A stretch of DNA of 41,619 bases, taken from contig JANMXV010000010.1 of the NCBI GenBank assembly GCA_031381325.1, positions 1 to 41,619 on the forward strand, written 5' to 3'. The notes under the pieces were generated by a model. It was not told the origin of the DNA, did no database searches, and was given only the letters and a program-made list of their open reading frames with translations. Shown piece after piece: positions 1 to 41,619 of the stretch; position 1 is the first letter of the stretch, and the number at the start of each line of letters is the position of its first letter. Origin of the DNA: Betaproteobacteria bacterium (GTDB lineage: Bacteria > Pseudomonadota > Gammaproteobacteria > Burkholderiales > SG8-41). The position numbers were made by a program, and so were the translations under genes.

Positions 1-179
1 GAATTGCCCGTCCGGGCGAAGCTCAGGGTTTCGTCCTTGTAGTCCCGGACTTCAAACACGGGCACGTTCAGGTTGAGCTGCACATAGGACCGGAAGGGGG
101 TGGCAATCAGTTCACCCGGAATGTCGCGGCCCAGGGAATCCGGCGTGTTGTTCAGGCGCTGGTCGGGCAGCCCAATTAA

Positions 180-214
180 AACGCGGCGAATCGGTTTGCC
201 CTATTCGCCGCGTT
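180..214 (-). terminator. Probable intrinsic terminator downstream of the adc pair
   Basis: Perfect 12-bp inverted repeat AACGCGGCGAAT (180-191) / ATTCGCCGCGTT (203-214) with an 11-nt loop, followed on the minus strand by a short T-rich run; about 40 nt past the stop at 252. Confidence 0.7.
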
Positions 215-251
215 CATTTTGGCGCCTTGTTTTGTTGCTTACTTCGTCGGG

Positions 252-995
252 TTATTTCGCCAGATAGTCGTGAATTACCTTGCCGTAAGGCAGCGTCATG
301 TCGGTCAGCATATGCAGGCCGCCGAGCACTTCCTTGACCGGCAGATCCGCGAGCGGACAATTCACGGAGGGGACCAATTCAAGGCGTGCGCGTCCTGTCC
401 ACGCGCCGTGAACGACGACGTTTTCGAATTTGATCGCAACCAGTTGTGCAATGGCCGGCGTGCCGTCGATATCGGGGATCAGCTTGAGCGTAACCTGTGT
501 GCGCGCCAGAAGCTCGCGCTCCCTGGCGTGGTCGGTGCGGAAGGCGTCGTGCTTATACACCATGGTGCCGACCGCGATAGACTGAGTTGCATAGTGCAGC
601 GTTCCGGTTAGCGTGTCGGCATTGACTGCAAGCGCTGCTTTGCCGTATTTCATCGGGTAGCCCCAGATTTCGCGGCCACCGGCGAGCGGCGGCGTGTTGT
701 CGACATACATCTGGCTGACGAAATTACATGGCTCGCCCTTGAAGGTGCAGGGAATAATCTGCGCCGCTGCGGAGTAGGCGCCGAAGCCCTCGCCATCGGG
801 CAGATCCAGCCATTGCACGGCAACCGTGTCGCCTGCAGGTTCCAGCGGCTCCGGCAAGGCCTCACGAATCAACGCGGGGTCGGTCTTGTAATGGATGACC
901 AGATATTCGCGATTGAAGAATCTATACGGTCCTCGGGGATACGTCGGGCTTTGCAACGGCATCGACGCAAGCGCTTTGACATCACTCTTTTTCAT
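252..995 (-). CDS. Acetoacetate decarboxylase family protein, catalytically degenerate paralog (about 247 aa)
   Basis: Family motifs SPTYPRGPYRFFNREY, PEPLEP, MYVDN, GGREIWGYP, DMTLPYG. PKK is replaced by PMK. Start moved to ATG 995 because GAAAGAGG lies just upstream. Confidence 0.88.
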   Translation of the reverse strand: MKKSDVKALASMPLQSPTYPRGPYRFFNREYLVIHYKTDPALIREALPEPLEPAGDTVAVQWLDLPDGEGFGAYSAAAQIIPCTFKGEPCNFVSQMYVDNTPPLAGGREIWGYPMKYGKAALAVNADTLTGTLHYATQSIAVGTMVYKHDAFRTDHARERELLARTQVTLKLIPDIDGTPAIAQLVAIKFENVVVHGAWTGRARLELVPSVNCPLADLPVKEVLGGLHMLTDMTLPYGKVIHDYLAK

Positions 996-1015
996 GGTCT
1001 GAAACCTCTTTCCAA

Positions 1016-1765
1016 TCAAGCGTCTTTAAGGTAGTCGAACAGCACCCGGCCGTGCGGCAGAGTGAGATCGCTGATGAAATGCTTGCCGCCGATGATGCGT
1101 TTGATCGGCAAATCCGCCGCCGGTGCATTTACGTGCGGAATCAGGTGCAGGCGGGCAGGCGAAAGCCACACGCCTTTGACGGTAATGTCGGTAAGGTTAT
1201 AGGCGACTAACTGACATATCTTGGGACTGCCGTCGACATCGGGAATAATTTTGAGATTGCATGACGTTCTGGTCATGCCCTTGGCCTGAGCCTCAACGCC
1301 ACCCGGTGCGACCTGATGCTTGTAGGCCATTGTCCCCATGGCGACCAGTTGGCCGGCATAATGCAAGGTGCCGGTCAGGGTATCCGAGCAAACTTCAAGC
1401 TTGGGATGCGCATATTTTTTCGGAAAACCCCAGATTTCCCGCCCCGCTGAAATCGGCGGTTCGTCATCCAAGTACATCTGTGCGGTGAAGTTGATCGGTT
1501 CACCCTTGAACAGACAAGGGATGACAACGCCGCTTTCGGTGTAATCACCGAAACCGGAACTGTCCGGCATGCGTATCCACTCGTAAAGCACCTGGCCCTC
1601 CGCATTCGGCTCCAGAGGTTCCGGCACCGCCTCGCGTAATAGATCTCGATCGGTTTCGTAGGTAACGATCATAAATTCGCGATTTATAAACCGATACGGT
1701 CCCATCGGATAGCTCGGACTTGCGGCCGGCATCGAGGGGAGCTTTAGGATTTGCTGCGGTTTCAT
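1016..1765 (-). CDS. adc: Acetoacetate decarboxylase
   Basis: SPSYPMGPYRFINREF, GDYTESG, GREIWGFPKK (Schiff-base Lys intact), SDLTL; GGAGAGGA RBS upstream of the ATG. Confidence 0.92.
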   Translation of the reverse strand: MKPQQILKLPSMPAASPSYPMGPYRFINREFMIVTYETDRDLLREAVPEPLEPNAEGQVLYEWIRMPDSSGFGDYTESGVVIPCLFKGEPINFTAQMYLDDEPPISAGREIWGFPKKYAHPKLEVCSDTLTGTLHYAGQLVAMGTMAYKHQVAPGGVEAQAKGMTRTSCNLKIIPDVDGSPKICQLVAYNLTDITVKGVWLSPARLHLIPHVNAPAADLPIKRIIGGKHFISDLTLPHGRVLFDYLKDA

Positions 1766-2017
1766 GTGTGTCCTCTCCCTAGGTGGATGGCAGCAAAAAA
1801 AAACTGCCTCGCATATCCTATAATATCGCGATTATGCGAAGGTGTGTTCATCCAGGATTTTCAGCGGATGCAAATGTTTTGCAACCAGCTATGATAAAAT
1901 TTAACAATTGGGCAGGGAGCTAGGCAGGGGGCTTTCATTTTATCCGGCCATTTATTGGTCGACACGTTATCGCTAATTTTTTGGTCAGTTAACGCGGGCG
2001 TGATCCCGACAATTTCG
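1766..2017. promoter_or_regulatory. Divergent promoter region between adc and the multiheme operon
   Basis: AT-rich intergenic stretch; extended -10-like TGATAAAAT (1892-1900); short palindromes TGCAAA-tgt-TTTGCA (1869-1883) and TCGCATA...TATGCGA (1809-1839). Element positions are not validated. Confidence 0.4.
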
Positions 2018-2899
2018 ATGATTCGCCAACACCACTCAATCCTCGAATTCAGTCATGGCCGCTACTTCAAGGTCGCCATACTGTTATGCATTGCGGCGAT
2101 TGGTGCTTATGGCTGTTATGAGCCGCTGACCCTGTATCTAAATCTGCCGATGGTGTATCCCAAGCCTTATGGCGGCACGTGGTTAGGCTACACGCTCGGA
2201 ACCGTTGGCGCCGTACTCATACTTTGGCTCATGCTGTTGGGCGTTCGTAAGCGTAGTTACCGCTCCAACACCGGAAGCGTTCAAGGCTGGACCTCGGCGC
2301 ACGTCTATTTGGGTGTCAGTCTTATCATCGTCGCAACGCTGCACTGTGCGTTCGAGTTCGGCTGGAATATACACACGCTTGCCTACGTGCTGATGATGCT
2401 GGTCATCGCGAGCGGCTTCTTCGGTATTTATTCATACCTGCGTTACCCCGAATACATGACAGCCAACCTCGCGGGTGAGACGCTCGAAACGATGCTGTTA
2501 AAAGTAGCTGATATCGAGCGTAAATCCAAGCGCATCGCGCTTGACTTGCCTGACGAGGTCAATGTCCTGCTCATGAATGCCATCAAACGCTCGGCGGATA
2601 AATCGGCCCTGGGCGGCAGTTTTCGGCGCCAGTTGGCGGGCGTGGACCGCAAGCACCCGATGCGGCTTGCGCGAGATGAATTGCTTAAAATGGGGGCGCG
2701 GTTTACCGGCGCTCAGGCCATGGTGCAAGAGCAGCTGATCGCGGAAATGACGCGGATTATCACGCTCACGGACCGTGTGCGTCGTGATCTTAAGTTGCGC
2801 GCGCTGATGCAAGTCTGGCTTTATTTTCACGTGCCCTTGTCTTTTGCACTGCTTGCGGCGCTGTCCGCGCACGTGATTTCCGTGTTCTACTTCTGGTAG
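2018..2899 (+). CDS. Polytopic inner-membrane protein with His-bearing helices; putative cytochrome b-like quinone-interacting subunit
   Basis: About 5-6 hydrophobic segments with His in or next to TM helices (WTSAHVYLG, ATLHCAF, WLYFHVPLS, LSAHVIS). Start uncertain (TTG 1955 or ATG 2018). Confidence 0.7.
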   Translation: MIRQHHSILEFSHGRYFKVAILLCIAAIGAYGCYEPLTLYLNLPMVYPKPYGGTWLGYTLGTVGAVLILWLMLLGVRKRSYRSNTGSVQGWTSAHVYLGVSLIIVATLHCAFEFGWNIHTLAYVLMMLVIASGFFGIYSYLRYPEYMTANLAGETLETMLLKVADIERKSKRIALDLPDEVNVLLMNAIKRSADKSALGGSFRRQLAGVDRKHPMRLARDELLKMGARFTGAQAMVQEQLIAEMTRIITLTDRVRRDLKLRALMQVWLYFHVPLSFALLAALSAHVISVFYFW

Positions 2900-2917
2900 C
2901 GCGAAGCCGGGCACGCC

Positions 2918-4702
2918 GTGGATATTCAAATCAGCTATGTCAGCGTCAATCGGCGCGGCCAGCCGCAGCGTGATCAGCGCCGCATTGAAGGTCCGTCGAT
3001 TAATGTAGGCCGCGGTTCGCAGTGCCAAATCCATTTGCCCGATCCACGGATCGCGTTACAGCACGCGCACATCAGCGTATCGGAGTCCGGTGCGGCACTG
3101 GAGGCAGAGCCTGGACGTCTGCAGGTCAACGGCCGCGCTGTCGAGAGCGCAAGACTGGCGGTCGGCGACCACATCGAAGTAGGGCCGTATCTTTTGGAGG
3201 TCGAAGCGCCGCCCGAGGGCGTGTCGCTGGCATTGACGGTTACGCTGGTGGTGCCGCTGGCTTCGTTTGGCGGCGACGGCCGCCGTTTCATGTTGCGGCC
3301 GCCGCGCCTGTCCAAGCGCAGGCTTTCCTATATTGGATTCTTCGGCACGCTGTTGCTGTGCCTGCTGGTGCCTCTGTCTCAGGATCTGCTCGGTTATCCC
3401 GCGCTGGCGCCCGCCACGGCGGCGCCTGACAGCACCGGGCATATGGCCGAGCATATGGTTCGTGTACTGTCGGCGAAATTTTTGCCCAGCTTGAATCCGG
3501 GCCCGGTGTCCCGCAGTCACCAGAATTTCGGGTCGGACTGCCGGGCGTGCCACCAGTACCCATTCATACAGGTCCAGGATAAGGCATGCATCGCATGCCA
3601 CAAGACGATCAAGGAGCACGTGCCGGCCGCAGACCTTACGGGGGCGAAAGGGCAGGCGTTTCGCGATACGCGTTGTGCGGAGTGTCACCGCGATCATAAA
3701 GGCGTGCAAATGGCGCCACGGTCGCAGGAGCAATGCGCGGATTGTCACCGTGATGTGCAAAGCGTGGCGGCGAATGCGAAATCGGGAAAAGTCACCGACT
3801 TTGGTTCCGCGCATGCTGAGTTCCGGCTTTCGCTGTTAGATGTCAACAAACCCGGCGCCATGCCACAGCGCGTGCGCCTGAGCACGCCGGCCTCCCCCGA
3901 GATGGTTGAACGCTCGAACTTGAAGTTCGACCACAAGCTGCACATGGACCCGGCTGGCGTGCGTGATCCCAACGGCAAGTACGACCCAGCGGGGACGCGC
4001 GATGCGGCGGGGCGGCCCACGGTGTTGCGCTGCTCGACCTGTCATCAACCGAATGAAGGCGGCCGCCTGATCGCATCCATATCGATGGAAAAGCATTGCC
4101 AGCGCTGTCATTCACTGGCCTTTGAGCCGAAGGTTACCCAGCGGCAAGTGGTGCATGGCGATGAAGCTGAAATAGCAACCATGTTGCGCGAGTTTTATGC
4201 GCGTATCGTTTTGGGTGACGTGCCGCCGGGCGTCAATCCGCCGCTGGATTTGCCGCGCATGCGGCCCGGTGCAGAATTGACTTTCCCGGAACGCTTGCAG
4301 GCTTTGCAGATTGCGGATCAGAAGGCAGACACGGTGTTACGCGAGTTGTTCGACACACGCAAAGTGTGTTCAACATGCCATGAAGTGACCCGAACGGCGG
4401 GCAGCGTGGGTTGGAGAGTTGCGCCGGTGCGCGTTGCAAAGGTGTGGATGCCGCAAGCGCTGTTCAGCCATGCGAAGCACAAGATGGAGGATTGCAGGAA
4501 ATGTCACGATACAACGGGGTCGAAATCGGCTAGCGATATAGCGATGCCCAGCATCGCGGTTTGCCGCGAGTGCCACGTTGGCGCAACGCCGGTTACCGGC
4601 AAAGTGACATCGGACTGCGCAATGTGCCATAAATTCCATGATGGCAGAGACTATTGGCACGGCGTGATGCAAGCGCAGATGTTGCCCGGAGGAAAAAGAT
4701 GA
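2918..4702 (+). CDS. FHA-like domain + single TM + periplasmic decaheme cytochrome c
   Basis: N-terminal FHA-like INVGRG...QHAHI...VNG...GDHIEVGPY; TM IGFFGTLLLCLLVPL after KRR; ten CxxCH (CRACH, CIACH, CAECH, CADCH, CSTCH, CQRCH, CSTCH, CRKCH, CRECH, CAMCH). Confidence 0.88.
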   Translation: MDIQISYVSVNRRGQPQRDQRRIEGPSINVGRGSQCQIHLPDPRIALQHAHISVSESGAALEAEPGRLQVNGRAVESARLAVGDHIEVGPYLLEVEAPPEGVSLALTVTLVVPLASFGGDGRRFMLRPPRLSKRRLSYIGFFGTLLLCLLVPLSQDLLGYPALAPATAAPDSTGHMAEHMVRVLSAKFLPSLNPGPVSRSHQNFGSDCRACHQYPFIQVQDKACIACHKTIKEHVPAADLTGAKGQAFRDTRCAECHRDHKGVQMAPRSQEQCADCHRDVQSVAANAKSGKVTDFGSAHAEFRLSLLDVNKPGAMPQRVRLSTPASPEMVERSNLKFDHKLHMDPAGVRDPNGKYDPAGTRDAAGRPTVLRCSTCHQPNEGGRLIASISMEKHCQRCHSLAFEPKVTQRQVVHGDEAEIATMLREFYARIVLGDVPPGVNPPLDLPRMRPGAELTFPERLQALQIADQKADTVLRELFDTRKVCSTCHEVTRTAGSVGWRVAPVRVAKVWMPQALFSHAKHKMEDCRKCHDTTGSKSASDIAMPSIAVCRECHVGATPVTGKVTSDCAMCHKFHDGRDYWHGVMQAQMLPGGKR

Positions 4703-6543
4703 GATGGATTATTGCTTTGATGATGGCTGTCACGCTGACAGGATGTGGCGGCGGTGCTGGTGGCGACGGGGGGCCGACAGTGGCGGCGGCAGCGGCAGCG
4801 CCGGGTTGCAGCGGCGGTTGCTCCGCGGCGACGCCCACTGCACTGACGATTGCCGAGGTTAACCGGATACTGAGTCAGGCGGTGCAGGAGGCGCAGGCAC
4901 GCGGCGCGCTCGGCACGATCGCGGTGGTGGACCGTTCCGGCAATGTTCTGGCTGTGTTCCAAATGACAGGTGCGGCGGCTACGTTCACGATCTCCGGCGG
5001 GCGCGGCGTGGTGGGCGGACTCGAAGGCGTAAGTATCGTGCGGTCCGAGTACGCCGCCATCAGCAAAGCGATCACCGGCGCCTACCTGTCCTCTGAAGGC
5101 AACGCATTCTCAACGCGAACCGCAAGCCAGATCGTGCAGGAAAATTTCAATCCGGGCGAGATCGGGTCGCCGGGCGGACCGTTGTTCGGCGTGCAGTTTT
5201 CTTCGCTCTCGTGTTCCGATGTCGTCGCGACCGGCGTTACGCCGGGGCCCAAGCCCTCCCCGCTGGGTCTCGCGGCGGATGCCGGTGGTTTGCCGCTCTA
5301 CAAGAACGGCATTGTGGTGGGCGGCATCGGTGTGATCGCAGATGGACTGTACGGCCTCGACCTCAACGTTGGCAATATTGATCAGGATGCGGATGAACTG
5401 ATCGCGGTCGCCGCTGCGCGCGGGTTCGATGCGCCGGCCAATCGTCGCGCCGACCGCATCACTGCCGATGGGCGGACATTCCGCTACGTAGACTCGGAAG
5501 CCATCCTATCGAATCCCGCGGCGGCGCCGGCTGTTCCAGGTTCGGGTGCATTGATTACCGTCCCCGCCTACAAGCCGGTGGCGGCGGTGACTGCCGGCGT
5601 GGCGTTCAGCACGGCCGCATCCGGTTTTCGCGCCGATACCACCACCGCGGCGTTTGCGGGTCTGAATGCCTATGTGCTTGACAACGGGGCAGGTGTCAAC
5701 CGCTTTCCGCCCATTGCCGGTACCGATACTTTTCTGACGGCAGCGGAAGTCACGCGCATACTCGCCGAGGCAATAAAAATCGCGAATCGTGCGCGCGCGC
5801 AGATTCGCCAGCCATTGGGAACGCCGGCGCAGGTGACCATTTCGGTGGTGGATACCAATGCCGCAATCCTTGGGGTGATCCGCACCCCGGATGCCCCGGT
5901 ATTCGGCACGGATGTCGCAGTACAGAAAGCGCGATCCGCATTACTTTTTTCGAAGGCGAATACGGCTGCCGCGTTGAATGCGCTCGGCGCGCCTGTTAGC
6001 GGTTATGTGACCAACATGCAGGCACTGATAGGCGGCGCCTTGACCAACGGTGTGGCCTACAGCAATCGTGCGGTCGGCAATCTCGCGCGCCCTTTTCTGC
6101 CTGACGGCATCAACGGCAGCGGACCCGGCCCGTTGTCGAAGCCTTTTGCGCAATGGAGCCCGTTTGCGGACGGTCTGCAACTGGACTTGGTGCAGGCGAA
6201 AATCGTTGGCAATATAGTTGCAGGAACCAACACCGGCCCTTGTAACCCGATTCCGGCGGTTGCCAACGGTATTCAGATATTTCCCGGCAGCGTGCCGATT
6301 TTCCGCGGTGCTCAACTGGTAGGTGCGATTGGTATTTCAGGCGATGGCATCGATCAGGATGACATGGTTGCCTTTCTCGGGCTTGCGAACGCCGGCATTG
6401 CGCTGGGCACCGGCATCGCGAACGCGCCGGCTTCGCAGCGCGCTGATCTTATTACGGTGCCTGGCGGACAATTGCGTTACGTGAACTGTCCGGTTGCTCC
6501 ATTTCTTGATACCACTGCGACGAATGTTTGCAATGGAATATAA
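4699..6543 (+). CDS. Lipoprotein with two GlcG/HbpS-type heme-binding domains
   Basis: Signal peptide II MRWIIALMMAVTLTG-C. Twice-repeated family motifs: IAVVDRSG...AISKA...GGLPLYKNGIVVGGIGV and ISVVDTNA...AVQKA...PGSVPIFRGAQLVGAIGISG. ATG overlaps the upstream stop (ATGA). Confidence 0.82.
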   Translation: MRWIIALMMAVTLTGCGGGAGGDGGPTVAAAAAAPGCSGGCSAATPTALTIAEVNRILSQAVQEAQARGALGTIAVVDRSGNVLAVFQMTGAAATFTISGGRGVVGGLEGVSIVRSEYAAISKAITGAYLSSEGNAFSTRTASQIVQENFNPGEIGSPGGPLFGVQFSSLSCSDVVATGVTPGPKPSPLGLAADAGGLPLYKNGIVVGGIGVIADGLYGLDLNVGNIDQDADELIAVAAARGFDAPANRRADRITADGRTFRYVDSEAILSNPAAAPAVPGSGALITVPAYKPVAAVTAGVAFSTAASGFRADTTTAAFAGLNAYVLDNGAGVNRFPPIAGTDTFLTAAEVTRILAEAIKIANRARAQIRQPLGTPAQVTISVVDTNAAILGVIRTPDAPVFGTDVAVQKARSALLFSKANTAAALNALGAPVSGYVTNMQALIGGALTNGVAYSNRAVGNLARPFLPDGINGSGPGPLSKPFAQWSPFADGLQLDLVQAKIVGNIVAGTNTGPCNPIPAVANGIQIFPGSVPIFRGAQLVGAIGISGDGIDQDDMVAFLGLANAGIALGTGIANAPASQRADLITVPGGQLRYVNCPVAPFLDTTATNVCNGI

Positions 6544-6544
6544 G

Positions 6545-8749
6545 ATGCAAAACCGCCCGCTGTTGCCCGCGTTGGTGCTGACGATGTTCGTTGGATGCCT
6601 GTCAGGACAGCTTTGCGCCCAAGTGCAGCAACCAGAGAACGCTGCAACGCCAGTCCCGTCTGCGGCTGATCGTTATCTGCTGGATGCATGGATATCGAAA
6701 TTCGCGCCTGCGTTTTCAAGTTCGGCCGATGCGCGTTATCTATTGCATGTGGAGGTTGCCGAGGTTCTGATTTACGATAAGCCCAGCGCCAGTGCGTTGG
6801 TGGTGGGACGCTTGGAACAAGGTATTGAAGTAGAAGCCGACCTCAAAACCGGGAATTGGTACCGCATAAAACGCGCTTCTGGTGAAGCGGGTTGGGTGTT
6901 GAATACGACGGTCGTCACGGGTGCGGTAATTTCGGTGCGGCCTTTCCCCGCTGATCGTCGTATCGCGTACGAAGCGGGGGCTGTAAATCCGCGCGTACCG
7001 CAGTCTTTGCCGCCGGATAAACTTGCGGAGCAGACAGAAGCCAGTAAGGCGGAGACGTCCCGGATTGATCGCCAGCGGCCTCAGGGAACAACCATTGAGC
7101 CTAGATTTCCGCTTATCGATCCGTCGCGTGTTGAACCCCCATCACCGCTTTATCGCAGCGAAGAAATTCCGATTCGGGACCGCTGGCGTATTGTCAAATC
7201 GCTGGGCTTGCTTCCCTACAAGCCCCTTGACCCTTACAACCCGAACGTACTCAAAGGCGATCTGCCTGTACTGGAATCGGTACTGGGTAAAGACTGGTTT
7301 TTTAATCTGGCTGCGGTGTCCGACACGCTGATTGAAGCGCGTCGCTTGCCTACGCCAACCGGTGCGCAGTCCACCCTTAATCCAGGATCGAATGGCACGT
7401 TTGGGCGCGGGCGCCAGACGACGCTTGCGGAAACGGGCATTGTCAGTCTTTCGCTGATTAAGGGCGACACCACCTTCAGGCCCCCCGATTACGAATTCCG
7501 CTTCGTGCCTGTGTTCAACTTCAACCGTACCATGACTCAGGAAGTGCGTGCGGTAAACATCAATCCCGCTGCCGGGCCGGATCGCAACGACAATTTCTTT
7601 GGTGTGCAAGAACTCTTTGTAGACAAGCACTTACGTGATGTATCCACCCGTTTCGATTTTGACAGTGTGCGGGTGGGCATTCAGCCGTTTACCGCGGATT
7701 TTCGTGGTTTCCTGTTTCTGGATCAGCCTTTCGGCGTGCGCTTGTTTGGCACACGCGACAACAATCAGTGGCAATACAACGCGGCGTGGTTCAGGCGCTT
7801 GGAGAAAGATACCAACAGCGGTTTGAATGATGTCGGCAAACGTCTACGTGCGGATGACCTATTCGTATTTAACCTGTACCGTCAGGATTCCTTCTTTGTT
7901 CCCGGATTCACTTCTCAAGGCATCATTCTCCACAATCGCAATCGCGAAGGGGATCGCCCCGATTTTTACAACGCCAATGGATTCCTCGAGCGCCCGGCGG
8001 TATTTGGCAGCGGACGCCCACACAATTACGACGTGACTTATCTCGGATATAACGGAGATGGTCACATCGGCAAATGGAATATCACGGCATCCGCGTATTA
8101 CGCTACCGGCACGGACGACCGCGGGATGTTCTCGGGCCGGCGGGAGAGAATTGGCGCCAAGTTTGGCGCACTCGAAATCTCGCGCGACTTCGACTGGATA
8201 CGCCTGCGTGCGAGCGGATTGTATGCGTCCGGCGACAAAGACCCATACGATGGCAAGGCACAGGGCTTCGATGCGGTACTGGAAAATCCGCAGTTTGCGG
8301 GGGCTGATACCAGCTACTGGATTCGACAGGCGGTGCCCTTAATCGGTGGCGGTGGCGTCGCGCTATCCATGCGTAACGGCGTGCTGCCGTCACTGCGTTC
8401 TTCGCGTGAATTCGGCCAATCGAACTTTACCAATCCGGGGCTGCACCTGTTTGGCGTGGGTGCGGATTTCGACGTCAAGCCGGGACTGCGCGTCATTAGC
8501 AATGTCAATTACCTGGAGTTCGATAATCTATCTTCCCTTGCTGTGCTGCGTAATCAGCGGTTTAGCAGTACAAAGATTGGCATCGACGTTTCAGCGGGCG
8601 TGCAGTACCGCCCCTACTTTACGCAGAACGTGGTTATTAATGCATCCGTGGGTGCGTTGTTCCCCGGCAGGGGGCTGCGTGAAATTTATGGAAACGGCTT
8701 CGATTCCATCCAATACTCAGCACTCGTCAATGTGCTATTGACCTTTTGA
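6545..8749 (+). CDS. Outer-membrane beta-barrel protein with an N-terminal bacterial SH3 (SH3b) domain
   Basis: Sec signal; SH3b-like IYDKPSASALVVGRL...GNWYRIK...EAGWV; many alternating aromatic/polar beta-strands; C-terminal Phe (YSALVNVLLTF). Confidence 0.75.
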   Translation: MQNRPLLPALVLTMFVGCLSGQLCAQVQQPENAATPVPSAADRYLLDAWISKFAPAFSSSADARYLLHVEVAEVLIYDKPSASALVVGRLEQGIEVEADLKTGNWYRIKRASGEAGWVLNTTVVTGAVISVRPFPADRRIAYEAGAVNPRVPQSLPPDKLAEQTEASKAETSRIDRQRPQGTTIEPRFPLIDPSRVEPPSPLYRSEEIPIRDRWRIVKSLGLLPYKPLDPYNPNVLKGDLPVLESVLGKDWFFNLAAVSDTLIEARRLPTPTGAQSTLNPGSNGTFGRGRQTTLAETGIVSLSLIKGDTTFRPPDYEFRFVPVFNFNRTMTQEVRAVNINPAAGPDRNDNFFGVQELFVDKHLRDVSTRFDFDSVRVGIQPFTADFRGFLFLDQPFGVRLFGTRDNNQWQYNAAWFRRLEKDTNSGLNDVGKRLRADDLFVFNLYRQDSFFVPGFTSQGIILHNRNREGDRPDFYNANGFLERPAVFGSGRPHNYDVTYLGYNGDGHIGKWNITASAYYATGTDDRGMFSGRRERIGAKFGALEISRDFDWIRLRASGLYASGDKDPYDGKAQGFDAVLENPQFAGADTSYWIRQAVPLIGGGGVALSMRNGVLPSLRSSREFGQSNFTNPGLHLFGVGADFDVKPGLRVISNVNYLEFDNLSSLAVLRNQRFSSTKIGIDVSAGVQYRPYFTQNVVINASVGALFPGRGLREIYGNGFDSIQYSALVNVLLTF

Positions 8750-11700
8750 TGAGAATCCTGGCCGTAATTTTGCTGCTGTTTGCTGCTTCGATCGTCAGCT
8801 TGGCGAACTCACCTTCACCCTCTACGGAAGAGCCGGAAAGTAGCCCTGCTGCGCCAGAGAAGCAGACGCAGGCCGACGCCGATAGAAAATCGATGGGCTG
8901 CGTCACCTGTCATACCGCATCGGATCGTCACACGATGCATGCCAATCCGGCCGTAGTGCTTGGCTGTACCGATTGTCATGGCGGCAATGCAACGGTGGAA
9001 AAATTGGCTGGCTCAGAGTACGGTAGTAAGGACGAACAGGCCAACAAGGCCTATTTGGCTGCCATGAGCAAAGCGCACGTGATGCCGCGTTTTCCCATGG
9101 ACTGGAAAACACCCGCGTCGGCGAATCCAGAAGGTTCGTATACGCTGCTCAATCGCGAAAGCCCTGCGTTTGTACGATTCGTCAATCCGTCCGACTATCG
9201 AGTCGCGCGCGAGGCCTGCGGGGCCTGCCACCTTCCAGTGATTCAGGCTGCGGAGCGCAGCCTGATGTCGACCGGAGCGATGTTGTGGAACGGCGCCTCG
9301 TACAACAACGGAATTCTGGATGACAAACGGGGTGTGCTCGGCGAGGCCTATACCCGAACGGGCGAGCCGGCCACTATAAAGAATCCAGTCAAGCCGGACG
9401 ATTGGCTCACGCACAAGGGAATACTCCCGCAATTGTTCCCCTTGCCGGCTTGGGAAACGGTTCCGCCGGGAGACATATTTCGCGTGTTCGAGCGCGGTGG
9501 CCGGGTGATCAGCAGTCAGTTTCCGGAAGTGGGCCTGCCCAACAGCAGCGGCAAGCTGCAAGTGCTGGATGAACCAGGCCGCCCCGATATCAAGCAATCC
9601 AATCGCGGGCCTGGTACGGGCGGGCGTATTGCGGTTCCCGTCATCAACATTACCAAGACCCGCCTGAACGATCCGGTTATGTGGTTCCTCGGCACCAACG
9701 ACCAGCCGGGAGACTATCGTTCGTCGGGTTGCGCGGGGTGCCATGTAATCTATGCCAATGATCGCGATCCTGCGCGTTCCGGGCCCTATGCGAAATACGG
9801 TAACGACGGTAAAACGATCACTGCGGATCCGACCATACCGAAAGACAAACCCGGGCATCCGCTAAAACACGAATTCACGCGTTCAATACCGTCTTCGCAG
9901 TGCATGATCTGCCACATGCACCAACCGAATATATTCGTCAACAGTTTTTACGGCTTTACGATGTGGGACTACGAGTCCGATGCCCCCTCGATGTGGCCGG
10001 TAAAGCAACGCTATCCGACGGACGAGGAGCGCCGCAAAATATTGGAGCGCAATCCAGAGGCGGCGGCAGTGCGCGGGAAGTGGGGCGATGCGGAATTTCT
10101 GAAGGAGGTCTCCAAGCTCAACCCGACACTCAAGGATACGCAGTTTGCCGACTATCATGGTCACGGCTGGAATTTCCGCGCCATCTTCAAACGGGATCGC
10201 AAAGGCACCCTGCTCGATAAGGATGGCAATCCGGTGTCTGACAACGATCCGGACAAATTTAATCCGAAAAACCCGAAAAAGGCTGTGCATCTCACGTCGA
10301 TTCATCTGGACGTCGGCATGCATTGTTCAGATTGCCATTTCGCCCAGGACTCCCACGGCAACGGGCATATCTATGGCGAGGTGGCTGCTGCAATTGAAAT
10401 AGAGTGCGCGGATTGTCACGGAACGGCGGGGCGTTACCCGACGCTTTTCACCTCCGGCCCTGCCGCACGACCGGGCGGCACCGACATGAGCCTGATGCGC
10501 ACGCCCGACGGCCGGAAGCGCTTTGAGTGGAAAGACGGCAAGCTATTCCAGCGCTCCGTGATGTTTCCCGACAAGGAGTGGGAGATGTCGCTGGTGAAGG
10601 ATTCGGTAAATCCAAAGCATCCGCGCTACAACGCCAAATCCGCGCGCGCCAAGCTGGTTGCGAAAGGCGACTTTGATAACTACGCGCAACGCTGGGGACT
10701 CGGCGTCCCGGAGAACAATCGCGCGCATGGCGATGACAAGATGACTTGCCAGACTTGTCACACCTCATGGACCACCAGTTGCTCCGGATGTCACTTGCCC
10801 ATCGAGGCCAACGAAAAGACCGAACGCCACCATTATGAAGGCGGATTCACGCGCAATTACGCCACCTACAATCCGCAAGTGGTACGCGACGACATGTTCC
10901 ACCTTGGCCGTCATGGTCCGGTAAAGGGTGGCAAGATTACGCCGATACGTTCCTCCTCGGCGCTGGTGCTGTCTTCCACCAACGCCAATCGCGAGAAAAT
11001 TTACATTCAGCAGCCGCCCACCGCGGCGAGCGGATTCTCGAGCCAGGCATTTGCGCCGCATTATCCGCATACCGAGCGCAAAACCGAAACCAAGACCTGT
11101 TCCGATTGTCATGTATCTGCCGACAATGATAACAACGCCATCATGGGGCAATTGCTGTTGCACGGCACCGGCTATATCGGGCTGCTCGGTTACAACGCAT
11201 GGGTGGGCGAGGAAAAACATATTGAAGCGGTGCAGGTGACGGAGTGGGAGGAGCCGCAAGCCGTGATAGGCAGTTATCTTCACCGCTACGCCTACCCCGA
11301 CTGGTATGCCGCACATCTCAAAGTCAGTCGCAAGTTGTCTGAGGCGCACGATCATACGACTGCGGGACGCGCTGCCTGCTTGCAACTACGGGGTGAATAC
11401 CTTTATGTGGCGGAAGGGCCTGGCGGCATGCGCGTCTACGACGTTGCTTCGATTGCAAACAAGGGCGTATCCCAGCGCATCATTTCCGCACCGTTTTCGG
11501 CGCTTGGTCAAAATACGCATATCCCGAGCAAGAATGCGACCTGTGTCGTGTTGCCTACTACCCAGCCGATTGCGCCGCTAAAGAATCAGGGCGACAAGAT
11601 GCGTATCGTCAACCAGGAGCAGCCGTTTCACCCAATCTACAACTATGCATTGATTACGGATGCAGAGGAGGGGCTGATTTTGGTGGACGTGAATACGCTG

Positions 11701-12516
11701 CAAGATGGCGATCCGCGCAACAACTTTCTCAAGCGTGCGCTGACCTGGGATGGGAATGGGGTACTGAAAGGCGCACGGCACATTACGATGGGCGGCTCGT
11801 ATGTTTACATTACCGCGAACGCAGGGGTTGTTATCGTCAATCTCAAAAGTCCTCTCAAACCCGTGGTTGCGGCAGTGATTCCGCTCAAGGGTGCGCGCTC
11901 GACTGCGCTGCAGTTTCGTTATCTGGCTGTTACCGACGACACGGGATTTCGCATGATCAACGTCACTATCCCGGAGCGGGCAACACTCGTGGAGTCCGCA
12001 TTTGTGCCACTCGCCGACGCCAATCGCATTCACCTTGCGCGCACTTACGCTTACGTAGCCGCGGGCAAGGAAGGGCTCGTGATCGTCGATATCGAAAAAC
12101 CGGAAAAGCCGCGGGTCTACATGAAGTTCACGGCGGACGGCACGCTCAATGACGTGCGCGACGTGACTGTCGCTTCGACGAATGCGTCTGCTTTCGCCTA
12201 TGTTGCCGACGGCAGCAACGGACTCAAAGTTATCCAACTTACGGCGCCAGACACGCAGCCAAAATTTTATGGTTTTAGTCCCGATCCCAAACCACAGGTG
12301 ATTGCGTGGCGTAAAACACGAACGCCGGCGTTGTCGCTGTCGCGCTCACTCGAACGTGATCGCGGAGTCGATGAAACCGGCGGGCAAGTTGCCGTGTTTG
12401 GACGCATCGGCTCGCGGCCGCTTAATCTTGAGGAGCAACGCAAAATGTACCTCAAGCCCGATGGTACGCCATGGACAGTACGAGACAACCCTGAATCTCA
12501 TCAGGTAAAGCCATGA
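8749..12516 (+). CDS. Large secreted decaheme cytochrome c with a C-terminal LVIVD-repeat beta-propeller
   Basis: Sec signal; ten CxxCH (CVTCH, CTDCH, CGACH, CAGCH, CMICH, CSDCH, CADCH, CQTCH, CSGCH, CSDCH); about 7 LVIVD-type blades (YLYVAEGPGGMRVYDV, YAYVAAGKEGLVIVDI, FAYVADGSNGLKVI and others). TGATG coupling to the barrel gene. Confidence 0.88.
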   Translation: MRILAVILLLFAASIVSLANSPSPSTEEPESSPAAPEKQTQADADRKSMGCVTCHTASDRHTMHANPAVVLGCTDCHGGNATVEKLAGSEYGSKDEQANKAYLAAMSKAHVMPRFPMDWKTPASANPEGSYTLLNRESPAFVRFVNPSDYRVAREACGACHLPVIQAAERSLMSTGAMLWNGASYNNGILDDKRGVLGEAYTRTGEPATIKNPVKPDDWLTHKGILPQLFPLPAWETVPPGDIFRVFERGGRVISSQFPEVGLPNSSGKLQVLDEPGRPDIKQSNRGPGTGGRIAVPVINITKTRLNDPVMWFLGTNDQPGDYRSSGCAGCHVIYANDRDPARSGPYAKYGNDGKTITADPTIPKDKPGHPLKHEFTRSIPSSQCMICHMHQPNIFVNSFYGFTMWDYESDAPSMWPVKQRYPTDEERRKILERNPEAAAVRGKWGDAEFLKEVSKLNPTLKDTQFADYHGHGWNFRAIFKRDRKGTLLDKDGNPVSDNDPDKFNPKNPKKAVHLTSIHLDVGMHCSDCHFAQDSHGNGHIYGEVAAAIEIECADCHGTAGRYPTLFTSGPAARPGGTDMSLMRTPDGRKRFEWKDGKLFQRSVMFPDKEWEMSLVKDSVNPKHPRYNAKSARAKLVAKGDFDNYAQRWGLGVPENNRAHGDDKMTCQTCHTSWTTSCSGCHLPIEANEKTERHHYEGGFTRNYATYNPQVVRDDMFHLGRHGPVKGGKITPIRSSSALVLSSTNANREKIYIQQPPTAASGFSSQAFAPHYPHTERKTETKTCSDCHVSADNDNNAIMGQLLLHGTGYIGLLGYNAWVGEEKHIEAVQVTEWEEPQAVIGSYLHRYAYPDWYAAHLKVSRKLSEAHDHTTAGRAACLQLRGEYLYVAEGPGGMRVYDVASIANKGVSQRIISAPFSALGQNTHIPSKNATCVVLPTTQPIAPLKNQGDKMRIVNQEQPFHPIYNYALITDAEEGLILVDVNTLQDGDPRNNFLKRALTWDGNGVLKGARHITMGGSYVYITANAGVVIVNLKSPLKPVVAAVIPLKGARSTALQFRYLAVTDDTGFRMINVTIPERATLVESAFVPLADANRIHLARTYAYVAAGKEGLVIVDIEKPEKPRVYMKFTADGTLNDVRDVTVASTNASAFAYVADGSNGLKVIQLTAPDTQPKFYGFSPDPKPQVIAWRKTRTPALSLSRSLERDRGVDETGGQVAVFGRIGSRPLNLEEQRKMYLKPDGTPWTVRDNPESHQVKP

Positions 12517-13841
12517 CAACACTGTATAAATTGCTGATGATTGTTGCCATTGCCGGCCTGTTACAGGCCGCAGCCGCCCATAGCGCAGCGCTGTTGCCGC
12601 AGTACGCACACGACAAGACGCTCGGTGTAGGCAGTTGCGCCAGCAGCTTGTGTCACGGCGCCATAGAAACCTGGAGGGATTCCAATGTGTTGCAGAACGA
12701 ATATGTGACATGGTCACGCTCGGACAAGCACGCTCGGGCCTATGCGGTGCTGCTGAACGACAAGTCAAAAGAGATCGCAAAAAGACTGGCATTACCCAAG
12801 CCAGCGCATGAGAGCGACCTGTGCCTTGATTGCCATACGCACAATCCCAAACCGGCGCAGCGTACTCAAGGCTTCCAGATCGCCGACGGTGTTGCCTGCG
12901 AAGCATGCCACGGGCCTGCGGAGCGTTGGGTCCGGAGTCACGTCGAGACCGGCGTGACGCACGCGAACAACGTGGCGCGCGGCCTGTATCCGACCGATGA
13001 CGACGTGGCGCGCGCGCGCTTGTGTTTGTCTTGCCATTTGGGCACTAAGGACAAATTTGTTACCCACAAAATCATGGCGGCAGGGCACCCGCGCATGAGT
13101 TTTGAGCTGGATACGTTCACACAAATTGCGCCTGCACATTTCAGAATTGATGCAGATTGGCAGCGGCGTAAGGGCAACTGGAATGACGTGCGCGCTTGGG
13201 CAATCGGTCAAGCGGTTGCGGCTCAGGAACTGTTGGCACTCTTGCAAGGCCCGCGCGGGCGTGACGGACTTTTTCCTGAGCTGGTGCTGTTCGATTGCCA
13301 TTCATGCCATCACCCCATGGCCGACAAGCGTAATACAGCGGCGCGGGTCGGCGCGGGGCCGGGATTTGTTCGCCTGAACGACGCAAACCTGCTCATGTTG
13401 CGGCAGATAGTGCGCCGTGTGGTTCCGGCAGAAGCGGCGGCGTTCGCACAACAGGTCGCGCAACTGCACAAGGCCGTTGCCAGCGGTAGCGACGCCCTCG
13501 CGCAGGCGCGCGTTGTCGAACACCTGATTGCAGCAATGATTTCCAAAATTAGCGCCCATGGATTTTCCGGTGAAGATTTAAAGGCAATTATGCTTGGACT
13601 GATTGACGACGGCCTTGCCGGTCAATACAGTGACTATCAAGGCGCCGAACAGGCGGTAATGGCCGTGCAGAGCGTCGCCGACCTCATGGGCAGGCACAAG
13701 CTGTTGCGCACGCAGCCGCTAAAGCCCATGATTAAACGATTGCTGGCAGTGGTTTCCCAAGATGAGAAATATCAACCGGCTGCATTAAGCAAGGTCTTGC
13801 GTGAACTTAAGACGAGCGTCGAGACGGGGACGAACAAATGA
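12513..13841 (+). CDS. Periplasmic c554-family-like multiheme cytochrome c (5 heme motifs)
   Basis: Sec signal ending AHS-A; CASSLCH (CX4CH), CLDCH, GVACEACHGP, CLSCH, CHSCH; helical C-terminal half. Confidence 0.85.
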   Translation: MTTLYKLLMIVAIAGLLQAAAAHSAALLPQYAHDKTLGVGSCASSLCHGAIETWRDSNVLQNEYVTWSRSDKHARAYAVLLNDKSKEIAKRLALPKPAHESDLCLDCHTHNPKPAQRTQGFQIADGVACEACHGPAERWVRSHVETGVTHANNVARGLYPTDDDVARARLCLSCHLGTKDKFVTHKIMAAGHPRMSFELDTFTQIAPAHFRIDADWQRRKGNWNDVRAWAIGQAVAAQELLALLQGPRGRDGLFPELVLFDCHSCHHPMADKRNTAARVGAGPGFVRLNDANLLMLRQIVRRVVPAEAAAFAQQVAQLHKAVASGSDALAQARVVEHLIAAMISKISAHGFSGEDLKAIMLGLIDDGLAGQYSDYQGAEQAVMAVQSVADLMGRHKLLRTQPLKPMIKRLLAVVSQDEKYQPAALSKVLRELKTSVETGTNK

Positions 13842-16240
13842 GCGATAGCGTCCGTATAGCCATTATCGGATCAGGGCCGAGCGGCCTGTCCTGCGCAGCG
13901 CACGCGGCGGAACTCAATGTGCCGCACGTGTTGCTGGAGGCAGAGGAACATCCTTCGCATACCATATTCCGCTATCAGAAGGGCAAGCACGTGATGGCGG
14001 AGCCGGGGATTCTGCCGTTGCGCAGCCCCATAACGTTTGCGGCCGGAAAACGCGAAGCAATCCTCAACAAGTGGGATGAAGAGGTCGCGAAATACAAAGT
14101 TGATGTTCGATACCGTTCGGCGGTGACTTCAATCGCCGGCGCCAAAGGCGCTTTCGAGATCAAGACGGCCGCAGGGGATACCTACAACGCGGAACACGTG
14201 GTACTGTGCATCGGCTTGCAGGGCAATATCCGCAAGCTTGGTGTGCCCGGCGAAGACCTTGAGCGCGTGCAGTACCAGCTCGATGATCCGGACGAATACA
14301 ACGGCGAAGTGATTGTCGTGGTCGGCGCCGGGGATGCCGGCATCGAGAACGCGCTTGCGCTTGCCGAAAACAACCGCGTTATTCTGATCAACCGCGTGGA
14401 CGAATTCCCGCGTGTCAAACAGGGCAACATCGACCTGGTGACTGCTGCAATCCACGACGACAAGATGGAGTGCCGCTACAGCACCTCCGCGATCAAGGTG
14501 GAAGCCGTCGAAGCAGAAAGCAAGCCCTTGTTTTTCACCGCGCAGACGCCGCGGGGTGTCGAGAAGATCGCGTGTGATCGCGTCATCGCAAGGCTGGGCG
14601 CGATCCCACCCCGCAAGCTGGTTGAAAATTTTGGCGTGCAGTTTCCAAACCAGACCATGGAAGCGGTGCCGCAGGTGTCGGCAACCTATGAATCAAACGT
14701 GCCTGGTCTTCACGTCATTGGCGCACTGGGCGGCTACCCGCTCATCAAGCAGGCGATGAACCAGGGCTACGAGGTGGTGGAATACATACTCGGCAATGCA
14801 GTGGAACCCGCCGACGAATCCCTGTTGAAGGCCAAGTTCAAAAATTTCAAGCGTGCGAAAAATGTGTCTGAAGCGCTTGCGCTGGTGCAAGCCAATGTGC
14901 CGCTGTTCAAAGATCTGACCACGCTGCAGTTGCGCGAGTTCATGCTGGACAGCGAGGTGCTCGCACCCAGGAACGATGAAGTGATCTTCAAGAAAGATGA
15001 CTATACCAATTCGTTTTTCTCGGTCGTGGATGGCGAAGTTACGGTCGAAGTGCCCGGCGAGGACGGTAAGCGGCAGACCGTTACTCTCAAACGCGGCCAG
15101 TTTTTCGGGGAATTGGGTTTGCTGTCCGGACGGCGACGCTCGAACACGGTGCGCGCGGGCGCAAATTGCGTGCTGATTGAAACGCCGCGACGTTCGATGC
15201 TGAAGTTGCTCGCGAGCATCGAGTCGGTGCGGCGCCAGATCGACGAAACCTCTCTGCGCCGCGCGGTGCGTGTGCATATCGCGCCGTTCGTGTCGGAAGC
15301 AGACATGGACGAAATGCTCAAGGGCGCAACGATCAAGAGTTTTGCCGCGGGGCAGACGCTGTTCAAGGAAGGCGACGAGGCGGACGGATTGCATCTCATC
15401 CGCCGCGGCTCGGTTACCATTTCGCGCACGCTTGGGGGCAAGGAAGTCATAGTGGCATATATCGCGGCCGGCAACTATGTCGGCGAAATGGCGCTGTTGT
15501 CTTCCAATGACCGCCGCTCGGCAACGGTGCGCGCTGCGGTCAATTGCGAAACCATTCTGCTGTCGGCCAAGGCCTTCAATGAAGTGATCAGCCGCAATCC
15601 GGCACTGCGTAGCGGCATGCAGACACGCGTCCGGGAGCGGCTGTCAAAAGACGCGCAGCGCGAAGCGGAACCCGACAGCGGATCCGGGGGGCTGATCAAC
15701 TTCCTGATCGGGCAGGGGCTCGGCGAGAGCACGGACGTTTTGCTGATAGATGAGAGCCTATGCGTGCGCTGTGACAATTGCGAGAAAGCATGCGCCGATG
15801 TGCATGACGGGACGTCGCGTCTGGATCGCGAGGCGGGTCCGACCTTTGCAAACATACATATTCCGACTTCATGCCGGCACTGCGAGAATCCGCATTGCAT
15901 GAAAGATTGTCCGCCGGATGCGATTCACCGGAATCCCAGCGGCGAAGTTTTCATCAGCAACACCTGTATCGGCTGCGGCAACTGCGAACGCAATTGCCCG
16001 TACGGCGTGATTCAGATGTCGCAGGTGAATCCCAAGCGGCGCGCGCCCAGCCTTTTGGCATGGCTGACGACTGGATTTACCACCGAACCCGGACGTGAAG
16101 CGCACTACCACAATGAGGAAATGGGCAAGAAGGCGGTGAAGTGTGATATGTGTAAAGACTTGTCGGGCGGCCCGGCGTGCGTGCGCGCCTGTCCTACCGG
16201 CGCTGCAATTCGCATCAATCCCGAAAAATTTATTGCCTAG
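13838..16240 (+). CDS. TrxR/YpdA-like FAD/NAD(P)H oxidoreductase fused to two cNMP-binding domains and a DmsB/NrfC-like 4x[4Fe-4S] domain
   Basis: GSGPSG (FAD), GAGDAG (NAD(P)H), YESNVPGLHVIG; cNMP cassettes FFGELGLLSGRRRSNTV and YVGEMALLSSNDRRSATV; Cys motifs CVRCDNCEKAC, CRHCENPHCMKDCP, CIGCGNCERNCP, CDMC...PACVRACP. No signal peptide. Confidence 0.9.
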   Translation: MSDSVRIAIIGSGPSGLSCAAHAAELNVPHVLLEAEEHPSHTIFRYQKGKHVMAEPGILPLRSPITFAAGKREAILNKWDEEVAKYKVDVRYRSAVTSIAGAKGAFEIKTAAGDTYNAEHVVLCIGLQGNIRKLGVPGEDLERVQYQLDDPDEYNGEVIVVVGAGDAGIENALALAENNRVILINRVDEFPRVKQGNIDLVTAAIHDDKMECRYSTSAIKVEAVEAESKPLFFTAQTPRGVEKIACDRVIARLGAIPPRKLVENFGVQFPNQTMEAVPQVSATYESNVPGLHVIGALGGYPLIKQAMNQGYEVVEYILGNAVEPADESLLKAKFKNFKRAKNVSEALALVQANVPLFKDLTTLQLREFMLDSEVLAPRNDEVIFKKDDYTNSFFSVVDGEVTVEVPGEDGKRQTVTLKRGQFFGELGLLSGRRRSNTVRAGANCVLIETPRRSMLKLLASIESVRRQIDETSLRRAVRVHIAPFVSEADMDEMLKGATIKSFAAGQTLFKEGDEADGLHLIRRGSVTISRTLGGKEVIVAYIAAGNYVGEMALLSSNDRRSATVRAAVNCETILLSAKAFNEVISRNPALRSGMQTRVRERLSKDAQREAEPDSGSGGLINFLIGQGLGESTDVLLIDESLCVRCDNCEKACADVHDGTSRLDREAGPTFANIHIPTSCRHCENPHCMKDCPPDAIHRNPSGEVFISNTCIGCGNCERNCPYGVIQMSQVNPKRRAPSLLAWLTTGFTTEPGREAHYHNEEMGKKAVKCDMCKDLSGGPACVRACPTGAAIRINPEKFIA

Positions 16241-16282
16241 AGGGCATGCCTTAGCAGGGTTATTGGTCTAAAAGTTATTATA

Positions 16283-16295
16283 AATCAAATGCTTA
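16283..16295 (+). promoter_or_regulatory. IHF-consensus site upstream of the sensor kinase
   Basis: AATCAA-ATGC-TTA matches WATCAANNNNTTR exactly, within an AT-rich intergenic region. Confidence 0.45.
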
Positions 16296-16365
16296 CGTTC
16301 AACAGTGCAACTGAATATTCACCCTGTTCGTAGTGCCACGCAAAATAAATTAAACAGGGGACATC

Positions 16366-18660
16366 ATGGGGTTGCGGCTCAAGTTTAATTTGGTGTTATT
16401 GCTGGTATTCGCAGTAGGGCTGGGCGTCACCGGCTATATCTCGTACGACCTTCTGCACCGCAATGCGCGTGACGAAGTGATGCGCAACGCGGGAATCATG
16501 ATGGAAGCAGCGCTGTCGATGCGCAGCTATACCAGCAAGCAGATCGGGCCGCTCATTCCGTACAGCGCAGACGCGTTTCATCCGCAAACGGTGCCCGCCT
16601 ATTCGGCTACGGAGATTATGGGTTCTCTGCGCGAGAAATACGCCGACTATTCGTATAAAGAGGCAACGTTGAATCCCACCAATCCGCTACACAAGGCGGT
16701 GGCGTGGGAAGCCGAAATCGTGAACGCGTTTCGCAGCGCGGCGGAGCGCAGCGAATTGAGCGGGGTGCGCGATACGCCGGCAGGCCGTTTTTTGTATGTC
16801 GCGCGACCGTTGCAGATCACGGACAAGGCGTGCCTCGTGTGCCACGATACGGCAGCCAGGGCGCCCCCGGCGATGGTGAAAATCTACGGCCCGAACAACG
16901 GTTTTGGCTGGCAGCACATGGAGGTTATCGGCGCCCAGATCGTGCTGGTGCCGATGTCACTTCCCGTCAAGAATGCCAATCACGCGTTCTATACGTTCAT
17001 GGTTTCGCTGTCGCTGGTATTTCTGCTGTTGTTCGCTATCCTCAATGTCATGATGAACGTGCTCATAGTGCGGCCGATCATGCGCATGTCCGAAGCGGCG
17101 GCGCGGGTGGGTAAAGGCGATCTCAAACATCGTATCGATATACACACCGGTGATGAACTCGAGGCATTTGCGGCGGAGTTTAACCGCACCGCGGCACAAC
17201 TGATGGAATCGCACGCGGGACTTGAGTCGAAGGTCGAGGCGCGCACGCGCGAGCTAGCGAGTGCGAACGCTGGGCTGACCGAGGCGTTGGGGCAGCAGAC
17301 GGCAACGGCGGAAGTGCTCAAGATCATCAGCCGCTCAACGTTCGACCTGCAGCCGGTACTGCAAACGCTGATGGACAGCGCTGCAAGATTGTGCCGCGCC
17401 AAACGATGCGTATTGTTTCAGCAGGACGGTGAAGTTTATCGAGCATCAGTCACCTACAACACGACACCCGAGCTGCGGCACTACCTGGAATCGAATCCCA
17501 TCACGCCCGGTCGCGGCACCGTGAGCGGCCGCGCGGCACTCGAGGGACGAGTGGTACACGTGCATGATGTACGCACTGATGCCGAGTACCAGTGGGGCGA
17601 AGGCGCCCGCTTGGGCGACTACCGTACCGTGCTCAGCGTTCCCTTGCTGCGTGAAGGCGTGCCGATCGGCGTCATCGTCCTGACCCGTGACATCGTAGAG
17701 CCTTTCAGCGACCGGGAAATCGACCTGGTCAACACCTTCGCCGACCAGGCCGTAATCGCCATCGAAAACGTGCGGCTGCTCCACGAGATCCAGGACAAGA
17801 GCCGGCAACTCGAACTCGCCAGCCTGCACAAATCGCAGTTTCTCGCGAACATGTCGCACGAATTGCGCACGCCGTTAAATGCCATTATCGGCTACAGCGA
17901 AATGCTGCAGGAAGACGCGGCTGAACTCCAGGCAGAGCAGTTCGTGGCCGACCTGCAGAAAATCCAAGCCTCCGGACAGCACCTGCTGGAGCTCATTAAC
18001 GCCGTGCTGGACCTGTCCAAGATCGAGGCCGGCAAAATGGAACTGTATCTGGAATCGTTCAACGTCGCGAGCGTAGTGGCGGGCGTCACCGACGTTATCA
18101 AGCCGCTGGCGCAGAAAAAGTCGAACCGTCTGGTGATCGAATGCGCGGAGAACGCAGGCATCATGCATGCCGATTTGACGAAGGTGCGCCAGGCGCTGTT
18201 CAACCTGCTGAGCAACGCCTGCAAGTTCACTGAAAACGGAACCGTGACGATGAAAGTCGAACGGCAAACGTACGACGGGCACGAGGGGCACAACAGCGGC
18301 GACTGGATCGTCGTCAGCGTACACGATACCGGCATCGGCATGACACCCGAGCAGATAGGGCGGCTGTTCCAGGCCTTCTCCCAGGCGGATGCCTCGACCA
18401 CGCGCGAGTTCGGCGGCACGGGACTGGGCTTGGCGCTGAGCCGCCACCTGTGCCAGATGATGGGTGGAGACATCACGGTACAGAGCGAACCCGGCAGCGG
18501 TTCGACCTTCACGCTGCGCCTGCCGGCTACAGTCAAGGACGCTGCGCTCAAGGGGGCGGAGGCCAGGGCCGACGTGGCGGTGCTGCCACTGCCCGGCGCG
18601 CAAGGTGCGCTAAAATCCGGGAACGGGCGCAATGGCGTGCGATACCGGTTGTGGTGGTGA
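16366..18660 (+). CDS. Membrane sensor histidine kinase: periplasmic DUF3365/Tll0287-like heme-c domain, HAMP, GAF, HisKA, HATPase
   Basis: Two TMs flanking YKEATLNPTNP...YVARPL...CLVCH...NGFGW; HAMP (GDELEAFAAEFN); GAF (FADQAVIAIENVRL); SHELRTPLN; NLLSNACKFT, DTGIGM, GGTGLGL. Confidence 0.93.
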   Translation: MGLRLKFNLVLLLVFAVGLGVTGYISYDLLHRNARDEVMRNAGIMMEAALSMRSYTSKQIGPLIPYSADAFHPQTVPAYSATEIMGSLREKYADYSYKEATLNPTNPLHKAVAWEAEIVNAFRSAAERSELSGVRDTPAGRFLYVARPLQITDKACLVCHDTAARAPPAMVKIYGPNNGFGWQHMEVIGAQIVLVPMSLPVKNANHAFYTFMVSLSLVFLLLFAILNVMMNVLIVRPIMRMSEAAARVGKGDLKHRIDIHTGDELEAFAAEFNRTAAQLMESHAGLESKVEARTRELASANAGLTEALGQQTATAEVLKIISRSTFDLQPVLQTLMDSAARLCRAKRCVLFQQDGEVYRASVTYNTTPELRHYLESNPITPGRGTVSGRAALEGRVVHVHDVRTDAEYQWGEGARLGDYRTVLSVPLLREGVPIGVIVLTRDIVEPFSDREIDLVNTFADQAVIAIENVRLLHEIQDKSRQLELASLHKSQFLANMSHELRTPLNAIIGYSEMLQEDAAELQAEQFVADLQKIQASGQHLLELINAVLDLSKIEAGKMELYLESFNVASVVAGVTDVIKPLAQKKSNRLVIECAENAGIMHADLTKVRQALFNLLSNACKFTENGTVTMKVERQTYDGHEGHNSGDWIVVSVHDTGIGMTPEQIGRLFQAFSQADASTTREFGGTGLGLALSRHLCQMMGGDITVQSEPGSGSTFTLRLPATVKDAALKGAEARADVAVLPLPGAQGALKSGNGRNGVRYRLWW

Positions 18661-18680
18661 CGGCGAAAGGTATGATTTGA
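18609..18680 (+). pseudogene. Out-of-frame remnant of a receiver domain overlapping the end of the kinase
   Basis: An alternative frame reads KIRERAQWRAIPVVVVTAKGMI*, the alpha3-beta4 segment (IPVVVVTAK) typical of C-terminal REC domains of hybrid kinases. Confidence 0.65.
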
Positions 18681-18695
18681 TTTGTAGGAATGACG

Positions 18696-19073
18696 ATGGC
18701 AAAAATACTGTTGGTTGAAGACAATGAGATGAATCGCGACATGCTCTCGCGCCGGCTAATGCGCAAGGGCTACGAGGTGCTCATCGCGGTCGATGGCGAG
18801 GAAGGCGTGAGAATGGCCCGGTCGTCGAAACCGGACCTGATTTTGATGGACATGAGTTTGCCGGTGATCGACGGGTGGGAGGCGACCCGGCAGATCAAAG
18901 CCATGGTTGAATTGCAGACGATCGGGATCATTGCGCTTACCGCTCACGCGATGGTACAGGACAAGGACAAGGCACTTGCTGCGGGCTGCGATGACTTCGA
19001 CACCAAGCCGGTCGATATCGAGCGGCTCACGCAAAAAATCGAAGCCTTGCTCACAAAAGGATCTGCGACGTGA
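18696..19073 (+). CDS. Single-domain response regulator (DivK/CheY-like)
   Basis: ILLVEDN, DLILMDMSLPVIDG, IIALTAHAM, DDFDTKP; AGGA RBS before ATG 18696. Confidence 0.93.
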   Translation: MAKILLVEDNEMNRDMLSRRLMRKGYEVLIAVDGEEGVRMARSSKPDLILMDMSLPVIDGWEATRQIKAMVELQTIGIIALTAHAMVQDKDKALAAGCDDFDTKPVDIERLTQKIEALLTKGSAT

Positions 19074-20620
19074 CGCCCGATCACCTTGCGCAATTACGTC
19101 ACGAACTGCGTACGCCGCTGAATCACATCATTGGCTATGGCGAAATGCTGGTCGAGGACGTCGAGGGCGGTCCCCATGCGGTGCTCGCGCCGCAGCTGCG
19201 CAGCATACTGGATGATGCACGACGTCTGGTCGAACTCATCAACAGTTTTCTCTCTCCGTCGAACATCGAAGCAGGATCGGTAGACGGCGAGCACCTGCCG
19301 CCGGAACTGGCCGCGCCGCTGGATCGCATCATCAGCACGGCGAAAACCATCGGTGCGCAAGTGGTTGACAGCAAGGAGATGCTGCCGGATGTGGAGCGCA
19401 TGTCCGCCGCAGCGGAACACCTGCGAGATCTTCTCCAGCATGGCAGGACAGCGCGCGCGCCCCCGATTGTCGCGCCGGTTCCCATGCCTGTGAATACGGT
19501 TACCGTTCGAGAAGGCGCCGGTCGTGCCGGGCATAGCTCCATCCTGGTGGTTGACGACAACGAGAATAATCGCGAAATGCTGTCGCGCCGGCTGGCGCGC
19601 GAAGGGTACCGGCAAGTCACGCTTGCCGTGGACGGCCGGCAGGCGCTAGAACTTCTGGCTTCGCAAAAATTTGATCTCGTGTTACTGGATATCATGATGC
19701 CGGAAGTCGATGGCTACCAGGTGCTGGAGACCCTGAAGGCTGACCCGAAGCGCCGCGATATTCCCGTCATCATGATCTCGGCGCTGGACGAAATGGCGAG
19801 CGTGATTCGCTGCATCGAACTCGGCGCCGAAGATTATCTGCCCAAGCCCTTTGATGCGACGCTGTTGCGCGCACGAGTGGGGGCGAGCCTTGAGAAAAAA
19901 GCGCTGCGTGACGAAGTGCATGACTGGAACAAGAAACTCGAAGCGCGCGTGCAGGAGCAGGTCGCGCAACTTGACCGCCTGGGGCGGCTGAAAGGTTTTT
20001 TTTCACCGCAGCTCGCGGAGTCAATTGTCAACGGCGGTGGCGAAGACTTGTTGAAAACGCATCGCCGCGAAGTGGTGGTCGTTTTCCTGGACTTGCGCGG
20101 TTTTACCGCGTTCACCGACAGGTCCGAGCCCGAGGAGGTGATGGGGGTGCTGGGTGAATATCACCGCGTGATGGGACAATTGGTGGTGGCCCATGAAGGG
20201 ACACTCGAGCGCTTTGCCGGCGACGGTTTGATGATTTTTTTCAACGACCCGATCAAGCTTGAGAATCCAACCGTAAACGCAGTGAAGATGTCGCTCGAAA
20301 TGCAGGAGAAATTCGCGCCATTGCGCACCGCGTGGAAGAAGCGCGGCTACGATCTTGATCTCGGCATTGGCATCGCGCAAGGCTACGCGACGCTTGGTGC
20401 GATTGGATTTGAGGGGCGGTGGGATTACGCCTGCATCGGCAGCGTTACCAATCTCGCGGCGCGGCTGTGCGGCGAGGCCAAAGGCGGGCAGATACTTACG
20501 AATCAGAAGACACTGTCCCATATTGAAGAGGACGCGCAGGTCGAGCCGCTGGGCGAGGCCATGATGAAAGGCATCGCGCAACCGGTGCCTGTGTTCAACG
20601 TCGTCGGTCTCAAGCATTGA
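19070..20620 (+). CDS. HisKA(DHp)-receiver-class III nucleotidyl cyclase fusion
   Basis: LRHELRTPLNHIIGY; REC ILVVDDN...LLDIMMP...ISA...KPF; cyclase FLDLRGFT, ERFAGDG, IGSVTNLAARL. GTGA overlap with the upstream stop. Confidence 0.9.
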   Translation: MTPDHLAQLRHELRTPLNHIIGYGEMLVEDVEGGPHAVLAPQLRSILDDARRLVELINSFLSPSNIEAGSVDGEHLPPELAAPLDRIISTAKTIGAQVVDSKEMLPDVERMSAAAEHLRDLLQHGRTARAPPIVAPVPMPVNTVTVREGAGRAGHSSILVVDDNENNREMLSRRLAREGYRQVTLAVDGRQALELLASQKFDLVLLDIMMPEVDGYQVLETLKADPKRRDIPVIMISALDEMASVIRCIELGAEDYLPKPFDATLLRARVGASLEKKALRDEVHDWNKKLEARVQEQVAQLDRLGRLKGFFSPQLAESIVNGGGEDLLKTHRREVVVVFLDLRGFTAFTDRSEPEEVMGVLGEYHRVMGQLVVAHEGTLERFAGDGLMIFFNDPIKLENPTVNAVKMSLEMQEKFAPLRTAWKKRGYDLDLGIGIAQGYATLGAIGFEGRWDYACIGSVTNLAARLCGEAKGGQILTNQKTLSHIEEDAQVEPLGEAMMKGIAQPVPVFNVVGLKH

Positions 20621-20670
20621 GCCACCATCGCGAAACGCGATTTGACTGGCTATTCGATTATAAATCCCGG

Positions 20671-22572
20671 CTATTCATCTTCCGCAGCCCGGCGTACGCG
20701 GTAGAGCGTGGAGGCGCCGTAACCCTTTGCGAGGGTGACTTTGCCCAGGTAGTCGCAGGTGAAAGGGTGGTTGCCGTCGACCGTGAGCAGTGCGGCAGTC
20801 TGCTCGGTGATGTATACGCACCCCGCAGCCGTCACCGGCTCAATACGAGCCGCTCGCGTGACATGTGATCCAAAGTGGTTGATCCGCTGTATCACCGGAT
20901 CGAAGGCCTGAAAAACGGGACCGCTATGGATCGCGATGCGCGCAATCAGCGGCGGCAATCCCAAGGCGCGCCAGTCGGTGCTTGCAATGGCGTCGCGCAT
21001 GCGCAAAGCGAACTCGACTCCCGGCGCGGCCTCGTCGTACACGATAAACAGCCCATCACCCCAGGTGTTGCTTGAAACCGGCGCGACGCTTGATGTCTTG
21101 ATTTCGTGGGCAACGCGACCGAGAAAATCAAAAAAGAACGCGGGCGCACTCTCTTCGGTAAGCTTGCTAAAGCCCACCACATCTGCGAAAAGCATGGTTT
21201 TTATCTGACGTTTGCCCCACGAGCGGGCTTTTGATTCGACGGCGCTTGTGGTGATGAGCGGTGCGGCGGTGATGGTTGGCGCATGAGGCGCTTTATTCCG
21301 CAAATCGCTTATATCGATCGTGCGCTCGTCGAGCTCCAAACTTTGCCACGCAAGCACGTTTGACCAGGTGCCGCCCTTTAACGGATTCGATTCGGGTTCT
21401 GCCACGGCAAGCAATAGCGCGCGAGTCTCCAGTTGCTGCGCGCGCAGCAGCACCAGTCCCTGCATCAGCTTCGCGGCGAAATCAAACAACACATCATCGC
21501 CCAGGTAGCCTTCGTCCACGCATACGTTGACGGTTGCGGCTCGCGACAGCGCCCGGTCAAACCGTGCAACCCATTCGTCCCCGGCAAATGCCACACTGGT
21601 GCGTTTGAAATCCTCGCGACCGAATGGCAGCACTACGTTAACTTCAATGCCCCGTGCAAGCGCCTGCTCGATGAACAGGATGTCTGCACCACAGGCCGCC
21701 GAGCAGTATGCAAAGCCCGCGTCGGCATCGTCAAGCGCTTTGCCGAGTGCCGCTTCCACGGCCGGCGCGAGATGCGGGGGAAACCGTGGCGCAGGCCGTC
21801 CCGCGCGATCAATCATGTGCCCGGTAAACAGGACGACGCATGGCACGTGCAGTATGCCGAGCATCTCTTGCGCGAGCGGCGACTGCGGCACAAGCAGACG
21901 CAATTGACGCCGCATGCTGGCGAGGTCGCCGTAGCGCCTGCCGGCTTGCTCACGAGCTTTGGCATACCAATGCAATGCGCCGTCACGGTCGCCCAGCAGT
22001 AGCGATGCTTCACCCAAAGTGGCATGCAGCCAATGGTCCGCGTTTGCCGTATCAAGGCAGCGCGTTCTCACCGCGCTCGCAATGTGTCGTGCATCCGCCG
22101 CATCTCCGGTCAGCAGACTCAGCGTCGCCGCATTGATGCCGGGGAAAGAATCCGCAGTCTGAACCCAGGCCTGCCGGTAATAGGCGCGCGCCTGTTCAGC
22201 GGCTTGCAGTCCTTGTGCACCGTTCCCCACCGCTGCCATGCGATCCTTGGCGATACGCCCGGCAAGACTGAGCGCTTCGGTTCGCAGGTTGGATTCGAGA
22301 TCGGTGCGAGCCAGCAGGCGTTCCACGTGCTTCATGGCATAGCCGCGGGCGCCACTGCGGGCGCATGCAAGAGCCAGGAAATACAATATCGTCGCGTTGT
22401 CCGGAAATGCCGTCAGCGCCTCACCCAGAATATCCGACGCCAATGCATACTGGCCCAATGCAATGGCTTGCCGGCCCAGTTCAACATAGTGCCTGGGATC
22501 AGCGCCCCAGGTATTGCGGTCGCGTGCTTCCCATGCCCGCAACAATGGTTCAAGGTCTGTCAGTGTGCTCAT
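20671..22572 (-). CDS. TPR (MAP3K TRAF-binding/TPR-S-like) + SLOG-like + class III nucleotidyl cyclase protein
   Basis: TPR-like EALSLAGRIAKD, FPGINAATL, WLHATLGEA; SLOG-like LFTGHMID...ACGADILF...VVLPF; cyclase MLFADVVGFS, NTWGDG, HSGPV, RAARIEP. Start set at ATG 22572 (AGGA upstream). Confidence 0.82.
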   Translation of the reverse strand: MSTLTDLEPLLRAWEARDRNTWGADPRHYVELGRQAIALGQYALASDILGEALTAFPDNATILYFLALACARSGARGYAMKHVERLLARTDLESNLRTEALSLAGRIAKDRMAAVGNGAQGLQAAEQARAYYRQAWVQTADSFPGINAATLSLLTGDAADARHIASAVRTRCLDTANADHWLHATLGEASLLLGDRDGALHWYAKAREQAGRRYGDLASMRRQLRLLVPQSPLAQEMLGILHVPCVVLFTGHMIDRAGRPAPRFPPHLAPAVEAALGKALDDADAGFAYCSAACGADILFIEQALARGIEVNVVLPFGREDFKRTSVAFAGDEWVARFDRALSRAATVNVCVDEGYLGDDVLFDFAAKLMQGLVLLRAQQLETRALLLAVAEPESNPLKGGTWSNVLAWQSLELDERTIDISDLRNKAPHAPTITAAPLITTSAVESKARSWGKRQIKTMLFADVVGFSKLTEESAPAFFFDFLGRVAHEIKTSSVAPVSSNTWGDGLFIVYDEAAPGVEFALRMRDAIASTDWRALGLPPLIARIAIHSGPVFQAFDPVIQRINHFGSHVTRAARIEPVTAAGCVYITEQTAALLTVDGNHPFTCDYLGKVTLAKGYGASTLYRVRRAAEDE

Positions 22573-22643
22573 AGCGTATCCTAGTATAATGAGTTTGTAA
22601 TTCAGGTATTGCTGGGCTGTCAAATGTTTCTCTTGGATTTAAT

Positions 22644-23102
22644 ATGATTGTTTATGACCTGGAATGTGAACACAGCCACCGCTTCGAAGGCTGGTTCGGC
22701 TCCGCTGGCGATTTTGACACGCAGCTTGCGGACAAGCTGTTGTGCTGCCCTATGTGCAATAGCGGCAACGTGGTGCGCCGTCCCAGCGCCGCATACGTCA
22801 ATACGGGGGCTGTTGAAAAGCCGCAGCGTGAAAAGCAAAAGTCTTCCAGCGTAAGCGTGCCTCAGCAATATGCGAACGTGTCGCCGGAAATGGTCGCTAA
22901 AATCATTGAACACATCGTCAAGACCACCGAAGACGTCGGTAATCAGTTTCCCGAGGAGGCGCGCAAGATTCACTATAACGAAGCGCCCGAACGGCAAATA
23001 CGGGGCACCGCCACGGCGAGAGACGTTGAGTCATTGCGCGACGAGGGTATCGAGGTGGTCTCGCTGCCGGTGCCGCCTCATCTGGCGGCAAAAACGCACT
23101 GA
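22644..23102 (+). CDS. DUF1178 family zinc-ribbon protein
   Basis: MIVYDLECEHSHRFEGWFGS, CPMC, EDVGNQFPEEARKIHY...IRG signature. Confidence 0.9.
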   Translation: MIVYDLECEHSHRFEGWFGSAGDFDTQLADKLLCCPMCNSGNVVRRPSAAYVNTGAVEKPQREKQKSSSVSVPQQYANVSPEMVAKIIEHIVKTTEDVGNQFPEEARKIHYNEAPERQIRGTATARDVESLRDEGIEVVSLPVPPHLAAKTH

Positions 23103-23112
23103 GTGCATTAAT

Positions 23113-23145
23113 ACGCAACTGAGACGCAACTGAGACGCAACTGAG
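23113..23145. repeat. Perfect tandem repeat, 3 x ACGCAACTGAG (11 bp)
   Basis: Units at 23113, 23124 and 23135, in the short gap before the CoA ligase. Confidence 0.95.
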
Positions 23146-23168
23146 GCGCGGTTCAGTCAAGTTTTAAA

Positions 23169-25259
23169 ATGGACAATGCAATCAACGCGCTGCTGCATCC
23201 GAAATCGATAGCGATACTCGGCGCATCCGCGGATTTTCAAAAGCTCAATGGGCGCACGCTAAAAGCGCTGCTCGAGAAAAAATACACCGGCGCGATTTAT
23301 CCGGTCAATCCCAAATATGCGTCGATAGCCGATCTGAAATGCTATGCCGATGTCAGCGAACTGCCCGACGGCATTGAGCTGGCCATCGTCGCCGTACCGG
23401 CGAAGAAAGTGCCGGATACTTTGCGGGTGCTGGGCAAAAAAGGCGTGCGTGCGGCGGTGGTGTTCAGTTCGGGATTTTCAGAGATTGGCGGTGAGGGCGT
23501 GGCGCTGGAGCGGGAACTCAAAGCCGCGATACGTGAAAGCGGTGTGCGCGTGCTCGGCCCCAACTGCCTCGGCCTGATCAACGCGTTTGAAAACGTGATG
23601 GCGACGTTCAGCCAGTTTTCACTGGGGCCGACGCTGCCTGGCCCTGCGGCCTTTGTTACGCAATCGGGCGCGCTGGGTACGGCAACCGCCGGCCTCGCGC
23701 GGCGTCGAGGCTTGAGTTTCGGTTATTTCGTCAATACCGGCAACGAAGCCGATGTGCATTTCGTGGACATGATGCGCGAGATCATTGGCGATGCGCAGGT
23801 GCGCGTGGGGGCGGGCTACATCGAGGGTTTGAAGGACGGCCCTGGGCTTTTGGAGGTGGCAGAAACCGCGCTTAAGTTAGCCAAGCCGCTGGTCATCACC
23901 AAAGTCGGACGCACACGTGCCGGCGCGAAAGCGATTGCGTCGCATACCGGCTCGCTCGCCGGTGAAGATGCGGTGTTCGACGGTGTGATTCGCGGCGCGG
24001 GTATTATGCGCGCGCGCAGCGACGAGCACTTGCTGGATATGGTGGAGGTATTCAGCAAATCGTCGTTGCCCGAAGGCTGCGGCATCGGCTTCATTACGCG
24101 TTCCGGCGGCGCGGGCGCGCTGATGGCGGATCGCGCGGAAGAGTTGGGTCTGGATGTGACCGCATTGAGCGCGGATACGGTTACGCGGCTGCGCAAGGTG
24201 GTGCCGGTGTTTGGTTCAACCGGCAATCCGGTCGATATTACGGCGCAGGGGCTGGTGGACCCATCGTTGATGCGCGAAAGTCTCAAGATACTGCTGTCCG
24301 ACCCGAAGGTGCATGTGGCGATCACCTGGCTGGCCTTCACCGAGAAAGAAGCCGATGTCACGGTGCAGAGTTTTATCGAGGCGAAAAAAGCCACCCCCAA
24401 ACCTTTTGTAGTGAGCTGGGTGGGCATACCCGAGCCTGCGCTGCTCAAGCTGCGCGAGGCGGGCATCCCCGTGCTGCGCGGCGCGGAACCGGCGGTGGAT
24501 GCGGTTGCAGCGCTGGTACGTTACGCCGAAGCACGCCGTAACTGGCAAGCCGACACAGCCGCGCGCGCAGCGCTGGTTTTGCCCACACTCGATTTGCCGC
24601 CTGACGCCGGGCCGGTGGCGAGTCTGCGGGCGCGTGACTTGCTCGAACAAGCGGGTGTCACGGTCACGCGCGCAGTACTCGCCCGCAACGCAGATGAAGC
24701 GGTGAAAGCCGCTGCCGGGCTGGGCTATCCCGTCGCACTCAAAATCGAATCCATCGACATTGCGCACAAAACCGAAGTGCAGGGCGTGAAGCTGGGCTTG
24801 AAAGATGCCGAGGCGGTGCGCTGGGCGTATACATCGGTGACCGAAACCGCGCACCGCCACAAGCCTGATGCACGTATTGATGGCGTGCTGGTGCAGCCCA
24901 TGGTTGAAGGCGACGTCGAGTTGGTGATCGGTTTGCAAAACGATCCCGTATTTGGCCCGGTGGTGATGGTGGGGCTGGGCGGCATCCACATCGAAGTGTT
25001 GAAAGATGTGGCGTTTCGCAAAGCGCCGGTGACTGAAGCCGAAGCCGGGCGCATGCTCGATGAGTTGAAGAGCCGCGTCATACTCAGCGGCGTGCGCGGC
25101 AAAGCGCCGGTAGATCGCGCGGCGCTCACGCGCATGATCAGTGTGGTGTCGTGCTTGGGCGCCGCTGCGGGGCCACGCCTGCAAGAACTGGATCTCAATC
25201 CGGTGATGGCGGGCCCGGCGGGTGTTAGCGCGGTGGATTGGCTGCTGCTGCTGAAATGA
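23169..25259 (+). CDS. NDP-forming acyl-CoA synthetase (acetate-CoA ligase family; CoA-binding + ligase + ATP-grasp)
   Basis: SIAILGAS, YPVNP, GPNCLG, SQ-type motif TQSGA, ASHTGSLAG (phospho-His), NPVD, GYPVALK...HKTE, DPVFGP, DLNPV. Confidence 0.92.
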   Translation: MDNAINALLHPKSIAILGASADFQKLNGRTLKALLEKKYTGAIYPVNPKYASIADLKCYADVSELPDGIELAIVAVPAKKVPDTLRVLGKKGVRAAVVFSSGFSEIGGEGVALERELKAAIRESGVRVLGPNCLGLINAFENVMATFSQFSLGPTLPGPAAFVTQSGALGTATAGLARRRGLSFGYFVNTGNEADVHFVDMMREIIGDAQVRVGAGYIEGLKDGPGLLEVAETALKLAKPLVITKVGRTRAGAKAIASHTGSLAGEDAVFDGVIRGAGIMRARSDEHLLDMVEVFSKSSLPEGCGIGFITRSGGAGALMADRAEELGLDVTALSADTVTRLRKVVPVFGSTGNPVDITAQGLVDPSLMRESLKILLSDPKVHVAITWLAFTEKEADVTVQSFIEAKKATPKPFVVSWVGIPEPALLKLREAGIPVLRGAEPAVDAVAALVRYAEARRNWQADTAARAALVLPTLDLPPDAGPVASLRARDLLEQAGVTVTRAVLARNADEAVKAAAGLGYPVALKIESIDIAHKTEVQGVKLGLKDAEAVRWAYTSVTETAHRHKPDARIDGVLVQPMVEGDVELVIGLQNDPVFGPVVMVGLGGIHIEVLKDVAFRKAPVTEAEAGRMLDELKSRVILSGVRGKAPVDRAALTRMISVVSCLGAAAGPRLQELDLNPVMAGPAGVSAVDWLLLLK

Positions 25260-25428
25260 GCCGCCCGAGATGCATAAAATAACATTTAAAAACAAATACT
25301 TACCTTGCCGCAGCGCATGCACGCCGTTGATCCGTATTCAGCCGTGATCATCTGTGGTAAATGTTTTTCGACATCCAACACTCAACGCCGAACCCCATTC
25401 CCCCCACTCCAAAGCAAAAGGCAAAATC

Positions 25429-26244
25429 ATGAACCAACCCGGAAACACCATCCCCACGCTCACCGAAAAACTGCTCGCCATCAAAGAAGGCCACATCGGC
25501 TGGATCATTTTCAACAATCCTGAAAAGCACAATGCCGTTTCGATGGAGATGTGGCAAAGCGTGCCGCTGGCGTTTGAAGCCTTCAATCACGATGCCGACG
25601 TGCGTGTGGTGATACTTAAGGGCGCCGGTGAAAAAGCATTCGTCTCGGGCGCGGATATTTCGCAATTCAAAGAGCGCCGCTCCAGTACCGACGCGATAGC
25701 GGAATACAACCGCACTTCGGACAAGGCCGGCGAGGCGATCCGCAATTGCCCGAAACCCACCATCGCGATGATCCGTGGCTATTGCATCGGCGGCGGCGCC
25801 GCGACGGCGACTAACTGTGACCTGCGTATCGCGTCGGATGATTCCAAATTCGGCGTGCCTGCCGGCAAGCTGGGTCTGGGTTATCGTTACCCCGGCGTGA
25901 AGCGTTTGACTGATTTGGTCGGCCCGCAATTCACCGCGGAAATTTTCTTCACCGCACGCCAATTCAACGCGCAAGAAGCGCTGGCGATGGGACTGGTCAA
26001 TCGCGTGGTAGCGGTCGCGGAACTCGAAAAGTATGTGCGCGACTACGCCGACACCATTAGCCGCAATGCGCCGCTCACCCTGGCTGCGATCAAGCGTTCG
26101 CTGATTGAATACGGCAAGGACGACGACCAGCGCGACCTCGCGCTGTGCGACAAAATGGTCAACGATTGCTTCGCCAGCGAAGACTACAAAGAAGGCCAGA
26201 CTGCGTTCATGGAAAAGCGCAAGCCGGTATTCAAAGGCCGGTAA
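25429..26244 (+). CDS. Enoyl-CoA hydratase/isomerase (crotonase) family protein
   Basis: NNPEKHNA, AFVSGADI, KPTIAMIRGYCIGGG, CDLRIA, SEDYKEGQTAFMEKRKPVFKGR. Confidence 0.92.
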   Translation: MNQPGNTIPTLTEKLLAIKEGHIGWIIFNNPEKHNAVSMEMWQSVPLAFEAFNHDADVRVVILKGAGEKAFVSGADISQFKERRSSTDAIAEYNRTSDKAGEAIRNCPKPTIAMIRGYCIGGGAATATNCDLRIASDDSKFGVPAGKLGLGYRYPGVKRLTDLVGPQFTAEIFFTARQFNAQEALAMGLVNRVVAVAELEKYVRDYADTISRNAPLTLAAIKRSLIEYGKDDDQRDLALCDKMVNDCFASEDYKEGQTAFMEKRKPVFKGR

Positions 26245-26412
26245 TTAACGGTTTCCTTTCGAATCACGCGGTGCGTTTTCACAGGGCGCAAGTCCAAGCG
26301 TGAAAGGCGCCAGCAATCCACCGCAGGAGGGTATTGCTAAATACTTGTTTTTAGGTATTTTTCGTCAGATGACTGTATGATGTTTCAATCACGTGAATAA
26401 GCCATCGCGGCA

Positions 26413-29400
26413 TTGAGCAAACTACTCGACAACCTCAAACAGGCCGAGCGCATGCGCAAGGCCCTGCGTGACGCCGTAGCAGAAGAGCCGGAGGACGCGA
26501 CTGTTTTGACAGACGTGTACTCCGGCGGGCCGGAATCGCCGCCGCATGAAACCGCCGCCGTCCGCATGGCGCAGGCTGCGGCGTTCGATGCATTGCAGGC
26601 CAGCATTACCAAGGATACGCAAGGGGCCAAACGCGCCCAGGCGCGCGCCGATACGGAGTCCGCCAAAATCATTCAAGCGCGGGAACGCATCGAGGCTGAA
26701 AAACGCGCGGTTGCGGTGGCGCGCATGCGCGTGGCGATGGAAGAACAGGCCGCCAGGCTGGCCGACGAGCGCCGCGCGCTGGACGCAGAAGCCGCGCAAA
26801 AGGCACAACAGCGCACACACATAGAAGCGCAGGCGATGCAGGCCGCGCAAGCGCGAATTAGCGCCGCGCACGAAGCGGGTCTGGCGGCCGAAGCCAGGCT
26901 TGCGGCGGAGTCGGCGGCGGCGCGCGACAGCGAGGCCGCGCGCGCGCAAGCGATGGAAGGCGTCGCCGCGCAAATCGACACCGAGCGGCGCATGGCGGTG
27001 GTGGCGCAGGAGCGCGCACGCGCGGAAGTAGATGCGCGCGATGCGGCGCTGGCGCTGGCGCAGCGCGAGGCCGAAGCACTGACGGCCGCGCATGAGCGCG
27101 AAGCCAGCGAGCTGGCGGCTCATGACGCAGCGCAAGCCCATGCTCAAGCTGCGGCAGAAGCCGCGCGTATCGCCGCCGAACGTGTAGAGGCCGAGACCCG
27201 CGCCGCACTGCAATTGCAGGCGCGCCTGGTGGCGGAAGAACAGCAGCGCAATGCCGAGGCGCTGGCAGAGCGCAACAGCGAGGCCGCAAGAGTCAAAGCG
27301 CTGGAGAGCGTGGCCGCGCAAATTGAAACCGAACGGCGCATAGCGGTGATCGCGCAGGAGCGCGCAAAGGCAGCGCAACAATCACACGCGGCTGCACTGA
27401 CGCTGGCGCAGCGTGAGGCCGAAGCACTGACGGCCGCGCATGAGCGCGAAGCCAGTGAGCTGGCGGCTCATGACGCAGCGCAAGCCCATGCTCAAGCTGC
27501 AGCAGAAGCCGCGCGTATCGCTGCTGAACGTGTAGAGGCCGAGACCCGCGCCGCACTGCAATTGCAGGCGCGCCTGGTGGCGGAAGAGCAGCAGCGCAAT
27601 GCCGAAGTGCTGGCAGAGCGCAACAGCGAGGCCGCCTGCGTCAAAGCGCTGGAGAGCGCAGCCGTTCAAATCGAAGCCGAACGGCGCGCAGCGGCGATCG
27701 CGCAGGCGCGGGAAAGGGCAGCGCAAGAAGCGCACGAGGCTGCATTGAGGCTGGCGCAGCGTGAGGCCGAAGCATTGGCAGCCGCGCGTGAACGTGACGC
27801 CAGCGAACTGGCCGCGCGCACTGCCATTGAAGCGCAAACCAGCGCTGCCGCGGACGCCGCACGCATCGCCGGCGAACGGTTAGAGACCGAAAGCCGTGCC
27901 GCCGCTCAATTGCAGGCGCGCCTGCAAGCGGAAGAGCAACATCGTGGCGCTGCCGCCGAGGCGCTGCGCAACACCGAGGCCGCGCACGCCGCCGCGCAGG
28001 CGCGGGAGGCGCTCGAAGCGCGTTTGGCGGCAGAGATCGAAGCGCTATTCGCGGACGAGCGCAATGAAGAGCGGCTGGCCAAAGAGCAACGCGCATTGGA
28101 TGAGACCGTAATCCGGCAAGCGCGCCAGAGAGAGAAAAAAGAGCTGGCGGCCCAACGTGCCAGCGATGCCCGTGCGCAGGTGGCGCTGCAAGCCGCCAAT
28201 GCCGCCGCCGAACGCGTGCAGGCCGGGACGCGCGCGGCGGAAGCGGCACGCGCGCGTATTAACGCGGAGCAGGCCGAGCAGCAGGCGCTGCTGGCGGCTC
28301 GTGAGGAAGCGCAGGCCGAACAAGCCGTGGCGCGCGAGCTTGAAGCGCTGGAAAATGAACTGGGCGCCGCCGCCGCCGCGCGGCTTGAGACTGAACAGGA
28401 AGTTGCACGTTTGCTGCAACAGCAAGTGGCCCTCGACCAATCCGTATCGCAACTCGCGATTGCACGAATAGTCACGGAGAAAAAAGCGCAACAGGCCATG
28501 CATGATAATACGCAGGGCCAGTTGGAAGCGCAGCGCGTGGCGCAGGTGCGTGCTGATGCCGAAGCTCGCGCCGGCACGGAACTGCAAATGCGCATCGCCG
28601 CCGAAGAAGCGCTGCACCATGTGGCTGGCGCAGCGTCACAAGCGGCCGAGGCGGCGATTGCCGTTGCCCAAGCGCGTGAGGCGAACGAAAACCAATTGCG
28701 TTTTGAAGCCATCGCGCGGCTCGATGAAGAACGCAAGGCCGCGCAGCTCGCCGAAGCGCAACGTGCACTGAATGCCGCGGCATTGCAGATGGCGGAACAG
28801 CGCGCATTGGCGGAGAACGAGGCCGCCGAAGCCGCACAGCTCAGTGCGCGGGCGCAGGTGGAGGCGCAACGTGTGGCTCGGGCGTGTGCAGAAGCCGAAG
28901 CGCGCGCCGGCGAAGCATTGCAAACGCGCATGGCTGCCGAGGCGGCGCTGCATCAAGCAGCCGCTGACGCGGCGCAGGCGGCTGAAGCAGCGATGGCCGC
29001 GGCCCAGGCGCGCGAGGCGCAGGAAATCAAACTGCGCGACGAGGCCAGGGCGCGGGTGGAGGCCGAGCACCTATCGGCGCAGTTGATGGAAGCACAGCGT
29101 GTACAGAATGCCGCAGTAATGCAGGCACTGCGCGAACGAACCATCGGCGAACATCAGGCACGGCAGGCCGCCGAGACTCGCGCACAGGTCGAAGCCGAGG
29201 CGGCGGCAGAACTGCAGGCGCGTATTGCACAAGAGGCAGAGGCGCAGCGTGCCGCGAATGAGGCGGTCGAGGCTGCGCAGGCGGCCGCGGCTGCGGCTAG
29301 CGAGCGATTGGAGCTTGAAAACAATCTGCACAATGAAGCACAGGCGCGTATTGCCACGGAGCACGAGGCGCAGCGCCTGGCCGAGGTGCAGCGCGTACAG

Positions 29401-31179
29401 GAAATCGCCGCGCTCGAAGTTGCGCAAGCGCGCGCATCCCGGGAATCGGAATTGCGCCGTGTAGCGGAGGCGCACCGGCAGGCGGCGTTGGACGTTAAAC
29501 GCGCCGCCGGCGAGCGGCTGGTGGCCGATGCACGCGCCGCCGGCGAATTACAAGCGCGGCTGGAAATCGAGGTTAGCCATCGCGATACCGAGACCGCAGC
29601 GTTGCAAGCGTCGGCAGCGGCGCTGACGGCGGCGCGCGAGCGTGAGTCGCTGGAATTCAGGTTGAATAACGAAGTCGAAGCACGCTTTACCGTGGAACGC
29701 GAGGCAGAAAAACGCGCTCTCGAAGCGCGCGAAATTGACGAAGCCGTTACGCGTCAGGCGCGTCAGCGCGAGAAAAAAGAGCTAGCGGCACGGCGTGCAA
29801 CGGAGAAACGCATCCACACCGAGAACGACGCTGCGCAGGCCGCCCGGGAGCGTGCGCAAGCCGAGTCGCGGGTCGCCGCTGAAATGCAGGCAAGCCTGGA
29901 TGCCGAGCAAGCCCTGCGTGCGGCCGCCGCCGCCGCAAACCAGGCTGCCGAGGCCGCCCAGGCGGCGGCACGTGAGCGCGTAGCGCTGGAAGCAAAACTG
30001 AGTAGCGAAGCCGAAGCGCGTATCGCAATGGAACAAGAAGCCACGCGCGCGGCTGCGGCGCAACGTTTGCTGGAAGAAGGTGCGCTGGGTCAGGCGCAGG
30101 CGCGTGAACGCAACGAGATGGAGGCGACAGCCGCGGCGCGGCAGCAGGCGGCAGAATCGCAGGCTGTGCGGCTTGCGCTGGAAGCGAAGCTGGAAGCCGA
30201 GCAGGCGCAGATGCGCGCAGCACGCGAGCGTGAGACCGCAGTAGCGAGTGCCATGGCCGAAGTCAATGCCCGGATCGACGCAGAACTTCGGCTTGCCGCG
30301 GTCGCGCAGGAGCGCGCGGATGCGCAAGGCGCTTTGCATGCAGCGGCACAGGCACTGGCCGCACGCGAGGCGGCGGCTTTGGATGCCGCGCGCACGCGGG
30401 AGCATAACGCGTTGCTGGCGCAGCGCGCCGCGCAAGACCACACGCAGGCGGCCGCGCTAGCCCATCGATTGGCCGCCGAACGTCTGTCCTCCGAACAAGC
30501 CGCGGCGCTGCTGGCGGCGGAGCTTGCGCGTGAAGAGGCGGCCGCGCTGGCACAGTCGCGGGAAAGTCTCGCGCTGGAAGCGCAGACGCTGGCCACGGCA
30601 AAACAACGCAGCGAAGCCGAAGCGGATCAGGCGCGCATGGCGCAGGAGCGCGCTGCGGCGGAAGCGGCGCGGGAACAAACCCTGCTGGAACGCGAGCGTG
30701 AAGAAAAACAGGCGATGCGCGAAACCTTGAAACGCGCCGCGCTCGAAGAACGTTTGCAGCTCGCATCGGCGCGCCGTCTCGAAAAGGAGCGGTTATGGCA
30801 TGCTGCCGCGGCGCAGCGTCAGGCGCACGAGGCGCAAACGGCCGAGAGGATGCGTTTGCGCGACACTGCTGATGCGGAACACAGCACGCTGAGCACGTTG
30901 CGTGTGGAACACGCGGTGCGCATGGCGTCACGTCCTGCGCAAGCCAAGGGTGCTTTGCCGTACGCGGTAGCTGGGTTGCTGGCAACGGTTTTAGCCGCAG
31001 GCAGTTTTTATGTAACGCAGCACACGCCGCAGCCTGTGCCCTCACAGACTGCACAGGCGGCCGCGCCTGCGCTTACCAACGCCACGCCAGTGCCGATGCT
31101 GCGGCTGGATCGTGATCTAAGCAGCGTGGAGGCGGTTACATTGCCGTCGTCGGGCGCGAGCGCTGTGCCCGATCGATAA
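26413..31179 (+). CDS. Giant Ala/Glu/Arg/Gln-rich coiled-coil protein with a C-terminal membrane anchor (1588 aa)
   Basis: Uninterrupted 4.8-kb ORF; long Pro-free helical rod; one TM near the C-terminus (LPYAVAGLLATVLAAGSFYV); TTG start uncertain. Confidence 0.85.
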   Translation: MSKLLDNLKQAERMRKALRDAVAEEPEDATVLTDVYSGGPESPPHETAAVRMAQAAAFDALQASITKDTQGAKRAQARADTESAKIIQARERIEAEKRAVAVARMRVAMEEQAARLADERRALDAEAAQKAQQRTHIEAQAMQAAQARISAAHEAGLAAEARLAAESAAARDSEAARAQAMEGVAAQIDTERRMAVVAQERARAEVDARDAALALAQREAEALTAAHEREASELAAHDAAQAHAQAAAEAARIAAERVEAETRAALQLQARLVAEEQQRNAEALAERNSEAARVKALESVAAQIETERRIAVIAQERAKAAQQSHAAALTLAQREAEALTAAHEREASELAAHDAAQAHAQAAAEAARIAAERVEAETRAALQLQARLVAEEQQRNAEVLAERNSEAACVKALESAAVQIEAERRAAAIAQARERAAQEAHEAALRLAQREAEALAAARERDASELAARTAIEAQTSAAADAARIAGERLETESRAAAQLQARLQAEEQHRGAAAEALRNTEAAHAAAQAREALEARLAAEIEALFADERNEERLAKEQRALDETVIRQARQREKKELAAQRASDARAQVALQAANAAAERVQAGTRAAEAARARINAEQAEQQALLAAREEAQAEQAVARELEALENELGAAAAARLETEQEVARLLQQQVALDQSVSQLAIARIVTEKKAQQAMHDNTQGQLEAQRVAQVRADAEARAGTELQMRIAAEEALHHVAGAASQAAEAAIAVAQAREANENQLRFEAIARLDEERKAAQLAEAQRALNAAALQMAEQRALAENEAAEAAQLSARAQVEAQRVARACAEAEARAGEALQTRMAAEAALHQAAADAAQAAEAAMAAAQAREAQEIKLRDEARARVEAEHLSAQLMEAQRVQNAAVMQALRERTIGEHQARQAAETRAQVEAEAAAELQARIAQEAEAQRAANEAVEAAQAAAAAASERLELENNLHNEAQARIATEHEAQRLAEVQRVQEIAALEVAQARASRESELRRVAEAHRQAALDVKRAAGERLVADARAAGELQARLEIEVSHRDTETAALQASAAALTAARERESLEFRLNNEVEARFTVEREAEKRALEAREIDEAVTRQARQREKKELAARRATEKRIHTENDAAQAARERAQAESRVAAEMQASLDAEQALRAAAAAANQAAEAAQAAARERVALEAKLSSEAEARIAMEQEATRAAAAQRLLEEGALGQAQARERNEMEATAAARQQAAESQAVRLALEAKLEAEQAQMRAARERETAVASAMAEVNARIDAELRLAAVAQERADAQGALHAAAQALAAREAAALDAARTREHNALLAQRAAQDHTQAAALAHRLAAERLSSEQAAALLAAELAREEAAALAQSRESLALEAQTLATAKQRSEAEADQARMAQERAAAEAAREQTLLEREREEKQAMRETLKRAALEERLQLASARRLEKERLWHAAAAQRQAHEAQTAERMRLRDTADAEHSTLSTLRVEHAVRMASRPAQAKGALPYAVAGLLATVLAAGSFYVTQHTPQPVPSQTAQAAAPALTNATPVPMLRLDRDLSSVEAVTLPSSGASAVPDR
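27053..27930 (+). repeat. Intragenic 348-bp (116-aa) tandem repeat: two near-identical copies and a diverged partial third
   Basis: CAGCG(C/T)GAGGCCGAAGCA recurs at 27061, 27409 and 27757. Confidence 0.92.
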
Positions 31180-31195
31180 TTTTTTCAGTGGTGTT

Positions 31196-31215
31196 GGCCG
31201 CGCGTTGCGGCCTAC
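31196..31215 (-). repeat. Single GTAG-led REP-like hairpin between convergent genes
   Basis: Minus strand reads GTAGGCCGCAACGCGCGGCC (GGCCGC/GCGGCC stem). Confidence 0.45.
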
Positions 31216-31266
31216 GCTGAAACGTTTGCACGGAAAGGGCGGTATTCTATAACTATTTGTTTTAAA

Positions 31267-31905
31267 TCATTTTTTTACGACATTCATCAGCAGTGGATTC
31301 AGCGTCTTCCACACCGTCGCCAGCATTACCGGCTGCGCGCGCAGCGCGGGATGTACGCCATCCGCCTGAAACCATTCCGGCTTGTCACCAAAGCCTTCCA
31401 TTAAAAACGGCACCAGCGGCAAGTGGCGGCGTTTTGCCAGCTCCAAATAAGTTGCATGGAACTTGTCGGCGTACGCGTTGCCGTAGTTGGGCGGCAAACG
31501 CATGCCGATCAACACCACTTGTGATTTCGACTTGCTGCACGCATCTATGATGGCTTCGAGGTTGTTGCGCATGGCGTCTACGCTTTGCCCGCGCAGGCCG
31601 TCGTTGCCGCCGAGTGCGAGCAACACCAGCGTGGGTTTATATTGTGAGAGCGTGGCGTTTATGCGTTTCAATCCGCCGAGCGTGGTTTCACCGGAGATGC
31701 TGGCGTTGGCTACCGTATAATCAATTCCTTCCCGCTTTAAGCGCTGCGCAAGCAGACTAACCCATGCTTTATCCTGCGCCAATCCGTAGCCGGCCGACAG
31801 GCTGTCGCCATAAACGAGGAGCGTGGGCGCTGCTGCAGCCGATGCAACCGGCGCGCACAGGGCGAAAACAATCAGCACCCCCAACAATAAAAGACTACGC
31901 AACAT
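31267..31905 (-). CDS. tesA: GDSL/SGNH arylesterase / acyl-CoA thioesterase I
   Basis: Signal peptide; GDSLSAGYG, NASISGETT, LGGNDGLRG, DGVHP; divergent from ybbA. Confidence 0.92.
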   Translation of the reverse strand: MLRSLLLLGVLIVFALCAPVASAAAAPTLLVYGDSLSAGYGLAQDKAWVSLLAQRLKREGIDYTVANASISGETTLGGLKRINATLSQYKPTLVLLALGGNDGLRGQSVDAMRNNLEAIIDACSKSKSQVVLIGMRLPPNYGNAYADKFHATYLELAKRRHLPLVPFLMEGFGDKPEWFQADGVHPALRAQPVMLATVWKTLNPLLMNVVKK

Positions 31906-32587
31906 GCCCGACACTCCCGTTACTCCTGCGATTGAAGTCTCTCTGCTCGGCAAAGAGGTTACCACCGGCGACACTGCATTGACCATTTTGCGCGACGTGA
32001 GTTTCAACGTCGCGGCCGGCGAAGCGGTGGCGGTAGCAGGTGTTTCCGGTTCCGGCAAATCCACGCTGCTGGCATTGATGGCCGGGTTGGACACGCCCAG
32101 CACGGGCAGCGTTCACATTGCAGGCCAGGATTTGTTCGCGCTGGATGAGGATGGCCGCGCTGCGCTGCGCGGACGTAGCATGGGCTTTGTGTTCCAGTCG
32201 TTTCAGTTGCTGGCGTCGATGACCGCGCTGGAAAACGTAATGGTGCCGCTGGAGTTGGCGGGCATCGAGGGGGGGCGCGAAAAAGCATCCACCTTGCTGC
32301 GGCGCGTGGGATTGGGTGAACGGTTGCATCATTATCCGAAGCAGTTGTCCGGCGGCGAGCAACAGCGCGTGGCGATTGCGCGCGCGTTCGTGACCTCGCC
32401 GTCGATCCTGCTGGCCGATGAGCCGACGGGCAATCTCGATGCGACTACCGGCGCGCAGGTGATCGATCTGATGTTTGAATTGAACCGCGAACGCCACGCC
32501 ACGCTGGTGCTGGTGACGCACGACGAATCGCTGTCGGCGCGCTGCGGGCGTGTAATTCGCCTGGCGGGCGGCAGGCTGCAACCATGA
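31904..32587 (+). CDS. ybbA: ABC transporter ATP-binding protein (YbbA/LolD-like)
   Basis: GVSGSGKST, LSGGEQQR, LADEPTGNLD, VTHD; tesA-ybbA-ybbP arrangement. Confidence 0.9.
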   Translation: MPDTPVTPAIEVSLLGKEVTTGDTALTILRDVSFNVAAGEAVAVAGVSGSGKSTLLALMAGLDTPSTGSVHIAGQDLFALDEDGRAALRGRSMGFVFQSFQLLASMTALENVMVPLELAGIEGGREKASTLLRRVGLGERLHHYPKQLSGGEQQRVAIARAFVTSPSILLADEPTGNLDATTGAQVIDLMFELNRERHATLVLVTHDESLSARCGRVIRLAGGRLQP

Positions 32588-35091
32588 CGCTATTGCACGC
32601 GATAAATGAATGGCGCATGGCGCTGCGCTTGCTTACGCGCGATTTTCGTGCGGGCGAACTGACATTGATTGCCATCGCCGTCATCATCGCGGTGGCCGGC
32701 GTGACTACCGTCGGGTTTTTCACCGATCGGGTGCAGCTTGCGTTGAACCGGCAGGCGAATCAATTGCTGGGTGCGGATTTAGTGGTGTCACACGACCGCG
32801 CGCTGCCGTCTGAAATGGTGCAGGAAGCGCAGCGCCGCCAACTGGCGGTGACGCAGATGCTGCGTTTTCCCAGCATGGCGGTACGCGGCGACAAAAACGT
32901 TTTGGCCGACATTAAAGTGGTGGCAGCGGGTTACCCGTTACGCGGTGAAGTGCGTATCGCCGACAAACTTTACGGCGAGGATCGCCGTGCGCCATCCATA
33001 CCCGCGCCGGGAACGGTGTGGGTGGACGAGCGCATTTTGTCGCAACTCAATGTTTCAGTAGGTGAGAAAATATCCATTGGAAATAATAATTTAGCTATTG
33101 CTTCCGTGATGACGCAAGAGCCGGATGCCACCATCGGCTTCATCAATGCCGGGCCGCGCGTGATGGTGAATGAGGCCGATCTCGCTGCCACCGGGCTGGT
33201 GCAAACCGGCAGCCGCATACGCTATCGCTTGCAGATTGCCGGCAGCGCTGAAGCGATAGACAGCTATCGCGACTGGCTCACCACGCAACTGCAACCGGGC
33301 CAGCGCATCGAAGGCATACGCGACGCGCGTCCGGAAATCCGCTCGGCGCTGGAGCGTGCGGAAAAGTTTCTGAATATTGCGGCGCTGGTCAGCGTGATAC
33401 TCGCTGCGATGGCGATTGCGCTGGCGGCCCGGCGTTTTCTGCAAAGGCATCTGGATGCCTGCGCCATGATGCGTTGCCTCGGCGCGAGTCAGGGTCAGTT
33501 GATGCGCATGTATTTAGTGCATTTCGCGGTGCTGGGTTTGGCGGCGAGTGTCATCGGCTGCGTGATCGGCGCGCTGGCACAGCAGGCACTCGCGTACTGG
33601 CTGGGCAGTGTGGTCGCGGTGGATTTGCCGCGGCCGGGCGCGCTGCCTCTAGCGCAGGGCTTAATAACCGGCATCGCGTTGTTGCTGGGCTTTGCCATGC
33701 CGCCCATTCTGGCGCTGGGCCGCGTGCCGACCATGCGCGTGCTGCGCCGTGATCTGGGCGCGCCCGGCGGGCGCGGCGTCGCGGGCTATATGCTGGGCTA
33801 CGCGGTTATCGCCGGCATGATCTTCTGGAAAGCCAGTGATCTGCGTCTGGGCGCCTATGTCGTACTGGGATTCAGCGGTGCGATGCTGATCGCGGGCGCG
33901 GCTTCGTGGCTGCTGCTCAAAGCGGTGTCGGGGCTGCGTAACGGCGGCATCAGTTGGCGCTTTGGCATCGCCAATCTGAGCCGGCGGCCGTTGGGCACTA
34001 TTGTGCAGATCATTGCACTGGGGCTGGGGTTGATGGCGTTGCTGACGCTGACGCTGATACGCAACGACTTGGTTAACGCCTGGCAGGCGAGCCTGCCGCC
34101 GGATGCGCCGAACCGATTTCTGGTGAATATACAAAACGATCAGGTGGCGCCGCTGAAGGCATTTTTCGCGGAACGCAAAATAGCCGAGCCGCTGATGCAT
34201 CCGATGATACGCGGACGGCTGGTCAAGGTGAACGAGCACAGCGTCACCGCCGCCGATTACCCCGACGAGCGCGCCAAGCGCCAGATCGAGCGCGAATTCA
34301 ATCTGTCGTGGGCGGCGAACCTGCCCAAGGACAATCGCATTACGGCCGGACAGTGGTGGGATGTCAGTGGCGCGCCGCGCGAACAATATTCCATGGAAGA
34401 CGGCATTGCGCAGCGGCTGGGCGTAAAACTGGGTGACCGGCTGACATTCGACATTGCGGGTACGCCGGTCAGCGCTGCGGTAACCAGCCTGCGCAAAGTG
34501 GATTGGGACAGCTTCAACGTCAATTTTTTCATGATCGCGCCGCCAGCGCTGCTCGAAGGCCAGCCGGTGAGTTATGTCACCAGTTTTCACTTGCCTCCGC
34601 GCAATGCCGAACTGCTCAACGCACTGATTAAACAATTTCCCAATTTGTTGATCATCGACGTGGCGCAGGTTATGGCGCAGGTGCAAAAAATGATGACGCA
34701 GGTATCGAAGGCCGTGCAGTTCGTGTTCCTGTTTACCTTGCTGGCGGGGCTGGTGGTGTTCTATGCCGCCATCGCCAGCACGCAGGATGAGCGCATCCAG
34801 CAGGCCGCCGTGCTGCGTACACTGGGTGCAAGCCGCGCGCAACTGACGCGCGCGCACCTGGCCGAGTTCGCGGTGATCGGCGCGCTGGCCGGGCTGATAG
34901 CCGCGGCAGGCGCGAGCGGATTAGGTTATCTGCTGGCGGTGAAAATACTCAACTTGAGCTACAACTTCAGTCCGCTGGCGTGGTTGGTGGGCGTGGTGTG
35001 CGGCAGCGCGGGCATCGCGATTGCAGGGTATCTGGGTACGCGACGCGTGCTGGCGACACCGCCGATGCTGGTGCTGCGGGAACTGGCCTGA
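32584..35091 (+). CDS. ybbP: ABC transporter permease (YbbP, double FtsX/MacB type)
   Basis: RDFRAGEL, LLGADLV, YPLRG, PPDAPNRFLVNIQ, RKVDWDSF; many TMs. Confidence 0.9.
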   Translation: MTLLHAINEWRMALRLLTRDFRAGELTLIAIAVIIAVAGVTTVGFFTDRVQLALNRQANQLLGADLVVSHDRALPSEMVQEAQRRQLAVTQMLRFPSMAVRGDKNVLADIKVVAAGYPLRGEVRIADKLYGEDRRAPSIPAPGTVWVDERILSQLNVSVGEKISIGNNNLAIASVMTQEPDATIGFINAGPRVMVNEADLAATGLVQTGSRIRYRLQIAGSAEAIDSYRDWLTTQLQPGQRIEGIRDARPEIRSALERAEKFLNIAALVSVILAAMAIALAARRFLQRHLDACAMMRCLGASQGQLMRMYLVHFAVLGLAASVIGCVIGALAQQALAYWLGSVVAVDLPRPGALPLAQGLITGIALLLGFAMPPILALGRVPTMRVLRRDLGAPGGRGVAGYMLGYAVIAGMIFWKASDLRLGAYVVLGFSGAMLIAGAASWLLLKAVSGLRNGGISWRFGIANLSRRPLGTIVQIIALGLGLMALLTLTLIRNDLVNAWQASLPPDAPNRFLVNIQNDQVAPLKAFFAERKIAEPLMHPMIRGRLVKVNEHSVTAADYPDERAKRQIEREFNLSWAANLPKDNRITAGQWWDVSGAPREQYSMEDGIAQRLGVKLGDRLTFDIAGTPVSAAVTSLRKVDWDSFNVNFFMIAPPALLEGQPVSYVTSFHLPPRNAELLNALIKQFPNLLIIDVAQVMAQVQKMMTQVSKAVQFVFLFTLLAGLVVFYAAIASTQDERIQQAAVLRTLGASRAQLTRAHLAEFAVIGALAGLIAAAGASGLGYLLAVKILNLSYNFSPLAWLVGVVCGSAGIAIAGYLGTRRVLATPPMLVLRELA

Positions 35092-35110
35092 ACGGCGGTA
35101 TACTGATTTT

Positions 35111-36379
35111 ATGATCGATATCGTTGTCGTTGTGTTGTTGCTAGTCGTGCTGATTGCGCTGGTGCTGGTGTACCTGCGCATGCAGGCGCAAACGCGCGCG
35201 CTGGAAACACTGTCCGGGCAACTCGACAGCGGTCTGGAAGCCAAACATCGCGCGATGCTGGTCGATCTGCACAGCGGGCTGACGCAGCAAGGCGACCGTC
35301 TCGGCGGGCATCTCACCGATACCAGCGAGCGGCTGCGTGGATCGGTGGGCGTCGAACTCAAGCAAACGCGTGACACCCTGCAGGCGCTGCAACTGGCGTT
35401 GATCCAGAACATGGCGCAACAAAGCGCCGCCCTGAACGAGCGGCTGGTGGAAACCACGCGTTCGCTCAATGCCAAAATCGACGAACGGCTGGATCAGATT
35501 TCCGGCAAGGTCAGCGAGCGCCTTGATGAAGGTTTCAAAAAAACCAACGAGACCTTCGTCAACGTGATGGCGCGGCTTGCCACCATCGATGAGGCGCAGA
35601 AAAAAATCGACGGCCTCACCGGCAGTGTGTTAAGCCTGCAAGAACTGCTGGGCGATAAGCGCGCGCGTGGCGCATTCGGCGAAGTGCAGCTCGAAGCGCT
35701 GGTGCGCAATGTGCTGCCGGCCAGCGCGTTTGAGATGCAATGCACATTGTCGAATGGCACGCGCGCCGATTGCGTGCTGAAGCTGCCGCCGCCCACCGGG
35801 CTGGTTGCGGTGGATTCCAAGTTTCCGCTGGAAAATTATCACCGTATGTTCGACCCCGAGACCAACGAGGTCGATTACACGCTGGCGCAAAAGCAGTTCA
35901 AGGCCGACGTCAAACGCCACGTCGATGCGATCAGCAGCAAATACATCATCGCCGGTGAAACGTCGGATGGCGCGGTGATGTTCATCCCGGCGGAGGCGGT
36001 ATTCGCGGAGATACACGCGCATCACGCCGAAGTGGTGGAGTACGCCAACGGCAAACATGTGTGGATTGTGTCGCCGACCACCTTGATGGCAGTACTGAAC
36101 ACCGCGCGCGCGGTGCTGAAGGACGTGGAAACGCGCAACCAGATTCACGTCATCAAAGACGAACTGGTTAAGCTGAGCCACGATTTCGCACGCTTCGATG
36201 AGCGCATGCGCAAGCTCGCCGATCACGTACGCCAGGCGCACGAAGACGCGCAGCAAGTGCAGATCAGCAGCAAAAAAATCTCGCAACGCTTCGCGCAGAT
36301 TGAGGGCGTTGAGCTTGAGGAAACACCGGTGCCGTTGCTCAAAGTTGTTGAAGTTGGTGACGGCAGTAAAAATCTTTGA
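35111..36379 (+). CDS. rmuC: DNA recombination protein RmuC
   Basis: N-terminal TM and coiled coil; RGAFGEVQLE, VDSKFP, KYI, MFIPAEA, VSPTTL. Confidence 0.92.
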   Translation: MIDIVVVVLLLVVLIALVLVYLRMQAQTRALETLSGQLDSGLEAKHRAMLVDLHSGLTQQGDRLGGHLTDTSERLRGSVGVELKQTRDTLQALQLALIQNMAQQSAALNERLVETTRSLNAKIDERLDQISGKVSERLDEGFKKTNETFVNVMARLATIDEAQKKIDGLTGSVLSLQELLGDKRARGAFGEVQLEALVRNVLPASAFEMQCTLSNGTRADCVLKLPPPTGLVAVDSKFPLENYHRMFDPETNEVDYTLAQKQFKADVKRHVDAISSKYIIAGETSDGAVMFIPAEAVFAEIHAHHAEVVEYANGKHVWIVSPTTLMAVLNTARAVLKDVETRNQIHVIKDELVKLSHDFARFDERMRKLADHVRQAHEDAQQVQISSKKISQRFAQIEGVELEETPVPLLKVVEVGDGSKNL

Positions 36380-36460
36380 ACCACAGATGAACACAGATGA
36401 ACACAGATAAAACAGGGGGTTATCTGTGTTCATCTGTGTTTATCTGTGGTTATCTGTGGT
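36379..36460. repeat. Long hairpin made of 10-bp tandem units (ACACAGATGA / TATCTGTGTT)
   Basis: 32-bp arms at 36379-36410 and 36420-36451 with one mismatch (G-U), a 9-nt loop and one extra unit on the right. Confidence 0.92.
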
Positions 36461-36484
36461 TAAATTGTACTTAAGTATTTGTTT

Positions 36485-37273
36485 ATGTTCAGTTTTTTGA
36501 AGAAACGCCGACGTGAGCGTGTGCTGCGCGAGGCACACATTGATGATGCCGCGTGGGGCCGCGAGATAGAGAGTTACAGCTTCACCCGCTTGCTCAATGC
36601 CGACGAGCGTGCGCGGCTCAAGCAGTGGGTGATTTTGTTTCTCGCCGAAAAGCCGATCAACGGCGCGGGCAATCTGCATATCGACAACGGCGCGCGGCTC
36701 GCGATTGCGATACAAGCCTGCACGCTGATCCTCAATCTCGATCTCGACTGGTATAAGAGCTGGACCGAAGTGATCGTCTATCCCGGCGAATTCGTTGCGC
36801 GTCACGAGGAGATGGACGAAGCGGGCGTAGTACATACGGTTGCAGAGACTATGAGCGGCGAGTCATGGGGTCACGGTACGGTGGTGCTGTCATGGGCAGA
36901 CGCGCAGCAGGCGGGGAAAGCAAAGAACGGCAGGGGTTACAACGTAGTGATACACGAATTCGCGCACCAGATCGACATGCTCAACGGCGACGCCAATGGA
37001 TTTCCACCGCTGCACGCCGACATGAACCGTGAACTGTGGGCGAAGACTTTTAGCGCTGCCTACAAACATTTCTGCAAGCGCGTCGATGACTGGGAAGAAA
37101 CCGCAATCGACGAATACGCCGCTGAGAGTCCCGCAGAGTTTTTCGCGGTCATCAGTGAGGCTTTTTTTGAGACGCCGCTGGCGGTGCGCGGCGAATATCC
37201 GGATGTCTATGCGCAACTGGTATTGTTTTACCGGCAGGATCCGGCGCAACGCGTGGCCTCAACGCCGTTGTAG
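36485..37273 (+). CDS. mtfA: MtfA/peptidase M90 family zinc metallopeptidase
   Basis: VIVYP, GESW...VVLSW, NVVIHEFAHQID, YAAESPAEFFAVISEAFFE. Confidence 0.88.
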   Translation: MFSFLKKRRRERVLREAHIDDAAWGREIESYSFTRLLNADERARLKQWVILFLAEKPINGAGNLHIDNGARLAIAIQACTLILNLDLDWYKSWTEVIVYPGEFVARHEEMDEAGVVHTVAETMSGESWGHGTVVLSWADAQQAGKAKNGRGYNVVIHEFAHQIDMLNGDANGFPPLHADMNRELWAKTFSAAYKHFCKRVDDWEETAIDEYAAESPAEFFAVISEAFFETPLAVRGEYPDVYAQLVLFYRQDPAQRVASTPL

Positions 37274-37341
37274 GATGGGTGAAACCCATCGGCACTTTAC
37301 CTCCGGTTGTGATGGGTTACGCTACGCTTCACCCATCCTAC
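37270..37341. repeat. Inverted pair of GTAG-family REP elements (REPIN/BIME-like)
   Basis: GTAGGATGGGTGAAACCCATC ... GATGGGTTACGCTACGCTTCACCCATCCTAC; the GTAG contains the stop codon of the upstream gene. Confidence 0.85.
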
Positions 37342-37455
37342 GGGGCTATTGCGAATGATCGACAAAACCCCGAATTCAAAAGCAAGACCCGGAGTGCGCG
37401 GCGTTGCGGCTATCGTTATATTGCAACCGTTACCAATCTGTTGAAAGAAACGAAC

Positions 37456-38532
37456 ATGAACACTTTAGCGAATAAGCAAAAGCTTGCAACTGCAACATTG
37501 AACGACCCGCGCTGGACGGACGTTGTAGCGCGCGCGCCTGCGGCCGACGGAAAATTTTTCTATTCCGTCAAAACCACCGGGGTGTATTGCCGCCCGTCCT
37601 GCGCGTCGCGACCCGCAAGGCCCGAAAACGTACGGTTTCACGCCACCAGTGCGGATGCCGAACGAAGGGGCTTTCGTCCCTGCAAGCGCTGCAAGCCCGA
37701 CCAGCCACCGTTGGCTGAACAGCATGCCGCAACGGTTGCAGGGGTCTGCCGCCTGATCGAGAGCGCCGAGGCTATGCCCAGTCTTACGGAATTGGCAAAC
37801 CATGCCGGACTGAGTGCCTACCATTTTCATCGCGTGTTCAAATCGGCTACCGGCTTGACGCCCAAGGCCTACGCAGTGGCGCATCGTGCCAAGCGCGTTC
37901 GCAACGCGTTAGGGCAGGGCGGAACTGTCACCGAAGCTATCTTCGACGCCGGCTACAACTCCAACGGGCGATTCTACGAAAAATCGAATGCGGTATTGGG
38001 CATGACACCAACAAACTATCGCGCCGGCGGCGCGAACACGGAAATGCGTTTCGCGATAGGCGAGTGTTCCCTCGGGGCCATACTCGTTGCCGCCAGCGAG
38101 CGCGGCGTATGCGCTATTCTCATGGGCGATGATCCCGATGCCCTGGCGCATGATTTGCAGGACCGGTTTCCGCGCGCCCGGTTGATCGGCAGCGACAAAA
38201 AGTTCGAACAGCTGGTGGCCAAAGTCGTCGGCTTTGTCGAGGCGCCTGCGCGCGGACTGGACCTGCCGCTGGATGTGCGCGGCACCGCATTTCAGCAGCG
38301 CGTGTGGCAGGCGCTGCAAAAGATTCCCGCCGGCTCAACTGCGAGTTACACGGAGATTGCCAAACGCATCGGTGCGCCGAAATCGGTGCGCGCCGTGGCA
38401 GGCGCTTGCGCGGCAAACGCGCTGGCGGTGGCGATTCCTTGTCATCGTGTGGTGCGCAATGACGGCGGGTTGGCGGGTTACCGCTGGGGCGTTGAACGCA
38501 AGCGGGCTTTGATTGAACGAGAAGCGGATTAA
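37456..38532 (+). CDS. ada: Bifunctional transcriptional activator / O6-methylguanine-DNA methyltransferase Ada
   Basis: TTGVYCRPSC, FRPCKRC, AraC-type HTH, GTAFQ, IPCHRV. Confidence 0.96.
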   Translation: MNTLANKQKLATATLNDPRWTDVVARAPAADGKFFYSVKTTGVYCRPSCASRPARPENVRFHATSADAERRGFRPCKRCKPDQPPLAEQHAATVAGVCRLIESAEAMPSLTELANHAGLSAYHFHRVFKSATGLTPKAYAVAHRAKRVRNALGQGGTVTEAIFDAGYNSNGRFYEKSNAVLGMTPTNYRAGGANTEMRFAIGECSLGAILVAASERGVCAILMGDDPDALAHDLQDRFPRARLIGSDKKFEQLVAKVVGFVEAPARGLDLPLDVRGTAFQQRVWQALQKIPAGSTASYTEIAKRIGAPKSVRAVAGACAANALAVAIPCHRVVRNDGGLAGYRWGVERKRALIEREAD

Positions 38533-38704
38533 AAAATGCTAGGGCGTCAATGAGCTTGTCCGGAGCTTATCGAAGGGCGCAGCGCATTGCGCCGGATGTG
38601 TTGGTATATCAAGTCTACAAACGGCGCATATAGTGCGGTTTGCTGCGAGCGGCACCGATTTCCGTTAGTCTCGTAGTGCTGAACAAATTTATAAAAGGCC
38701 ATTT

Positions 38705-39292
38705 ATGAAAACGCTACTCCTGCTCACGGGCATGCTACTCGGGCTTACGCTGGCGGGATGCGCACCTCTGATCGTGCAAAGCCCTGGCGGCAGCCTGAGC
38801 CCAGTGAACGCTATCGCCGCAGGGGATGATAAGCATCTCATGCTGTTCGGCGCCGACGTCGTTGCCTATTTCACCGAGGGCCAACACCGGCAGGGTGACC
38901 CCGCTATTAAATCCGTGCTCGAAGGCGTCACCTTTCGCTTTGCCACGGCGCAGCACAAAGCGCTGTTCGATAAAGACCCCAAGCGCTACCTGCCACAGTA
39001 CGGCGGCTATTGCGCGAATGGTATCGTCTACGGCATCCCGTGGGGCGGCAATGCCGATTCATGGCGCATCATTGATGGCAAGCTGTATACCTTCGGCGGC
39101 AAAGGCTCTCGCGACGGCTTCTATCTCGATCTGCCGCGTAACATTGCGCTCGCCGATAAGTATTGGAAAGAAGAGGTCAGTAGCTCCAACGCCCTCGTGC
39201 AGCGGGTGAAACGCTTGCTGTTTCGCGTGCCGCACTATTTGACGGGACGCGAGTTGGCGGAAGAAGTGGTGCGCCGTGGGGCGAAGTCCTGA
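38705..39292 (+). CDS. YHS-domain lipoprotein
   Basis: Lipobox LAG-C; GADVVAYF, FRFATAQHKALF..DPKRYLPQYGGYCA, WRIIDGKLY. Confidence 0.85.
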   Translation: MKTLLLLTGMLLGLTLAGCAPLIVQSPGGSLSPVNAIAAGDDKHLMLFGADVVAYFTEGQHRQGDPAIKSVLEGVTFRFATAQHKALFDKDPKRYLPQYGGYCANGIVYGIPWGGNADSWRIIDGKLYTFGGKGSRDGFYLDLPRNIALADKYWKEEVSSSNALVQRVKRLLFRVPHYLTGRELAEEVVRRGAKS

Positions 39293-39414
39293 TACGACGA
39301 CTGGTGTATGGATAAAAGTGAAACCATGACTCCCTGACGTGTTTTGCATGCATGTGCTATCGCGCTTCATTAGTAACCGAACGGCGTCAATGAGCCTGTC
39401 GAGGGTTTGACGTC

Positions 39415-40089
39415 ATGACGCGCGCTAGTCCTGCAGCATCGCTGAATCTGTTTGAGGATTCCGTCGATGCGGCATCGGATCGCGAGTCATTGGGGCCGGG
39501 CGCCGTGGTGTTGCGTGGATTTGCTTTGCCCGCCATGCCGTCATTGCTACACGCGTTGGAAACAGTGACCGCAGCCGCGCCGTTTCGCCATATGGTCACA
39601 CCCGGTGGCTTTCGGATGTCCGTTGCGATGACCAATTGCGGCGCGGCAGGCTGGGTCACCGATCGCAGCGGTTATCGCTATGATGCCGTCGATCCGCTGA
39701 GCGGCACTCCGTGGCCCGCCATGCCGGCCTGTTTTGCTGAACTTGCCACCGAGGCGGCTACTCAGGCGGGCTTCAATGGATTCGCGGCCGATGCCTGCTT
39801 GATCAATCGCTATGAGCCGGGCGCAAGGATGTCATTGCATCAGGATAAAAACGAACGCGACTTCGATGCGCCTATCGTTTCCGTATCGCTGGGTATTCCT
39901 GCCGTGCTTCTATTTGGCGGATTGAATCGAAGCGATCGGCCGAGCCGCGTGTCGCTCACGCATGGTGATGTGGTGGTGTGGGGCGGGCCGGCACGGCTTC
40001 GTTATCACGGCGTGATGCCGTTGAAGGACCGCTATCACGCGGCATTGGGCGGGCATCGCGTGAATCTTACTTTTCGGAAAGCCATGTAG
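39415..40089 (+). CDS. alkB: Alpha-ketoglutarate-dependent DNA oxidative demethylase AlkB
   Basis: PFRHMVTPGG, MSVAMTNCG, CLINRY, HQD, RYHG, RVNLTFR. Confidence 0.96.
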   Translation: MTRASPAASLNLFEDSVDAASDRESLGPGAVVLRGFALPAMPSLLHALETVTAAAPFRHMVTPGGFRMSVAMTNCGAAGWVTDRSGYRYDAVDPLSGTPWPAMPACFAELATEAATQAGFNGFAADACLINRYEPGARMSLHQDKNERDFDAPIVSVSLGIPAVLLFGGLNRSDRPSRVSLTHGDVVVWGGPARLRYHGVMPLKDRYHAALGGHRVNLTFRKAM

Positions 40090-40259
40090 TGGGGATGGTG
40101 CGCACTGCGCACCATCCACCTTCGCAAGACGTGCGCAATGCGCATCTACGCTTGCTTTTGTAGGATGCCGGAGAGCGCAGCGAACCGCATCAATCGCGTG
40201 CATCCCTACGTGGTGCGTAAAGCCTCGACCGATGCGGTTCCTTCGTCACCGCATCCTAC
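40086..40259. repeat. Cluster of two different GTAG-family REP-like doublets between convergent alkB and mobA
   Basis: GTAG...GGATGGTGCGCA-C-TGCGCACCATCC ... GTGCGCAATGCGCATCTAC (40086-40149) and GTAGGATGCCG...AACCGCATC ... GATGCGGTTC...CCGCATCCTAC (40160-40259). Confidence 0.8.
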
Positions 40260-40291
40260 GCGGGCTACCTTTTCTTCAAACGTCGTGAGTT

Positions 40292-40900
40292 TCACGATGA
40301 ACCTTCAAACGTCCGCAACTCTTCCACAGTATTGATATTACTGAACGCCTCCGCCTCATCATCAAACCGCACTTCCGCCACCTTAAGTACGGCATACCAA
40401 GCATCAATCTTGCGCCCGCCGTTCTCTAGAAATGTCGTCAGTCCTAGCAGCACCGATTTGCGGCACAGACAGAAAACCGGATGCGGCTGATCGCCGGTGC
40501 GCGCGACGGCAAGGTCGGCTTGCTTCGCATTCAGCACCGCGTATAAGCGCTCGATCAAATCCAGTGGCAGAAAAGGCGAGTCGCAGGGAACGGTGGCGAT
40601 CAAATCGTGTGTTGCAGCAGACAAGCCGCGATGCAACCCCGCAAGCGGGCCAGCGAAGCCGGCGATGTCATCCGGCACAACGTGATGGCCAAACTTTGCG
40701 TACTCGTTGAGATTCTGATTGGCGTTGATCAGCACTTCATCGACTTGCGGTGAAAAGCGCTCAAGCACCCATTGCACCATGGGCTTGCCGCGCAGCAGCT
40801 TGAGTCCTTTGTCGACGCTGCCCATGCGCCGGCCCTGGCCGCCGGCTAGGATGACGCCGGTTATTGGTGAGGCGTGAGACGTGACGCGTGAGGCGGTCAT
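40292..40900 (-). CDS. mobA: Molybdenum cofactor guanylyltransferase
   Basis: LAGGQGRRMG..DKG, GPLAG, VPCDSPF, HPVF, FSNINT. Confidence 0.95.
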   Translation of the reverse strand: MTASRVTSHASPITGVILAGGQGRRMGSVDKGLKLLRGKPMVQWVLERFSPQVDEVLINANQNLNEYAKFGHHVVPDDIAGFAGPLAGLHRGLSAATHDLIATVPCDSPFLPLDLIERLYAVLNAKQADLAVARTGDQPHPVFCLCRKSVLLGLTTFLENGGRKIDAWYAVLKVAEVRFDDEAEAFSNINTVEELRTFEGSS

Positions 40901-40910
40901 TTCGCCGACG

Positions 40911-41619
40911 TTAGGCCAACATCGTCGGCGTCGTTGTCTTTATAAACCGCTGCTTGCCGGTAAACAGCAAATAGTGCTTATTGACCGCGCGGCCGATCAT
41001 GGTGATGCCGGTTTTGTTGGCGATGTCGTGGCCCATTTGCGTTAGGCCCGAGCGTGATACCAGAAACGGAATCTGCATCTGCGCCGCTTTGATCACCATT
41101 TCCGAGGTGAGCCGTCCGGTGGTATAAAAAATCTTGTCGGAGCCGTCGATATCCTCAAGCCACATCTTGCCGGCGATGGCGTCCACCGCGTTGTGACGGC
41201 CCACGTCTTCGACGAACATGAGGATTTCGCCTTGGCCGCTGGCTAACGCGCAGCCGTGTACTGCGCCGGCGCTTTTGTAAATGGTTTCGTGGCGGCGCAC
41301 GGCGTCGAGCAGGGCGTAGAGCGTTTCTTCGCTGAGTGTTACATCGTTTCGCAGTTGGATGCTGTCGATTTCTTCCATCAGGTCGCCGAATACCGTGCCT
41401 TGACCGCAGCCGGTGGTGACGGTGCGCTTTTTCATTTTCTGCGCGAGGTTTTTCAATCCCTTGCGTGTGGTGACGGCTACCGCGTTGGTTTCCCAATCAA
41501 CCTGCACTTCGGTGATTTCGTCTATAGCCAGCACCAGCCGCTGATTGCGCAGATAACCAAGCGCGAGGGCTTCCGGTGCCAGGCCCAGCGTCATCAAGGT
41601 GACGATTTCGCGCTTGTCG
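40911..41619 (-). CDS. fdhD: Formate dehydrogenase accessory sulfurtransferase FdhD, 5'-truncated by the window edge
   Basis: TTGCGQG, GAVHGCA, EDVGRHNAVD, TTGRLTSEMVIK; frame stays open to the edge (DKREIVTLMT). Confidence 0.92.
   Translation of the reverse strand, partial: DKREIVTLMTLGLAPEALALGYLRNQRLVLAIDEITEVQVDWETNAVAVTTRKGLKNLAQKMKKRTVTTGCGQGTVFGDLMEEIDSIQLRNDVTLSEETLYALLDAVRRHETIYKSAGAVHGCALASGQGEILMFVEDVGRHNAVDAIAGKMWLEDIDGSDKIFYTTGRLTSEMVIKAAQMQIPFLVSRSGLTQMGHDIANKTGITMIGRAVNKHYLLFTGKQRFIKTTTPTMLA

Follow-up and report, generated by a model that had tools for sequence, protein, structure and literature searches.

The question raised by this locus is where electrons would enter, and where they would leave, a redox system encoded by seven co-directional genes. 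The genes, all on the + strand, span positions 2018-16240 of the window, the stretch of 41,619 nucleotides that was analysed. ORF calls, domain models and predicted structures gave the following products:

g1, 2018 (ATG; alternative TTG upstream at 1955) to 2899, + strand: inner-membrane protein with 5 predicted TM helices and a cytoplasmic helical insert of ~120 aa (TM scan)
g2, 2918-4702, + strand: cytoplasmic FHA domain, one TM helix (~135-159) and periplasmic decaheme c domain (TM scan)
g3, 4699-6543, + strand: lipoprotein (lipobox LTGC) with repeated DUF336 (GlcG/HbpS/EfgA-like) domains
g4, 6545-8749, + strand: predicted outer-membrane 18-strand beta-barrel with an N-terminal SH3-like domain and a disordered linker
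g5, 8746 (TTG) or 8749 (ATG) to 12516, + strand: secreted protein, decaheme c domain of ~750 aa fused to a 7-bladed LVIVD/YVTN beta-propeller
g6, 12513-13841, + strand: periplasmic pentaheme c protein (4 CXXCH and 1 CX4CH) with a heme-free C-terminal helical half
g7, 13838-16240, + strand: cytoplasmic TrxR/YpdA-type FAD/NAD(P)H domain, two cNMP-binding domains and a four-cluster [4Fe-4S] ferredoxin domain (Pfam, NCBIfam)

A gap of 18 nt separates g1 from g2, and the other junctions, read in the DNA, are ATGA at 4699 (g2/g3), TAAgATG at 6541-6547 (g3/g4), TGATG at 8747-8751 (g4/g5), and ATGA at both 12513 (g5/g6) and 13838 (g6/g7). The cluster encodes 24 CXXCH motifs plus one conserved CX4CH, a total of 25 heme motifs (g2, 10; g5, 10; g6, 4+1). 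Given that orthologs conserve these counts (10 CXXCH in 73 of 75 g2 and 48 of 49 g5 proteins, 4 CXXCH in all 51 g6 proteins), the heme motifs are not chance occurrences. Both the gene arrangement with its overlaps and the 25 hemes described in a first-pass annotation of this DNA were borne out. Metagenomes from sediment and freshwater sediment also contain the window's DNA: 6 runs, from 2 studies, have half or more of the sampled words.

The seven genes are conserved as a unit. In 44 of 80 related loci all of them are present, 41 of these loci keep the order and strand of the window, and most of the remaining 36 loci are interrupted by contig ends. The first-pass annotation had proposed co-occurrence as a test, and the genes were found to stay together with their order kept across phyla. 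Of 401 sampled genomes of the same order as the host, 21 carry g5, 27 carry g2 and 26 carry g7. Every one of the 21 genomes with g5 also has g2 and g7, g7 accompanies g2 in 26 of 27 genomes, and none of the 401 has g7 or g5 without g2; genome G028 has g2 and neither g5 nor g7. Genes g3-g5 are absent from 5 of the 26 genomes having both g2 and g7. Among the 80 loci, one (L063) retains the g7-g1-g2 core alone and three (L016, L075 and L077) the core plus g6 only. Judged from these four loci, the core works as a module. The carriers of the cluster are freshwater, soil and sediment bacteria.

The sequence of g7 fits an NAD(P)H-oxidizing Fe-S flavoprotein. Pfam models scoring above their cut-offs were Pyr_redox_3/2, cNMP_binding (2 stretches) and Fer4 dicluster models, the PDB relatives are YpdA/Bdr, the PKA/PKG regulatory domains and HycB, and two GxGxxG dinucleotide (NAD/FAD) motifs are present. 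Residues 1-330 contain no redox CxxC and the protein has no signal peptide. Sixteen Fe-S cysteines, invariant or nearly so in 17 orthologs, fall into four groups (residues 642-652, 679-691, 710-720 and 769-785), a pattern that fits four [4Fe-4S] clusters. Both cNMP sites are intact, with PBC-like phosphate-binding motifs (Gly-Glu and Arg-x-Ala/Asn-Thr).

The membrane partner g1 is a putative diheme cytochrome b, which would act as a transmembrane electron carrier. Two pairs of histidines, each 13 residues apart, H95/H109 on TM3 and H271/H285 on the last TM helix, are invariant in alignments of 75 and of 31 orthologs, as is H119. The positively charged loop R77, K78 and R79 fixes the orientation of the protein in the membrane and would thereby put one His of each pair near each membrane face. 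The earlier description of g1 as His-rich overstated a total of 9 histidines; it is the five invariant residues that matter. Sequence models place g1 in a family only below threshold or with mixed results: the Pfam Ferric_reduct model gave 17.5 bits (cut-off 28), and of 31 orthologs 15 matched cytochrome b561 PF01292 (best 4e-7) and 3 matched Ferric_reduct. As the best matches are of b561 type and characterized members of that type react with quinones, g1 could also have a quinone link. The gene adjoins g2 in 77 of 80 loci, and its product has a median identity of 49% in related loci. Structure prediction of g1 together with g7 residues 615-800 gave a complex score of 0.56 (best of 3 controls, 0.00), with runs that share at least 84% of contacts and a partner pLDDT of at least 72. 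In calibration 58 of 80 solved complexes and 2 of 110 mismatched pairs passed this mark; for 7 of the 80 solved complexes, and for both mismatches that passed, the passing score was 0.60 or less. The model hints that g1 and g7 may dock.

Decaheme g2 gave Pfam matches above cut-offs to FHA (30.3 bits), Cytochrome_C7 and c3, with a further match to Yop-YscD_cpl (37.1), and has a median identity of 38% in related loci. Its FHA domain is most like those of mycobacterial FhaA/GarA. In the canonical FHA motif a Ser contacts phosphothreonine, whereas the g2 orthologs have Ala at this position in 46 of 73 cases and Ser in 3. Pentaheme g6 matches Pfam Cytochrome_C554 above its cut-off (40.7 bits) and, weakly, cytochrome c554 1bvb (0.0029); in an alignment of 52 g6 sequences its CX4CH residues C42, C47 and H48 show conservation of 95% or more. 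The MtrA/DmsE family model gave 28 bits with g2 and 21 bits with g6 against a cut-off of 192, and NapC/NirT models did not match g2 at E <= 0.01. Flavoprotein g7, diheme-type g1 and membrane-anchored g2 form a tight core, as would suit a wire that carries electrons from a cytoplasmic reductant into the periplasm. The inner-membrane half of the system as first described, namely a cytoplasmic NAD(P)H flavoprotein with four Fe-S clusters and cNMP domains beside a His-bearing membrane protein, agrees with the g7 dinucleotide motifs, its 16 cysteines, its phosphate-binding motifs and the two invariant His pairs of g1.

The outer half fared differently. The g3 lipoprotein matches Pfam PF03928 above its cut-off (HbpS-like; 71.3 bits, 3 stretches) and has conserved cysteines at 172, 515, 597 and 611. 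Its nearest solved relatives are the formaldehyde sensor EfgA (6bws, 5.7e-6) and HbpS (4bmw). Since histidine occurs nowhere in g3 and EfgA is the nearest solved relative, the label "heme-binding" that had been given to this protein is a Pfam family name only. The AF2 model of g4 (pLDDT 77.4) has 18 strands in residues 251-733, and the C-terminal residue is aromatic. Its top Foldseek match was AlgE (E 1.4e-17, TMt 0.67), with OprD/Occ channels ranking next. Pfam SH3_3 scored above its cut-off in g4; of 35 orthologs, SH3 was found in 14, Alginate_exp in 2 (1.8e-4), and the MtrB/PioB model matched none at E <= 1. In its model g4 looks like an AlgE/OprD-like solute channel of 18 strands more than an MtrB-type cytochrome sheath. 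The first-pass annotation had made the barrel part of a trans-envelope conduit and had named modelling as another transporter as grounds for giving this up; an AlgE/OprD-like channel is what the model resembles. Given a channel-like g4, a g5 without a lipobox and a core that exists without g3-g5, "trans-envelope" is not a defining property of the cluster.

The g5 protein has a plain Sec signal peptide and no lipobox. Pfam LVIVD scored above its cut-off (50.6 bits), and the propeller was modelled with a pLDDT of ~90 and matches 1l0q (Z 30.7, rmsd 2.2 over 278 residues); it is closest to an archaeal S-layer propeller, with many propellers within a few Z units. Residues 1-760 are mostly below pLDDT 50 in the predicted model, and no PDB sequence relative of g5 was found. 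It is the most conserved protein of the cluster, with a median identity of 71% versus 38% for g2 and 49% for g1. By this measure the constraint on g5 exceeds the need of a mere wire. We propose that g5 is the terminal redox protein and, from its conservation, probably an enzyme. It might lie outside the cell, by analogy with the beta-propeller proteins that accompany outer-surface cytochromes in known electron-uptake clusters (PMC5815863) and with LVIVD repeats, described as cell-surface associated where an LVIVD protein is discussed for Tenderiales.

We tentatively read the cluster as a two-module redox machine, a cNMP-gated electron chain from NAD(P)H to the periplasm that feeds g5, and give this reading somewhat less than an even chance. 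The core module (g7, g1, g2 and g6) would export electrons. NAD(P)H would be oxidized on the FAD of g7, the four [4Fe-4S] clusters would pass the electrons to a stacked pair of b-hemes that spans the membrane in g1, and these would deliver them to the ten c-hemes of membrane-anchored g2 and to the pentaheme shuttle g6. We infer that the cNMP domains, which lie between the flavin and Fe-S parts of g7, open and close an otherwise energy-wasting NAD(P)H drain; the FHA domain of g2 could offer another site of docking or control in the cytoplasm. The accessory module (g3, g4 and g5) would be the site of electron use, with g5 as the terminal redox protein, g4 as an AlgE/OprD-like barrel passing substrate or product through the outer membrane, and g3 binding or presenting a small ligand. 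Outward flow is the direction taken in the characterized ferric-reductase-domain systems (NOX, FRE and MsrQ) and is favored by the membrane potential. In this genome only, Pfam places signalling genes after the cluster (16366-22623):

16366-18660, + strand: sensor kinase with a periplasmic Tll0287-like domain and one CXXCH (CLVCH at residue 156, between two TM segments)
18690-19073, + strand: REC protein
19070-20620, + strand: HisKA-REC-class III cyclase
20671-22623, - strand: TPR-cyclase

The two cyclases might supply g7 with cNMP locally. In 5 genomes of the same genus where the sequence downstream could be read, tblastn found no match to these genes beside g7, and three of the 5 have DUF1178 ~2.4 kb after g7. 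By these searches the cyclases and sensor kinase next to the cluster are not conserved, even within the genus.

The same parts could also run inward or be coupled to quinone. Here g5 would oxidize a periplasmic donor (Fe(II) or a reduced sulfur or nitrogen compound) and electrons would pass via g6 and g2 to g1 acting as a b561/NarI-like quinone reductase, with g7 linking the hemes to a cytoplasmic acceptor or NAD(P)+. Studied members of PF01292, the family matched by 15 of 31 g1 orthologs, exchange electrons with quinones, and NarH-NarI likewise pairs a four-cluster Fe-S protein with a five-helix diheme b protein. Reduced donors are plausible in the sediments and freshwater sediments whose metagenomes contain the window's DNA, and the authors of a 2026 preprint on Ferrigenium straubiae suggest something close to this for their FHA-nonaheme protein, namely that it links Fe(II) oxidation to quinone reduction (bioRxiv 10.64898/2026.01.22.701106). 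We nevertheless consider inward or quinone-coupled flow unlikely. Flow to NAD(P)+ would oppose the membrane potential and the low NAD(P) potential, for which few donors would suffice, no quinone-site motif was identified, g2 lacks a NapC/NirT match at the threshold given above, and a dedicated NAD(P)H-type flavoprotein found with g2 in 26 of 27 genomes is hard to explain with a quinone partner.

In a full conduit for extracellular electron transfer g2 and g6 would bridge the periplasm, g4 would pass a heme segment or bound mediator, and g5 and g3 would act at the surface on minerals, humics or electrodes. The authors who described the look-alike ptd genes read them as a putative porin-cytochrome complex (bioRxiv 10.1101/2023.11.21.568154), NHL propellers accompany outer-membrane cytochromes in Desulfovibrio ferrophilus (PMC5815863), and an LVIVD protein is discussed as surface-associated in Tenderiales. 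An operon that brings together a barrel, a lipoprotein and 25 hemes also suits a conduit, as does the likeness of the g5 propeller to that of an archaeal S-layer, bearing in mind the many propellers of similar Z. However, MtrB has 26 strands, whereas g4 has 18 predicted strands and AlgE/OprD channels as closest matches; the family models for MtrB/PioB (0 of 35 g4 orthologs) and MtrA/DmsE (g2 and g6 far under the cut-off) argue the same way. With g5 lacking a lipobox and being far more conserved than surface cytochromes usually are, and with the core found without g3-g5, a full conduit seems to us quite improbable. That the cluster is mainly a sensor, its hemes reporting periplasmic redox state or a ligand inward with output via the FHA and cNMP domains and little flux, we regard as very improbable indeed, despite three signalling-type parts (FHA, two cNMP domains and the EfgA-related DUF336 protein) and the adjoining heme-c sensor kinase and cyclases. 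Its 25 hemes, 4 Fe-S clusters, FAD and two b-heme sites would far exceed the redox hardware of known sensors, the conserved unit has no output domain (DNA-binding, kinase or cyclase) and the signalling neighbors are not conserved.

The NAD(P)H-driven export chain that we tentatively favor combines features of several known systems. Like MtrCAB, MtoAB and PioAB, the cluster is an operon with an outer-membrane barrel and decaheme c-type cytochromes. Those systems have a large MtrB/PioB barrel and input from CymA-type quinol dehydrogenases; here the barrel is g4, predicted as 18-strand and AlgE-like, the input would be a dedicated NAD(P)H flavoprotein plus diheme b protein, and by model scores there is no MtrA/DmsE- or MtrC/OmcA-family member. 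With NOX, FRE, MsrQ/Fre, cytochrome b561, NarI and FdnI, g1 shares two putative stacked bis-His b-heme sites on two helices with 13-residue spacing, and it differs from ferric-reductase-domain and diheme b proteins in its ~120-aa cytoplasmic insert. A cytoplasmic NAD(P)H flavoprotein as donor follows the logic of NOX and a four-cluster Fe-S partner that of NarH/FdnH. The flavoprotein of ferric-reductase systems is of FNR type, whereas g7 is of TrxR/YpdA type with cNMP domains and four Fe-S clusters, and electrons would go on to a multiheme c chain instead of O2, Fe(III) or MsrP. In its model g4 has the 18-strand fold of AlgE and OprD/Occ at 12-14% identity; unlike these it has an N-terminal SH3-like domain (14 of 35 orthologs), and unlike AlgE its neighbors are cytochromes, with no polysaccharide synthesis genes nearby. 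Propellers are likewise tied to multiheme cytochromes in D. ferrophilus IS5 (PMC5815863) and in the Tenderiales uet cluster. Those of D. ferrophilus are described as separate NHL propellers, whereas that of g5 is of LVIVD/YVTN type and fused to the decaheme; as described, both clusters are without the NAD(P)H, cNMP or diheme-b input supplied here by g1 and g7.

The first-pass annotation knew of no named system of this composition, a view overtaken by two preprints, although the g3-g4-g5 module was not found in the published literature searched. The nonaheme (NHC) cluster of F. straubiae, expressed under all of its authors' conditions, offers a look-alike of g2, g1 and g7: by description, a protein with a cytosolic FHA domain, one TM segment and a periplasmic multiheme domain, beside 5-TM and [4Fe-4S] proteins. 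Its authors regard the FHA-multiheme combination as unreported and leave the function open (bioRxiv 10.64898/2026.01.22.701106). NHC has nine CXXCH to the ten of g2, its 5-TM protein had no redox motif that the authors found whereas g1 has two invariant His pairs, and the description of its Fe-S protein mentions neither the flavin nor the cNMP part that g7 has. The barrel, propeller cytochrome, DUF336 protein and pentaheme missing from that description are supplied here by g3-g6. The ptdABCDEFG genes, from a 2023/24 preprint, form a named cluster with the same core parts. They are reported in marine Alphaproteobacteria, Gammaproteobacteria, Nitrospirales and Planctomycetes of saline habitats, and their authors, while reading them as a possible porin-cytochrome complex, left the function open (bioRxiv 10.1101/2023.11.21.568154). 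By description ptd (core ptdC-G), like g1-g7, encodes an FAD/NAD(P) oxidoreductase, a cNMP-binding 4Fe-4S protein, a ferric-reductase-like membrane protein, a periplasmic tetraheme (by CXXCH count), a decaheme and a porin. Flavoprotein PtdC, described as flavohemoprotein-like, and the cNMP/Fe-S protein PtdE are separate, whereas g7 is a single TrxR/YpdA-type fusion; the account of PtdG makes no mention of an FHA domain such as that of g2. The outer modules also differ, ptd having a pentaheme with a beta-sandwich (PtdA) and a porin (PtdB) in place of the DUF336 lipoprotein, AlgE-like barrel and decaheme-propeller protein, and the saline habitats reported for ptd contrast with the freshwater, soil and sediment habitats of the g1-g7 carriers.

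The interval 2018-16240 is occupied by seven open reading frames, all on the plus strand. These genes, referred to below as g1 to g7, and the other window features considered here are:

252-1765, minus strand: two adjacent acetoacetate decarboxylase-family genes (PF06314), divergent and upstream of the cluster
2018-2899, plus strand: g1, membrane protein
2918-4702, plus strand: g2, FHA-decaheme protein
4699-6543, plus strand: g3, DUF336 lipoprotein
6545-8749, plus strand: g4, predicted barrel protein
8746-12516, plus strand: g5, decaheme-propeller protein
12513-13841, plus strand: g6, pentaheme protein
13838-16240, plus strand: g7, flavoprotein
16366-22623: signalling block, directly after g7
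26413-31179, plus strand: 1588-residue open reading frame, no Pfam match
40292-41597, minus strand: MobA-like and FdhD/NarQ-family genes (molybdoenzyme maturation), at the window's end

The gene junctions read as the first-pass annotation had given them: ATGA overlaps at 4699, 12513 and 13838 and a TGATG at 8747-8751, with spacings of 1 base between g3 and g4 and 18 bases between g1 and g2. CXXCH motifs number ten in g2, ten in g5 and four in g6, which also has one CX4CH. Ten motifs were kept in 73 of 75 g2 orthologs and 48 of 49 g5 orthologs and four in all 51 g6 orthologs, and the residues of the g6 CX4CH are at least 95% conserved across 52 aligned rows. The predicted count of 25 hemes is sound, and the earlier observation of a seven-gene, 25-heme cluster is confirmed by the reading frames, their junctions and the ortholog-conserved heme motifs. 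Pfam and NCBIfam models matched within the cluster were FHA, HbpS-like/DUF336, SH3, LVIVD, cytochrome c554-like, Pyr_redox, two cNMP domains and a dicluster ferredoxin. A scan for promoter-like sites (3 against 7.2 expected) and terminator-like sites (16 against 16.7 expected) was uninformative. Window DNA was present in eight metagenome runs, all of DNA rather than RNA, which came from two studies of sediment and freshwater sediment. Elsewhere in the window, the region of the 1588-residue frame has a GC content of 0.65-0.66 and an AT skew of about 0.3 and holds a 348-nt tandem repeat of 2.9 copies (26922-27935); no link was seen between the MobA-like and FdhD/NarQ-family genes and the cluster.

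A profile search of species-representative genomes for g2 relatives gave at least 298, of which the best 80 were taken with their flanks, and all seven proteins were searched against these 80 loci by tblastn. Of these loci, 44 have the complete set g1-g7; the order and strand of the window are kept in 41 of them, and g7 comes first in three. Most of the remaining 36 stop at a contig or locus edge directly past the last matched gene. Genuine variants, in loci whose flanks run on, are L016, L075 and L077, which have the core (g7, g1, g2 and g6) without g3-g5; L063, which has g7-g1-g2 alone; and L069, which lacks g3. As a reciprocal check one sample of 401 genomes of the window's order was searched separately for g5, g2 and g7, giving 21, 27 and 26 positive genomes, respectively. 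Both g2 and g7 were found in all 21 of the g5 genomes, g7 was present in every g2 genome except G028, so that g2 and g7 occur together in 26 of the 401, and neither g5 nor g7 was found in any of the 374 genomes lacking g2. Judged by these sequence comparisons the cluster is a conserved unit, and the expectation that its genes would co-occur in other genomes is borne out, both by the 44 complete loci and by the constant company of g2 and g7 with g5 in the order sample.

Carriers of a g2 relative include Burkholderiales, Usitatibacteraceae, Lysobacter-like bacteria, Steroidobacteraceae, Methylococcales, Moraxellaceae, Alphaproteobacteria, Vicinamibacteria and a Nitrospira. As g2 is present in only 7 of 20 other genomes of the window's own genus (the window's genome being an 887-contig assembly), the cluster is an accessory trait. 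Median ortholog identity is 71% for g5, 63% for g7, 58% for g4, 57% for g3, 56% for g6, 49% for g1 and 38% for g2. The only recurring conserved neighbors are ccm heme-maturation genes (CcmA, B, C, F, H and I types), which lie upstream of g1 and divergent from it in L035, L036, L038, L039, L041, L044, L046, L053, L054, L055, L076, L086 and L087; the most widespread of them occurs in 13 of the 80 loci. One genus of the order sample (G026, G090, G141, G185, G228, G269 and G310), with small genomes of 1.7-2.1 Mb, has g2 and g7 in 7 of 7 genomes and g5 in 6 of 7. The g2 matches in this genus begin at residue 192 or 193, the FHA part being absent or diverged.

The inner membrane protein g1 has five hydrophobic segments and two histidine pairs, H95/H109 on the third helix and H271/H285 on the last helix, the members of each pair being 13 residues apart. 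An alignment of 31 rows shows no change at any of these four residues, one of 75 rows shows each to be at least 95% conserved, and H119 is conserved as well. The positive loop R77-K78-R79 and a large basic insert (141-262) argue that one histidine of each pair lies near each membrane face, and the predicted geometry is that of two stacked b-hemes. Family models were less decisive. The window protein scored 17.5 bits with PF01794 (Ferric_reduct; cut-off 28), PF01292 (cytochrome b561) was matched by 15 of 31 orthologs (best 4e-7) and PF01794 by 3 of 31, and the nearest ESM Atlas cluster bears the automatic name "ferric reductase like". A g1 profile found no relative among PDB sequences, the only signal being coiled-coil noise on the cytoplasmic insert. 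Because these matches were mixed or below threshold, we call g1 a putative diheme-b-type carrier and assign no subfamily.

The flavoprotein g7 lacks a signal peptide and has two GxGxxG motifs in a Pyr_redox_3/2 flavin part that is YpdA/TrxR-like and without a CxxC, together with 16 cysteines in four ferredoxin groups. The cNMP model PF00027 matched two stretches (138.5 bits). The phosphate-binding cassette of cNMP domains has the motif Gly-Glu ... Arg-x-Ala-Thr, and in g7 the motifs Gly-Glu and Arg-x-Ala/Asn-Thr are kept at residues 424-437 and 549-563, with G424, E425, T437 and T563 invariant in 17 rows. Both cNMP sites look competent from their motifs. The third member of this group, g2, consists of an N-terminal FHA domain (30.3 bits, cut-off 20.7), one helix and ten periplasmic hemes. 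The hallmark of phosphothreonine binding by FHA domains is the canonical pThr-contacting Gly-Arg and Ser. The Gly-Arg was present in 73 of 73 g2 orthologs, and at the usual serine position 46 orthologs have Ala, 3 have Ser and 24 have some other residue. In some lineages the FHA domain is missing from g2 and matches begin at residue 192.

These features of g1, g7 and g2 fit a chain in which electrons would pass from NAD(P)H to FAD, the Fe-S clusters, heme b and then heme c. The first-pass proposal of a wire that is fed by NAD(P)H, equipped with cNMP domains and leads to the periplasm is well supported by the g7 motifs, the g1 histidine pairs and the g2 decaheme. The direction of flow we infer to be outward from ferric-reductase-type precedent and the membrane potential. 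The complex modeling proposed earlier for the flavoprotein and the membrane protein was weakly positive for pairing of g1 with the g7 Fe-S domain: the score was 0.56 against 0.00 for the best of three controls, the runs shared at least 84% of contacts and partner pLDDT was at least 72. Among reference cases, 58 of 80 solved complexes and 2 of 110 mismatched pairs reached this mark, yet scores of 0.60 or less included only 7 of those 80 complexes and both of the mismatched pairs that passed. Docking of g1 with the g7 Fe-S domain is hinted at by the modeling.

Crossing of the outer membrane by a porin-cytochrome barrel, as the first-pass annotation had it, is not supported by what was seen of g4. 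In the AlphaFold2 model of g4 an SH3-like domain is joined by a disordered linker to a predicted 18-strand barrel (pLDDT 77.4 overall, mostly 85-95 in the barrel). Structural comparison ranked the alginate exporter AlgE first (E 1.4e-17, TMt 0.67), ahead of OprD/Occ channels. A barrel that models as a transporter of another kind is an outcome that the first-pass annotation had itself named as refuting the porin-cytochrome reading. None of 35 g4 orthologs matched the MtrB/PioB Pfam models at E <= 1. The Pfam Alginate_exp model was matched by 2 of 35 orthologs at 1.8e-4 or weaker and not by g4 of the window, and a PDB sequence search with g4 gave no relative. The predicted 18-strand barrel may be compatible with some form of heme-protein contact. 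An apparent g4-g5 fusion (a 1996-residue frame in locus L072, 13329-19316) is no evidence of such contact, since it arises from a frameshift close to the end of g4, through which the last barrel strand is replaced; misassembly of a long contig is the probable cause. In G297 (1989 residues) and G218 (1840 residues, with one TGA), g5 likewise lies within a long open frame.

The neighboring lipoprotein g3 has repeated DUF336 domains and no histidine, its nearest solved relative being the formaldehyde sensor EfgA. The best-conserved protein of the cluster, g5, begins with a signal peptide of the ordinary kind that lacks a lipobox cysteine and ends in a seven-bladed propeller of 400 residues. An invariant Tyr-His-Gly-His-Gly-Trp stretch lies at residues 470-475. 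Its family, which has no name, is common in Verrucomicrobiota, Planctomycetota and Pseudomonadota. The AlphaFold2 model of g5 had a mean pLDDT of 55.5 with most of residues 1-760 below 50, so that only the propeller could be compared, and searches of PDB sequences, heme domain included, gave nothing usable with either the single sequence or a profile. Two candidate identities were discarded. The likeness of the propeller to hydrazine synthase beta (Z 25.8) is of meaningless rank, dozens of propellers being tied, and the match to ExtM (NF040943; 61.2 bits, cut-off 800) covers a short stretch and was taken as heme-motif similarity rather than membership. Taken together with a solute-type channel of its own and a lipoprotein that would bind a ligand, the high conservation of g5 suggests a putative periplasmic enzyme.

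A source of cyclic nucleotide seemed at hand in the signalling block. There, a histidine kinase whose periplasmic Tll0287-like domain contains one CXXCH is encoded together with a single REC protein and a HisKA-REC-adenylate/guanylate cyclase, and a TPR-S cyclase gene occupies the opposite strand. In this genome the block would form a local cNMP circuit. However, it was rejected as a conserved cNMP source and placed outside the conserved unit because it is absent beside g7 in same-genus genomes: tblastn gave no match to it in the five same-genus regions that read past g7, three of which have DUF1178 about 2.4 kb after g7. Cyclase-like matches of 28-33% identity were found near 5 of the 80 loci (L028, L082, L032, L068 and L088).

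The most far-reaching reading that we propose is less likely to hold than not. In it the cluster would be a previously uncharacterised, quinone-independent, cNMP-gated bacterial counterpart of NADPH oxidase logic, in which the TrxR-type flavoprotein, four Fe-S clusters, diheme b and FHA-decaheme export NAD(P)H electrons to the periplasm, where a new and highly conserved decaheme-propeller enzyme, with the AlgE-like channel and the DUF336 ligand-binding lipoprotein, reduces a substrate; the core would be reused with other terminal modules, those of the ptd and Ferrigenium clusters discussed below, in at least five phyla. If true, such quinone-free export would give the Gram-negative periplasm a new source of reductant in addition to DsbD, MsrQ and the quinol dehydrogenases, and would be a rare redox chain under direct second-messenger switching. 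The cluster merits experimental work because it is widespread and cultured isolates (Duganella guangzhouensis FT80W, Duganella sp. SG902 and Tahibacter harae P2K) have a g2 relative, which makes the reading testable.

In comparison with known systems, the cluster does not show those hallmarks of MtrCAB-type conduits for which it was examined. The MtrB barrel has 26 strands, whereas the g4 model has 18, and the model does not match the large decaheme-sheathing barrel of MtrCAB, MtoAB and PioAB. The MtrA/DmsE family was not matched (TIGR03508: g2 28.0 and g6 21.2 bits, cut-off 192.2), and g5 does not look like a surface lipoprotein decaheme of the MtrC/OmcA type, lacking a lipobox and giving no match to MtrC/OmcA family models at E <= 0.01. 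At the inner membrane g1, with its two histidine pairs on two transmembrane helices, resembles the carriers with ferric-reductase domains or diheme cytochrome b. The role proposed for g7 is analogous to that of a NOX-type NAD(P)H oxidase, but its flavin part is YpdA/TrxR-like rather than FNR-type.

The statement that no named system has this composition is outdated by two preprints that describe clusters matching the core architecture. Elbon and co-workers named ptdABCDEFG, of "completely unknown" function, which comprises a beta-sandwich pentaheme, a porin, an FAD/NAD(P) oxidoreductase, a tetraheme, a cNMP and 4Fe-4S protein, a ferric-reductase-like membrane protein and a decaheme (bioRxiv 10.1101/2023.11.21.568154). 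Going by that description, all five core parts are shared with the window's cluster, but here g7 unites the oxidoreductase and cNMP/4Fe-4S parts, g6 bears a CX4CH in addition to its four CXXCH motifs, and the outer module consists of the DUF336 protein, AlgE-like barrel and decaheme-propeller in place of the PtdA beta-sandwich pentaheme and PtdB porin. In Ferrigenium straubiae an FHA-nonaheme with a 5-TM neighbor and a 4Fe-4S protein has been described (bioRxiv 10.64898/2026.01.22.701106). By that account its arrangement of FHA, one transmembrane segment and multiheme c with 5-TM and [4Fe-4S] neighbors is the same architecture, with nine hemes against ten here. Such look-alike modules have been met in nitrogen-loss and iron-oxidation settings without a function, and a shared mechanistic frame would help both fields. 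We found no description of the g3-g4-g5 module or of the fused g7 in the literature searched. The cluster belongs to a recently noticed, uncharacterised kind of multiheme cluster, of which it presents a new composition.

Follow-up and report, generated by a model that had tools for sequence, protein, structure and literature searches.

The window, a stretch of 41,619 nucleotides, carries a multiheme-cytochrome operon with a total of 24 CxxCH motifs, a fused flavoprotein gene (g07) whose start overlaps the stop of g06 by four bases, and a 6.4-kb cassette of signalling genes (g08 to g11) that lies on the 3' side of g07 (Table 1). A preliminary description of this DNA had listed the flavoprotein, a kinase with a CxxCH sensor, a receiver, a receiver-linked cyclase and a second cyclase, and all of these domains were found again, at the positions given, by Pfam searches and in the translations, with matches far stronger than chance would produce. 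It had also remarked that the block encodes no DNA-binding regulator, which agrees with the absence of any DNA-binding domain from the Pfam matches of the five proteins g07 to g11. From these parts it had proposed a closed loop, in which a heme sensor acts through a phosphorelay on a cyclase whose product tunes the cNMP-binding oxidoreductase; if true, a second messenger would here directly control an electron-transfer enzyme of respiration, which is rare.

Table 1. Features of the window discussed in the text, with their positions.
Feature	Coordinates	Strand	Content	Basis
Multiheme-cytochrome operon upstream of g07 (g02-g06)	2918..13841	+		Pfam, CxxCH counts, synteny
g02	in 2918..13841	+	FHA domain, 10 CxxCH	
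g03	in 2918..13841	+	HbpS-like	Pfam
g04	in 2918..13841	+	SH3	Pfam
g05	in 2918..13841	+	LVIVD repeat, 10 CxxCH	
g06	in 2918..13841	+	c554-like, 4 CxxCH	
g07, 800 aa	13838-16240	+	Pyr_redox_2/3, two cNMP_binding stretches, C-terminal multi-cluster 4Fe-4S domain	Pfam
Genome-specific segment, 6.4 kb	16241..22626	.	exactly g08 to g11	blastn against 7 relatives
Spacer g07-g08, 125 bp	16241..16365	.	AT-rich	sequence
g08, 764 aa	16366-18660	+	Tll0287-like/DUF3365, HAMP, GAF, HisKA, HATPase_c	Pfam
g09, 127 aa	18690-19073	+	single-domain receiver	Pfam
g10, 516 aa	19070-20620	+	HisKA (DHp), receiver, Guanylate_cyc (class III cyclase)	
g11	20671..22572 (ATG) or 22623 (TTG)	-	TPR-S, unassigned middle region, divergent class III Guanylate_cyc	Pfam
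DUF1178 gene	22644..23102	+	synteny with three same-genus relatives restarts here	

The multiheme operon and the g07 flavoprotein

By its domains, g07 is an FAD/NAD(P)H flavoprotein fused to two cNMP-binding domains and a four-cluster 4Fe-4S ferredoxin domain, and a literature search on this fusion of flavoprotein, cNMP and ferredoxin domains found no study. The translation of residues 1-330 has no CxxC. Assignment as a thioredoxin reductase was rejected (TRX_reduct 61 bits against a cut-off of 343, with the redox-active CxxC absent), as was assignment as YpdA (116 bits against a cut-off of 340), and the N-terminal domain is classed as a TrxR-fold flavoprotein only. The cNMP_binding match scores 138.5 bits in Pfam, and a separate profile search also gives two matches. 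The first cassette reads F-G-E-L-G-L-L-S-G-R-R-R-S (G424, E425, R432-R434) and the second V-G-E-M-A-L-L...R-R-S-A-T (G549, E550, R560, A562, T563). In a four-sequence alignment (A1) that extends to 54% identity, neither phosphate-binding cassette (FGE...RRRS; GEMALL...RRSAT) varies, the invariant positions listed being G424, E425, R434, G549, E550, R560, A562 and T563, with R432 and R433 not checked singly. The Gly-Glu and Arg-Ser/Thr of a PF00027 cassette are intact, and g07 is predicted to be ligand-competent.

Mycobacterial Pat is a cAMP-dependent acetyltransferase gated by a fused cNMP-binding domain, and g07 gives a weak match to its model (NCBIfam NF058543). Like Pat, g07 has a CRP/PKA-type cNMP domain fused to an enzyme, with the Gly-Glu and Arg of the cassette intact; unlike Pat, it joins a YpdA/TrxR-like flavoprotein to a DmsB/HycB-like four-cluster ferredoxin domain and carries two cNMP domains in tandem.

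Homologues of g07 are present in 10 of 60 relatives, g02 to g07 are syntenic in nine (the nine fetched loci), and, of the 76 wider loci in which sequence 5' of g07 is available, 75 have g06 as its immediate upstream neighbour. Across the best-matching 80 loci, from many species, g07 is kept as the last gene of this uncharacterised multiheme operon. In the sequences compared, conserved cNMP-binding domains accompany the operon throughout, and with g07 kept in this way, gating of electron transfer by cNMPs can be tested, no matter which cyclase makes the nucleotide.

The signalling cassette from sensor to cyclase

The sensor of g08 matches PF11845 (DUF3365/Tll0287) over residues 32-196 with 122.3 bits (cut-off 24.1), and it is predicted to be periplasmic because its heme motif, C156-L-V-C-H160, is flanked by two hydrophobic segments (residues ~8-27 and 208-236). 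The arrangement, an extracytoplasmic CXXCH between two membrane helices followed by HAMP-GAF-HisKA-HATPase_c, is that of the sCache_heme signalling class. The kinase part is of the HisKA type, with a HisKA match of 76.9 bits that includes SHELRTPLN and a HATPase_c match of 106 bits that spans positions 2-110 of the 111 in the profile. Over residues 1-274, g08 shares 73% identity with a stand-alone sCache_heme-HAMP receptor of the same genome (contig C607; 290 aa, a typical CHH), the next gene to which encodes a Ser/Thr kinase (Pkinase), and over residues 220-749 it shares 64% identity with a dCache-HAMP-GAF kinase. By these identities g08 is a chimera of a CHH-type sensor and a dCache-GAF kinase core, a clear case of modular sensor swapping that has joined a CHH-type sCache_heme to a GAF kinase; none of the best 80 metagenome loci matches it over its full length.

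Fusion of sCache_heme to HisKA/HATPase_c is reported to be among the frequent architectures (bioRxiv 10.64898/2026.02.01.703092), and a representative from Pseudomonas azotoformans is the only member of the signalling class known to carry covalent heme and to bind NO (bioRxiv 10.64898/2026.02.01.703092; 10.64898/2026.05.25.727664). As described in these two reports, the P. azotoformans CHH receptor resembles g08 in its periplasmic Cache domain, its CXXCH between two membrane helices and its HAMP domain, but its HAMP domain ends the protein whereas that of g08 runs on into GAF-HisKA-HATPase_c, and its output is a Ser/Thr kinase whereas g08 is predicted to signal to a cyclase through a His-Asp relay. 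The suggestion of the preliminary description that the sensor reads the operon's own cytochromes gives way to a better one: because its closest relative, the stand-alone receptor paired with a Ser/Thr kinase, is of the type reported to bind NO, g08 is better read as a putative ligand (NO) sensor.

The receiver pocket of g09 (VEDN...LMDMSLP...LTAH...TKP) is intact, and the protein is 75% identical to a free receiver in another cassette (L036). At the N-terminus of g10 is a HisKA (DHp) domain overlooked by the preliminary description (residues 6-69, E 3.4e-13), which matches SrrB and RetS; Pfam gave no HATPase_c match in g10. The residues H11, R14, T15 and N18 of the DHp domain, like its HELRTPLN box, do not vary among the 18 full-length homologues of alignment A3, and neither do D162, D163, D207, S237 and K259 of the g10 receiver. 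Together g09 and g10 have the parts of a phosphorelay, namely a second His on an ATPase-less DHp domain and receivers that keep the acidic pocket, the phospho-acceptor Asp, the Thr/Ser and the Lys. The genes are tightly packed (g08 and g09 are separated by 29 bp; g09 and g10 overlap by 4 bp), the order kinase - receiver - (DHp-)receiver-cyclase is found again in relatives and metagenomes, P0095 has a g09-like receiver fused in front of its DHp-receiver-cyclase, and the same DHp-receiver module has a SpoIIE output in L036. The packing, the recurring layout and the fusion bear out the first part of the proposed loop, the chain from sensor through phosphorelay to cyclase, and the cassette is likely to be internally coherent, leading from an sCache_heme-GAF kinase through a His-Asp-His-Asp relay to a class III cyclase.

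As its domains and their conservation suggest, g08 would use its periplasmic c-heme Cache domain to bind a ligand, NO being the most likely one, or to sense redox state; the signal would be passed via the HAMP and GAF domains to bring about autophosphorylation of the kinase; the phosphoryl group would then pass to g09, whose Asp would be the first in the relay, from there to His11 on the ATPase-less DHp domain of g10, and finally to Asp207 of the g10 receiver, which would activate the cyclase dimer. Multi-step phosphorelays with a DHp-type histidine phosphotransferase are known from Spo0F-Spo0B-Spo0A and CckA-ChpT-CtrA. With these the products of g08 to g10 share a kinase His, a free receiver Asp, an ATPase-less DHp-like His and a terminal Asp, in an order that is predicted here from the genes; unlike them, g10 has its phosphotransferase domain fused to the terminal response regulator, and the output is a class III cyclase (SpoIIE in L036) rather than a DNA-binding domain. 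The combination of DHp, receiver and class III cyclase defines a response-regulator family that is widespread and unstudied, its His being invariant and its specificity residues non-canonical.

The DHp domain of g10 might instead take no part in phosphotransfer, serving as a dimerisation scaffold for the cyclase or as a phosphatase that resets g09 or its own receiver, with g08 phosphorylating the receivers directly. Class III cyclases are active as dimers, and dimerisation is also a property of DHp domains; HExxT, which is also the phosphatase motif of HisKA kinases, is kept in g10 as HELRT; and the closest receiver-cyclases to g10, 84% (G022) and 79% (G019) identical and encoded at other loci, work without a DHp domain. 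The G022 gene is preceded by genes for binding proteins and a dCache-GAF kinase in a genome with no g07 homologue, and the G019 gene has no kinase nearby. Such a role is nonetheless unlikely, if still worth considering, given that the His is invariant in all 18 homologues, that a free receiver always precedes the DHp domain in the cassettes seen, and that P0095 has this very receiver fused to it.

The catalytic domain of g10 has as its best PDB match the class IIIb adenylate cyclase CyaB of Pseudomonas aeruginosa (PDB 3r5g, E 1.4e-32), and it also matches Cya2 (PDB 2w01, E 1.9e-26). Residues D341, D385, N461 and R465 are invariant in the 18 full-length homologues (A3) and align to both metal Asp, the transition-state Asn and the Arg that CyaB and Cya2 share; g10 keeps the full class III catalytic set and is predicted to be competent. 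Its regulation is predicted to run via the DHp and receiver domains, whereas CyaB and Cya2 are regulated via N-terminal domains of their own. At the specificity positions, Arg381 stands against Lys in CyaB and Glu in Cya2, and Ala454 against Thr and Gly, respectively; within the g10 family these positions vary (R/H/A/N and A/G/T). By the rule that Lys with Asp or Thr selects ATP and Glu with Cys, Ser or Gly selects GTP, the pair R381/A454 matches neither the Lys/Asp or Lys/Thr of adenylate cyclases nor the guanylate cyclase pattern; both assignments were rejected, and g10 is therefore classed as a class III cyclase without an assigned product. The remaining gene of the cassette, g11, is on the minus strand and convergent with g10, which the preliminary description had missed. 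In the numbering of a 650-aa frame, PDB alignments show that it keeps the metal residues D481 and D523 and R593; the position of the transition-state Asn is occupied by T589 and the specificity pair is N519/N582. It would be a separate TPR-S cyclase with a weakened catalytic set, and it may be weakly active or altered in activity. TPR-S-cyclases are a widespread architecture, and homologues of g11 (71-74% identical) lie on other contigs with no other gene of the window near.

The genome-specific segment downstream of g07

The segment 16241-22626 is specific to one genome among those sampled and is located in variable DNA just after the operon. In blastn, DNA homology to seven of seven relatives stops at 16239/16240, the stop codon of g07; it picks up again at 22627-22644 in three relatives of the same genus (L012, L014, L015), and the other four give no alignment downstream of g07. 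Different genes occupy this position before DUF1178 in the three same-genus genomes, a small ORF of ~215 aa followed by an MBL-fold gene in two and an MBL-fold gene in the third. By tblastn, g08 to g11 are absent from seven of seven close relatives with at least 4 kb of DNA downstream of g07, and the Pfam-scanned ORFs downstream in those relatives are unrelated genes only. No flanking repeats were found around the segment. As far as the sequences compared indicate, the conserved part of the operon ends at g07. A consensus scan of the AT-rich spacer called no promoter and no terminator, and Rfam gave no match in it; the spacer probably holds the promoter and ribosome-binding site of g08 itself. 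Read-through from g07 into g08 is also possible, because the two genes are on the same strand, 125 bp apart, with no predicted terminator between them.

The genome is a fragmented MAG (887 contigs, 6% contamination), and the sensor and core of g08 come from different families, as they might if the juxtaposition were an artefact of assembly or binning. Against this, Logan contigs of four runs in two studies bridge the junctions at 16240-16366 and 22626 with 0-8 mismatches, although one of these runs may be the source sample: contigs 16161-17286, 15968-16838 and 16024-16386 run across the g07/g08 junction and the crossover from sensor to core near 17100, and contigs 20230-23142 and 20050-22782 cover g10 through g11 to DUF1178. 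Because the junctions are bridged in four runs, the adjacency of g07 and g08 is no misassembly, and an artefact is extremely improbable. The claim that a cyclase block follows directly after g07 is thereby upheld as to adjacency in real DNA, but not as to conservation, the block being confined to one genome among those sampled; adjacency in one genome should not serve as evidence for direct second-messenger control.

For a wider sample of g07 homologues, 555 relatives were covered and the best 80 loci were screened with flanks of up to 10 kb (downstream DNA of at least 4 kb in 50 and at least 8 kb in 40). DUF3365, g10-DHp and g11 N-terminal queries each found nothing in the flanks of these 80 loci; a cyclase HMM, a kinase core and a receiver each matched in one. 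The cyclase HMM and phmmer screens were home-made; as a control, the HMM detected an unrelated CHASE2 cyclase at 5e-56 and recovered every receiver-cyclase in the control loci. Pfam matches of 79 of the 146 listed downstream ORFs (the first two per locus in most loci) were mostly to unrelated genes, such as tRNA synthetases, malic enzyme, UvrA and secretion proteins, and the flank 3' of g07 varies in almost every lineage. The converse screen, of 80 metagenome loci with relatives of the g08 core, found a cyclase in 15 and a DHp-plus-cyclase frame in seven, and g07, g05, g06, g11 and DUF3365 in none. A cNMP-binding oxidoreductase with a kinase and a cyclase is not a conserved neighbourhood in the close relatives (0/7) or across the 80 wider loci. 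Because homologous operons lack such neighbours, which the preliminary description had itself named as an outcome that would refute it, the link that was to close the loop, from cyclase to cNMP-binding oxidoreductase, is unsupported.

Probably two independent modules side by side

The best explanation, to which a probability of about 0.68 is given, is that the operon ending in g07 and the 6.4-kb signalling cassette are two independent modules that are neighbours by chance. The g07 protein, cytoplasmic in this reading, would presumably answer a cell-wide cNMP pool supplied by cyclases encoded elsewhere, because its cNMP domains are retained wherever the operon is found; the product of the cassette may reach it as it may any cNMP receptor of the cell, with no sign of a dedicated loop. 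Several observations count against two independent modules. The three cNMP-related genes g07, g10 and g11 lie within 9 kb here, their counterparts being on three contigs in G009 and in G019, and selection for a local circuit would look alike; a periplasmic heme sensor beside a periplasmic multiheme operon is thematically coherent; and closer relatives of g10 (P0002-P0008, 72-84% identical) are on contigs too short to show their neighbours. Non-conservation is also compatible with a young, strain-specific coupling.

Such a coupling would be a functional loop peculiar to this strain, in which periplasmic NO or redox state acts through the inserted g08-g09-g10 (and perhaps g11) on a cNMP level that gates g07 allosterically and with it the flow of electrons between NAD(P)H and the multiheme system. 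The close, same-strand adjacency confirmed by independent contigs, the intact cNMP cassettes of g07, the retention of all catalytic residues in g10, the clustering of three cNMP genes that are scattered in G009 and G019, and the lack of a DNA-binding output would all suit it. It is nonetheless improbable, such neighbours being found at none of the seven close operons and at no more than one of the 80 wider loci, with a flank after g07 that changes in almost every lineage and a g10 specificity pair, Arg/Ala, that leaves the nucleotide product unassigned; moreover, the operon of G009 is intact while the counterparts of g10 and g11 there each carry an in-frame stop. Slightly more doubtful still is the fuller proposal that a recent insertion placed an NO/redox sensor, a four-step relay and a cyclase of unusual specificity behind g07 as a local post-translational throttle on electron input to the 24-heme system, acting without a transcription factor and with g11 as a second input. 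Two independent modules are also the preferred reading in view of the diffusion of cNMPs and of the 11 cyclase-domain and 17 cNMP-domain matches in this genome. All five of the operon-bearing relatives that were checked have 5-13 cyclase domains elsewhere. A rough estimate of chance expectation puts a cyclase within 10 kb of g07 in ~3-4% of genomes, and a cyclase near g07 was observed in the window, in L071 and in L021, of ~90.

Domain content of the block and of the operon that g07 closes

The preliminary description proposed a closed loop in which a heme sensor acts through a phosphorelay and a cyclase on the cNMP-binding oxidoreductase encoded by g07. Every domain that it named was confirmed in g07-g11 by ORF listing and Pfam/NCBIfam scans, and a DNA-binding domain was absent from all five proteins in these scans, in agreement with its statement that the block encodes no DNA-binding regulator. 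The second cyclase domain is likewise present, in g11, but it is not in line with the other genes, being on the minus strand and convergent with g10; the end assigned to the block is the ATG of g11, with a TTG as an alternative start. The HisKA/DHp domain of g10, which is not accompanied by an ATPase domain, had been overlooked. No riboswitch or other RNA was matched by Rfam between 13500 and 23400 (E up to 0.1), and a scan for promoters and terminators, whose overall counts equalled those of shuffled sequence, predicted none between g07 and g08 or between g10 and g11. A reading of the block as a defence system was rejected: the PADLOC matches are generic domain similarity only, the PycC and PycTIR models matching cyclase and cNMP domains and leaving g11 unmatched.

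Features of the window and of its signalling block
Feature	Coordinates	Strand	Content
ADC pair	252-1765	-	two adjoining acetoacetate decarboxylase (ADC family) paralogues
Operon	1955-16240		seven genes, membrane protein first, cNMP-flavo-FeS protein last
g07	13838-16240	+	800 aa; TrxR/YpdA-fold flavoprotein, two cNMP-binding domains, DmsB/HycB-like four-cluster 4Fe-4S domain (Pfam/NCBIfam)
Window-specific segment	16241-22626		exactly g08-g11
g08	16366-18660	+	Tll0287-like/DUF3365, then HAMP, GAF, HisKA, HATPase_c (Pfam/NCBIfam)
g09	18690-19073	+	lone receiver
g10	19070-20620	+	N-terminal HisKA/DHp (residues 6-69), receiver, class III cyclase domain
g11	end 22572 (ATG) or 22623 (TTG)	-	TPR-S and cyclase domain
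DNA repeat	17857-17917 / 19100-19160		77% identical; H-box of g08 vs H-box of g10
DNA repeat	18705-18773 / 19541-19609		80% identical; g09 start vs start of g10 receiver
Second window-specific insertion	23103-25415		ADP-forming acetyl-CoA synthetase-like gene (CoA_binding, Succ_CoA_lig, ATP-grasp_5)
Tandem repeat	23113-23149		three copies of the 11-nt unit ACGCAACTGAG
Long ORF	26413-31179		1588 aa, no Pfam or NCBIfam match

The start of g07 overlaps the stop of g06 by four bases, and g07 is the closing gene of an operon whose preceding members encode FHA-decaheme, HbpS-like, SH3, LVIVD-decaheme and c554-like tetraheme proteins with 24 CxxCH motifs in total. The FHA (phospho-Thr-binding) cytochrome at the start of these suggests that Ser/Thr phosphorylation may be a further input to the operon. 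The flavoprotein part of g07 lacks a CxxC motif, its scores fall well short of the cut-offs for TrxR and YpdA, and a literature search found nothing relevant on the cNMP-flavoprotein fusion or on an FHA/LVIVD multiheme operon. Both phosphate-binding cassettes of the g07 cNMP domains are invariant in an alignment reaching down to 54% identity, which suggests that cNMP control is probably a property of this operon wherever it is found, fed by whatever cyclases the cell owns. The genome of the window itself has 11 cyclase-domain matches and 17 cNMP-domain matches, and all five operon-bearing relatives checked carry 5-13 cyclase domains elsewhere.

The sensor kinase, the predicted relay and the cyclase domains

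The motif C156-L-V-C-H160 of g08 lies inside the DUF3365 domain, flanked by two hydrophobic segments. Over residues 1-274, g08 shares 73% identity with a 290-aa sCache_heme-HAMP protein encoded on another contig of the same genome (C607; locus L128, 122-2503), where the receptor gene is followed by a Pkinase (Ser/Thr protein kinase) gene; from residue 220 on, it shares 64% identity with a dCache-HAMP-GAF kinase. Of two companion preprints from 2026 (bioRxiv 10.64898/2026.02.01.703092, 10.64898/2026.05.25.727664), one defines DUF3365 as sCache_heme and lists kinase fusions among its architectures, and the other describes a CHH receptor-Ser/Thr kinase pair, of which the P. azotoformans representative binds NO; by its genes, the C607 pair is of this CHH-STPK type. 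A sensor part that matches a CHH receptor and a core that matches a dCache-GAF kinase mark g08 as a chimera in which the crossover lies within HAMP. The sensor part has matches in 77 of 401 genomes in an order-wide search, most of them open frames of about 300 aa. No full-length relative of g08 was found among the best 80 metagenome loci, where all matches begin at residue 174 or later; these relatives of the kinase core have a cyclase in 15 loci and a DHp-plus-cyclase frame in seven, and homologues of the DUF3365 sensor, g05, g06, g07 or g11 in none.

The DHp domain of g10 aligns to those of SrrB and RetS. H11, R14, T15 and N18 of this domain and D162, D163, D207 and K259 of the receiver are invariant in 18/18 full-length homologues (57-84% identical). 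The architecture of HisKA, receiver and cyclase is full-length in about 36 of the best 120 protein-database matches, and the DHp part was matched in seven of 401 genomes order-wide. The nearest of these database proteins are P0001, at 99% identity, and P0002-P0008, at 72-84%. In one database homologue (P0095), DHp, receiver and cyclase are preceded by a fused receiver resembling g09, and at another locus (L036) a SpoIIE phosphatase output is found on the same DHp-receiver module. From the invariant residues, the fusion and the shared module we infer a four-step relay in which phosphate would pass from the histidine of g08 to the aspartate of g09, then to His11 and finally Asp207 of g10. Two DNA repeats, one between the H-boxes of g08 and g10 and one between g09 and the g10 receiver, are consistent with the DHp-receiver part of g10 having arisen from a duplicated kinase-receiver pair, or else with plain strong motif constraint.

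The cyclase domain of g10 is closest to CyaB (3r5g) and Cya2 (2w01), retains D341, D385, N461 and R465, and is of class III; its specificity positions, R381 and A454, which within the family are R/H/A/N and A/G/T, allow no product prediction. The cyclase domain of g11 retains both Asp and the Arg; its Asn is replaced by Thr, and its specificity pair is Asn/Asn.

Neighbourhoods of g07 and of the signalling genes in other genomes

Ten of the 60 relatives searched carry a g07 homologue, including 7 of 20 same-genus genomes, and nine of the ten loci fetched share the g02-g07 order. The tenth belongs to a different family; its g07 homologue is 52% identical, and two genes away is an unrelated CHASE2-cyclase within a CHAT/ShlB cluster. 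In all seven loci with 4-7.5 kb of downstream DNA, g08, g09, g10 and g11 were not found downstream of g07 by tblastn. The ORFs scanned there with Pfam include a small ORF (approximately 215-221 aa), an MBL-fold gene and DUF1178 in two genomes, a small ORF followed by an MFS-acyltransferase in two others, and ice-binding-like or Phe-tRNA synthetase genes in the remainder. DNA homology to all seven ends at 16239/16240, the g07 stop, and restarts at 22627-22644, in the DUF1178 gene, in three (L012, L014, L015); the other four have no alignment anywhere downstream of g07. The window-specific segment delimited by these breaks therefore holds exactly g08-g11. A search for repeats flanking this 6.4-kb segment found none, and neither a transposase nor a tRNA was recognized among its ORFs.

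A wider scan of one genome per species yielded 555 g07 relatives, of which the best 80 loci (60-87% identical; MAGs of Burkholderiales, Usitatibacter, Casimicrobiaceae, Lysobacter and Arenimonas) were kept, with at least 4 kb of downstream DNA in 50, at least 5 kb in 46 and at least 8 kb in 40. The order of the seven-gene operon is kept across these loci, and among the 76 with upstream DNA, g06 immediately precedes g07 in 75 (the exception is L067; L057 is rearranged). A profile built from the 11 cyclase domains of the genome matched one of the 80 loci (L071, a CHASE2-cyclase 8 kb off on the opposite strand); as a control, the same profile picked up the CHASE2 cyclase of L021, which is unrelated (5e-56), together with every receiver-cyclase of 10 other loci. 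By phmmer, a kinase core is present in one of the 80 (L123, a PAS kinase), a receiver in one (L119, CheW-receiver), and the DUF3365 sensor, the DHp part of g10 and the N-terminus of g11 in none. Pfam scans of 79 of the 146 listed downstream ORFs (mostly the first two per locus) gave mostly unrelated genes. Thus, homologous operons in both samples lack the neighbouring cyclases and kinases, an outcome that counts against the loop on the terms in which it was proposed. At about eight cyclases per 4.5 Mb, we roughly estimate that a given gene would have a cyclase no more than 10 kb away in approximately 3-4% of genomes, and the cases observed near g07 among approximately 90 genomes (in the window, in L071 and in L021) match chance.

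In L021 (1256-8920) and L071 (12458-22252), a CHASE2-cyclase occurs with a CHAT or caspase-WD40 protein less than 10 kb from g07, together with ShlB in L021, which looks like a recurrent module of its own in two distant g07-bearing genomes. A few relatives have MBL-fold genes downstream of g07, one of which matches PDEase_II; the idea that g07 has a cNMP phosphodiesterase as its conserved partner was rejected, as homologues of these genes are present in just one and two of the 80 loci. Contig C803 of the same genome (about 399-10843) has a cyclase domain (9342-9875) adjoining an MBL-fold gene 46% identical to the PDEase_II-like gene of locus L053, and a cNMP-binding domain; together these may form a cNMP make-and-break module of their own.

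Relatives of the signalling genes lie at other loci. A genome without a g07 homologue (G022) encodes a protein 84% identical to the receiver-cyclase part of g10, and G019 encodes one that is 79% identical; the G019 gene is mid-contig (220 kb), far from the operon of that genome and with no kinase nearby. Several relatives have a cassette of periplasmic binding proteins, a dCache-HAMP-GAF kinase (in some cases fused to a receiver), a receiver and a receiver-cyclase, in that order, and paralogous cassettes are on contigs C684 and C687 of the same genome. Homologues of g11 (71-74% identical) lie on separate contigs that have no further gene of the window close by, and proteins combining TPR-S with a cyclase domain occur widely, in a range of phyla. 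In G009, where the g07 operon is intact, the genes corresponding to g10 and g11 (C11 52020-53104 and C124 3853-5778) each have one in-frame TAG.

The reading preferred here is that an independent signalling cassette lies beside g07 (probability about 0.68). The chain from sensor through relay to cyclase is real and coherent, judged by conserved residues, cassette order and the P0095 fusion, with relay steps that are predicted; its closing link to the oxidoreductase does not stand with it, the only tie being an adjacency unique to this genome. That this adjacency reflects a strain-specific functional coupling of the cassette to g07 is improbable; the downstream flank of g07 differs in nearly every lineage. 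Still far less credible is a misassembly that placed the two side by side: Logan contigs from four runs of two studies, with few mismatches in all and with one run that may be the source sample, bridge the g07/g08 junction (16161-17286, 15968-16838, 16024-16386), the crossover within g08 (16840-17765, 16858-17370, 16947-17410) and the interval from g11 to DUF1178 (20230-23142, 20050-22782, 21165-23142), the first two of the last set reaching into g10. No RNA run is listed among the sequencing runs with matches.

Other features of the window

The second window-specific insertion, defined against three same-genus relatives, is between the DUF1178 and enoyl-CoA hydratase genes, and the tandem repeat is in the spacer after DUF1178. 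The acetoacetate decarboxylase paralogues precede the operon. The 1588-aa ORF (31% Ala, 14% Glu, 11% Arg, 9% Gln) looks like a coiled coil by its composition and is the source of a pronounced AT-skew and a GC content of 65%; in two relatives, the ECH gene is followed by a homologue with 57-60% identity.
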